From: Myxococcota bacterium
Lineage (GTDB): Bacteria; Myxococcota_C; UBA6777
DNA: 36,160 bases
Assembly: GCA_023150835.1 (NCBI GenBank)
Contig: JAKLKB010000092.1
Location: 1 to 36,160 of the forward strand
Direction: 5' to 3'
In this document: positions 1-36,160 of the stretch, piece after piece
How the letters are laid out: the number at the start of each line of letters is the position of its first letter
Numbering within the stretch: position 1 is the first letter of the stretch
Made by a program: the position numbers and the translations under genes
The notes under the pieces: generated by a model
The model's input: the letters and a program-made list of their open reading frames with translations, nothing else
Database searches by the model: none
What the model was told of the DNA's origin: nothing

Positions 1-1124
1 TTGGGCGCAACCACGAAGGGCGCAAAAGGCAGCGCGAGGCCGAGGTCAGGGCTGGATTCGGAGGTCCACACCATGCCCGTCACACGCAAGGGCGCATTTC
101 CCGTGTTGCGCACAAGAAATGTCTTGCGTTCTGTTTTCGAGGGCAACGTGCGTGGAAACTTCAGCAGCGGGTTCTTGCCTTCGGCGGTGTCGCAACGACG
201 GGCTTTTGCAAAGGTGTCTTCTCGACAATCCAACCGTTCGTCGAGCAACTGACAATCAAGCGCTTCTGTACAGGGCGGATACACGGGAACCAAGGCGATC
301 TGAGGAACGGTTGTGATCCCTTTGACAGCGATCTGGGCCTTCTCTTCGTCATTTTCAGCAGGCAGATTGGTTTCGAGTAGATAGATCCCCTCGTCTTTTC
401 CCGGTGGGAAGTCGGAGGGCTTGTAACGGATGCGGATCGTGACGCCCGATCCATCGGGTGGGATGCGCAAGGGAAGCTCAGGCGAAAGCCAAGCAAAGTC
501 GCTTGGTGCGTTACCTTCTTTGCGTTTATAAGAAAAGCCGTTAAGCAAAAGCGGCGCAGTTCCGGCATTTTTGACTTTGCAAGCGAGTTCTTTGGATTGG
601 CCGAGGGGGACTTCGCCAAAGTCGAGGGTATCACCACAATCAAACAAGGGGCCGAACTTTCCGCGTTCTGCGGGCATCGGGACGTAAAAATAGCCGTCTT
701 CATCGGTGTTATCGGCACTGGGAGCAAAGAAACGCATCCGGGCGTTGGAGACACCGGGCCGACGGGCGCGAAAGCGCACCGAAAAAGACACCGCGTGTTG
801 GATGCCGGGCGCAAGCGTAAACGGTTTTTGCGAGGACGGAGACTGGAGGATCGCGTAGATCCCTTCGGGGTCATCGATGATCCCAAACGAGATCACATTC
901 AAGGGTTGTGTGCCGTCGTTGTACAACACAAAAGGCTTGGTTTGACTCAGCCGTTGGACTTGATCAAAACGCAGGGCATTTTCGGGCAGATCGGTTTTGA
1001 GTTGGCGTGGCCCGATCTCTGGGTCGGTTCGCAACGACACGCCACACTGACAGCCCTGTACAACGGCCACCCACAACAAAACAAGAAAGAGGCCCCAAAT
1101 TTTTTTTGTTGATGTTGTCATCAT
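1..1124 (-). CDS. Lipoprotein with Ig-like ASH/choice-of-anchor-D-type domains (runs off the window start; not in the ORF track)
   Basis: Manual translation from ATG at 1124 gives MMTTSTKKIWGLFLVLLWVAVVQGCQCG, a signal peptide with a lipobox-like QGC. The frame is open to base 3. It contains TLDFGEVPLGQSKELACKVKNAGTAPLLL and LKFPRTLPSKTERKTFLVRNTGNAPLRV, motifs typical of ASH/Ig-like repeats. GGAG lies upstream. Confidence 0.8.
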   Translation of the reverse strand, partial: MMTTSTKKIWGLFLVLLWVAVVQGCQCGVSLRTDPEIGPRQLKTDLPENALRFDQVQRLSQTKPFVLYNDGTQPLNVISFGIIDDPEGIYAILQSPSSQKPFTLAPGIQHAVSFSVRFRARRPGVSNARMRFFAPSADNTDEDGYFYVPMPAERGKFGPLFDCGDTLDFGEVPLGQSKELACKVKNAGTAPLLLNGFSYKRKEGNAPSDFAWLSPELPLRIPPDGSGVTIRIRYKPSDFPPGKDEGIYLLETNLPAENDEEKAQIAVKGITTVPQIALVPVYPPCTEALDCQLLDERLDCREDTFAKARRCDTAEGKNPLLKFPRTLPSKTERKTFLVRNTGNAPLRVTGMVWTSESSPDLGLALPFAPFVVAP

Positions 1125-1554
1125 GGAGCTCCCGCTCGCTCAATAAAGAGACTTGCGATCCATTCGCCATCCCATCGCGCACTATAACGCAGCTTTTCCC
1201 ATCGAACAACAGGGGAAGACTGCAAAACTTTTTTGTTGTTCTCCCAAAAAGCCGCCGCAACCTTCGGAAGACCTTTAGACAAAGACAGACGGTCTCAAAA
1301 CAAAGGCTAAGCAAAAGCAAAGCCAGAACCGAACAGAACCCCGCGAACAGCCGCCCCTCCAGCAAGATGCTTGGATCGCAGCAAAGATTCCGTTGGGCGT
1401 TCCATGCCATCCGAGGCGTTGTGTTGTTGCCTTTTCCATACATCCAAGACCTCTCGATGCCTTGGTCTGTTTGCGCTTCGCTGTTTGTGCGACCTTGCGC
1501 TGTCAGCGAACTTTTGCTAGACAGCAGCCCCAACAGAAAAGCAAAAGCCTCTAT

Positions 1555-1652
1555 GAGGCCCATGCGTTGTGCCTTTTCGATGCAAAAGAGGCCCATGCGT
1601 TGTGCCTTTTCGATGCAAAAGAGGCCCATGCGTTGTGCCTTTTCGATGCAAA
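1555..1652. repeat. 33-bp tandem repeat x3
   Basis: Unit GAGGCCCATGCGTTGTGCCTTTTCGATGCAAAA starts at 1555, 1588 and 1621. There are no spacers. Confidence 0.95.
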
Positions 1653-1678
1653 CGACCGAAAGAACGGACAAAACGAAG

Positions 1679-2713
1679 ATGCCAGAATCGTACGCAGCGA
1701 TGACGTTGGTGGCTCCGAGAACCTTCGAGCAACAGCAGCGCCTGTTGACACCACTTGCGCCGCACGAGGTGTGGTTGCGAGTGCGCACAACAGGCGTGTG
1801 TGGAACGGACATCGCGATCTACAAGGGGCAATACAAAGTGCCGCTTCCTCGGGTGCTTGGGCATGAGTTCTGCGCAGAAGTCGCACGGATCGGAGATCAA
1901 GTGCCACCAAGCTGGCTGGATCGTCGCGTCGTCGCGGAGATTAACAACGCCTGCCCAGAGATTAAGGCCAACGCCAACTGCCCGACTTGTGGCCGTTTGC
2001 ATCCCAATCACTGCGCCAAGCGCACCGTCACAGGGATCATCCGAGCGGACGGTGCTTTTGCAGAATACGTCCGTGTACCTTTCGCAGCGCTGCACGCACT
2101 ACCCGACGAGATCAGCGACGAGATCGCGATCTTTGTGGAGCCGATGGCTGCGGCGCTTCAGACCTTTGTGATGCGGCCTCTCGCGAACGGAGAGCGCGTT
2201 GCGGTGCTTGGGGCGGGGCGGCTGGGTTTGTTGATCATCGCCGCAGCACGAGCCTCTGGAGCCCAAGTGATCGCGATCACACGCTCTGAAATCCGCAAAC
2301 AATGGGCTTTGCACTTTGGGGCCGAAGCCGTTTTTTCTCCCCACGAAGAAAGCGAACAGGATCTGCGCTCCGTCTTTCACGGCCATCTCGCTGATGTTGT
2401 GGTCGAGGCCACAGGAACCCCCGAAGGGATGGCAGAAGCAACGCGCCTCGTCCGCCCACGCGGAACGATCTGTCTCAAGACCACTTTGGGCATCCCCTCA
2501 GAGATCGATCTCACCAAGATCGTCGTCGATGAAATACAGCTCTCTGGATCGCGTTGTGGCCCTTTTGCCTCCGCCATCCATTTCCTTGAACAAACGCGCA
2601 TCCCTCTCCAACGCTTCCTCCTCGAACGCTTTCCTTTGGCCCAGTTGGCCTCTGCCATGAAAGCCGCCAGACAACCGGGAAAAGTTCTTGTTTATCCAAC
2701 ACTTGAAAAATAG
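1679..2713 (+). CDS. Zn-dependent alcohol dehydrogenase (MDR family)
   Basis: GVCGTD, VLGHE, a 4-Cys structural Zn cluster (C..CPTC..NHC) and a GAGRLG Rossmann motif. Start placed at MPESY (1679); the upstream extension in the ORF track does not look like part of the enzyme. Confidence 0.9.
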   Translation: MPESYAAMTLVAPRTFEQQQRLLTPLAPHEVWLRVRTTGVCGTDIAIYKGQYKVPLPRVLGHEFCAEVARIGDQVPPSWLDRRVVAEINNACPEIKANANCPTCGRLHPNHCAKRTVTGIIRADGAFAEYVRVPFAALHALPDEISDEIAIFVEPMAAALQTFVMRPLANGERVAVLGAGRLGLLIIAAARASGAQVIAITRSEIRKQWALHFGAEAVFSPHEESEQDLRSVFHGHLADVVVEATGTPEGMAEATRLVRPRGTICLKTTLGIPSEIDLTKIVVDEIQLSGSRCGPFASAIHFLEQTRIPLQRFLLERFPLAQLASAMKAARQPGKVLVYPTLEK

Positions 2714-2870
2714 AACACGTTTCAAAAAAAATTTTTTCTCCCGCAAGCAACCTTCCCAAGCATACTTCGATAATCTTCTATGAAAGCGGTCAAACAAATC
2801 GCGAACAAAACCTGCCCATACATCGGGCAGTTTGCGCAACATAAACCCCAATCCTTTTCGGGAGGCTCCT

Positions 2871-3968
2871 ATGTCCGTCAATCAAATCCAAGGTGGTGCA
2901 GCGTTTTTTGGTGCAGCAGTTCAAATGGCGACCCAAAGTGTCCAAGTCGCCCAACCCAACACCCTCCAACAAATCGGTGGCTTGCTCAAGAGCATCGGAA
3001 ACTTCTTCCAAGCCGCTGGCGATCTCGCCGGTAAAGTGGGCGGATTCGCACAACAAGCTGGCTTTGGCGCTGGCTTTGTTCCCCGCCCCGGTGCCGAAAC
3101 CATGCAACCCTCCATGCCCGTTGGCTTTGGCGGTGGTTTCTTCGGTGCTGGCGCAGGTATCGGCGCTGCCGGTGGTGCCGCAGGCGGCTTCTTCTTTGGT
3201 GGTGTTGTCGGTGCCGGTGGCGTCCAACAACCCTCCGTCCCCGAAACCAAAGGTGGTATCGAGCAAATCGGCCCCAACAAGTTCAAAACCCCCGGTGGTT
3301 TCACCGTCGAAGCCGAAGGCAAAGACGCTGCTTGGAAGATCACCACACCCGAAGGCAAAACCACCCGTATCTGGGGTGACCCGCACGTCAACGTCAACGG
3401 CAAACAAGCCTTCGACTTCAAAGATCAAAGCAGCTTCGTCCTTCCCGACGGAACCAAGATCACCTGCCACACCAAACCCGTTGGCAACGGCCCCGATGCA
3501 CCGACCCTCAGCACCAAGATCGATATCATGAACGGCGATCAACGCGCAAGCATCGACGGCATCCACACCGGAAAACCCGAATCCACTGGCGTCAAAAATG
3601 ACCGCTGGGAAGTCGATGCAGCCACCAAAGACGGCAGCTACTTCGCGATGGGCAACAACGGCGACAAGTGGTTCCTCAACGGCAAAAACGAGATCACCGG
3701 TGGAAACGCCCGTACCGGCGAGATCTACACCAAAGGCACTACCGAAGCTGGCGCTGGCGGCGGCGTCTCCGACATGGCACAAAACGCAATGCAAGAAGCC
3801 CCCAAGTTCGGCAACCAAGAGTTCTTCCAAAACATCATGATGAACCTCATGAACATGATGATGCAACAAATGATGCAGCAAATGTTCTCTGGCTTCACCA
3901 ACCGCTTGTTCGGTGGCGATCAAGATCAACAAAACCAAGAACCCAAAGGCCTCGGCGCTTTCATCTGA
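2871..3968 (+). CDS. Gly-rich DUF1521/MIIA (GDPH autocleavage) domain protein
   Basis: GGAGG RBS at 2861-2865 and ATG at 2871. Contains TTRIWGDPHV (GDPH at 3375-3386) followed by FDFK..SSFVLPDGTKIT. The N-terminus is Gly/Phe/Ala-rich and the C-terminus is a Met/Gln-rich helix. No Sec signal. Confidence 0.8.
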   Translation: MSVNQIQGGAAFFGAAVQMATQSVQVAQPNTLQQIGGLLKSIGNFFQAAGDLAGKVGGFAQQAGFGAGFVPRPGAETMQPSMPVGFGGGFFGAGAGIGAAGGAAGGFFFGGVVGAGGVQQPSVPETKGGIEQIGPNKFKTPGGFTVEAEGKDAAWKITTPEGKTTRIWGDPHVNVNGKQAFDFKDQSSFVLPDGTKITCHTKPVGNGPDAPTLSTKIDIMNGDQRASIDGIHTGKPESTGVKNDRWEVDAATKDGSYFAMGNNGDKWFLNGKNEITGGNARTGEIYTKGTTEAGAGGGVSDMAQNAMQEAPKFGNQEFFQNIMMNLMNMMMQQMMQQMFSGFTNRLFGGDQDQQNQEPKGLGAFI

Positions 3969-3974
3969 GCCCAG

Positions 3975-4078
3975 CTTCTCTCCCCCCTTCTCTCTTTTTC
4001 TCCCCCCCTTCCTCTTTCTCCCCCCCTTCCTCTTTCTCCCCCCTTCCTCTTTCTCTCCCCCCTTCTCTCTTCTTCTCC
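3975..4078. repeat. Polypyrimidine tract with imperfect ~18-bp tandem units
   Basis: About 100 nt of C/T only on the + strand directly after the stop codon, with units like CCCCCCTTCCTCTTTCTC. Confidence 0.9.
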
Positions 4079-4328
4079 GCTCATTCTTTTCCCATATCTC
4101 TTTCGTATTTTGTAGTTGAACCGCAATCAACCAACCCTGCATTTTTTTCTTTGATCACGAAAAGGGCTTGGCGCAAAACACACCTTGTGGTAGGTTGCAA
4201 GCGCGATCCCGTTTGTATTCTCGATCACCGCACCATCGCGCTTTATTACGCCCAAATCGTGCGGTCATAGGCTGAGACGTTGCCTTGCAAAGCGAGCAAG
4301 GAAAATACACTGCACAAGGAGATAATGG

Positions 4329-5549
4329 ATGACAGAGCAAACACCCAAATCAATTCGGGCGTCTTTTGCGGAGATGTTGGGACCCGATTCCGCTGTTCGC
4401 GTGGGCCTTGGAGGATGGGGGATCCCCGGCCTCGAGACAGGCGAATCTCCAAAGCCTAACCTCGGCTTGATCCTTGGCTACTGTATGGAAAAAATCGCCA
4501 TCCAATTCCGCCTGCTTCGCGGCCTCAGCCTCGAAAGCTCGACTCTCCAACAAAGCCTGTCCTCGATGGTCGGCGGAACGATGGGTGGACGCATCGGAAA
4601 AGGCGGAACATCGGCTTTTAGCAGAAAACAAAAAGAGGCGATGGATACCGCAAAGATGGCCGTTGATCAGTACAAAACGGACAAAGAGCAAGGACTCAAA
4701 ACAGTACGTGGCTTGGCGGGATTGAGCGAACCGATGCGAGAACTCGGAGCAACCGAAAAGATCCCGATGATCGAGATCTTGGTGCAAAACCTCCCTGCGA
4801 CGCGGCACAGCGAGCTGCATCGCGCCGTCCTGAACGTTCTCCGCAGTGCTCGCAACGAAGAAGAGTTCCGCCAAATCGTCGATGCAGCGGGGGGAACCAA
4901 AGCGCTGAAAGACAAACTCAACGATGCAGATCTCGGTGCGTTGCACGCCCTTTTGGAAGAATTCGGCATGGAGCCTTGGAATGTTCCCCTCAAACATTCG
5001 CTGTTCCAACACCCCGATACCACAGACAATCAGCACAGTTCATTTGATGGATTGAAAGAACAATTTACCAACCAAAACGCTGTCCAACTTCTCAATGACG
5101 ATGGGATGGAGCGTTTTCTGTTGGGCGATATCAACGCTGCCGAGCTGATGGGGCTTTCCCGCGAAGAACTCTACATGATCGCCAACCGTGGCTACGAGCT
5201 GATCGAACAAGGCAAGCTGCCGCAAGCCTTGCGGATCTTTGATGGCCTTGCTTATCTCGATCCAATTGATGCTTATTTTTACACGGTGCTTGGTTCGATC
5301 CGCCAAAAGATGAACCAGTTGGAAAGCGCGCTGGCTTGCTACAACCAAAGCCTCTCCCTCCAAGGCTGGAACTTGACCGCGTACGCCAATCGCGGCGAGA
5401 TCTTCTTTAACCAAGGCAAACTCACCGAGGCATTGATCGACTTTCAGCGTGTGATCGCCCTCGATCCTGACGCCAAAAATCCTTCCACCATGCGCGTTCG
5501 CACCTTGATCGCCGCGATCCAAGAAGCCGTCAACCAAAAAACAGCCTAA
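4329..5549 (+). CDS. TPR protein: unknown N-terminal domain plus C-terminal SycD/LcrH-like (class II T3SS chaperone-like) TPR domain
   Basis: AAGGAG RBS. The C-terminal segment AAELMGLSREELYMIANRGYELIEQGKLPQALRIFDGLAYLDPIDAYFYTVLGSIRQ..ALACY..YANRGEIF forms three TPRs with the SycD-like N-terminal cap. Confidence 0.75.
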   Translation: MTEQTPKSIRASFAEMLGPDSAVRVGLGGWGIPGLETGESPKPNLGLILGYCMEKIAIQFRLLRGLSLESSTLQQSLSSMVGGTMGGRIGKGGTSAFSRKQKEAMDTAKMAVDQYKTDKEQGLKTVRGLAGLSEPMRELGATEKIPMIEILVQNLPATRHSELHRAVLNVLRSARNEEEFRQIVDAAGGTKALKDKLNDADLGALHALLEEFGMEPWNVPLKHSLFQHPDTTDNQHSSFDGLKEQFTNQNAVQLLNDDGMERFLLGDINAAELMGLSREELYMIANRGYELIEQGKLPQALRIFDGLAYLDPIDAYFYTVLGSIRQKMNQLESALACYNQSLSLQGWNLTAYANRGEIFFNQGKLTEALIDFQRVIALDPDAKNPSTMRVRTLIAAIQEAVNQKTA

Positions 5550-5551
5550 CC

Positions 5552-5605
5552 CCCACTTCGCCCTTCCCACTTCGCCCTTCCCACTTCGCCCTTCCCACTT
5601 CGCCC
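5552..5605. repeat. 14-bp tandem repeat x4
   Basis: CCCACTTCGCCCTT is repeated immediately after the stop codon at 5549. Confidence 0.9.
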
Positions 5606-5657
5606 GCCCTCGTTTCGATCCGCGCCGTCGTTTGGACCGAAACGCATCCGTATGCGC

Positions 5658-7718
5658 TCAATGCGGTTTGAGCGGGTAGATGTCTTCGATCTCGGTATTG
5701 GACTCGAAATCTTTGGTCGCGTAGGCATGGTGTTCTCGGAACTTGCTTTCATCGACCCCAAGGGACGGAGGATACAGCGATTCAAGAAGAGCCAAAACAA
5801 AGCGATCGCGAAAGTTGAGAGTACACTGCGAACGGGCCGCTGTTTCGCCGATATCGGGAGTGGTGCGCACCAAGATCAAGTTCTCTTCGCGCATCAGATC
5901 GATCCAACCTTGGCGTTCTTCTTCGGTCTCTCCAAAAAAATCATCGTGGCGTAATTTTCCCTCGATCTCCGAAAGATCGGCAACACCGCTGCGATCTTGC
6001 ATTTGTTGAATCATCTCCAAGATCCGCAAGACGCGTGCGCGTGCTTCTTCGGCGACGGGGTGTTTCAGATCGAGGTGCGCACCGCGTGCAGGATGTTGGC
6101 CCGGGCGCGGATCATGGGTCCGTATCTCGATAATGCCCTTCTCTCGGGCAGAACGCACGACGGCGTTGCAAAACGCCCGATCCAAACTGCGACCCATCAC
6201 ATGAAACAGCGTCGACATCGGCATCCACCCCGCCACCACCGCATCATTGTTCGAGATATGCAAGTAATGTTCGACCACGACCGTCAATCGGAAGAAATCC
6301 AACGGTCGTAGCGTTAACGTGCGGCTCAACGCATCGGTTTCTGCATCCAACGCCGTTTCGTCATCGATCTCTTCGGGTTTTCGAGAAAGATGTTGCACCC
6401 ACGCATGATCCGGAACCAAGCGCAGCAACGTGGGTGGATCGCGCATCTCTCCTTCGATCGCACGCGGGCGCCCCCGAAAAGCATGCAAAAATCCGATGGC
6501 AACGAGGAAATTACACCACTCCTTCAAACGCAGTCGATCCAACCAATCCTGCATGGCTTGAAGCGCCGGCTCCGCCACCAACTCGTCTAACAGCTTGCTA
6601 AACGACACCCCGTGCCAATGGGGGTTTTGCTCCAACAAACGCTGCATCGTCGCCAAGACCAACGCGGGGACCTCACGACAACGCCGATACAGATCTTCTG
6701 CTGCACCAAGTGTATACTTGTACTTTTTGCGAAACAGCGGCGCGCCACCCTCTTCGACTTCTAACGCATAAATGCCCTTCTCTACGGCCTGTTCGACGAT
6801 TTGTTGCAGTTCATCCGCGCTGCTCATCAAAGACCACTTCTCCAACTCCTCCCGCAACCGACTAAATGTCACATACTCCCACCACGGGTTGCGCGACAAG
6901 ATGATCTCCAACGCCCACACCAACTGCACCCAACGAAACTCTTCATCAAACGACCACACGGGCTCCGAAGCGCGTTCAACCACTGTCGGCTTCAACAATA
7001 CCCGCCGTCCTGTGGGAAGTTCTGTCTCCGAACGCTCCAAAAAGCCCTCACGTACAGCTTGGTTGATATAAAACTGCGCTTCGACGTCCTCTTCGCACAT
7101 CCCCCGCTCGACCATCAATCGCGCAAGCATATGAAACGACATCCCATTCCAAGTGCGGCGCTTGAGTTCTTCTTGCAGCACACGCTGCATCCAAATATAA
7201 AACGCCGCAGGCTCCATATTTTGCGGCGTTTGTAGCGGTATCAGCGCACCTTCTTGTTCGACGACCTCCAAAAACGACAACACTTTGACCCCTTCGGGAA
7301 CAGATATCTGTTCGGGATCTGCGACGATCAACGTCACCCGAGAGTGCTGTTTCGCCAAGATGCGCGGAAACACGTAGTCTCCGCTCACAAGGATGATCCG
7401 ATCCACATCCTCGCTTGAAAGTGTTTCTAATTTCTTTTCGATGGCTTGTTCTGTGTAACTGCGATCCGCTGGACGCAGCAGGTACAAACAGTCAAAACCT
7501 TGGGCCGTCAAGATCGCTTGGGCGCTTTGATCTTGCCGCTTGTGCGGTAAAAATCGATCCCACTCCGCCCACATCATCGCCCAGCGAACAGGCTCAAAAC
7601 GTTGCGCAAACCGCAACAGATCTTCCCCGATCTGCTTGTGGTTCAGACGACAATACTCTTTGCGCTGTAGCACAAATGACAAGTTCTCATAATCCACAAA
7701 TATCGCCACGCCCGACAT
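5658..7718 (-). CDS. NYN (LabA/DUF88, PIN-like) domain protein with multiple C-terminal winged-helix-like repeats
   Basis: N-terminal VAIFVDYENL and IILVSGDYVF motifs, AAGGAG RBS, and about five repeats of the pattern W.gvsFs.L...(helix)...AV..G. Confidence 0.8.
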   Translation of the reverse strand: MSGVAIFVDYENLSFVLQRKEYCRLNHKQIGEDLLRFAQRFEPVRWAMMWAEWDRFLPHKRQDQSAQAILTAQGFDCLYLLRPADRSYTEQAIEKKLETLSSEDVDRIILVSGDYVFPRILAKQHSRVTLIVADPEQISVPEGVKVLSFLEVVEQEGALIPLQTPQNMEPAAFYIWMQRVLQEELKRRTWNGMSFHMLARLMVERGMCEEDVEAQFYINQAVREGFLERSETELPTGRRVLLKPTVVERASEPVWSFDEEFRWVQLVWALEIILSRNPWWEYVTFSRLREELEKWSLMSSADELQQIVEQAVEKGIYALEVEEGGAPLFRKKYKYTLGAAEDLYRRCREVPALVLATMQRLLEQNPHWHGVSFSKLLDELVAEPALQAMQDWLDRLRLKEWCNFLVAIGFLHAFRGRPRAIEGEMRDPPTLLRLVPDHAWVQHLSRKPEEIDDETALDAETDALSRTLTLRPLDFFRLTVVVEHYLHISNNDAVVAGWMPMSTLFHVMGRSLDRAFCNAVVRSAREKGIIEIRTHDPRPGQHPARGAHLDLKHPVAEEARARVLRILEMIQQMQDRSGVADLSEIEGKLRHDDFFGETEEERQGWIDLMREENLILVRTTPDIGETAARSQCTLNFRDRFVLALLESLYPPSLGVDESKFREHHAYATKDFESNTEIEDIYPLKPH

Positions 7719-8008
7719 CTAGCACTCCTTGTTCCTCGGAAAAACAGCGCGCGAGTGACACAAGCTCCGCAGCAAAGCAAAACACAAAGGGTCGCTCGCT
7801 TTTGGCAGCGACCCTTCCTTCTCTGTCGCCTGCGCTTCGACTTCCGCTCAAACCTTGTTTGTTCGTTTGTTCGAGAGCCGAAAGAACACCGAAAATCCTC
7901 AACCCTTCGCTCGTGTCCGGTGTAGTGTACGTCGCTGCGCCCCCTGTGACAAGAGGCATTTTTTCGCGCTCTACCCCACGCCGCTCTGCCTTCGTGCAAA
8001 TTTAGCGG

Positions 8009-8037
8009 TTGCCTTTTCGCAAACGATCTGCTAAGTT
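8009..8037 (+). promoter_or_regulatory. Candidate sigma70 promoter for rpsU
   Basis: TTGCCT-N17-TAAGTT with an extended -10 TG at 8029-8030. Confidence 0.35.
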
Positions 8038-8205
8038 TACTGCCGCTTCGCAAGTTGACTTCTCTGGATCATCACGCAAATCCCTGAAAAGTCTATCAAA
8101 TCAAAAATACGCCCCGTGATCCTCGCAACACAAACTGACTGCGTTTGGGTCGTGGCTGGGTGTCTGATCGAAACAAGAAGAACAAAGAAAGGATGGAGAA
8201 CTGGA

Positions 8206-8418
8206 ATGGCAGAAGTCCGAGTGAAAGAGGGCGAGTCGTTTGAACGCGCAATGAAGCGTTTCCGTCGTGCAGTGGATCGTGCAGGTATCCGTAAAGAATG
8301 CCGCCGCCGTATGTTTTACGTCAAGCCGAGCGAACAACGCCGCATCAAGCGTCGTCAAGCTGAGCGCCGTCGTCGTAAAGCCCTCCGCCGCCAACGCTTG
8401 CGCGAAGCTGGGAACTAG
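8206..8418 (+). CDS. rpsU: 30S ribosomal protein S21
   Basis: MAEVRVKEGESFERAMKRFRRAVDRAGIRKECRRRMFYVKPSE..., with a GGAG RBS. Confidence 0.95.
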   Translation: MAEVRVKEGESFERAMKRFRRAVDRAGIRKECRRRMFYVKPSEQRRIKRRQAERRRRKALRRQRLREAGN

Positions 8419-8538
8419 AGAACGCCCTCCCCGCCGTTGTCTCCCCTCCGTCTCTCTCCCCCTCTATGGATAATTTTTCCCCCTCTCAAACCGATCCCAA
8501 ATACGATATCCGAGTGATCTGTGATCGAAGAAGAGCGC

Positions 8539-8582
8539 GTAGACGCCCGATTGTTGGGCCCCACAGGGGGCTGCCTCTACAT
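8539..8582. repeat. GTAG-type REP-like palindrome (family A)
   Basis: GTAGACGCCCGATTGTTGGGCCCCACAGGGGGCTGCCTCTACAT resembles the reverse complement of 25504-25548. Confidence 0.65.
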
Positions 8583-8657
8583 TTTTACGATCACGCAACG
8601 GGCGGATTTCGTATCACGCGGTTTGATGCGGTAGGGTTCCACCCCATCGCGCAGATC

Positions 8658-9950
8658 TCACAAGCAGATCCCAAATCCCCCGAAGACTCGGCACGTTTTG
8701 CGCCCTTGGCATTGAGAACATTCTGCATCCGTCATGCAAGAGTTCGGACACTGCGAAGGACTCCCGCCTTGTTTGCACTGAAAAGTATCGCAAGTGTACC
8801 CTTGGCCGCAGGGACCGCAGTCTGCGTTGCTCATGCAAAATCCCGGACACGTCGTCGTTCCCCCTTGTTTGCAAGTGTTCTGTTGGCAGCGAAAACCCTG
8901 CCCACAAGGATTGCACTGAAAGTCGACAAAGCATTGTGCCGGACATTGCGTCGTTGCGCCTTGCTTGCATTGGAAGTTGTCGCAAACAAAGCCTTGACCG
9001 CAGGGACCGCACTCTGTGTTGTTTGTGCAAAAAGACGGACAGGCGGGAGGTTGCGTCGATGGCTTACAGGCTCCGCTTTGGCAGGTGTAGTTTTGGCCAC
9101 ATCCGCTGCACTGGATATCCACGAAACATTGCGTTGGACATTGCGGCGCGGTGCCTTGTTTGCATTGGAACTGTTGGCAAGTGTAGCCTTGGCCGCAAGG
9201 CTGGCATTGGGTGTCCGAAGCACAAAAGTTCGGACAAGTCGGGCCGGATTGTTGTGCGCATGTTCCATTTTGGCAGGTGTAGTTTTGCCCGCAGCCGTTG
9301 CACTGCACGTCCACCACACACCCACCCGGGCAGTTCGCAGGACTCGCGACTTTGCACGAACCTGTTTGGCAGGTGTAGTTTTTCCCGCAGGGAAGGCATT
9401 GATCATTTGCAAAACAAAATCCGGGACATTGGTTTCCTTGTTTGGCGCACTGGCCGCCTTGGCACTGATACCCGACGCCACACACAAAACACTCCGCATC
9501 GGTTTGACAGCTTGCCCGACAGGTCGGAACATCGGGAGCCGTCTCCGTCGATGGGGATTCGGTCGGGACTTCGGGCCTTTGTGACTCGGCCACCGCCTCC
9601 GCACCGCTCTCCGCACCGCCATCAGCAACGGCTTCAAGACTGGCCTCTGCGCTCACTTCTGCCGAAGGTTCCGCAACTTCCGCGACCGCTTCTGCGCCCA
9701 CTTCCGAGCCGCTCTGTTCTTGTGCTGCTTCTTGTCCGACTTCTTGCGCGATCCCCTCGCTGTTGCTGCCTCCCTCCACACTGCGCGCCACACAAACCCC
9801 CCCTTCACACCGCGCTTGATCGACACATTGCGCATCTGTCTGACATTGCGCCCCGACCGGCGCACGCCCACCATCACAACGCAACATCACCAAACCCACA
9901 CACATCAAACCAAACCATATATCCCATCGCACTCGACCCAAACGCTGCAT
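8658..9950 (-). CDS. Exported Cys-rich repeat protein (probable lipoprotein)
   Basis: GGAGAGG RBS before MQRLGR, a hydrophobic signal ending MLRC, a 4-Cys module, a Glu/Ala/Ser-rich linker and nine 6-Cys repeats (CP..C.....C..C.....C....C). Confidence 0.85.
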   Translation of the reverse strand: MQRLGRVRWDIWFGLMCVGLVMLRCDGGRAPVGAQCQTDAQCVDQARCEGGVCVARSVEGGSNSEGIAQEVGQEAAQEQSGSEVGAEAVAEVAEPSAEVSAEASLEAVADGGAESGAEAVAESQRPEVPTESPSTETAPDVPTCRASCQTDAECFVCGVGYQCQGGQCAKQGNQCPGFCFANDQCLPCGKNYTCQTGSCKVASPANCPGGCVVDVQCNGCGQNYTCQNGTCAQQSGPTCPNFCASDTQCQPCGQGYTCQQFQCKQGTAPQCPTQCFVDIQCSGCGQNYTCQSGACKPSTQPPACPSFCTNNTECGPCGQGFVCDNFQCKQGATTQCPAQCFVDFQCNPCGQGFRCQQNTCKQGGTTTCPGFCMSNADCGPCGQGYTCDTFQCKQGGSPSQCPNSCMTDAECSQCQGRKTCRVFGGFGICL

Positions 9951-10245
9951 CTGTTTTTCCTCTCCACTCAAATTGTCCGATTCTTCGGACTTTTCGCAAA
10001 ACCTTCACCCAAGACCTCGATCGCAAGCAACCCACAACCTCGTCCACAAGAAACCACAGATTCTTTGCGCGAGGGCTTGCGCCCCATCAGCCACCTACAC
10101 ACTATCCATGCCTTGGCCCTTGATATCCCATCGCGAGTATCTATACAACAGAGAACACAAAAGACCAAGCCCACACGCGCTTTCGGTCGTCCTGCGTATC
10201 CACAGGCTTTCTCGAATACAAGAGGCCCCTTCGCAAGAGGTTGTC

Positions 10246-11262
10246 ATGCATACCGTCCTTGTTGCCGATCAAAACACCCAATTCCTCGATCAAACACGCT
10301 TCTTCCTTGAACAACAAGGCTACAGCTTCCTGCAATCCGTCAACGGCGAAGAAGCCAAACTCAAACTCGAACACGACAAAGTCGACTTCTTCCTCGTCAA
10401 CCTCGATCTCCCTTTGATCGACGGACCCACCCTTTGCGAATTCGTACGCAAAGAACTCAACCGCCCTTGTGCCACCGCACTCATGGTCTCCCAAGGCCAC
10501 CCCATGCCCAGCCAAAGCCGTCGAAACGCCGCTGACAGCCTGATTATTCGCCCTCTCCAACCACGTATGCTCGTCACCTTTATCCAAAACCTCGAAACCA
10601 TCCGCCGCCTGACCATCCAAAATATCGAACTCAAACGCCGCCTCCAAGACCCCAACGCCGCCCTACAAACGGCTCCTGCACCCGCTCCTGTCGCTCCGCC
10701 TGCTCCCGCCCCTGCTCCTGTCGCGCCACCCGCTCCTGTCGCGCCACCCGCTCCTGCGCCCGCCCCTGCCGCCGAAGAACCCGACGGCCCCCTCTATCCG
10801 ATGAAATGGTTTCGCAAACTCGCAACCCTCGAAGTCAAACGTGCGATCCGTTTTCATCAACCCCTCTCCCTTTTGTTGATGGCCTACGATTACACCGAAG
10901 AATACTTAAAGGCCCATCCAGAAAATGTCATCGAGATCCTCTCCACCGAACTGGCCTCGGCCTTGCGCAATTCCATCCGCGCCATCGACATCCCCGTCCA
11001 GTTCTCCCGCGATCACCTTCTGATCTTGTTGCCCAACACCGGCATCGAGGGAGCCATACGTGGCGCAACCCGCATCAAAAATACACTCTACGAACATCTC
11101 CGCCAAAGCCCCGCTGCGCCCTACCATCCGCCCACCGTGAGCATCGGGGCCACCACTTCCCCGACCCAAGGCGACTTCAAGTTCACAGACCTCCTGCGCG
11201 ATGCAACCCGCGCTCTGCGCGAAGTCCGACTCCAAGGCGGCGATGGTGTCTTTTACTGTTGA
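10246..11262 (+). CDS. Pseudo-receiver plus degenerate GGDEF domain protein
   Basis: REC-like N-terminus (VLVADQ, FFLVNLDLPLIDG), a Pro/Ala linker and a GGDEF-like C-terminus (LEVKRAIRFHQPLSLL, RAID, SRDHL in place of GGDEF, TVSIG). Confidence 0.85.
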   Translation: MHTVLVADQNTQFLDQTRFFLEQQGYSFLQSVNGEEAKLKLEHDKVDFFLVNLDLPLIDGPTLCEFVRKELNRPCATALMVSQGHPMPSQSRRNAADSLIIRPLQPRMLVTFIQNLETIRRLTIQNIELKRRLQDPNAALQTAPAPAPVAPPAPAPAPVAPPAPVAPPAPAPAPAAEEPDGPLYPMKWFRKLATLEVKRAIRFHQPLSLLLMAYDYTEEYLKAHPENVIEILSTELASALRNSIRAIDIPVQFSRDHLLILLPNTGIEGAIRGATRIKNTLYEHLRQSPAAPYHPPTVSIGATTSPTQGDFKFTDLLRDATRALREVRLQGGDGVFYC

Positions 11263-11283
11263 TCCCCCTCGCTGCCCTGTTCA

Positions 11284-11395
11284 CCCGATACACACAAGCC
11301 CCTGCAACATCGCAGGCAACGGGTAGGGCTGCCACTGGGCGCTGCCCTACATCTTTTCGCCCGACACACAAAACCCCCGCAACATCGCAGGCAAC
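11284..11395. repeat. GTAG...CTAC hairpin (family A) flanked by ~37-bp imperfect direct repeats
   Basis: Hairpin GTAGGGC..GCCCTAC at 11323-11350. The flanks at 11284-11320 and 11360-11395 share CACACA..CCC.GCAACATCGCAGGCAAC. Confidence 0.75.
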
Positions 11396-11456
11396 CCCGC
11401 CCCAAACGCTTCGGTCGAAGGTGGGATGTCCGCCCAAAAAAGGATCGAAAGCTCTC

Positions 11457-13058
11457 ATGTCATCAAAAACCCAACACGCTCAACCTCTGCCTCGGGAGAT
11501 CGGCGGCGGTCAGTACCGCTTGTTGCGTGAACTCGGTTCTGGCGGGATGGGAACCATCTATTACGGCATCCACCTGATGACGGAACAGCCTGTCGCCATC
11601 AAGATGCTCCACCCCCAGTACTTCAAAGACGCCGAGATCCGCACGCGCTTTTTAAGCGAAGCCCGTACAATGGCCGCTCTCGAACACCAAAACATCGTTC
11701 AATGGAAAAACTCCATCGAAGAACAAGGCGCGCTCTACCTTGTGATGCAATACATCGAAGGCGAAAACGCCGAAGATCGCCTCAAACGCTCTGGACCCAT
11801 GACCCCCGAAGACGCCATCCCCATCTCCTTACAAGTCCTCGCAGGTCTCCATTACGTCCACAGCAAGGGCGTGATCCATCGTGATCTCAAGCCTTCCAAC
11901 ATCCTCATCAACAAAGAAGGCGTCGTCAAACTCGCCGACTTCGGCATCGCCAAGATGATGGGCACCAACAGCCAAACCCAAGCTGGCATGGCCATCGGCA
12001 CCTTTCTCTATATGTCCCCCGAACAGATCCTCGCCAAAGACATCGATCCTCGCAGCGATATCTATTCTTTTGGCATCACCCTCTTTGAACTCCTCACAGG
12101 ACAACCCCCCTTCTCCGGCGAAACCCACTACGACGTCTGCAAAAAACACCTCGAAGAACACCTCCCTTCCGTCAAAAAACTCAACCCCAAGATCCCCAAA
12201 GAACTTGAACTCATCCTCAAAAAAGCCACCCAAAAAGACCCCAACCAACGCTATCCCAACGTCAAAGAATTCTCCGAAGACCTCTACCAAGCCTTCCCCC
12301 AATTCGCCGAAAAAGCCACCCGCCTCTCGGGCCTACTCCCTGCTCTACACGGCACCATCCCCGCCTACCCTGCCCCCAAACCAAGCTTCTTGCGCCGATT
12401 TGTCTGGCTCTCGCTGCTCGCTGGCATCGTCGCTGGCGTCGGATACGCCTACTTTAGCGAAAGCCTCTTCCTCCCCGAAACATCAACCCGACAGTGGCTG
12501 CCTCTTCCCTTCACCGAAACCTTTCGCCGCGATGTCGGCCTTTGGCCCACAGGCGGTCGTTTTGGCGCACAGATATCTTTGCGCGATGGACGCTACACCG
12601 TCCTCACCCGCAACGGCATCGCCATGACCACCGCTTGCCCAAGCACCCTTGTTCCCCTCCAACAACACGGTCACGTCGAGATCACCACACACGTCGACCA
12701 AGCCGACCCGCGTGGCCGTGCAATCCATGGTATCGCTCTGTTCTTTGACACCGAACAAAACAAAAGTCGCGGATACTACGCCGCCATCGATCCCAACAAC
12801 CAGCGCATCGCACTCTACCGCATCCAACACGGCAACAAACATCCCCTCCTCCCTTGGCAACAACACACCGCCCTCCTTCCCAAACAACCCAATACCCTCA
12901 GCCTCCAAGCCTCACAAGGCAAACTCACGCTCTCCATCAATCAACACGCCCTTCCCTCCGTCCAAGACAACACCTTCCAGACAGGACGCGCTTGTGTCTT
13001 CGTCCAACAAGGCAGAGCCTCCGTCTCTTTTACTCGGTTCACCGCCTCTCTCCCCTAA
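11457..13058 (+). CDS. Hanks-type Ser/Thr protein kinase with TM helix and C-terminal beta-sandwich (ConA/DUF1080-like) domain
   Basis: GSGGMG, VAIK, HRDLKPSN, DFG, YMSPEQ and SDIYS motifs, a TM segment FVWLSLLAGIVAGVGYAYF and a beta-rich C-terminus. Confidence 0.92.
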   Translation: MSSKTQHAQPLPREIGGGQYRLLRELGSGGMGTIYYGIHLMTEQPVAIKMLHPQYFKDAEIRTRFLSEARTMAALEHQNIVQWKNSIEEQGALYLVMQYIEGENAEDRLKRSGPMTPEDAIPISLQVLAGLHYVHSKGVIHRDLKPSNILINKEGVVKLADFGIAKMMGTNSQTQAGMAIGTFLYMSPEQILAKDIDPRSDIYSFGITLFELLTGQPPFSGETHYDVCKKHLEEHLPSVKKLNPKIPKELELILKKATQKDPNQRYPNVKEFSEDLYQAFPQFAEKATRLSGLLPALHGTIPAYPAPKPSFLRRFVWLSLLAGIVAGVGYAYFSESLFLPETSTRQWLPLPFTETFRRDVGLWPTGGRFGAQISLRDGRYTVLTRNGIAMTTACPSTLVPLQQHGHVEITTHVDQADPRGRAIHGIALFFDTEQNKSRGYYAAIDPNNQRIALYRIQHGNKHPLLPWQQHTALLPKQPNTLSLQASQGKLTLSINQHALPSVQDNTFQTGRACVFVQQGRASVSFTRFTASLP

Positions 13059-13130
13059 CCCCCACCACAAAACAACCTTCCCCCTAACCCCCACCACAAA
13101 ACAACCTTCCCCCTAACCCCCACCACAAAA
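13052..13130. repeat. 29-bp tandem repeat x~2.7 overlapping the kinase stop codon
   Basis: CCCCTAACCCCCACCACAAAACAACCTTC at 13052, 13081 and a partial copy at 13110. Confidence 0.9.
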
Positions 13131-13262
13131 GAAACTGAGACACACCCTTCTCTCCGTTAGGTCTTTGAGGTAACGTGCGGCTGTTCTTTGCGTACACGCA
13201 AACCAACACCACAAAACACCCAACACAACACCACGAGACCCCCCCAAAAAAGGAGAAAACCA

Positions 13263-14948
13263 ATGCGTGTGTGGCTCAAACGATTCGGATGGCCGCTGGC
13301 CCTCTGCACAGCGTTTTTGTACATCAGCCTCGCTTACCAAACGTCCTGCACTCCCGAGTCGGTCGGCACAACTTGCAAACAAGACTCCGACTGCACCTCT
13401 CCCCAAGTCTGCTTGCTTGGCACCTGTCAAGCCCGTCCCGACGGCGGTAGCGGCACCGAAACCTCCAACACCGAAACCCCAAATACCGAAACCTCCCAAG
13501 AGATCAACCCTTCCGAACCTGCCGCCGAAACCTCCCAAGAGATCAACCCTTCCGAACCTGCCGCCGAAACCTCCCAAGAGATCGACCCTTCCGAACCTGC
13601 CGCCGAAACTTCCCAAGAGATCGACCCTTCCGAACCTACCCAAGAACCCGCTCCCACCGAAACCTCCACCGAGACCACCCCCTCCGAAGTCGTCCCTGAG
13701 GCCGGAACAGAAACCACCCCCGAACCTACCCCCGAAACCACACCCGAAACCACACCGACTTGCCCCCAAACATGCACAACCAACGCGCAATGCAACCTCA
13801 ACGCTTGCGGAAGCAACCGTTACTGCATCGGAGGCCGTTGCGCCGCCCAAGTCTGCCCCGCCACTTGCGTACTCAACGAGCAATGCAACGTCGCTGCCTG
13901 TGGAACCCGTACCTACTGCAACAACAACACTTGCCAAGCTCCACCCACTCAATGCCCCCAACGTTGCGGCGATACCAACGATTGCAATATCGCCGCCTGT
14001 GGAACCCGTACCCTCTGCCAAAACGGCACTTGCCAAAACCCGCCCGCGCAATGCCCCATCTTGTGCGGAAACGACGACCGTTGCGACTTGATCCCCTCTT
14101 GCACAACACGCACCTATTGTAGCCCACAGCGCCAATGCACCACCGAACCCGCACAATGCCCCGGAAACTGCATCGCCAGCGTCAACTGCCTCGCCAAAGC
14201 CTGCGGTACCCGTACTTCATGCGTCAACGGCCAATGTATCGACCGCTCCACCCAATGCCCGAGCGACGGAAATTGCCGGAGCAACGCCGATTGCGCAGTC
14301 AGCGGATGCGGAACGCGTACCCAATGCGTCAACAACGACTGTCGTACTCCCCAATGCCCCAACACCTGCACCAGCGACGCCAACTGCCCCGCCAATGCTT
14401 GTGGAACCCGCACAAAATGCACCAACGGCACTTGCCAAACTCCACCGCCCCCCTGCACCCGCGACCGTGAATGCCCACAAGGCTTCATCTGTGAAAACAG
14501 TCTCTGCACCGCAGGTTGCCGTGGAAACTCCGACTGCCCCACCAACGCCCCGATCTGCTATAAAAACCCATCCACCGCTGCCATCGGCGTTTGCAGTCCC
14601 CAATGCCCCACCCGCTGCACCAGCAACGCCAACTGTGCAGCCCCTGCTTGCGCCAAAAACACCGTCTGCGGTCCCAACGGCACCTGTCAACCCCCGCCCT
14701 CTTGCGCACGCGACCGCGACTGCCAAGTCGGTTTCATCTGCGAAAACAGCGTCTGCACCGCAGGATGCCGCAGCGTTGCAGATTGCGGAACCAACCAAAC
14801 CTGCACCATCCCAAGCGGTTCCACTGTCGGCCAATGCACCAATACCACCCCCCCCCAATGCCCCACCCGCTGCGCAAACGACGCCGAATGCAACATCCCC
14901 GCCTGCGGTAATCGCAACAACTGCCGCGCTGGTTTCTGTTCCTTCTAA
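13263..14948 (+). CDS. Exported Cys-rich repeat protein (probable lipoprotein)
   Basis: AGGAG RBS, a signal ending YQTSC, a 4-Cys module, a Glu/Thr/Pro linker with 39-bp repeats (ETSQEINPSEPAA x4), nine 6-Cys repeats and two 8-Cys modules. Confidence 0.88.
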   Translation: MRVWLKRFGWPLALCTAFLYISLAYQTSCTPESVGTTCKQDSDCTSPQVCLLGTCQARPDGGSGTETSNTETPNTETSQEINPSEPAAETSQEINPSEPAAETSQEIDPSEPAAETSQEIDPSEPTQEPAPTETSTETTPSEVVPEAGTETTPEPTPETTPETTPTCPQTCTTNAQCNLNACGSNRYCIGGRCAAQVCPATCVLNEQCNVAACGTRTYCNNNTCQAPPTQCPQRCGDTNDCNIAACGTRTLCQNGTCQNPPAQCPILCGNDDRCDLIPSCTTRTYCSPQRQCTTEPAQCPGNCIASVNCLAKACGTRTSCVNGQCIDRSTQCPSDGNCRSNADCAVSGCGTRTQCVNNDCRTPQCPNTCTSDANCPANACGTRTKCTNGTCQTPPPPCTRDRECPQGFICENSLCTAGCRGNSDCPTNAPICYKNPSTAAIGVCSPQCPTRCTSNANCAAPACAKNTVCGPNGTCQPPPSCARDRDCQVGFICENSVCTAGCRSVADCGTNQTCTIPSGSTVGQCTNTTPPQCPTRCANDAECNIPACGNRNNCRAGFCSF

Positions 14949-15003
14949 GCTTCCTGCCTTCTGAGCTTCCGACCCGCCTTGCATTCGAGAGGTCGAGGAA
15001 AAT

Positions 15004-16557
15004 TTAACGACCTTTTTTCAATAGTTCTGCCAGCGTCCCGAAGCCGCGCTTGTCTTGATCGGCCATCTGCTTCTTGTATTCGCGGGTTTGAGCGCGTTCT
15101 TCGGCAGCTTCGACGGCTTTACGGCTCAAGCGCAAGCGATTGTTGGCTTTGTCGTTTTGGATCAAGGCCGCTTGAAACGCTGTTCCTGCGGGAAACATCT
15201 TGGCGTGATCTGCACCGCGAGGCGTCCCCATCTCCACGTTCGGGATCAAGCCCTTTTGTCCACCCGGCAACAGCACAAAAACGCCGAAGGGTTCGATCTT
15301 TTCAACCGTCACCTCAAAGATATCCCCTTCACGCAAACCGTCGTTGGATGGACGTGGCTTTGCGGGGGCTTCTTCGACTTCGGCATGGGGGGTTTCTTCC
15401 AAAGCGCGGATGCTCAGACCGATCCGCTTGCGCGCAGGATCAAGCTGGATCACTTTCACCGTGTGGCGATCTCCCACCGTCAACGCTTCGCGTGGATGAC
15501 CGATCCGCTTGAGCGAGATCTCCGAGATATGCACCAAACCTTCGACGCCCGGCACAAGCTCCATAAACGCACCAAACGGCTCCATCCGCATCACGGTCGC
15601 TTCACGCACAGCGCCCTCTTGAAGATCCTGCAAGATCATCTCCCATGGATCGCTTTCAAGCGCCTTGATCGACAGCGAGATCCGATTGTTTTGCGGCTGG
15701 ATCCCGATCACTTTGACCCGCACGCTTTGGCCTTTTTGCAACGCTTCGGATGCCTTCGCGATCCGAGAATGCGAGATCTCCGAAACATGCACCAAACCTT
15801 CGAGACCACCGAGATCCACAAAAGCCCCATAATCGGTCAGCGACGTCACTTTTCCATCCAAAACAACCCCTTCGCTGATCTGCTCGCGCATCGCTTTGGC
15901 CTTCTTCGCGGCCTCTTCTTCCAACAGCTCTTTGCGCGACACCACGATCTTGCGGCCCCCTTCTTTCACTTCGGTGATCCGTACCGTCAGCGTCGTTCCC
16001 ACGTACTGATCGGGGTTTTCGCAAAAGCGCAACTCGATCTGGGACACAGGGCAAAAAGCTCGCTTTCCAAACACTTCGACCTCAAGGCCCCCCTTGTTGC
16101 GCGAGATCACCTTGGCTTCCACAGGGATGCGGCTCTCATGGGCTTCTTCGATCGCCGCCATCACATCTTCTCCTGCCTGCATCTGCAAGCCCAACTCAAG
16201 CTGATCGCCCGAAGAGACCGTCACATACGCACGCACACGCTCTCCCACCGTTGGAACGGGCTTTCCTGCATGCACAAACGCTTCTTTGCTCATCGATGCC
16301 TCGCTCTTTCCGCCCAGCGCAACAAAGATGTTCTCCCCTCCGACTTTGATCACCTCACCTTCCACTTCTTGACCCACCGCAAAATCCGTTGGGCGCTCCA
16401 CGCGATCGAGATAGGCCTCCATCAAGGCTGCGTCGTCTTCGCTCTCTTGGAAGATATCCGTGGTTGGGATCGCCTGCTTCGTCTCTTTTTCTGCGAGACC
16501 TTGGGCGGCTTCAGGGGTGGTCTTGGTTGCTTGGTTCGTATTCACGGGCGTTTCCAT
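15004..16557 (-). CDS. rpsA: Ribosomal protein S1-like protein (5 S1 domains; probably a secondary paralogue)
   Basis: Repeated S1 motifs YGAFVDLGGLEGLVHVSEIS and FGAFMELVPGVEGLVHISEIS, C-terminal FGTLAELL and a GGAG RBS before METPV. Confidence 0.85.
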   Translation of the reverse strand: METPVNTNQATKTTPEAAQGLAEKETKQAIPTTDIFQESEDDAALMEAYLDRVERPTDFAVGQEVEGEVIKVGGENIFVALGGKSEASMSKEAFVHAGKPVPTVGERVRAYVTVSSGDQLELGLQMQAGEDVMAAIEEAHESRIPVEAKVISRNKGGLEVEVFGKRAFCPVSQIELRFCENPDQYVGTTLTVRITEVKEGGRKIVVSRKELLEEEAAKKAKAMREQISEGVVLDGKVTSLTDYGAFVDLGGLEGLVHVSEISHSRIAKASEALQKGQSVRVKVIGIQPQNNRISLSIKALESDPWEMILQDLQEGAVREATVMRMEPFGAFMELVPGVEGLVHISEISLKRIGHPREALTVGDRHTVKVIQLDPARKRIGLSIRALEETPHAEVEEAPAKPRPSNDGLREGDIFEVTVEKIEPFGVFVLLPGGQKGLIPNVEMGTPRGADHAKMFPAGTAFQAALIQNDKANNRLRLSRKAVEAAEERAQTREYKKQMADQDKRGFGTLAELLKKGR

Positions 16558-16650
16558 TTCTATCGCTCCATCCGAGGCGAGTCGAGGCAAAAAGGCGACA
16601 ATACACCCCAACAAAGCGCTTCCTCTGTTGGGGGTCGTCAACGCTCACGC

Positions 16651-17136
16651 TTACTGCGTAAGGCTAACGGTCGACTCTTCCTTGACAGTTGTGGGATAAC
16701 CTGCATCGCGCCACGCATAAAATCGCGTTAAAGCCTCTTCGCGGCGCTTTGGGTCGTATAAATCAGCAAAATCAATCACACGCGCAAAGGCCGTCATATC
16801 GGCCATGCGGCAAGAAGGGATCGCGATCAACGTATCACAGATCCCCACAGCATCGCGCAGTTCGATCGGCGATATCGGGCTGCAATACAAAAAAATCGGC
16901 AACAAGTGCCTTTGCGCAAAAGGCCACTCTGCGTGTGGCAAAAAAGACGTCGGATCTTGCGACCACAGCGCCTCGTCGAGTTTCGCCTTCTGCCCTTCGT
17001 CTTCGCAACAGATCAACACCCGCCCCCCCGCTCGCACCCGCTCTTGTGCCAACGCACAGATCAGCGGCTCTTTTCTCTCTCGTTGTGTCACTCTATAGAA
17101 GATCACTTCGGGCATATCGGTGTATTCAATACTCAT
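16651..17136 (-). CDS. holC: DNA polymerase III subunit chi
   Basis: VIFY..., GGRVLICCEDE..AKLDEALWSQDPTSFLPHA and R.EA..RFYAWRDAGY. The start is at 17136 or 17115. Confidence 0.85.
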   Translation of the reverse strand: MSIEYTDMPEVIFYRVTQRERKEPLICALAQERVRAGGRVLICCEDEGQKAKLDEALWSQDPTSFLPHAEWPFAQRHLLPIFLYCSPISPIELRDAVGICDTLIAIPSCRMADMTAFARVIDFADLYDPKRREEALTRFYAWRDAGYPTTVKEESTVSLTQ

Positions 17137-17162
17137 AGGACTTAGGCCGTTGGATGGGTTTC

Positions 17163-17210
17163 GTGGGGTTTCACCCCACGCCCCACAAGGGAGCACAGCT
17201 CCCTTGACCC
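17163..17210 (+). repeat. Double-hairpin REP-like element (family B)
   Basis: GTGGGGTTTCACCCCACGCCCCACAAGGGAGCACAGCTCCCTTGACCC, with homologues at 26816 and 34004. Confidence 0.8.
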
Positions 17211-17510
17211 TGTGTTTGGCGAAGAGAGCGCAGGTTTCAAGACAACGACCCTGTCGCTTGGGCGTGTACAAACACGGCTTTTTTTGGCGACTGCGTAAGC
17301 CCTCGGCTCGTTCGGTGTCGCGCAGATGTCAGGGTCGTGCGGTCGGGCTGGTCAGTTTGCGCCTCCCCCATCTCAGGGCCATGCCCCACTACCACAGCCC
17401 GCTTGATCTTGCAAGAGCAGCCTGAAAAAATCCAAGCCTCTCAGCCTACTTTTTTTCTTCCACAACACAAACTCACGGCCCGCCCTTCCACGCAGACCCA
17501 CAAAAACCTC

Positions 17511-17540
17511 TTGACCTTTGCGCGTGTTCGTGGATATCCT
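17511..17540 (+). promoter_or_regulatory. Candidate sigma70 promoter for the PHP gene
   Basis: TTGACC-N18-TATCCT about 110 nt upstream of the TTG start. Confidence 0.3.
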
Positions 17541-17651
17541 CTCGCCTCCATACATCGCAACAGAGGTGACGGTACCCCACCAAGGGCCTATCCCCCCGCA
17601 TCTCCGCGCTGATCCCCTCGCCTCTCTCTCAAAAACAAAGGAACCGACGCT

Positions 17652-18629
17652 TTGCTGATCGATCTTCATGTTCAATCATCGCTTTCACAAACAGGAACCC
17701 TTGATCCCGAAGAGATCCTGTTGCGCGCCAAACAAATGGGCCTCGATGGTGTCGTCTTTACCGAAGATCAGCCCCACACCAGTTGGCGCGATATCAAAGA
17801 TGCCGCCGCTGACCACGGGATATCCGCCTTCTTTGGACTCAAACTCGCCACCCAAAAAGGCTACTTCTTGCTCTTTCTTCCCGACGCCAAACTCGTTGAA
17901 CCCAAAGCCTTGTTTCCGACATGGCACGATGAAAAAGATCCCTTCACCCTCAAAGAAGTCCAAGCCATCGCCCGCCGTGTCGGTGGAATCATCGCAGCAG
18001 CCCATCCTTACCATCTGCGCGTTCCCTTGCCCTCGGGTGATCGCATCTTCCAAGTTCGCGGACTCCAAGCCGTCGAAGTCCAAAACGGCTCCTGCTCCGC
18101 CCTGATCAACGACTTTGCCCTCGAAGCCGCCACCCTTCTTCGTATCCCCGGAATTGGCGGCAGCGGCACACGCGAAAGCCTCGAACAACTCGGCAAAAGC
18201 GCCACCCTCTTCTTGACCGAACCCTCCGACGAGGCCGAATTCATCGCTGCGTTCCGACCCGGCAACCTTTGGCCTATCCAATTCACCACCCAACCCACCC
18301 TCCGCAGCTTTGACCGCGACGAGCGCGATGAGCGTGGAGGCCGTGACGAGCGCGGCGGTCGTGGAGGCCGTGATGAGCGCGGCGGTCGTGGAGGCCGTGA
18401 CGAGCGTGGAGGCCGTGACGAGCGTGGAGGCCGTGACGAGCGTGGAGGCCGTGACGAGCGTGGAGGTCGTGGAGGCCGTGATGAGCGTGGGGGACGCGAT
18501 GAACGCGGGGGGCGCGATGAACGCGGGGGTCGTGGGGGGCGTGAGGGAGGGCGTGATGATCGTGGCGGTCGTGGGGGACGCGATGATCGTGGTGGACGCG
18601 GGGGCCGTGATTTCCGCTCCTCCCGCTGA
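17652..18629 (+). CDS. PHP-domain protein (degenerate) with C-terminal RGG-rich tail
   Basis: MLIDLHVQS, GLDGVVFTED, GGIIAAAHPY, AVEVQNG and GIGGSG motifs. The tail is (GGRDER/GGR)n at 18312-18612. AAAGGA RBS. Confidence 0.85.
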   Translation: MLIDLHVQSSLSQTGTLDPEEILLRAKQMGLDGVVFTEDQPHTSWRDIKDAAADHGISAFFGLKLATQKGYFLLFLPDAKLVEPKALFPTWHDEKDPFTLKEVQAIARRVGGIIAAAHPYHLRVPLPSGDRIFQVRGLQAVEVQNGSCSALINDFALEAATLLRIPGIGGSGTRESLEQLGKSATLFLTEPSDEAEFIAAFRPGNLWPIQFTTQPTLRSFDRDERDERGGRDERGGRGGRDERGGRGGRDERGGRDERGGRDERGGRDERGGRGGRDERGGRDERGGRDERGGRGGREGGRDDRGGRGGRDDRGGRGGRDFRSSR

Positions 18630-18865
18630 TGATGTCGCCCCGAACCATCGCGATTTGATGACCGTCACTCCCTCTGCTCACGAACTCCAAAAGAAGTGTA
18701 CTCGTAGCGTGGTGGTGCTCCGCTGTAGCGGTCCTGCCTTCGGGCAGCCACATCCGACCGCCCCGAGATGTTTCGCCTTTCTTTTTCCGTCGCAAACATT
18801 AAGGTGCAAACCAGAGTCTTTGATGGACTCACCAAAAACCACTTTGACGGACGAGGAGCCTTCGT

Positions 18866-19339
18866 ATGCAACCACACATCACAGAACGAGATTATGCGGT
18901 GCTTCGCGCAATGGGCTTCCCGTTGGCTACGGATTTTGAGGAGAGAAATCCATCACCGTACGACGTGATGGATGCTGTTTTTCGCGTATTGCGTTCCCCG
19001 ATCGCACGGTTGGTAGAGGCAGCGGCCCACGCCTTGGGAGAATTGGCAGGCAACGTAGACAGCAACGTACTGGTTCTCCCTCGGGACGAAAAAACGCTGC
19101 GCCGTTTGGGATTTGTATTGGACAGCCTCGCGCAACACCACGCCTCATCGGCAAACAAATCCGCACAATTGGCACAATGGGCACGCGAAGTAGAGAATCA
19201 TCTCCCTTCCCTTGGTGATGTTGAACCTCTGACGCTGACGAGCATCACAACAGCAGGGCGGCTACGCCGCCTCATTGAAAACGCAAGCAATGTGAACAAA
19301 AAATGGCATGTCTACGGTGTTTTAGAGCTAAGATTGTAA
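18866..19339 (+). CDS. Hypothetical protein, putative antitoxin partner of the downstream nucleotidyltransferase
   Basis: GAGGAG RBS. Helical protein with LRRLGFVLD and a terminal KKWHV motif reminiscent of AbiEi-type C-terminal domains. Confidence 0.65.
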   Translation: MQPHITERDYAVLRAMGFPLATDFEERNPSPYDVMDAVFRVLRSPIARLVEAAAHALGELAGNVDSNVLVLPRDEKTLRRLGFVLDSLAQHHASSANKSAQLAQWAREVENHLPSLGDVEPLTLTSITTAGRLRRLIENASNVNKKWHVYGVLELRL

Positions 19340-19393
19340 CGTTCTCATCGCAGAGAATTTGGCGCAGCCGCACAGGTCTTGTAGGTTTTTGCC

Positions 19394-19996
19394 ATGCCCC
19401 TTTTGCATACCCCCCAAACCCTCCTCACAAGAGACGCCAAAAGAATTCAGCGGTTTTTGATCGCAGTAGAACGCGAACTGCTTTCTCGCCACGACGCTGA
19501 TTTCCTCGCAAGCCAGAACCTGAAAGTAGTTGTGTATGGTTCTTGTGCCGTGTCTCTCTACCTCGGCGACGAAGCGGGAGAGAGCGACGTTTCCATGACA
19601 GACGACATCGATATCGCAGTAAGTTCTGGCGCAAAGCTTTTGCAAGAATGCTCTCCACAGATATCTCCGCCGCTTGAGATCAGGCAAAGCCAAGTCGAAA
19701 ATTGGCTCATCCACCCCGACTGGGAGGATAGAATCTTCGACGCAACTAGTTTACTCGGTTTGTCTTTCTTCCACGTCTTTCTTCTCCATCCGCTCGACCT
19801 TATCCTCACAAAGCTTGGGAGGTACTCTGAACGGGACGCTGAAGACTGTATCCGCTTGAATTCAAGATACATCAACGATTTTTCTTTCTTTCTCGCGATC
19901 TTAGATGAGGCTTTGGATTTCTTTGTCGAACACGCACCAAAGAAGGACGCCATCCGAAAGTACGCTCTTTTGGATCTATACAACGAAGCTCCGTGA
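19394..19996 (+). CDS. DUF6036/AbiEii-like nucleotidyltransferase
   Basis: VVVYGSCAVSLY...TDDIDI (Pol-beta NTase motifs) and C-terminal DLILTKLGRYSERDAED. Confidence 0.75.
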   Translation: MPLLHTPQTLLTRDAKRIQRFLIAVERELLSRHDADFLASQNLKVVVYGSCAVSLYLGDEAGESDVSMTDDIDIAVSSGAKLLQECSPQISPPLEIRQSQVENWLIHPDWEDRIFDATSLLGLSFFHVFLLHPLDLILTKLGRYSERDAEDCIRLNSRYINDFSFFLAILDEALDFFVEHAPKKDAIRKYALLDLYNEAP

Positions 19997-20223
19997 ACGC
20001 TTCCTCTGGGCGTAGCGCGTACGAACTCCGAAAAAAATGGCTCGACACGTCACAGCGATCCACTGTGACCGCCCTGTTCTCGGGCAGCCAAACCCCACTA
20101 CCCTCACCTCACGAATCACCCACCCTCAAGATACCCTAGAAGCTGTTGCGTTGTGGCGCATTTCGGGCTACAAACAACCCCACGCTGAAGAAACACCACA
20201 GAAAGAACTTTGGAGGAAGAAAA

Positions 20224-23200
20224 ATGCGTGAACAACGGCCCAACGGGCTTCGATGGATGGTAGGGTTGTGTGGGCTGTTGATGGGCTGGCCGACGGCGTG
20301 TGGGGGCGAACAGGCCGAATGCAAGGACGGGATCCAAGTCAGCGAGTACAACACCAGCGGCCTCAAGTGTACAAAGCCTTGTGATTGCAGCAACCTCAAG
20401 TTTGAAGGCTACTGCATCAGCGGCACTTGTGTTTCCAATCCCCGCAATCCTGCCCAACGCAAGGGCGAGATCCGCTCCTGCAAGCTCTTGCAAAAAGTCG
20501 GAACCTGTGCGTGGGGACAACAAGAAGCCCAACCTGCCCCGCTCACGGAGCTTGTGTGGGGCGACTGCAAAGCCGAACAAGTCGGCCCGAACTTTCCCGA
20601 AGACACCAAAGAACGCTGTTTGGATGGCGTCGACAATGATTGCGACGGTCTAACCGATCTCGATGACTCCAAATGCAACGCCTATTGTGTGCCCAAACAA
20701 ACCACGGCCTGCTACACCGCAGACCCCAAGACCCTCCACGTCGGCCCTTGTCGACCGGGCCTTAAGACCTGCAAAGAAGACAATACGTGGGGTCCATGCG
20801 TTGGCGAGAAAGTCCCCGGCAAAGAGTTCTGCAACAACCAAGACGACGACTGCAACGGCCTGATCGACGACGGATTGGACGGATGCACCGCTCAATCCTG
20901 CCAAAATGACGAGCAGCGTGGTTGTTATCCCGAAGTGGTGGGCTGTGTACTCGAAACCATCGCTCAAGATATCGTGCGTTTTCGCTGTCAAGGCGCTTGC
21001 ATCGCGGGGATTCAGACTTGCCGCAACGGTTCGTGGGGGGCATGCGAAAAAAAGGTCGGACCCACCGCCGAGATCTGCGATGGGATCGACAACAACTGCG
21101 ATGGTGCGGTCGATGAAGGCTGCTTGTGCGAAGCAGGCAAACAGCAAGCCTGTTCTCTCGGCCCACAAAACAAAGCGGTCGGCGAGTGTGTCCTCGGAAA
21201 GCAGACGTGCGTCGGTGGAAAGTGGGGGGCATGTGAAGGCGCAAAAGCTCCAAGCATCGAGTATTGCAACAAACAAGACGACGATTGCGACGGTCAGATC
21301 GACAACCATTGCGTCTGCACGCAAGACAAAGATTGCGAACAGGGCTTGCTTTGCTTGTTGGGTTCTTGCCGCAAAAGGATCTGCCCGAGTGGACAGAGCG
21401 ATTGTGGCGAGACCTGCGCCGATCTCAACAGCAGTAGCGCGCATTGTGGGGCTTGCAACAATGCTTGCACAGAGGGGCGTGAATGCGTCAAAGGGGCTTG
21501 TCAATGCCCGAAGGGAGGGATGTTTTGCGAAGGGGCGTGTGTGGACGCACAGACTTCTGCGGCGCACTGTGGGGCTTGCGGGAAAGCCTGCGCTTCGCCG
21601 CGTACGTGCGAGCAAGGGATCTGTGTTTGCCCTGCGGCACAGAGCTTTTGTGGGGAAGGCTGCATAGCCACGAACACCTCGAACCAACATTGCGGAGCGT
21701 GCAACAATGCTTGCCTTGGGCCAAAGACGTGTGTAGGAGGCAAGTGTACTTGCCCAAGCGGGCAAGACGATTGTGGAAGCGGATGTATCGAACTGATCGA
21801 GAATACGCATTGCGGAGCGTGCAACAACGCCTGCCAAAACGGCCAAACCTGCCAAAACAGGCAATGTACTTGCCCAAGCGGAAAAACGGCGTGCGGAGGC
21901 GTGTGCATCGACACACAGACTTCTGCGGCGCACTGTGGGGCTTGTGGAAAGGCTTGTGGTGTCGGGCTTGTGTGCAAGGCAGGCCAATGCGAACAACCGC
22001 TGCTCCTCGCGGCAGGCAGCCGATATGCTTGTGCGGTGACGGATTGTAATGCCTTGACGTGTTGGGGCGCAAACGACAAGGGTCAGCTCGGCATCGCGGT
22101 ATCATGCCTTGCCTGCCCTCCAACCCCCGTGGCGCTGCCCTCTGGGCTGCGTCTCATTCAGGTGGCCGCAGGAGACGCTTTCACCTGCGCGCTTTTTTCC
22201 GATGGTAGCGTTCGCTGCTGGGGAGAGAACAGCTCCGGCCAACTCGGTTATGGTGACACCACAAACCACGCAACGCCTAAGGCCAACGCGATCAACTTGG
22301 GAGCGGGCCGCAGCGCCAAATCCATCGCAACGGGTTCATCCCATACCTGCGCGATCTTGGACGACGACAGCGTCAAATGTTGGGGAAACAACCAACGCGG
22401 ACAACTCGGAGAAGGCAACACCTCCCAACGCAATGCCCCTCCTGCCACCGCGATCAACTTGGGAGCGGGCCGCAGCGCCAAGTCCATTACAGCGGGCTTT
22501 CGACACACCTGCGCGATATTAGACGACAACAGCGTCAAGTGCTGGGGCGCCAACGATTTCGGGGCACTCGGCTACGGCGACACCACCCAACGCAACGCCC
22601 CCGATACCAACGTGATCAACTTGGGGACAGGTCGCAGCGCCAAGTCCATCGCAGTAGGTTATAGCCATACTTGCGCGATATTAGACGACAACAGCGTTAA
22701 GTGCTGGGGATACAACATCGACGGGCGACTCGGCTACGGCGATACCACAGACCGCAAAGCCCCCGACACCACCGTGATCAACTTGGGAACGGGCCGCAGC
22801 GCAAAGTCCATCCATGCGGGCTCATGGCACACTTGTGTGCTGCTGGACGATAACAGCGTCAAGTGTTGGGGAGCCAACTCCTTCGGGCAACTCGGCTACG
22901 GCGACACCACAAACCGCAAAGCCCCCGACGCCAACGCCGTAAATCTCGGAGCAGGCCGAACCGCCAAGGCTATCGTTGCTGGAGGGGCTTTTATATGCGC
23001 ACACCTCGATGATGGAACTCTCCGATGTTGGGGAGACAACGATATGGCACAAGTCGAGTACACCACACGGGTATATGCAACCCAACCAAGCACGCTGCCT
23101 TTGGTGCTTGGACAGATCCGCTGCGGGGGGACTTGTGCCGATGCCTTTGTGACAAGCCGTTGTGGGGCCTGTCAAACCGCCTGTCAAATCAACCAGATCT

Positions 23201-24348
23201 GCGCCAATGGCCGCTGTGTCTGGAGATATCAACAAGTCGCAGCGGGAAGTTCTCACACCTGCACGCTGTTTTCCGATGGTAGCGCTCGCTGCTGGGGAGG
23301 GAACTCGTCGGGCCAACTCGGTTATGGCGACACCACAAACCGCGCAACGCCTGATACGAAGGCGATCATCTTGGGGACAGGACGCAGCGCAAAGTCCATC
23401 ACTACGGGCTTTCATACGTGCGCACTCTTAGACAACAACAGCGTCAAATGTTGGGGAGATAACAATAACGGCCAACTCGGCTACGGCGACACCACAGACC
23501 GAAACGCTCCCGACGCGAACGCCATCAACTTGGGAACAGGCCGCAGCGCAAAGTCCACCGCTGTAGGTATAAATCACACGTGCGCGCTGTTGGACAACAG
23601 CAGCGTCAAGTGTTGGGGAGCCAACTCCTTCGGGCAACTCGGCTACGGCGACATCACAGACCGCAACGCCCCCGACACCAACGCCGTAAATCTCGGAGTA
23701 GGCCGCAGCGCAAAGTCCGTCGCTGCGGGGTCCCAGCATAGCTGCGCGATCTTAGACAACGACACCATCAAGTGCTGGGGAGCTAACTCCTTCGGGCAAC
23801 TCGGCTACGGCGACGCCACAAACCGCAACGCCCCAGACGCGAACGTGATCAACTTGGGAGCAGGCCGCAGCGCGAAATCTATCGCGGCTGGCGCGTACCA
23901 TTCCTGCGCTGTCTTGGACAACAACACCGTCAAGTGCTGGGGGTACAACAACAACGGTCGGCTCGGTTACGGCGACACCACAAACCGAAACGCTCCCGAC
24001 GCGAACGCGATCAGCTTGGGAGCAGGCCGCAGCGCAAAGTCCATCTTCGTAGGTACTGCCCATACATGCGCGATCTTGGACGACAGCAGTGTTAAATGCT
24101 GGGGAGACAACACCAAAGGCCAACTCGGCTACGGCGACACCACAAACCGCAACGCCCCAGGCGTGAACGCGATCAACTTGGGGACGGGCCGCAGCGCGAA
24201 GTCCCTCACAGCGGGTTCTAGCCATACCTGCGCGATCTTGGACGACGACAGCGTCAAATGTTGGGGAGGCGGCGATAGCAGCCAACTCGGATACGGCGAC
24301 AAAACAAGCCGCAACGCCCCAAGTATCGACGCACTTCGTTATCCTTGA
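20224..24348 (+). CDS. Large Cys-rich lipoprotein with DNDCDG metal-binding repeats, HCGAC repeats and two 7-bladed RCC1/BLIP-II propellers
   Basis: GGAGG RBS, a signal ending PTAC, four D.xDN/DDCDG motifs, five HCGACxxAC modules and 14 repeats of G..HTCA.LDDNSVKCWG.N..GQLGYGD. Confidence 0.9.
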   Translation: MREQRPNGLRWMVGLCGLLMGWPTACGGEQAECKDGIQVSEYNTSGLKCTKPCDCSNLKFEGYCISGTCVSNPRNPAQRKGEIRSCKLLQKVGTCAWGQQEAQPAPLTELVWGDCKAEQVGPNFPEDTKERCLDGVDNDCDGLTDLDDSKCNAYCVPKQTTACYTADPKTLHVGPCRPGLKTCKEDNTWGPCVGEKVPGKEFCNNQDDDCNGLIDDGLDGCTAQSCQNDEQRGCYPEVVGCVLETIAQDIVRFRCQGACIAGIQTCRNGSWGACEKKVGPTAEICDGIDNNCDGAVDEGCLCEAGKQQACSLGPQNKAVGECVLGKQTCVGGKWGACEGAKAPSIEYCNKQDDDCDGQIDNHCVCTQDKDCEQGLLCLLGSCRKRICPSGQSDCGETCADLNSSSAHCGACNNACTEGRECVKGACQCPKGGMFCEGACVDAQTSAAHCGACGKACASPRTCEQGICVCPAAQSFCGEGCIATNTSNQHCGACNNACLGPKTCVGGKCTCPSGQDDCGSGCIELIENTHCGACNNACQNGQTCQNRQCTCPSGKTACGGVCIDTQTSAAHCGACGKACGVGLVCKAGQCEQPLLLAAGSRYACAVTDCNALTCWGANDKGQLGIAVSCLACPPTPVALPSGLRLIQVAAGDAFTCALFSDGSVRCWGENSSGQLGYGDTTNHATPKANAINLGAGRSAKSIATGSSHTCAILDDDSVKCWGNNQRGQLGEGNTSQRNAPPATAINLGAGRSAKSITAGFRHTCAILDDNSVKCWGANDFGALGYGDTTQRNAPDTNVINLGTGRSAKSIAVGYSHTCAILDDNSVKCWGYNIDGRLGYGDTTDRKAPDTTVINLGTGRSAKSIHAGSWHTCVLLDDNSVKCWGANSFGQLGYGDTTNRKAPDANAVNLGAGRTAKAIVAGGAFICAHLDDGTLRCWGDNDMAQVEYTTRVYATQPSTLPLVLGQIRCGGTCADAFVTSRCGACQTACQINQICANGRCVWRYQQVAAGSSHTCTLFSDGSARCWGGNSSGQLGYGDTTNRATPDTKAIILGTGRSAKSITTGFHTCALLDNNSVKCWGDNNNGQLGYGDTTDRNAPDANAINLGTGRSAKSTAVGINHTCALLDNSSVKCWGANSFGQLGYGDITDRNAPDTNAVNLGVGRSAKSVAAGSQHSCAILDNDTIKCWGANSFGQLGYGDATNRNAPDANVINLGAGRSAKSIAAGAYHSCAVLDNNTVKCWGYNNNGRLGYGDTTNRNAPDANAISLGAGRSAKSIFVGTAHTCAILDDSSVKCWGDNTKGQLGYGDTTNRNAPGVNAINLGTGRSAKSLTAGSSHTCAILDDDSVKCWGGGDSSQLGYGDKTSRNAPSIDALRYP

Positions 24349-24406
24349 AAGGCAAAGGCAGCGAACAGTTCGATAGGGACGCAAGGATGAGAGTGCGGGA
24401 GAAGAG

Positions 24407-25450
24407 TTAGGACCGGGGGGAAGAGGAAGAGAGGCGCTTGGCGAGGGGGATCAGTAGAAGGGCAAGCAAGAGCAGCAAGACGGAGATCAGTTGGCCCCAT
24501 GTGAAGATATCGGGGCCTTCGGCAGATCGGACGAAGTCGACTTCAAAGAGGAAGCCGCGCACGATATCGCCGCGAAAGATCTCGATAAAAAACCGCACAA
24601 AGGCATAAAGGATCAGATAAGCGATCACGACTTGGCCGTGAAAGCGTTTGTTGTGGCGAATCCACAGCAAGACGAAAAAGATGGCGAGTGTTGCGAGCGC
24701 TTCGTAAAGCTGCGTGGGGTGGATGTGTCCCTTGAGTCCGACACTTGCGGGAAACGACACAGCCCACGGAAGATCCGTCGCTTTGCCATAACAGCACCCC
24801 GCCGAAAAACAGCCGATTCGCCCGAAGAATTGGCCCAAAGCCACCACAGGAACGACCGTATCCGCAAGCAAAAAGAAGCCGAGCTTTTGACTGCGAACAA
24901 ACAGAGCCGTTGCGATCAAACCGCCGATCAATCCGCCATGAAAGACCAAGCCACCTTCCCAGATACGAAACAGCTTGGCGTTGTAAAAGGGCGTGGTGGC
25001 CTTGAGGTTCGGCCAATACGTCGTATTCCACTCGGTGATGATAAACAGAACACGCGAACCCACCATCGAAGCGATCAACACCCAAAAAGCAAGGTCAAGG
25101 ACTTGATCGGGCGCAACGCCCACACGACGGCCCTCTCGGATCGTCAGCGCGATGCCAAAGATAAACCCCAGCGAGATCATCACACCATACGTATGCAGCT
25201 TGATCTCGCCCAGATACACGAGGCCCACAAGCGCCAACCCCGCCCCAAAGATCAAACTCGTGGTGGTGGTGATCCAGCCCGCTGTTCGGCGCTCTGTCGC
25301 ACGCTCAGGATCCGTGGCCCACAGATAGGCCACAAACGAGATCCCAAACAACACCGCCATCAGCTTCCATTGGGCAAACAGCCACGAACCCGGGCCAGCA
25401 AATCCCGACCAAGACGACGGCACTTTCCACTCAATTAAGATCTGGTACAT
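24407..25450 (-). CDS. lgt: Prolipoprotein diacylglyceryl transferase (canonical copy)
   Basis: LHTYG, WEGGLVFHGG, FGRIGCF.AGCCYG, HPTQLYE and RFFIEIFRGD are all intact. Start at MYQIL. Confidence 0.93.
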   Translation of the reverse strand: MYQILIEWKVPSSWSGFAGPGSWLFAQWKLMAVLFGISFVAYLWATDPERATERRTAGWITTTTSLIFGAGLALVGLVYLGEIKLHTYGVMISLGFIFGIALTIREGRRVGVAPDQVLDLAFWVLIASMVGSRVLFIITEWNTTYWPNLKATTPFYNAKLFRIWEGGLVFHGGLIGGLIATALFVRSQKLGFFLLADTVVPVVALGQFFGRIGCFSAGCCYGKATDLPWAVSFPASVGLKGHIHPTQLYEALATLAIFFVLLWIRHNKRFHGQVVIAYLILYAFVRFFIEIFRGDIVRGFLFEVDFVRSAEGPDIFTWGQLISVLLLLLALLLIPLAKRLSSSSPRS

Positions 25451-25503
25451 CGAAGCTCTTTCTTTTGGACCGATACGAAATCCGCCCCTTGTGTAAACGG
25501 AAG

Positions 25504-25548
25504 ATGTAGGGGCAGCCACAGGGGGCTGCCCAACAACAGGGCGTCTAC
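25504..25548. repeat. GTAG-type REP-like palindrome (family A)
   Basis: ATGTAGGGGCAGCCACAGGGGGCTGCCCAACAACAGGGCGTCTAC, lying between the two lgt genes. Confidence 0.65.
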
Positions 25549-25646
25549 AGCGGATCGCACCGACCCTTCAAGCACACTTTTCTCGGAGATCGTATGACAC
25601 CGTAAAAACAAAGGCGCAAAAGGCGCGGAGATTCGGGATGGAGGGC

Positions 25647-26702
25647 TTATTTCGCGCCTTCTTGGTTTTGGCGGGTGACAAACACCGCCAAGGCCAACAC
25701 AAAGAACACAGCCGCAGCAAGCTGGCTCCATGACAACAGATCCGCTCCTTGGGCAAGGGGCGTGATATCGCGCTGGAACGAAGCGATCAGACCGCGCCGT
25801 TCGTCGCCACGGAACATATCAAGGAAGAACGAAACCACGGGATAGATCAACAGATACCACACGAAGACTTGGCCGTGATAGCGCTTGGCACTGCGCACCC
25901 ACAGCAACACAAAGAACAAGGCCAAGACAGCGAGCGACTCGTACAGTTGCGTGGGATGCAAGCCAACCCCCGCAGGAAGCTCAGCAGGCAACAGCGGATG
26001 CCCGGGAAAAGAGACCTTCCATGCGGCGTTTGTGACTTTTCCAAAACCAAACCCCGCTGCAAAAGAACCCAACAGACCGAAGAATTGGCCAAGCGCCACC
26101 GAAGGGATGATGATATCCGCCATCTTCCAAAAGTCCACTTTGGAAAGTTTTGCAAAGGCAAGGCTAACCAAAAGAGCCGCCAGAAGGCCACCATAGAACA
26201 ACAAACCACCTTCCCACAGACGAAAGATCTTCCACTGATACCACACGGTTTGCGTACGGAAGTCCGAAGCAAATTCAGGCCAATGGATCGCAACAAAGAA
26301 CAGACGCGCCCCAATCATCGCCGCAAGCAACAACCAAAACGCTAGATCGAGGATACGTTCGGGATCTTCGCCGACACGACGGGCCTCACGCACCGCCAAG
26401 ATGATCCCCAACAAAAAGCCGATCGCCACCAACACCCCATAAGTATGCAGCTTAATGAAGTTGAGCCGCCCTGTCCCGATACCGCCCAAGATCGCCGCAA
26501 ATACCAACGCTGCAACGGTTCCCATCCATCCCAACGCACGACGGCCTCCCTTGGCCTCAGGAGCCAAGCCCCACCACGCCACGATGCCGCTCACCACAAG
26601 ACCCACAATCCACAACGAAAGCTTTTGGGCCATCCACTTGTCTGGCCCCCAGATCTTGAAAAAACTTGCGGGTAGTCGGTAATCCAACAAGATCGGATGC
26701 AT
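25647..26702 (-). CDS. lgt: Lgt paralogue with substituted catalytic residues
   Basis: MHPILL, LHTYG, WEGGLLFYGG, FGLLGSFAAGFGFG, HPTQLYE and SFFLDMFRGD. AGGAG RBS. Confidence 0.9.
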   Translation of the reverse strand: MHPILLDYRLPASFFKIWGPDKWMAQKLSLWIVGLVVSGIVAWWGLAPEAKGGRRALGWMGTVAALVFAAILGGIGTGRLNFIKLHTYGVLVAIGFLLGIILAVREARRVGEDPERILDLAFWLLLAAMIGARLFFVAIHWPEFASDFRTQTVWYQWKIFRLWEGGLLFYGGLLAALLVSLAFAKLSKVDFWKMADIIIPSVALGQFFGLLGSFAAGFGFGKVTNAAWKVSFPGHPLLPAELPAGVGLHPTQLYESLAVLALFFVLLWVRSAKRYHGQVFVWYLLIYPVVSFFLDMFRGDERRGLIASFQRDITPLAQGADLLSWSQLAAAVFFVLALAVFVTRQNQEGAK

Positions 26703-26815
26703 CTACACTCTCCTGTTCTGTTCTTGCTTCTACGTTCCTATCTATCCGTGTCCAAACAAAAGGACAAAACACACAAACCATCTTTTCATCTTGCCGGCTC
26801 GTCGGGTTGGTTTTT

Positions 26816-26864
26816 GCGGGGCGCTGCCCCACTCCCCGCAAGGGAACTTCGTCCCCTTGACCCC
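26816..26864 (+). repeat. Double-hairpin REP-like element (family B)
   Basis: GCGGGGCGCTGCCCCACTCCCCGCAAGGGAACTTCGTCCCCTTGACCCC. Confidence 0.8.
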
Positions 26865-27013
26865 GTGTCGGCGGGGTGATCAAGGGTGCTTCAAACCAAC
26901 CACTCTGCCGCTTGATCAGGCACCAACTCGGGGTTTTTCAACGAACCGCTGCTGTTTGCACACCAGCCAACCACAAAGAGAATCCTGATCAGGGATGTTT
27001 CTTCGAGGCCGTC

Positions 27014-27745
27014 TCAAGGGCCTTTTGGAGGTTCTTGTGCGGGCTGGGATGATCCACCCCACAACGTATGCAGCGCGAAAAAAAACACACCAAAGGAGAT
27101 CGCGATATCCGCGATGTTGAAAGTCGGCCAATGCGAAGTCCCTTGCGCGGTGGTCCAGTAGATGTCGATAAAATCGATCACATGGTTCACACGCAAACGA
27201 TCTGTAAAATTGCCCACCGCACCGCTCGCGATCCCCGCGATGCCCAAGATCAACAAGGTCTCTTCGTCGCGTGCGCGGCGCAACATCGTGGTCAAAAACA
27301 CAAACGCCAACAACGTGATCAGCACAAACAATCCACGCCGCACCAACACAGGCAAGCCGCCAAACACACCCCACGCCGAACCCGGATTGAGTGCATAGCG
27401 AAAGTTCAACAAGCCCGGGAGCACCACACACGCAGGCGAGGCGATATCCGCCACGATCAACACATCGCGACACCACGAAGACTTTTTTAACGCCTCGACC
27501 TGTTTCTTCCACACATCAAGGCTCAGGCGCGCTCGATCAAAACACTTGTCACCTGCTTCGACACAAGAACGCTCACAAGCGCTTTTCTGTTCCTTTTGCT
27601 GACAAAGCCCCCAACACACCTGCCGCTCCATCAAACACGCCGCTTGCGGAGAATGAAGGTGCGTGGTCGCCCAGTGCTTGCTGCCCTGATCCAACCCCAC
27701 CACCACCAAAACCACCCACAACACAACCCAGTAGCGACGCGGCAT
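27014..27745 (-). CDS. lspA: Signal peptidase II with 8-Cys insertion
   Basis: LDQGSK, NPGSAWG, GAVGNFTDR, VIDFI and WPTFNIAD motifs. Confidence 0.92.
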   Translation of the reverse strand: MPRRYWVVLWVVLVVVGLDQGSKHWATTHLHSPQAACLMERQVCWGLCQQKEQKSACERSCVEAGDKCFDRARLSLDVWKKQVEALKKSSWCRDVLIVADIASPACVVLPGLLNFRYALNPGSAWGVFGGLPVLVRRGLFVLITLLAFVFLTTMLRRARDEETLLILGIAGIASGAVGNFTDRLRVNHVIDFIDIYWTTAQGTSHWPTFNIADIAISFGVFFFALHTLWGGSSQPAQEPPKGP

Positions 27746-27757
27746 ATCGTTCTCGCC

Positions 27758-28885
27758 TTATTTCAAAATGTCCGAATCACCCGCTTTTTCCACACGTTCC
27801 GATAATGACGGAGCTTCGATCATCTCACTTTGTTCGGTGATGGTCGATGCTTCGGGCGGATCTGTTGTGGCCGATGCTTCAGACAAGCTCGTTGTGGCCG
27901 ATGCTTCGGGCGGATTTGTTGTGGCCGATGCTTCAGACAAGCTCGTTGTGGCCGATGCTTCGGTCGTTGTGGCCGATGCTTCGGTCGTTATCGCGGATGT
28001 TTCGGTCGTTATCGCGGATGCTTCGGTCGTTGTGGCCGATGCTTCGGTCGTTGTGGCCGATGCTTCGGTCGTTGTGGCCGATACTTTGGGTGTTGGGATG
28101 TGCTGATGGCGAAGGGGAGAGGCGGATGGAGGTTGTTCGATGTAATCGTCTCGATCGGCGTATTCTTCATCAAAAGAAGAGCGAAGGACTTCGATGGCGA
28201 TCAGGACGACACCGACAGAGATGGCGACGTCAGCGACGTTAAAGGTCGGCCAAGAGTGAGAACGCCCTCCGATGTGGACAAACCAGTAGATAAAGTCCAC
28301 AACGTAATCCATCCGCAAGCGATCCAAGAAGTTGCCCAGAGCGCCGCCCAAGATCAACGAAAGCGCCCAAACCATCTGCCGATGCTCCGTTTCGACTCGA
28401 AAAGAGAACAAGTAGACGATAAACAAGATCGCAAGGATGGTGATCGTGATAAAGAAAGGACGGCGAAACTCAGGCGGGTAATCGGAAAACAAGCCCCATG
28501 CAGCGCCGCTGTTGGTTTGGTAACGGAAGTGAAAAAAGCCCGGGACGACGATACACTCGGCGTTGCTGCCGCTCCAAGGCTGGGATACGCTGCGGCAGAT
28601 CCCCGATTGCTTCATTGAATCAAGGTCATAATTCCATCGGCTTATCAAGCGATTCTGCTCTTTTTGGCAATCTTGTTCCAAAAGATTGCAGCGCTTCATG
28701 CAAGAGACCAAACTGCCTTGGTTCCGGGCTAATCCCTCACGACAGCGATCTTCACAAGTGCGGCGCTTGTCATAACAATGGTTTCCGGGGTGGCGGAGAT
28801 ACTGCACCGCCATCAACTTGCTCCACTGATCCAACCCGATCACAGACAAACCAATCGCCAAAAGGATGATGTATTTCTTGCTCAT
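27758..28885 (-). CDS. lspA: Signal peptidase II with 8-Cys insertion and Thr/Ser/Ala/Glu repeat tail
   Basis: LDQWSK, NSGAAWG, GALGNFLDR, VVDFI and WPTFNVAD motifs, with 21-bp SATTTEA repeats at about 27843-28083. Start at MSKKY. Confidence 0.92.
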   Translation of the reverse strand: MSKKYIILLAIGLSVIGLDQWSKLMAVQYLRHPGNHCYDKRRTCEDRCREGLARNQGSLVSCMKRCNLLEQDCQKEQNRLISRWNYDLDSMKQSGICRSVSQPWSGSNAECIVVPGFFHFRYQTNSGAAWGLFSDYPPEFRRPFFITITILAILFIVYLFSFRVETEHRQMVWALSLILGGALGNFLDRLRMDYVVDFIYWFVHIGGRSHSWPTFNVADVAISVGVVLIAIEVLRSSFDEEYADRDDYIEQPPSASPLRHQHIPTPKVSATTTEASATTTEASATTTEASAITTETSAITTEASATTTEASATTSLSEASATTNPPEASATTSLSEASATTDPPEASTITEQSEMIEAPSLSERVEKAGDSDILK

Positions 28886-29068
28886 GCTTTGCTCAAATGT
28901 TCCGTCAGACGGGGGATTTCCAAGGGTAGCCCCCCCCGACGACGCCAACGCTTCCTCAAAAGAACGGTCAACATATACCTGTCGCCCCTTGCTTGTCAAC
29001 CACAACACCGAAGTTCCCGCATGCTCAAGCAAGCCAACAACGCTCACTCCACAGCCCCGAGGCCACCG

Positions 29069-30118
29069 ATGAAAACGCCATCACTCGATCGCCCCTATCT
29101 CTCGAATTCTCGATGCCAACCCCAATCACAAAACGATTTGTTGCGCCAACGTGCGGTGTTTTTGCGTAGGATCCGAGACTTTTTTACACAACGCGGATTC
29201 CTCGAAGTCGAGACCCCGATCTTGATCCCTTGCGCAGATCCCTCGCCCCACCTTGCATCGTTTCGGACATGGTACGAACACCCGTATACTTCGGAGCGCC
29301 AGCGGCTATTTTTGCACACGTCTCCCGAATTTGCGATGAAACGGCTGGTGGCTGCGGGATATCCGCGCATCTTTCAGATCTGCAAATTCTTTCGCAACAA
29401 CGAAGACTCTCCGCTACATAATCCCGAATTCACGGGCCTTGAGTGGTATCAAACCGACGCCGATTATCGCCGATTGATGGACTTGACCGAGGCCATGTGT
29501 CTGGAGCTTTGGCCTTCGGGGCAACTGCGCTATCAAGGCCGTCTGTTCGACGTTCAGACTCCTTGGGAGCGCCTAACGGTCCACGAATCGCTCCGACGCT
29601 ACGCAGGACTCGATTTCCCACCACAGATCGAGTATGGCGATCTCAAGCAAGCCTGCCTTCAAAAAGGGCTTTCGGTGGCTGCGGATGATGCTTGGGATGA
29701 TCTGTTTTTCAAGCTGCTGATCACGTTTGTTGAGCCGCATCTTGGGCAAGAGCGCCCCACTTTTTTGCTCGATTATCCGAAAGAGTTGGCTGCTCTGGCG
29801 CGAACAAAAGCCGATCAGCCCGCCATCGCCGAGCGCGTCGAACTGTATCTCGCAGGGATCGAACTCGCCAACGGATACAGCGAGCTGATCGACCCCATCG
29901 AACAACAACGCCGATGGGAGGCCGACGCACAGATCCGCCAAAATCGAGGCGATGAAGATGCTTTTCCTGTCGATCCCTTGTTTCTTTCGGCGCTGGCCTC
30001 TGGCCTCCCTCCCACCGCAGGGATCGCCATCGGCCTTGATCGCTTGTTGATGCTGTGTCTGGATGCCCCCACCCTCCACGATATCCTGCCCTTCCCCTTC
30101 TCTCCGTCTATTCGCTAA
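29069..30118 (+). CDS. epmA: EF-P lysine aminoacylase (EpmA/GenX)
   Basis: GFLEVETP, LHTSPEFAMKRL, FRNNE.SPLHNPEFT.LEWY, ERVELY..GIELANGYSEL and G.A.GLDRL, with no anticodon-binding domain. Confidence 0.93.
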   Translation: MKTPSLDRPYLSNSRCQPQSQNDLLRQRAVFLRRIRDFFTQRGFLEVETPILIPCADPSPHLASFRTWYEHPYTSERQRLFLHTSPEFAMKRLVAAGYPRIFQICKFFRNNEDSPLHNPEFTGLEWYQTDADYRRLMDLTEAMCLELWPSGQLRYQGRLFDVQTPWERLTVHESLRRYAGLDFPPQIEYGDLKQACLQKGLSVAADDAWDDLFFKLLITFVEPHLGQERPTFLLDYPKELAALARTKADQPAIAERVELYLAGIELANGYSELIDPIEQQRRWEADAQIRQNRGDEDAFPVDPLFLSALASGLPPTAGIAIGLDRLLMLCLDAPTLHDILPFPFSPSIR

Positions 30119-30130
30119 TTAGGCCAAGAA

Positions 30131-31747
30131 TCAAGGCAAGAACATCATCCGACAGATCCAAACAGCAGCCATAATCCCCGCAACATCGGCCATCAGACAA
30201 GCGATCAGCGTGTGTCGGACTTGCTTGATCTGCACCGCGCCAAAGTACACGGCCAAGACGTAAAAGGTGGTTTCGGTACTGCCCTGAAACGTCGCCACCA
30301 TCATGCCGATCAAAGAATCGGGGCCATGCGCGTTCATCGTTTCCGCCATCACACCAAACGCCCCAGACCCCGACAATGGACGCAAAAGAGCCATCGGCAA
30401 AGCTTCCGCAGGCATCCCGATCCATACCGTGATAGGCCGCAACACGCCCACCAACAGATCCAACGCCCCAGACGCACGAAACATCCCGATCGCCACCAAG
30501 ATCGCCACCAAAAACGGGATGATCCGAATCGCCGCATCAAACCCTTCTTTGGCTCCTTGCACCAAGCAATCGTACACCTTGATCCCACGGCTTATCCCGT
30601 ACCACACCAACAACGCGATCAAGATCGGCAACATCCAAAATGACAACAGGTCTTTGCTCAAACCAAACCAAGAGATATCGAGATCACCCCATAACCCCCA
30701 CCCAGACGCCGATTGCAGCGCGTGAGCCAAGATCCACAACGTCGCTTCCATCGCTTCGCCCAAGACGTGACCCACCGCAGCCCCCAACAATGCCAACCAA
30801 AACCCCCACTGCATCGCCCTCATCCACAGCGAGGATTGCGTTAACGTCCCTGAGGCCGCCACCTCCGCCTCCAACGCTTTTAATTCTTGGTGCGCTGTTT
30901 CGGTTCGTGCGCTTTCCGAAGAAGCTGTATCCGCTTCCGAAGAAGCTGTATCCGCTTCCGAAGAAGCTGTATCCGCTTCCGAAGAAGCTGTATCCGCTTC
31001 CGAAGAAGCTGTATCCGCTTCCGAAGAAGCTGTATCTGCTTCCGAAGGAGCGGCAGACGTTGTTTCCGAAGAAGCTGTTTCGGCTTTGGGGCTGGCTGTT
31101 TCGGCTGGTTTGGAGATAGGGATATCGACTTCGTCTTGGGTTTTGTCGATGGGATGGAGAGAAAGGCTGTAGCGCGGGAGCCGAGAGAGCCACACACAAG
31201 CGAAGATCGCGACGGTTGTCGAGCAGATCGTCGCAAACAAGGTGGTGAACAAGATCGCCGAAGGTTGGGCGGATCCCATCGCGGTGCGGATGGCGATCAC
31301 GCCCGTCGGTAGGATCGAAACGCCCGACGTATTGATCGCGAGAAACAACGCCATCCCGTTGGTGGCTACCCCACGCCGCAGGTTCAAGCGTTCGAGTTCC
31401 ATCATCGCCTTGATCCCAAAAGGCGTCGCAGCATTCGCCAAACCGAGCATATTGGACGAGATATTCATGATCATCGCACTCATCGCGGGATGATCCGCAG
31501 GAACATCGGGAAACAGCCGCGTCATCAACGGACGGATCCCACGCGCCAAAGATTGCAACAGCCCTGCTTCTCGGGCGATCTGCATCATCCCCAACCAAAA
31601 GGCCATCACTCCGACCAACCCCAACGCCAACGTCACCGCAGACTTTGCCGCCTCTGCGGATTGTCGCGCCACCGCATCCATCCGCCCCGTCCATGCGCCC
31701 ACCAAGATCGACGCCAACACCAAGATCACCCAGATCGCGTTGAGCAT
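30131..31747 (-). CDS. Fused SpmA/SpmB-type (nucleoside recognition 'Gate' domain) membrane protein
   Basis: MLNAIW, PLMTRLFPDVP..HPA, NMLGLANAATPFGIKAM, RPLSGSG and GSTETTFYVLAVYFG. The linker has six 21-bp EADTASS repeats (30914-31046). Confidence 0.9.
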   Translation of the reverse strand: MLNAIWVILVLASILVGAWTGRMDAVARQSAEAAKSAVTLALGLVGVMAFWLGMMQIAREAGLLQSLARGIRPLMTRLFPDVPADHPAMSAMIMNISSNMLGLANAATPFGIKAMMELERLNLRRGVATNGMALFLAINTSGVSILPTGVIAIRTAMGSAQPSAILFTTLFATICSTTVAIFACVWLSRLPRYSLSLHPIDKTQDEVDIPISKPAETASPKAETASSETTSAAPSEADTASSEADTASSEADTASSEADTASSEADTASSEADTASSESARTETAHQELKALEAEVAASGTLTQSSLWMRAMQWGFWLALLGAAVGHVLGEAMEATLWILAHALQSASGWGLWGDLDISWFGLSKDLLSFWMLPILIALLVWYGISRGIKVYDCLVQGAKEGFDAAIRIIPFLVAILVAIGMFRASGALDLLVGVLRPITVWIGMPAEALPMALLRPLSGSGAFGVMAETMNAHGPDSLIGMMVATFQGSTETTFYVLAVYFGAVQIKQVRHTLIACLMADVAGIMAAVWICRMMFLP

Positions 31748-31904
31748 CCTCGCTCCTTTTTCCCGTCTGCTGTGCTTTTGACTTCTTTTGCCTGACAAGA
31801 CCGCCGCACCAAGATTCCCCGCTCTTGCCCTTCGCCACCACCCTATCCATAATCCCGACCGCCGCTCCAACGCAAAAAACCGACCACCCCAAGGAGCCCG
31901 ACGC

Positions 31905-32717
31905 ATGGGATATGCAAACGGAAAAGTTGTCTTGATCACAGGAGCATCCGCAGGGATAGGCTCTGCTCTTGCGCTCGAATTTGCAAAACAAGGCGCTGAT
32001 CTCGTTCTCACCGCCCGTCGCACCGATCGCCTACAAGAACTTGCCACACAGATCCAAACCCTCGGTCGAAAGGCTCTCCCCATCGCCTGCGACGTCACCC
32101 AAGATCACGACATCGAACAAGCCGCCCACCAAGCACGCGAAACCTTCGGACGCATCGATATCGTCGTCGCCAACGCAGGTTTCGGTGTGGCAGGCACGTT
32201 TGAAAAACTTTCGATGGAGGATTATCGCCGACAGTTCGAGACCAACATCTTTGGCGTGATGCGCACACTCAAAGCGACACTGCCCGATCTCAAGCAATCG
32301 AAAGGCTGTTTTGCGATCATTGGGAGCGTCAACAGCCACATCTCTTTGCCGGGAAACTCGGCCTATGGGATGAGCAAGTTTGCGGTTCATGCCTTTGCAC
32401 AGTCCATGCGCGGCGAACTACGGCCCTTTGGGATCGGTGTCACCCTGATCTCCCCGGGATTTGTAGCCTCCGAGATCCGCCGCGTCAACAACTACGGAGC
32501 CTTCAAACCCGAAGCCAAAGAACCTGTCCCGACTTGGCTGATTATGCCTACCGAGACCGCCGCCCGTCAGATCGCCAAAGCCATCCACAAACGCCGACGC
32601 GAAGCCGTCATCACAGGGCATGGCAAGCTGCTTGTCTTCTTACAACGCCATGTCCCCGGACTGGTGTCCTTTTTCGTCAACCGCTTCGCTGTCAAAGCCC
32701 GCCCCGAACCCCGTTAA
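31905..32717 (+). CDS. Short-chain dehydrogenase/reductase
   Basis: TGASAGIG, ANAG and YGMSK motifs, with an AAGGAG RBS. Confidence 0.93.
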   Translation: MGYANGKVVLITGASAGIGSALALEFAKQGADLVLTARRTDRLQELATQIQTLGRKALPIACDVTQDHDIEQAAHQARETFGRIDIVVANAGFGVAGTFEKLSMEDYRRQFETNIFGVMRTLKATLPDLKQSKGCFAIIGSVNSHISLPGNSAYGMSKFAVHAFAQSMRGELRPFGIGVTLISPGFVASEIRRVNNYGAFKPEAKEPVPTWLIMPTETAARQIAKAIHKRRREAVITGHGKLLVFLQRHVPGLVSFFVNRFAVKARPEPR

Positions 32718-32868
32718 GCCCGATCCCACGCAAAACATCGATTTTCGATACGGATCATCCCCGCAGATAGGCGATTGCAAAAAACTTGCGATTGTTTGAG
32801 GCATCGTTTACATCGAAAAACACACGGCTTGGTGCGCCCCCGCACAAAAAGCAAACTGGAGGTATGAG

Positions 32869-32982
32869 ATGTCTTTGTTTGTGTTAGGGATTTTGATGGG
32901 TCTTACGTACGGTGTGATGATGGGAGCGAGTGTCGGTTATCAGCTTTCGCGCATGACCAAAGAGCGCCGACATCCGCGCTAG
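32869..32982 (+). CDS. Small 37-aa single-TM protein (not in the ORF track)
   Basis: GGAGG 6 nt upstream of the ATG. Translation: MSLFVLGILMGLTYGVMMGASVGYQLSRMTKERRHPR*. Confidence 0.55.
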   Translation: MSLFVLGILMGLTYGVMMGASVGYQLSRMTKERRHPR

Positions 32983-33020
32983 ATCGTTTTGGTGGGGGCG
33001 AGGAAAGATCGAAGGGTGGG

Positions 33021-33674
33021 TTAACGGCCTTGGACGATGGCGCGGACTTGGAGTTTTAAGGAGACATAAGAGCGCGGAGGCAGGGACACTTGGGAGGACA
33101 ACAGTTGTTCGCGCACGCATAGGCCAAGGGTTTTGCCGTAGGTCGACAACATGACGGTTTCTTCGGCGTCTTGGAAACGTCCGTCTGGCCCGACTCCGAT
33201 CGCCAAACGAAAACGCACCGTAGTTTCTCCCACAGGGAATTCATCCCTTGAGATATCGCAAGTGTGGAAGGACTCGATCAGCCCGTTCATCTCCTTTTGG
33301 AGATAGTGCATCTCGTCGGGTGTACCGTTGCCTGAAAGTTCCTCGACCACAAGACGCTGCAACGTGACGGATGCAGCGGGTTTGGGAGCAGGCTGGGGTT
33401 CGGTCGTGGGCGCAGGTTCGGTCGTGGGTGGATTTGTCTGAGAAGGATCCGTGTGAGGTGTGGGTTCGGTTGTGGGCGCGGGTTCGATCGTGGGCGCGGG
33501 TTCGGTGGATGGGGGGGGCTTGGTTGGATTGGTGCAGCGGCCATAGACACAAGCGGGGCCTTGCTTTCCGTAGACATCGCGTGTCACTTCCGTCCCCCAA
33601 GGGAGAACAATGCACCCTTGGAGCAGGGTCGCTACAAAAAGAACGGGGCCCATGGTTTGTCCAAAACGCTTCAT
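33021..33674 (-). CDS. Lipoprotein with Pro/Thr linker and C-terminal AgmX/PglI-C (TonB-C-like) domain
   Basis: GGAG RBS before MKRF, a lipobox LQGC, TEPAPT repeats and a C-terminal helix-Cys...GETTVRF..GPDGR...LGLCV pattern. The domain call is tentative. Confidence 0.7.
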   Translation of the reverse strand: MKRFGQTMGPVLFVATLLQGCIVLPWGTEVTRDVYGKQGPACVYGRCTNPTKPPPSTEPAPTIEPAPTTEPTPHTDPSQTNPPTTEPAPTTEPQPAPKPAASVTLQRLVVEELSGNGTPDEMHYLQKEMNGLIESFHTCDISRDEFPVGETTVRFRLAIGVGPDGRFQDAEETVMLSTYGKTLGLCVREQLLSSQVSLPPRSYVSLKLQVRAIVQGR

Positions 33675-34003
33675 TTTTTTCTCCATAACGGCCATCGCAA
33701 GGGCCATTTGCGCCAATCAACGCAGAGGATTCGGCCATTGGCCGCCTGTAGACGACCCGCACACCACGCTGCGCCTAGCAACGGCGGTGCCACCACGCTC
33801 CACCAAGCAGAGTCCCGCAGATCCCAAGGGCGACGACCCTCGCAAAGAGCCTGTGTAGGCAACGAGCAAAACAAGATCGGAGTAATCACGCGCAGCGTTT
33901 GGAGCAAGTGTGCTCCACAAGAAAAAACAAAAAAAGCCGTGTTCGCGTCCGAGCGCGACAGAGACGTCGATTTGAAAAACCTGCGATCTCTTCGCCGATA
34001 TCG

Positions 34004-34051
34004 GAGTCAAGGGGACAAAGTTCCCTTGTGGGGCGTGGGGCAAAGCCCCAC
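34004..34051 (-). repeat. Double-hairpin REP-like element (family B)
   Basis: The reverse complement reads GTGGGGCTTTGCCCCACGCCCCACAAGGGAACTTTGTCCCCTTGACTC. Confidence 0.8.
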
Positions 34052-34094
34052 AAAAACGGCCCAGCAAGCCACGTCGATGCAGAGAAGCTCCTTC

Positions 34095-35879
34095 TCACCA
34101 AGCTGAACGAGCGGAGCGTTGGGGATGATCGGGATGGAGCCGCCAACGCGACTCGCGTTCATCGCGGCAAGCCTCGGTGGGTTTGGGCGGCTGATCGAGC
34201 GATTTGATCCGAAAGCGGATCAGCGAGATCAACGGAGCGTGTCGGTAGATGTAGGGGCTCATCAGCATCTGCTTGAGCTTTTCGCGGTCGTTGCGTGCAA
34301 ACAGAAAGGCCCGATGCAGCGACACGCCGACTTTCGGTTCTAACACGACGGCTCGCGCCAAAAACAGCGATTGCAAAACGAGATAGCGGTGCGGGGCCAA
34401 CAGCCAAGCACGTTCTAACGCGGCCCGCGCTTTGGGAAAATCCCCCTTTCCACCCGATGTTCCACCAAGATTGAGAAAAACGGCCCATTCGTTGGGAACC
34501 AGACGCGCATTGTAAGACCACAGATGCTCGTCCGTCTGCCAGATCGCCACAGCATGCCGCGTGTACATCCCCATCCCGATCACACAAGAGAACGCAAACC
34601 ACAACAGCCACGCGTGTCGGGGCTTTGCGAGTGAAGAGCGCGCTCGCATCACAGATCTCCACCACGCCCCCACGATCAAAGTGATGCCGACCATCGGAAG
34701 CAGCGTATAGCGATCCGCGATCGGAAAAGCGATCGGGATTACCCCTGCGATCGGCAACATCGCACAAAACCACCACGCCACTCCCACAGAAAACCAACGC
34801 CCGACTCCTTCACGCAGCCACAGCGCCGCCCCGCCCAATCCCAACCACCCCACAAAACAAAGCCCTTGCACCCAGCCCCAACCGCACGACCAAGGCACCG
34901 TCGGGATCGCAACAGGCGGAGCCAACGAAAAGATCCGCGCCACATAACGCGCTTGCAAACACGCCACCGCCCCAAGATGCCCCGCCCATCCCTCTTCCAA
35001 CAAACAGTTGCGCGCCACCACTTCCCGATAACCCAACACCCCGATCATCAACAAAACACCCGCAACCACCGCCCAAAGCAACGTGCCTTGAACCATCTTC
35101 GGTTGCTTGTTCTGCGCGTTCTCGCTTTTGGGATGCGCCCCCTCCAACAGTCCCGCAACCAACGGAAAACACAACGGCATTAACACCACCGAGGTCTTGC
35201 TCAACGCAGCCAACAACGCCCATCCCCACCACGTCCGCGCCCCCCGTAGATAGGCGTCCAACGACCACATCAACAAAAACAAGCTGACCGTATCCCGTGC
35301 ATTCGAGGCCCACGCAAAGCTTTCGACCCGCAGCGGATGCAGCCACACCACCCCCACCAAAAGGCAAGCTATACACGACACCAACCGCACACGCCACACC
35401 AAGATCCGCCAAAACAGCCACGCCCCACCCAAGGTCAGCAACCCATTGCCCGCCTTGATCACTTGCACCACCGAAACCCCCAACCCTTCGGCAATTCGAG
35501 CAGCCAGCCAAAACCACGTCTGCAAAACGGGATACCAGCTGTTGTCAAACGTCGACGACCAAGCGACCCAAAGCCCCGCCCACCCTGCCTGCAACGCTCG
35601 GTTTTCTTGCGGGTTCAAATACTTGTTATCGTCCCACTTCAGCGCTTCTCCACCCAAAGCCCCCCAAAAAACCCACCCGATCAACACCATCATCCCCATC
35701 CACACCCACCGATCCAACCAAGACAGCGATGCCGCACCCGTCGGACTTGTGGGAGGCTTAGTCGGCGATGCCTGCGCGGGAGCCGATGCGTTCAAATGGT
35801 GCGGTTCGAGGTTCGGCACAGCAGGCATTTTCTTCGGTGGTTTGGGAGCATGGGGTTTGTTTTTTTTGTTGCGTGCCAT
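34095..35879 (-). CDS. TMTC-like GT-C membrane glycosyltransferase with C-terminal TPR
   Basis: WDDNKY, WYPV, HPLRVESFAWAS.ARD, LSK, ADRYTLLP and WQTDEHLW motifs, followed by a TPR. Multi-TM protein. Start at MARNK. Confidence 0.8.
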   Translation of the reverse strand: MARNKKNKPHAPKPPKKMPAVPNLEPHHLNASAPAQASPTKPPTSPTGAASLSWLDRWVWMGMMVLIGWVFWGALGGEALKWDDNKYLNPQENRALQAGWAGLWVAWSSTFDNSWYPVLQTWFWLAARIAEGLGVSVVQVIKAGNGLLTLGGAWLFWRILVWRVRLVSCIACLLVGVVWLHPLRVESFAWASNARDTVSLFLLMWSLDAYLRGARTWWGWALLAALSKTSVVLMPLCFPLVAGLLEGAHPKSENAQNKQPKMVQGTLLWAVVAGVLLMIGVLGYREVVARNCLLEEGWAGHLGAVACLQARYVARIFSLAPPVAIPTVPWSCGWGWVQGLCFVGWLGLGGAALWLREGVGRWFSVGVAWWFCAMLPIAGVIPIAFPIADRYTLLPMVGITLIVGAWWRSVMRARSSLAKPRHAWLLWFAFSCVIGMGMYTRHAVAIWQTDEHLWSYNARLVPNEWAVFLNLGGTSGGKGDFPKARAALERAWLLAPHRYLVLQSLFLARAVVLEPKVGVSLHRAFLFARNDREKLKQMLMSPYIYRHAPLISLIRFRIKSLDQPPKPTEACRDERESRWRLHPDHPQRSARSAW

Positions 35880-36024
35880 CCGTCCGTGAATTCCTTCGCT
35901 TCGCAATGAGCGGTGTGATCGGCTCGTTTCATGATGTGGCGGCCCGTTTTGTGGGGCGTTGCCCATACGCGCCTTGTTAAGGTGGAAACCTCGTAGAGTC
36001 GGTCTTGATCGCCTTTTTTTTTCT

Positions 36025-36160
36025 CCCCCCCTCAATCCCCCCGTGAACGGGGGGAAGTTGGAACGGGCAGCGTCTGCATCTCGTGCATACAGCGTGCGTC
36101 ATGAAAAAACAAAATCCCCGATGCTTCCGACTTTCGCTCCCTCCCCTGTTCACGGGGGAG
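36025..36160. repeat. Inverted pair of palindromic elements (family C), possibly running past the window end
   Basis: CCCCCCGTGAACGGGGGGA at about 36037-36055 and an inverted copy TCCCCTGTTCACGGGGGAG at 36142-36160. Confidence 0.6.

Follow-up and report, generated by a model that had tools for sequence, protein, structure and literature searches.

The pair of genes and the DUF1521/MIIA protein

The stretch of DNA analysed here (the window, 36,160 nucleotides) is an entire contig, C26, and the known upstream flank of the gene pair it hosts is therefore limited to 2.8 kb. The two genes are co-oriented on the forward strand and separated by 360 bp. Gene 1 (2871..3968) encodes a DUF1521/MIIA protein of 365 aa (P0001), and starts with the ATG at 2871, a Shine-Dalgarno sequence, GGGAGG, being located 8 nt upstream. 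Gene 2 (4329..5549), preceded by AAGGAG, encodes a protein of 406 aa (P0002) in which a domain here called X is fused to a TPR domain. The spacer contains five units, 18-20 bp long, of a pyrimidine-rich tandem repeat (3976..4078), recognized both by Tandem Repeats Finder and in the sequence itself; the array, alongside the length of the gap, counts against assuming that the genes are co-transcribed. Scanning of the 2600-5800 interval for sigma-70 promoters and terminators returned promoters at chance level (1 found, 1.1 expected). Housekeeping genes surround the pair, and the same arrangement is stable in relatives. The absence from the window of sct/hrc genes, on which the original prediction relied to set the pair apart from any type III secretion system (T3SS), was borne out by Pfam scans of 27 further ORFs and by whole-genome model searches, as none of PF00771, PF01312, PF01514, PF00813, TIGR02516 and PF09392 has a match on contig C26.

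A search of the whole genome found a single DUF1521 gene, gene 1 (78 bits). The family assignment, originally proposed by eye, was confirmed by the PF07481 model, which scores far above the cut-off (75.9 bits vs 23.6, E 5e-21 in Pfam) and aligns residues 143-268 (nt 3297-3674) to profile positions 17-146 of 169. No VWD model was matched in Pfam at E<=1, and the GDPH region is assigned to DUF1521 rather than to a VWD model. NCBIfam has no model for this protein, and comparison of its predicted structure to the PDB by Foldseek gave no match at E<=0.001. Homology to known translocators, tip or needle proteins was not detected in Pfam. Harpins are similarly missing among the Pfam hits, and the likeness to them is one of composition, given by a Gly-rich linker and one non-conserved Cys. 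A dN/dS ratio of 0.14 between gene 1 and its counterpart in L012 denotes purifying selection.

The protein is opened by a Gln-rich helical region (residues 1-64, 2871..3062), conserved in 21 relatives, within which two helices (11-24 and 29-55) are predicted with low confidence (pLDDT about 50). Charge appears only from K40 onwards, and inspection agrees with the earlier view that the N-terminus lacks a signal peptide; the uncharged residues 1-39 make, by their composition, a candidate type III secretion signal. A Pro-rich peptide follows (residues 65-83, 3063..3119), in which alignment A1 shows P73 to be invariant and G68, P80 and P83 to be almost so, at >=90%; alignment and complex model (see below) mark it as the predicted chaperone-binding segment. 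The description of the protein as Gly-rich is accounted for by the hydrophobic, low-complexity linker spanning residues 84-129 (3120..3257; 19 Gly in 46 residues, pLDDT <50), which is variable and missing in about one third of the relatives. The MIIA/DUF1521 domain (residues 130-290, 3258..3740) is predicted by AlphaFold2 as a well-folded all-beta structure, at pLDDT >90 over most of its length, and is near-neutral in charge (21 acidic and 20 basic residues in 161). The IWGDPHV heptapeptide first noticed at this site spans residues 167-173; the WGDPHV motif (residues 168-173, 3372..3389) includes the predicted scissile bond Asp170-Pro171, encoded by codons 3378-3383, as anticipated. None of G169, D170, P171, H172 and V173 varies among 75 aligned relatives, and GDPH is found in 79 of the 80 DUF1521 ORFs extracted. 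The single Cys reported is C199, and is not conserved in relatives. Also the C-terminal helix came out as expected: the Met/Gln-rich region (residues 313-346, 3807..3908) is predicted to form a helix from 316 to 346 at pLDDT of about 88, the stretch richest in the two residues being 321-339, and the pattern FGGQxF...QMMQQ is conserved.

The TPR chaperone and domain X

The C-terminal part of gene 2 (residues 255-406, 5091..5546) is a SycD/LcrH-like TPR domain. Residues 267-391 (nt 5127-5501) align to positions 4-128 of 136 of the NCBIfam LcrH_SycD model (TIGR02552, E 1.9e-19), and the SycD-like end attributed to this gene is thus substantiated by a match covering almost the full profile. The score, 69.8 bits, lies under the curated equivalog cut-off of 104.8, and gene 2 is hence termed SycD/LcrH-like rather than a member of the equivalog. 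The domain matches SycD and AcrH from end to end, and its all-helical fold, made of three TPRs and a capping helix, superposes on solved class II members (AlphaFold2 pLDDT 80.6, pTM 0.80 for the whole protein). The two best LcrH_SycD matches in the genome are a TPR gene located beside sctV (83.8 bits) and gene 2 (72.6 bits), the next one scoring 48.9; at E<=1e-5 the model also picks generic TPR proteins in 11 of 14 control genomes. Searches in Pfam and NCBIfam found no DNA-binding or known regulator domain in gene 2, which has 19 full-length homologues and, compared to L012, a dN/dS of 0.09, indicative of purifying selection. Besides the score, gene 2 differs from SycD, LcrH, PcrH, IpgC and AcrH in size, since its 406 residues, unlike the 150-170 or so of the small stand-alone class II chaperones, include an N-terminal domain of about 250 residues. 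The presumed substrate differs as well, the neighbouring gene matching DUF1521 only, and not a SctE/SctB-type translocator.

The N-terminal domain X (residues 1-254, 4329..5090) is a rare helical domain matching no family in Pfam or NCBIfam. Only 14 representatives were found at E<=1e-3 among 1.84 billion proteins, and a look-up in the ESM Atlas gave no usable match. A fold search with the whole gene 2 protein returned TPR matches throughout. X shares homology with the extension that ends the long DUF1521 proteins, which gives a Rosetta-stone link between the two partners: it is carried by the chaperone in the window and at loci L011, L012, L013 and L016, and by the DUF1521 C-terminus in L015, P0018-P0020 and P0022. 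A domain moving between substrate and chaperone points naturally to a surface through which they interact. X-like repeats, as those in P0072 and P0074, were also considered in a 1,643-residue HEAT protein encoded near sctV on contig C131, and rejected (BLASTP E 0.031).

Pairing in relatives and type III secretion genes

The organization of the locus was compared to that of 80 DUF1521 loci from other species. A TPR chaperone resides directly downstream, on the same strand and within 2.5 kb, in 46 of them. At this threshold, 34 loci, including all those from Bdellovibrionota, lack an adjacent TPR gene, and MIIA proteins are thus not always served by such a chaperone. The adjacency foreseen for relatives holds in four of the four close relatives having the X-TPR fusion; in most other lineages DUF1521 genes are adjoined by stand-alone TPR chaperones of about 160-200 residues. 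In the tree, DUF1521-adjacent chaperones and the TPR domain of gene 2 form one clade (46 tips, support 0.77), and the sctV-side chaperones, among which the copy on contig C131 of the same genome, a separate one (support 0.92).

At least one sct core gene is present at 27 of the 80 loci. Myxococcus loci carry a DUF1521 gene and an LcrH-like gene between sctV and sctD, as an example in the order sctU-chaperone-...-chaperone-sctV-DUF1521-chaperone-sctD in Myxococcus qinghaiensis; in Pyrinomonadaceae the DUF1521 gene lies between sctJ and sctU. Pairs, either embedded or detached, are found across Myxococcota and Acidobacteriota, and detached ones occur also in Corallococcus, where the T3SS is 1.55 Mb away on the same chromosome. 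As the pair resides inside sct clusters in other lineages, a detached substrate/chaperone module, as put forward in the original prediction, is the natural reading of the locus; binding of the two products is also supported by a complex model (see below).

The GTDB phylum of the window includes five genomes, four of which have DUF1521. A profile drawn from five genomes is uninformative, and a sample of Myxococcota built around the L055 genome was used instead. DUF1521 was identified in 90 of the 301 genomes sampled, usually in single copy, and all 90 fall among the 270 genomes having a SctV-family match; since such genes occur in 270 of 301 genomes, and related genomes are not independent, the co-occurrence is weakly informative. 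DUF1521 lies <=10 kb from an sctV scoring over the cut-off in at least 37 of the sampled genomes. Pfam searches for needle, tip or translocator termini in 13 distant DUF1521 proteins detected only PF09392, faintly (E 0.057), in a Photobacterium protein.

The secretion system presumed to lie elsewhere in the genome was recovered by a whole-genome scan: a non-flagellar T3SS is encoded on other contigs, with sctV on C131, sctQRSTU on C113 and sctJ-L-N on C132, and the genome has the full set sctRSTUV, N, L, Q and J. SctV (803 bits vs a cut-off of 692), SctU, SctL and SctQ exceed the NCBIfam cut-offs, which SctN and SctJ narrowly miss; SctR, SctS and SctT were identified by Pfam. Contig C132 also carries a gene for a FliA-like sigma factor. 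The sct set corresponds to the export apparatus and sorting platform expected of a needle-less T3SS* of the myxobacterial type, as in Myxococcus xanthus (mxan_2434-2464). A further likeness is given by SctC, of which no match over the cut-off was found, three secretin-family matches scoring 112-116 bits vs 238, although the absence is unproven in a genome that is 93% complete. In contrast to M. xanthus, the genes are found on at least three contigs, in a genome assigned to a separate small GTDB phylum. Moreover, a FliK/SctP-like gene resides within the C132 cluster, and the search for needle genes found three tandem ORFs on C76 matching PF09392 at only 21-23.5 bits (cut-off 29.4). Because of this gene and these weak needle-like paralogues, the T3SS of this genome may not be needle-less.

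A model of the complex and its interpretation

All support for export, binding and cleavage is computational. The modelled complex of the gene 1 and gene 2 products has an ipSAE of 0.68 (0.69, 0.68 and 0.67 in the single runs), against 0.00 for the best of three controls. The same mark was attained by 116 of the 157 solved complexes, against 2 of the 215 mismatched pairs, counts that hold only roughly, since own alignments were used. The runs share at least 48% of the contacts, and partner pLDDT is at least 66. In the model, residues 65-83 of gene 1 lie in the concave TPR face, and touch residues 285-289, 320-323 and 350-354 of gene 2 with expected errors of 1.2-1.4 A. Domain X takes part in two further contact regions: segment 9-46 of gene 1 meets X together with the last TPR helix, and segment 313-334 meets X together with the gene 2 linker. 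Solved structures already exist for translocator peptides bound to class II chaperones, and the good score may reflect likeness to them. The model supports binding of the Pro-rich peptide in the TPR groove. A partial analogy can be drawn to PscE-PscG and YscE-YscG, in which a TPR-like protein and a small helical partner bury the C-terminal helix of a polymerising needle subunit. In the present model, TPR and X likewise surround the two ends of the substrate; the two parts are here one polypeptide, in contrast, and the groove would take an N-proximal peptide.

PMC6506597 describes VIC_001052 of Vibrio coralliilyticus as a single-MIIA protein encoded in a T3SS cluster, in which cleavage takes place after the Asp of GDPH, depends on Ca2+ or Mn2+ and is lost in a D-to-A mutant; the domain studied there is strongly acidic (42 acidic and 21 basic residues of 171), and disordered in the absence of Ca2+. 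Gene 1 is alike in having one MIIA domain, the GDPH site, a link to T3SS and a similar length (365 aa vs 370 aa). Differences concern the near-neutral MIIA domain, the flanks (Gln-rich N-terminus, Gly-rich linker, Met/Gln helix), and the location away from sct genes, next to an X-fused chaperone. Metal control may differ too, the MIIA domain of gene 1 being near-neutral and predicted as folded. In the Vibrio and Photobacterium relatives (L039 and L081) sctN, sctJ or sctV are found nearby, and a weaker TPR match about 1 kb downstream. T3SS-dependent secretion and Ca2+-dependent autocleavage have also been reported, according to PMC6506597 and PMC10574481, for NopE1 and NopE2 of Bradyrhizobium japonicum. 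These proteins share with gene 1 the DUF1521 family and the GDPH motif. NopE proteins, however, have two MIIA domains and act in plant symbiosis, whereas gene 1 has one such domain, and neither NopE1 nor NopE2 is known to have a class II chaperone encoded next to it.

Gene 1 is probably a substrate of the non-flagellar T3SS of this genome, and gene 2 its dedicated, bipartite chaperone. We infer export, Ca2+ dependence, cleavage, the roles of the fragments and any part in predation. Before export, peptide 65-83 would be clamped, inside the cytoplasm, in the concave groove of the class-II-type TPR domain, the last TPR helix and X would cover the N-terminal helices and the C-terminal Met/Gln helix of the substrate, and the MIIA domain would be left free. 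The complex would then be brought to the export gate encoded on C131, C113 and C132, and the substrate exported unfolded. Once out of the cytoplasm, and with Ca2+ in the micromolar range or above, the MIIA domain would fold and self-cleave between Asp170 and Pro171, yielding one product of 170 residues and one of 195. A role at the surface, akin to that of a translocator or tip protein, is favoured over that of a classical enzyme effector, because the chaperone is of the translocator type (class II), and terminal helices surround an inserted domain.

Alternatives and significance

The role of gene 1 could be a different one within the same system. The protein may be a late, soluble translocated effector similar to NopE1 and NopE2, the two fragments of which act in the target cell, a reading we regard as possible but somewhat unlikely. 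It gains from the lack of detectable homology to translocators, tip or needle proteins, from the extra C-terminal domains with weak metallopeptidase matches seen in some relatives (L078), as often in effectors, and from the variability and frequent absence of the Gly-rich stretch, which argues against a conserved membrane segment. In addition, PMC6506597 and PMC10574481 describe the only characterised DUF1521 proteins as T3SS-secreted or as effectors. Against it, the gene is found amid core apparatus genes in Myxococcus and Pyrinomonadaceae, and is usually single-copy, features that better fit an apparatus-associated substrate. SycD/LcrH-fold chaperones, moreover, classically serve translocators rather than effectors.

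It is very unlikely that in this organism the pair is unrelated to type III secretion, gene 2 being a general TPR scaffold or regulator, gene 1 a cellular protein or one using another route, and detachment the mark of a changed function. The housekeeping surroundings, stable in relatives, the lack of sct genes on the contig, the LcrH_SycD score under the cut-off, the 34 loci devoid of an adjacent chaperone and the lineage-specific X domain would all agree with it, yet the TPR domain of gene 2 clusters with the DUF1521-adjacent chaperones of sct clusters, and a full export apparatus is kept in the genome. The detached pairs of Corallococcus coexist with a T3SS on the same chromosome, all 90 DUF1521-positive Myxococcota genomes sampled have a SctV-family gene, and the N-terminus of gene 1, as judged by inspection, lacks Sec-type features. 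Gene 2 could otherwise be mainly a regulator or sorting adaptor, the freed chaperone signalling secretion to transcription or docking on a gatekeeper, with X as the output or docking domain. This we consider quite unlikely, as Pfam and NCBIfam detected no DNA-binding or known regulator domain, X immediately follows, in other lineages, the C-terminal helix of the substrate itself, and the model sets X and the linker against that same helix; position of the fusion and modelled contacts fit a capping role for X. A regulatory or adaptor activity is compatible with a chaperone role of gene 2.

According to reviews and a 2025 study (PMC10433427, PMC12428579, PMC12075869), Myxococcus requires its needle-less T3SS* to lyse prey, and no effector or substrate of the system is known. 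Mutants deleted for the T3SS* reportedly kill prey without lysing them. The MIIA protein encoded beside sctV, with an LcrH-type chaperone of its own, is a concrete, testable candidate substrate for the myxobacterial T3SS*. A literature search found no paper linking DUF1521, MIIA or NopE1 to the Myxococcus T3SS, though the gene may be listed in the original T3SS* and NopE1 reports or their supplements. A broader scenario is rather doubtful, and is offered as a speculation. The MIIA protein, with its class-II-type chaperone, might be the conserved component exported by the needle-less T3SS* in Myxococcota and by comparable machines in Acidobacteriota, pushed out at prey contact and armed outside by Ca2+-triggered GD/PH cleavage in a bacterial cousin of VWD; the reactive C-terminal Asp could attach covalently to a target, and X would be a movable cap for a polymerisation- or membrane-prone C-terminal helix. 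In mucin VWD domains, GDPH cleavage has been proposed to leave a reactive C-terminal Asp. The MIIA domains of bacteria may be linked in evolution to the autocleavage site of eukaryotic VWD domains: gene 1 compares to the GDPH domains of FCGBP, MUC2, MUC5AC/B and VWF through a motif-level match to FCGBP and weak structural matches only.

The DUF1521 protein and its invariant motif

The first gene of the pair (gene 1, 2871-3968, + strand), preceded by a good Shine-Dalgarno sequence, encodes a protein of 365 residues, in which a Gln-rich N-terminus devoid of charged residues is followed by a Pro-rich peptide at residues 65-83 and a Gly-rich linker at 84-129; next come a domain bearing WGDPHV at residues 168-173 and a Met/Gln-rich C-terminal helix. 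The Asp170-Pro171 codons lie within this motif at 3378-3383 (+ strand), as had been anticipated. The original prediction of a MIIA protein is borne out, DUF1521 (PF07481) being the sole Pfam family recognized (E 5e-21; 75.9 bits, cut-off 23.6), and VWD models being absent from the Pfam matches at E<=1. Gene 1 is the single DUF1521 copy in the source genome (7.56 Mb, 239 contigs, 55% G+C), and PF07481 was found in all the 22 homologues retrieved by a word-indexed search. In an alignment of 21 sequences G169-D-P-H-V173 and LPDGT are invariant, and W168 nearly so; the N-terminal Gln-rich segment, a G-F-V-P-x-P...M-x-P-x-N-P peptide and the C-terminal helix (FGGQxF...QMMQQ) are also conserved. The one cysteine, C199, is unconserved among relatives. 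GDPHV is still invariant in a broader alignment of 75 sequences, and GDPH occurs in 79 of 80 ORFs taken from related loci, the remaining one being an ORF-calling failure. The gene is under purifying selection (dN/dS 0.14 versus the orthologue in L012, a locus from a close relative). In the AlphaFold2 model (75 sequences) the MIIA domain is all-beta and confidently predicted (residues 130-290, pLDDT >90 over most); it is accompanied by a C-terminal helix (316-346, pLDDT ~88) and N-terminal helices of low confidence.

According to PMC6506597, the MIIA domain of VIC_001052 from Vibrio coralliilyticus, encoded in a T3SS cluster, is cut C-terminal of the Asp in GDPH; cleavage is blocked by an Asp-to-Ala change and activated by Ca2+ and Mn2+, not by Mg2+, and two Ca2+ sites (Kd <1.6 uM) are described. 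The same source reports 42 acidic and 21 basic residues out of 171, and disorder without Ca2+; unlike VIC_001052, the gene 1 domain carries 21 acidic and 20 basic residues out of 161. Two profiles of the DUF1521 family match mouse FCGBP (chain 8rde_A; E 1.2e-8 with the alignment of 21 relatives, A1, and 2e-5 with A2), the match being limited to four copies of W/S-G-D-P-H-x4-D-G-x3-D-F. VWD-containing chains, including MUC5AC, vitellogenin and FCGBP, recur, as weak matches, among the best found for the gene 1 beta domain in a Foldseek-independent structure search.

A probable chaperone fused to a mobile helical domain

The second gene (gene 2, 4329-5549, + strand) starts 360 bp downstream of gene 1. 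The spacer hosts, directly after the gene 1 stop, a pyrimidine-rich tandem repeat (3976-4078, five units of 18-20 bp). Further tandem repeats are found directly after the gene 2 stop (5552-5605, 14 bp x 3.9) and just outside a coding end at 1555-1652 (33 bp x 3); all three arrays are perfect or near-perfect. Gene 2 is under purifying selection as well (dN/dS 0.09 versus the L012 orthologue). The SycD-like end attributed to its product was confirmed: Pfam recognizes canonical TPRs in its last 150 residues, and nearly the whole NCBIfam LcrH_SycD profile is covered (E 1.9e-19), the score remaining under the curated cut-off (69.8 versus 104.8 bits). At E<=1e-5 the LcrH_SycD model also picks up ordinary TPR proteins in 11 of the 14 control genomes; in the source genome two matches stand apart, a 243-residue TPR gene adjoining sctV (83.8 bits) and gene 2 (72.6), the next best scoring 48.9 bits. 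A gene 2 family profile aligns with residues 8-141 of 148 of SycD (E 9.7e-11), and likewise matches PcrH and AcrH. The AlphaFold2 model (pLDDT 80.6, pTM 0.80) superposes on SycD (TM 0.84, rmsd 2.3 A), and on AcrH too.

The first 254 residues of gene 2 form a helical domain, here called X, assigned to no family by Pfam and NCBIfam. Four long DUF1521 proteins of 518-551 aa (P0018, P0019, P0020 and P0022) carry, after the Met/Gln helix, a C-terminal extension homologous to gene 2 residues ~16-220 (BLASTP E 2e-14 for P0018, 1e-12 for P0019). Three layouts thus exist: DUF1521 / TPR, the commonest; DUF1521-X / TPR, as in L015, where a stand-alone TPR gene follows the long form; and DUF1521 / X-TPR, found in the window and in the loci L011, L012, L013 and L016. 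The fusion of X to either neighbouring product is classic evidence that the DUF1521 protein and the chaperone work together. X is rare, an exhaustive HMMER search of 1.84 billion proteins yielding 14 representatives at E<=1e-3; one of them is a stand-alone protein of 165 residues, and two others, 1,630-1,653 residues long, contain four X-like stretches.

Complex prediction, run on our own alignments, supports binding of the two modelled products. The full-length complex reached an ipSAE of 0.68 (runs 0.69, 0.68 and 0.67), the best of three controls 0.00; among solved complexes 116 of 157 reach the tool's mark, among mismatched pairs 2 of 215. Contact agreement among runs was at least 48%, partner pLDDT at least 66. 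In the model, gene 1 residues 65-83 would sit inside the concave TPR face (gene 2 285-289, 320-323, 350-354), residues 9-46 would touch X at its first long helix (41-61) and the TPR domain at its last helix (393-404), and residues 313-334 would lie against X and the X-TPR linker; none of the confident contacts listed involves residues 84-312. Class II chaperone complexes with translocator peptides have been solved, so part of this result may reflect likeness to them.

Distribution of the pair and relationship to T3SS genes

One genome of each GTDB species was scanned, giving 243 DUF1521 relatives, and all ORFs of the best 80 of the 243 loci were searched with X and TPR HMMs built from 20 family members. 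In 46 of the 80 loci the DUF1521 match is followed, no more than 2.5 kb downstream and in the same orientation, by a TPR domain (E<1e-10); 70 of the 80 have at least 1.5 kb of downstream sequence. At least one sct core gene, queried with the Sct proteins of the source genome, is present in 27 loci, and accompanies an adjacent TPR in 20. The adjacent TPR is missing in 34 loci, among which all those of Bdellovibrionota and the gammaproteobacterial ones; Vibrio and Photobacterium loci have a weaker TPR match ~1 kb further on. Myxococcus qinghaiensis shows sctU, TPR, unassigned ORFs, TPR, sctV, DUF1521 (379 aa) and TPR in this order, followed by sctD on the opposite strand; in Pyrinomonadaceae the pair sits between sctJ and sctU. 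In a FastTree of 60 TPR domains, DUF1521-adjacent chaperones and the gene 2 TPR form one clade (46 tips, support 0.77), chaperones upstream of sctV and the C131 copy of the source genome another (8 tips, support 0.92).

DUF1521 was detected in 90 of 301 sampled Myxococcota genomes, and SctV-family matches (E<=1e-80) in 270, 179 of them over the hrcV cut-off (both counts including genome G169). All 90 are among the 270, as judged by comparing the lists by eye, and DUF1521 is absent from all 31 genomes that lack SctV. Among the 150 sctV matches listed, both genes share a contig in at least 41 genomes, lying within 10 kb in at least 37, 5 kb in at least 33 and 1 kb in at least 10, and >170 kb apart in at least four, one of these being a complete Corallococcus chromosome with 1.55 Mb between them. 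Adjacency is stronger evidence than co-occurrence, given how widespread SctV is among the sampled genomes and that relatives do not count as independent.

As originally stated, the window, which is the whole of contig C26 (36,160 bp), has no sct genes: profile searches of the genome and Pfam scans of 27 further window ORFs found no T3SS gene on it. The proposed scan for sctRSTUVN located them elsewhere in the genome. SctV (hrcV model, 803 bits versus 692), preceded by a SycD-like TPR gene, is on C131; sctQ, a FliO-like gene, sctR, sctS, sctT and sctU are at the start of C113; a FliA-like sigma factor, an SctI-like gene, SctJ, a FliG-like gene, SctL, SctN and a FliK/SctP-like gene are at the start of C132. 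SctN (602.1 versus 604.75) and SctJ (155.2 versus 161.95) are slightly below cut-off, and no secretin match reaches that of SctC. Hence the genome has a T3SS, non-flagellar by model preference and without a recognisable secretin, and the pair is detached from it. The detached position is old and stable: L011, L012 and L013, all from close relatives, retain the arrangement ADH-DUF1521-X-TPR-686-aa gene, and L016 retains ADH and the gene pair, the 686-aa gene not being found there.

Class II chaperones are well known. Gene 1 is most likely a T3SS substrate, and gene 2 its dedicated chaperone, the chain of reasoning from family membership resting on tool results. By analogy with characterised MIIA proteins and with the chaperone class, the gene 1 protein would be exported, cleaved on meeting Ca2+, and would act at the surface or on prey. 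MIIA proteins encoded within T3SS clusters are already on record in PMC6506597. The needle-less T3SS* of myxobacteria, with several LcrH homologues, has been described too, its effectors being given as not known in PMC10433427, PMC12428579 and PMC12075869. As far as the literature search reached, three points are new: the conserved pairing of MIIA and LcrH-type chaperone genes in Myxococcota/Acidobacteriota T3SS clusters, its occurrence detached from such clusters, and the capture by the chaperone, in the window lineage, of the X domain found elsewhere on the substrate.

Additional observations

In the MAG that L013 comes from, a further, shorter DUF1521 gene (L014:7800-8708, 303 aa) lacks the Gly-rich linker, and the 8 kb downstream of it contain no chaperone gene. 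DUF1521 proteins with helical ends, from gammaproteobacteria and some others (L053, L059, L083, L087; also L039, L076, L081, L090), have C-termini reading like needle/rod subunits (...KEIIRNI), and a helix-MIIA-helix layout is suggested throughout the family; the single needle-family match is faint (PF09392, E 0.057, in L081). Two Acidobacteriota proteins of 504 residues (L078:4301-5812, L080:7911-9422) combine an N-terminal DUF1521 with a C-terminal part weakly matching zinc-metallopeptidase (E ~1e-3), and may be MIIA-enzyme fusions.

In the source genome, the sctJ-L-N cluster (C132:131-7533) begins with the FliA/WhiG-like sigma factor, and includes the FliG-like gene (2788-3849); another of its genes, at 6610-7533, has a FliK/SctP hook-length-control domain. 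These are flagellum-like traits inside a non-flagellar T3SS. C113 and C132 may abut, the sct genes of both sitting at a contig end. Three tandem paralogous ORFs (C76:151-333, ~1348-1887 and 2341-2859, the latter two being L102:1147-1686 and 2140-2658) have a Gly-rich N-half and ~58 C-terminal residues weakly matching the T3SS needle family PF09392 (21-23.5 bits versus 29.4); they may encode needle-like subunits in a genome where SctC does not reach its cut-off. In a 788-residue frame (C25:1157-3523) a match to NadC (quinolinate phosphoribosyltransferase) is joined to one covering the cytoplasmic C-terminal domain of FlhA/SctV (profile positions ~350-677).

In the window, the 686-residue gene (5658-7718, - strand) runs convergently to gene 2 and is without a Pfam family; L011, L012 and L013 have it in the same position (67-98% identity), which makes it a conserved neighbour of the pair. 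A 437-residue Cys-rich protein (8658-9971, - strand), with nothing in Pfam at E<=1e-5, is made of many copies of a ~36-residue unit, C-P-x-x-C-x5-C-x2-C-G-Q-x-Y-x-C-Q. Two prolipoprotein diacylglyceryl transferase (Lgt) and two signal peptidase II (LspA) genes are consecutive at 24407-29047 (- strand).

Follow-up and report, generated by a model that had tools for sequence, protein, structure and literature searches.

In Myxococcus xanthus, lspA1 and lspA2 stand in tandem in one operon with lgt, as summarised in a review (PMC8689077). In E. coli, the Lgt substitutions R143A and R239A are described as abolishing function (mBio 2026, PMC13251419, and its preprint), and a passage of the same paper points out a subgroup of Lgt homologues without R143 and R239, including some from Myxococcales, for which another acyl donor or mechanism is suggested; this subgroup may or may not be the clade described below. 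The locus presented here, from an uncultured myxobacterium-like source, combines a tandem lspA pair with two Lgt paralogues, one of which has no arginine at either position.

The four genes and the lspA-lgt operon in Myxococcota

The stretch of DNA analysed, here called the window, is 36,160 nt long and contains four consecutive intact ORFs, all on the minus strand, in the order lspA1-lspA2-lgt*-lgtB. The first two, lspA1 (27758..28885) and lspA2 (27014..27745), encode signal peptidases II of 375 aa and 243 aa (Peptidase_A8 2.9e-37 and 7.4e-31; TIGR00077 97.9 and 78.1 bits). They are followed by lgt* (25647..26702), encoding an Lgt-fold paralogue of 351 aa that is a candidate pseudoenzyme (Pfam LGT 7e-54; TIGR00544 134.5 bits), and by lgtB (24407..25450), encoding a prolipoprotein diacylglyceryl transferase of 347 aa with the Cys/Cys motif variant (LGT 1.4e-64; TIGR00544 151.3 bits). 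All four proteins are above the NCBIfam equivalog cut-offs (118.9 for TIGR00544 and 73.95 for TIGR00077), and the two LspA and two Lgt genes that an earlier note on this DNA had reported are therefore real. The copies of each pair are also clearly diverged, as it had said, with identities of 36% between LspA1 and LspA2 and 44% between Lgt* and LgtB. Comparison with orthologues places the start of LgtB at the ATG at 25450 rather than at 25519. The start of lspA2 is 12 nt past the stop of lspA1, and the neighbours of the cluster are housekeeping genes (S1, HolC and an EpmA-like gene).

That note had proposed a search of relatives for the four-gene order, which is present in both congeners (G001 and G002); three genomes from the family's two other genera share the three-gene order LspA(insertion)-Lgt*-LgtB, the insertion-bearing LspA being a single copy in the operon there. 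Among 80 loci fetched by LspA alignment, an Lgt ORF adjoins lspA in 61, and two LspA ORFs are followed by Lgt in 18, including loci from M. xanthus (L041), Archangium (L028), Corallococcus (L040), Sorangium (L034, L036 and L037) and Polyangium (L050). R143 and R239 are kept in all 63 of the lspA-adjacent Lgt ORFs that cover both columns; 62 of these, from other genomes, are of the Cys/Cys type seen in LgtB and one is of the Asn/Glu type. The doubling is thus mostly an ordinary and common arrangement in Myxococcota, and the linkage of lspA to a Cys/Cys lgt is the ancestral housekeeping arrangement.

LgtB retains Y26, H103, G104, G142, R143, G145, G154, Y235, R239, E243 and R246, and its N146C and E151C are the known natural Cys/Cys variant. 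On these residues LgtB is presumed to be the catalytic Lgt of the operon, which would transfer diacylglycerol from phosphatidylglycerol onto the lipobox cysteine. Two further Lgt-family genes are present in the genome, one of Asn/Glu type on contig C201 and one of Cys/Val type on contig C131, and for this reason the role of LgtB as the main transferase is only presumed.

Transcription of the operon would start at a conserved promoter that precedes lspA1. The candidate is a σ70-like TTGACA-18-TATGTT (28970..28999, minus strand) some 85 nt before the ATG of lspA1, with a consensus score of 10/12, such sites being no commoner in the region than chance. It lies within a block of about 55 nt that is nearly identical among the three genomes of the genus, despite saturation of the synonymous sites of the adjoining genes (dS 1.6–2.3 between G000, the genome studied here, and G002). 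Conservation therefore acts on the DNA level, which would mean that the longer frame from the GTG at 29047 is probably untranslated.

The intergenic regions further downstream contain dispersed repeats. lspA2 and lgt* are 311 nt apart, and most of this interval is occupied by a high-copy repeat (26802..26937; by blastn against the genome, 520 matches at E<=1e-5, spread over 181 of the 239 contigs). The 196 nt that separate lgt* from lgtB contain a second high-copy repeat, with a 22-nt palindromic core (25471..25600; 603 matches at E<=1e-5, spread over 183 of the 239 contigs). In RNA libraries from two studies, contigs map to lgtB, lgt* and lspA1, with DNA carry-over possible, and those of one study also cover lspA2 and bridge its junction with lspA1. 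This coverage is weak evidence for expression of the cluster. No RNA-library contig spans lspA2 to lgt*; loose ends occur at 26853, inside the repeat, and at the second repeat the contigs break, depth is raised and loose ends are numerous. Both repeats could carry signals of their own, and the single transcript is putative.

The locus is probably an ancestral lspA-lgt housekeeping operon with lineage-specific additions: Lgt* as an accessory protein, a hairpin inserted in LspA, and LspA2.

Residue losses and constraint in Lgt*

With numbering after E. coli Lgt (5azb), Lgt* differs from that enzyme by R143L, N146S, E151F, R239S and E243D, and the earlier report that one Lgt is without catalytic residues is true of this gene. 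The change of H103 to tyrosine is not an abnormal loss, as tyrosine is present in 92 of 101 relatives of the Lgt subfamily. R143, C146, C151 and R239 are replaced in all 20 members of the Lgt* clade and kept in all 101 relatives. Lgt* is monophyletic (SH-aLRT 100) and nested in the clade of the lineage's LgtB (97), is present in all five relatives, and is represented by about 20 database proteins covering all three genera of the family. Its AF2 model has a mean pLDDT of 93.6, and E. coli Lgt (5azb) is the only PDB structure that it matches significantly (E 1.5e-9).

Purifying selection is seen on every copy in the cluster, with no relaxed selection by dN/dS on any of them, and among the four proteins Lgt* shows the highest conservation in the comparison with G001, with one amino-acid change and 45 synonymous codon changes in 351 codons (dN/dS 0.006). 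Against G002 its dN/dS is 0.09, equal to that of LgtB, and its conservation is at least that of LgtB in all four genome comparisons. The suggestion that the paralogues are specialised is borne out.

Lgt* is apparently a dead, lineage-specific copy of single origin that arose by tandem duplication of the Lgt of this operon, and its ability to transfer lipid has most likely been lost. Both phosphate-binding arginines have disappeared from it together with both motif cysteines, while the fold and the arm and loop motifs are kept under very strong purifying selection. We infer that it may act as a non-catalytic accessory protein that binds prolipoprotein or lipid, together with LgtB and/or LspA.

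It could instead be that Lgt* is active with changed chemistry, using another lipid donor, such as a neutral or ether lipid, or another mechanism, in which case there would be a second kind of lipid anchor. This is what the passage in mBio 2026 (PMC13251419) proposes for its arginine-less homologues, whether or not these are the Lgt* clade, and the very strong purifying selection would be in keeping with it, as would the retention of Y26, G104, D129, G142, G145, G154 and H196 in 20 of 20 clade members. The invariant F151 and the near-invariant S239 (S or A in the clade) could be adaptive, which would count against a dead enzyme. However, position 143 is unconserved, with five different residues in the clade (L in nine, Q in five, Y in four, S in one and H in one), and Y235, E243 and R246 are relaxed (kept in 16, 13 and 12 of 20, against 101 of 101 relatives each). 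Only two columns are fixed in both the clade and its relatives with different residues (C to F and R to S), and no newly conserved polar or charged residue was found in the clade by column comparison with the relatives. An active Lgt* would on this evidence seem unlikely.

The two LspA copies and the eight-cysteine insertion

LspA1 spans the membrane with four TM helices and has D188 and D219 as its catalytic pair; it also has a periplasmic insertion and, on the cytoplasmic side, a tail of low complexity. Its GNFLDR and FNVAD motifs align to those of 5dir and 6ryo, and its AF2 model (mean pLDDT 95) matches 5dir by Foldseek with E 9.5e-10. It is conserved in all five relatives. The tail (aa 246–375; 27761..28150, minus strand), which is cytoplasmic by LspA topology, is made up of Thr/Ala/Ser/Glu-rich tandem repeats in translation, and in orthologues it is variable and of low complexity, with a length of up to about 700 aa in G005. 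The raised dN seen for lspA1 comes from this tail.

LspA2, found only in this genus (g1; G000, G001 and G002), has an intact Asp pair (D182 and D213) and dN/dS values of 0.07 and 0.17. It is sister to the insertion-bearing LspA1 clade, on a long stem (2.0) and with moderate support (SH-aLRT 85) in a tree whose columns included the insertion. The same tree makes the lspA duplications here and in M. xanthus independent. LspA2 is probably a genus-specific, fast-diverged copy that is sub-functionalised in its substrate range. Signal peptides would be cleaved, after lipid transfer, by LspA1 and in this genus also by LspA2.

Both proteins carry the unusual Cys-rich insertion noted earlier, with eight cysteines each at the same site after TM1. 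It has about 75–80 residues, from the TM1 'DQxSK' motif to the '(V/L)PG' strand, a stretch of only about 6 residues in P. aeruginosa LspA. In LspA1 (about aa 31–111; 28553..28795, minus strand) the cysteines are at 37, 44, 48, 62, 66, 73, 97 and 111, and in LspA2 (about aa 31–106; 27428–27655, minus strand) at 37, 44, 48, 57, 61, 68, 92 and 106. Their spacing is mirror-symmetric (C-x6-C-x3-C...C-x3-C-x6-C), such that in LspA1 48+62, 44+66 and 37+73 each give 110, and this pattern is present in all 17 insertion-bearing LspAs. The AF2 model of LspA1 has helices at 37–53 and 59–93 (pLDDT 94–98), forming a helical hairpin that separates TM1 from the beta-cradle. The hairpin would be periplasmic, beside the substrate-clamping beta-cradle, and held by a three-rung ladder of predicted disulfides and a fourth Cys pair. 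No homologues of the insertion outside the LspAs of this clade were found when the 88-aa insert was searched by phmmer against 1.84 billion representatives; the five matches at E<=1e-3 were four LspAs and one spurious repeat protein. The hairpin is therefore lineage-specific, in about 17 proteins.

It had been proposed that the cluster is an undescribed parallel route, with Lgt/pseudo-Lgt and LspA1/LspA2 complexes dedicated to disulfide-rich lipoproteins or atypical lipoboxes, beside a general pathway. The Cys-rich LspA insertion and Lgt* are confined to the same small clade, a separate Asn/Glu-type Lgt is present elsewhere in the genome, and the other genera of the family have two to three ordinary LspAs elsewhere, all of which would suit such a route. 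The window does contain the roughly five lipoprotein-like N-termini reported, by pattern only: VQGC (start 1124), MLRC (start 9950), QTSC (frame 13188–14948), PTAC (start 20224) and LQGC (frame 33021–33716). Three of the five belong to proteins of 8.8–13.7% Cys, with non-canonical residues at -3 to -1. However, chance alone would place a cysteine near the signal peptide in proteins of about 10% Cys, and the atypical-lipobox argument is thus weak. Nor is there a 'general' peptidase left in this genus, since no Peptidase_A8 gene besides LspA1 and LspA2 was found in this genome (93% complete) or in G001 (86% complete), which would mean that these two must serve all lipoproteins and are the housekeeping peptidases. 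With the ancestral linkage and the frequency of lspA-lspA-lgt loci also against it, we regard the parallel route as quite improbable; the lineage-specific Lgt* and LspA hairpin point to a helper role and not to a second pathway.

The extra LspA, the insertion or both might also be a defence against LspA-targeting antibiotics of the myxovirescin or globomycin type from neighbouring bacteria, as with lspA3 and lspA4 in the myxovirescin cluster of M. xanthus. Producers are described in reviews as carrying extra lspA copies (PMC8689077, PMC8048626), and the insertion, by its inferred location, adjoins the periplasmic parts lining the active site. However, both lspA copies are within a housekeeping operon, the window contains no biosynthetic cluster, and the insertion is also found in the single operon copy of other genera. 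This explanation is very improbable.

Comparison with known systems

The closest described arrangement is the lspA1-lspA2-lgt operon of M. xanthus (Xiao & Wall 2014, as given in the review PMC8689077), which shares the tandem lspA followed by a same-strand Cys/Cys lgt. The likeness is seen directly in the M. xanthus locus and in those of Archangium, Corallococcus, Sorangium and Polyangium. It differs from the locus described here, where an arginine-less second Lgt stands between lspA and lgt; in addition, the insertion that the LspAs of Myxococcaceae carry at the site of the eight-Cys hairpin is shorter and free of cysteine.

Lgt* resembles the subgroup of mBio 2026 (PMC13251419) in being an Lgt-family protein without residues essential in E. 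coli. The account there is a one-paragraph remark without context, to which the recent duplicate origin, the monophyly and the fixed place beside lspA and lgt are added here. Lgt* is also under stronger constraint than its presumed active paralogue.

The canonical LspAs of P. aeruginosa (5dir) and S. aureus (6ryo) share the fold with LspA1 (Foldseek E about 1e-9, target TM-score 0.63–0.71) and the same GNxxDR and FNxAD catalytic motifs, but they have neither the insertion of about 80 residues after TM1 nor the long cytoplasmic tail. Small Tim proteins have a twin CX3C motif and CHCH domains a twin CX9C motif; in both, two antiparallel helices are fastened to each other by Cys pairs in mirror symmetry, and the compartment is an oxidising one. 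The phmmer search of the insert found no sequence relationship to these twin-Cys hairpins. The LspA hairpin resembles them in its two antiparallel helices and mirror-symmetric Cys pairs, and differs from them in having three rungs (x6, x3 / x3, x6) rather than two and in being embedded in a membrane protease.

Organization of the lsp-lgt cluster

Four intact ORFs follow one another on the minus strand, in the transcription order lspA1 (28885-27758), lspA2 (27745-27014, 12 nt past lspA1), the Lgt-like gene lgt* (26702-25647), and lgtB (25450-24407). There are two Pfam matches to LGT (1.4e-64 and 7e-54) and two to Peptidase_A8 (7.4e-31 and 2.9e-37), and all four proteins surpass the NCBIfam equivalog cut-offs for lgt or lspA, which agrees with the two LspA and two Lgt paralogues, consecutive and with intact ORFs, described in the earlier note. 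That note placed the start of lgtB at GTG 25519, which was rejected because the orthologues begin at a Met corresponding to 25450. All four genes are present in the same order in both congeners, G001 and G002, and the synteny is therefore conserved.

The cluster has a convergent 1400-aa RCC1/Cys-rich gene on one side and a divergent EpmA-like gene on the other. The surrounding genes are housekeeping or signalling genes, and no biosynthetic cluster was found among the neighbours of the lsp-lgt genes. The envelope enzymes Lgt and LspA are essential and are targeted by antibiotics, and an LspA copy or insertion might be supposed to confer antibiotic resistance; this role has no support in the genomic context and is highly improbable.

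Three secreted or lipoprotein-like proteins of 8.8-13.7% Cys are also encoded in the window (20224-24348, plus strand; 13188-14948, plus strand; 8658-9950, minus strand). The largest, of approximately 1374 aa, has MopE-like and Stig1-like Cys repeats and two blocks of RCC1 repeats. Across the whole genome, a count of lipoprotein-like N-termini in raw ORFs yielded 783 candidates, among which no clear lipobox consensus emerged; with no gene caller, it was too noisy to be relied on.

Upstream of lspA1 there is a block of approximately 55 nt, containing TTGACA-18-TATGTT, that is nearly identical in the three genomes of the genus (the source genome G000, G001, and G002) despite saturated synonymous sites, which is consistent with a conserved promoter. 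A longer LspA1 beginning at GTG 29047, for which the upstream peptide 'LWLT..QVYVDRSF' had looked conserved, was rejected because the conservation of the block is that of its nucleotide sequence and falls on promoter-like hexamers. Scanning the cluster for terminators and promoters gave counts not above those of shuffled sequence, conservation supporting the lspA1 promoter only.

Both of the long spacers in the cluster hold one copy each (25471-25600 and 26802-26937) of a dispersed repeat of approximately 80-135 nt with a 22-nt palindromic core, which is also present at 8539-8615 and in about 180 of the 239 contigs (603 and 520 blastn matches at E<=1e-5). Contigs from RNA libraries, which break at the repeat copies in the lsp-lgt spacers, cover lgtB, lgt*, and lspA1 in two studies, while in one study lspA2 is covered as well and the junction between lspA1 and lspA2 is bridged. 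This is weak support for expression of the cluster, because DNA carry-over is uncontrolled, and the contig depths are unsuited to ranking the genes. No contigs cover lspA2 in runs X17 and X18 and no run joins lspA2 to lgt*, but gaps in contig cover prove nothing. A contig of run X8 ends with adapter at 26703, exactly 1 nt ahead of the lgt* start codon; a contig from another run reads through this position, and the fragment end is a faint hint at most.

Replacement of the Lgt motif in Lgt*

Both Lgt copies score above the cut-offs for the family, LgtB with 218.1 bits to PF01790 (cut-off 24.9) and 151.3 bits to TIGR00544 (cut-off 118.9), and Lgt* with 183.1 and 134.5 bits, respectively. They were aligned to E. 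coli Lgt (5azb, in which the chain numbering is that of E. coli plus one). According to a recent study (mBio 2026, PMC13251419), Lgt has a 13-residue motif (Y26 H103 G104 G142 R143 G145 N146 E151 G154 Y235 R239 E243 R246), in which Y, W, or F can stand in for H103, and in which distant Lgts have C at 146 and C or D at 151; function is abolished by R143A and by R239A. In LgtB the motif reads Y-H-G-G-R-G-C-C-G-Y-R-E-R, the documented Cys/Cys variant, and since this is within the permitted variation, LgtB is, as judged by its motif, a complete enzyme of a known type. In Lgt* it reads Y-Y-G-G-L-G-S-F-G-Y-S-D-R. Because R143, N/C146, E/C151, and R239 are all replaced, Lgt* is regarded as an Lgt-fold paralogue and not as an Lgt enzyme.

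Among 121 aligned homologues, R143, C146, C151, and R239 are present in all 101 sequences outside the Lgt* clade, whereas none of them is found in the 20 members of that clade, nor in the Lgt* of any of the five relatives. The earlier observation that one Lgt lacks catalytic residues therefore holds, as R143L and R239S, and extends to four motif positions in every member of the clade. Position 143 is variable (nine L, five Q, four Y, one S, and one H), 239 is S in 18 and A in two, and 151 is always F, with Y235, E243, and R246 likewise relaxed. There are just two columns in which each group has a different conserved residue, and comparison of the columns with those of the other homologues revealed no new conserved polar residue in the Lgt* clade.

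The AF2 model of Lgt* has a mean pLDDT of 93.6, and its sole significant match in the PDB is 5azb (E 1.5e-9, TM-score on target 0.66). In the model, an N-terminal hairpin (strands 4-9 and 82-86) holds two additional helices (28-45 and 53-78) between its two strands, in Lgt* and LgtB alike, a feature common to many Myxococcota-type Lgts.

Between G000 and G001, lgt* has 45 synonymous codon differences and a single amino-acid change among 351 codons (NG86 dN/dS 0.006), and lspA2 has 32 and seven, respectively (0.067), while the value of 0.28 for lspA1 is due to its repeat tail. Against G002 the values are 0.092 for lgt*, 0.091 for lgtB, 0.128 for lspA1, and 0.172 for lspA2, with dS saturated at 1.6-2.3. 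Selection on every copy is purifying, with no sign of relaxation in the extra copies. In all four genome comparisons Lgt* is conserved at least as well as LgtB.

Lgt* is monophyletic in a tree of 59 Lgt rows (20 sequences, SH-aLRT 100), nested in a clade (97) with the lineage's own LgtB orthologues, which indicates that a single tandem duplication was followed by a single loss of the catalytic residues. With the catalytic residues lost, the other motif positions relaxed, position 143 variable, and the constraint nonetheless strong, Lgt* is probably a pseudoenzyme that has retained a role in binding or scaffolding; the lost residues are those which, in E. coli, place the phosphate of phosphatidylglycerol and gate the active site. 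An Lgt* that is active with a new chemistry would fit this pattern less well than a pseudoenzyme, and is rather unlikely.

The Cys-rich insertion in LspA1 and LspA2

LspA1 and LspA2 score 97.9 and 78.1 bits, respectively, to TIGR00077 (cut-off 73.95). Their cores align to the LspAs of P. aeruginosa and S. aureus and keep GNxxDR and FNxAD, the motifs that carry the catalytic Asp pair. This pair is present as D188/D219 in LspA1 and D182/D213 in LspA2, in columns that are invariant among 18 aligned LspAs. When the N-x-G-A-A motif was tested, LspA2 was found to read NPGSAWG instead of NxGAAWG.

Each of the two proteins has, as had been reported from the sequence, a Cys-rich insertion, here of approximately 75-80 residues with eight Cys, between the 'DQxSK' of TM1 and the first strand of the beta-cradle, where the solved LspAs of P. 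aeruginosa and S. aureus have about six residues. In the AF2 model of LspA1 residues 1-245 (mean pLDDT 95) the insertion forms two antiparallel helices (37-53 and 59-93), and the rest matches 5dir and 6ryo with E of approximately 1e-9. Mirror symmetry is seen in the spacing of the first six Cys (C-x6-C-x3-C ... C-x3-C-x6-C), with paired positions that sum to 110 in LspA1 (48+62, 44+66, and 37+73) and to 105 for all three pairs in LspA2. The same pattern was computed in 13 of 13 relatives with eight Cys, and was read by eye in four more with 9-10 Cys, the extra Cys being ignored. From this symmetry, we infer a periplasmic disulfide ladder of three rungs, with the last two Cys as a fourth pair.

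A word-indexed search found 16 proteins that cover the insertion (E <= 3.4e-60), the next matches being at 1.4e-34 with coverage of about 50%. Five matches at E <= 1e-3 were found by phmmer for the 88-residue insert among 1.84 billion representatives, four of them LspAs of a small clade and one an unrelated repeat protein. By these searches, the insertion is restricted to this small clade. At the corresponding site, the Myxococcaceae LspAs (206 aa) have a shorter insertion that is free of Cys, and those of the Polyangiaceae have none.

LspA2 (three rows) groups as the sister of the LspA1 clade that bears the insertion, with a support of 85 and a long stem, in a tree whose alignment kept the insertion columns, which favours this grouping. 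The tandem pairs of the Myxococcaceae and of the Polyangiaceae arose separately.

The tail of LspA1 consists of repeats rich in Thr, Ala, Ser, and Glu and is variable among the orthologues, reaching about 700 aa in G005. Long, low-complexity cytoplasmic tails of tandem repeats are seen in membrane proteins of the lineage (27761-28150 and 30131-32098, both on the minus strand, and the retrieved locus L021:6833-9814), with 'EASATTT' repeated in LspA1 and 'EADTASS' in the adjacent nucleoside-transporter-like gene.

Comparison with other lspA-lgt operons

The phylum-level group is represented in the genome collection by one family, with five genomes of at least 85% completeness, including G000, and G002 at 64%. 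Orthologues carry NCBI labels of Myxococcales, Myxococcota, or Deltaproteobacteria MAGs. The order LspA(insertion)-Lgt*-LgtB is found in the two other genera of the family (G003, G004, G005), with two to three ordinary LspAs elsewhere in the genome. No further Peptidase_A8 gene was found in G000 or G001.

G000 has four Lgt-family genes. Besides lgt* and lgtB, there is an Asn/Glu-type Lgt with an E. coli-like motif and a long Lys/Pro/Ala-rich tail on contig C201 (108388-109197), and a divergent Cys/Val-type Lgt on contig C131 (43983-44987), which resembles the second Lgt, of Cys/Asp type, in M. xanthus, Archangium, and Corallococcus; the two further genes were retrieved as loci L002 and L004. 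In each of these three there are two Lgt genes, one of the Cys/Cys type beside lspA and one of the Cys/Asp type elsewhere, and Sorangium has four.

Among 80 loci retrieved by LspA alignment, an Lgt ORF adjoins lspA in 61, and in 18, including those of M. xanthus, Archangium, Corallococcus, Sorangium, and Polyangium, two LspA ORFs are followed by Lgt. R143 and R239 are kept in 63/63 adjacent Lgt ORFs that cover both columns, and neither an arginine-less Lgt nor a Cys-rich LspA insertion was found in any of the 80 loci. A review (PMC8689077) places the tandem lspA1 and lspA2 of M. xanthus in a single operon together with lgt, and regards them as presumed housekeeping genes. In two unclassified MAGs (L031:5406-7408 and L053:5922-7761) there is a tandem lgt-lgt beside lspA, with R143, C146, C151, and R239 in both copies; the operon lgt has therefore been duplicated elsewhere without loss of the motif.

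The LspA1/LspA2/(Lgt*)/LgtB layout fits the Myxococcota-type lspA(-lspA)-lgt operon, on the same strand and with a Cys/Cys-type lgt. The cluster is thus probably the lineage's housekeeping lspA-lgt operon with three lineage-specific additions, rather than a duplicate pathway. The parallel maturation pathway proposed in the earlier note is not borne out, given the ordinary nature of lspA-lspA-lgt in those 18 loci and the absence of another LspA from G000 and G001. A route dedicated to Cys-rich lipoproteins, as also proposed there, is hard to reconcile with these LspAs being the sole ones of the genus, and is improbable.

In the case of a Polyangiaceae MAG (L074:4677-6614, plus strand), a single frame encodes an LspA (56-265), an Ala/Pro/Gly-rich linker, and a complete Cys/Cys-type Lgt (347-637). 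Either a natural fusion of LspA and Lgt or an artefact of assembly or frameshift may account for this; if the fusion is real, it favours close cooperation of LspA and Lgt. A tentative and rather unlikely further reading makes Lgt* a non-catalytic subunit dedicated to a lipoprotein 'maturase' assembly: a former Lgt that would still capture the prolipoprotein signal peptide and pass it between LgtB and the stalk-bearing LspA, whose stalk would dock or hold Cys-rich mature domains. Prediction of a complex of Lgt*, LgtB, and LspA1 (residues 1-245), with a separate alignment for each chain, gave a score of 0.00 in two runs that had no control folds, a result that speaks neither for nor against binding.

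The lspA-lspA-lgt arrangement is already known, as is Lgt paralogy with degenerate motifs (MSMEG_5408). Lgt homologues without R143 and R239 in the Myxococcales are mentioned in PMC13251419, and the arginine-less subgroup in its Fig. S8 may be the Lgt* clade. A limited literature search found no account of a Cys-rich LspA insertion or of an Lgt pseudoenzyme. As far as these searches show, an operon-embedded, highly constrained dead Lgt of single origin and an LspA stalk with a disulfide ladder are apparently undescribed. Their impact is limited by the small, uncultured clade, the known basic arrangement, and the arginine-less Lgts already in the literature. A dead Lgt fixed in the lspA-lgt operon and conserved at least as well as its active sister would suggest that the Lgt fold can serve without catalysis, possibly in substrate capture, hand-over, or regulation, and the predicted disulfide-stapled stalk would be a new decoration on the substrate entry side of LspA. 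To our knowledge, Lgt and LspA are thought to act alone, in steps regarded as single-enzyme reactions, and an Lgt* that served in a maturase would be the first accessory protein described for them.
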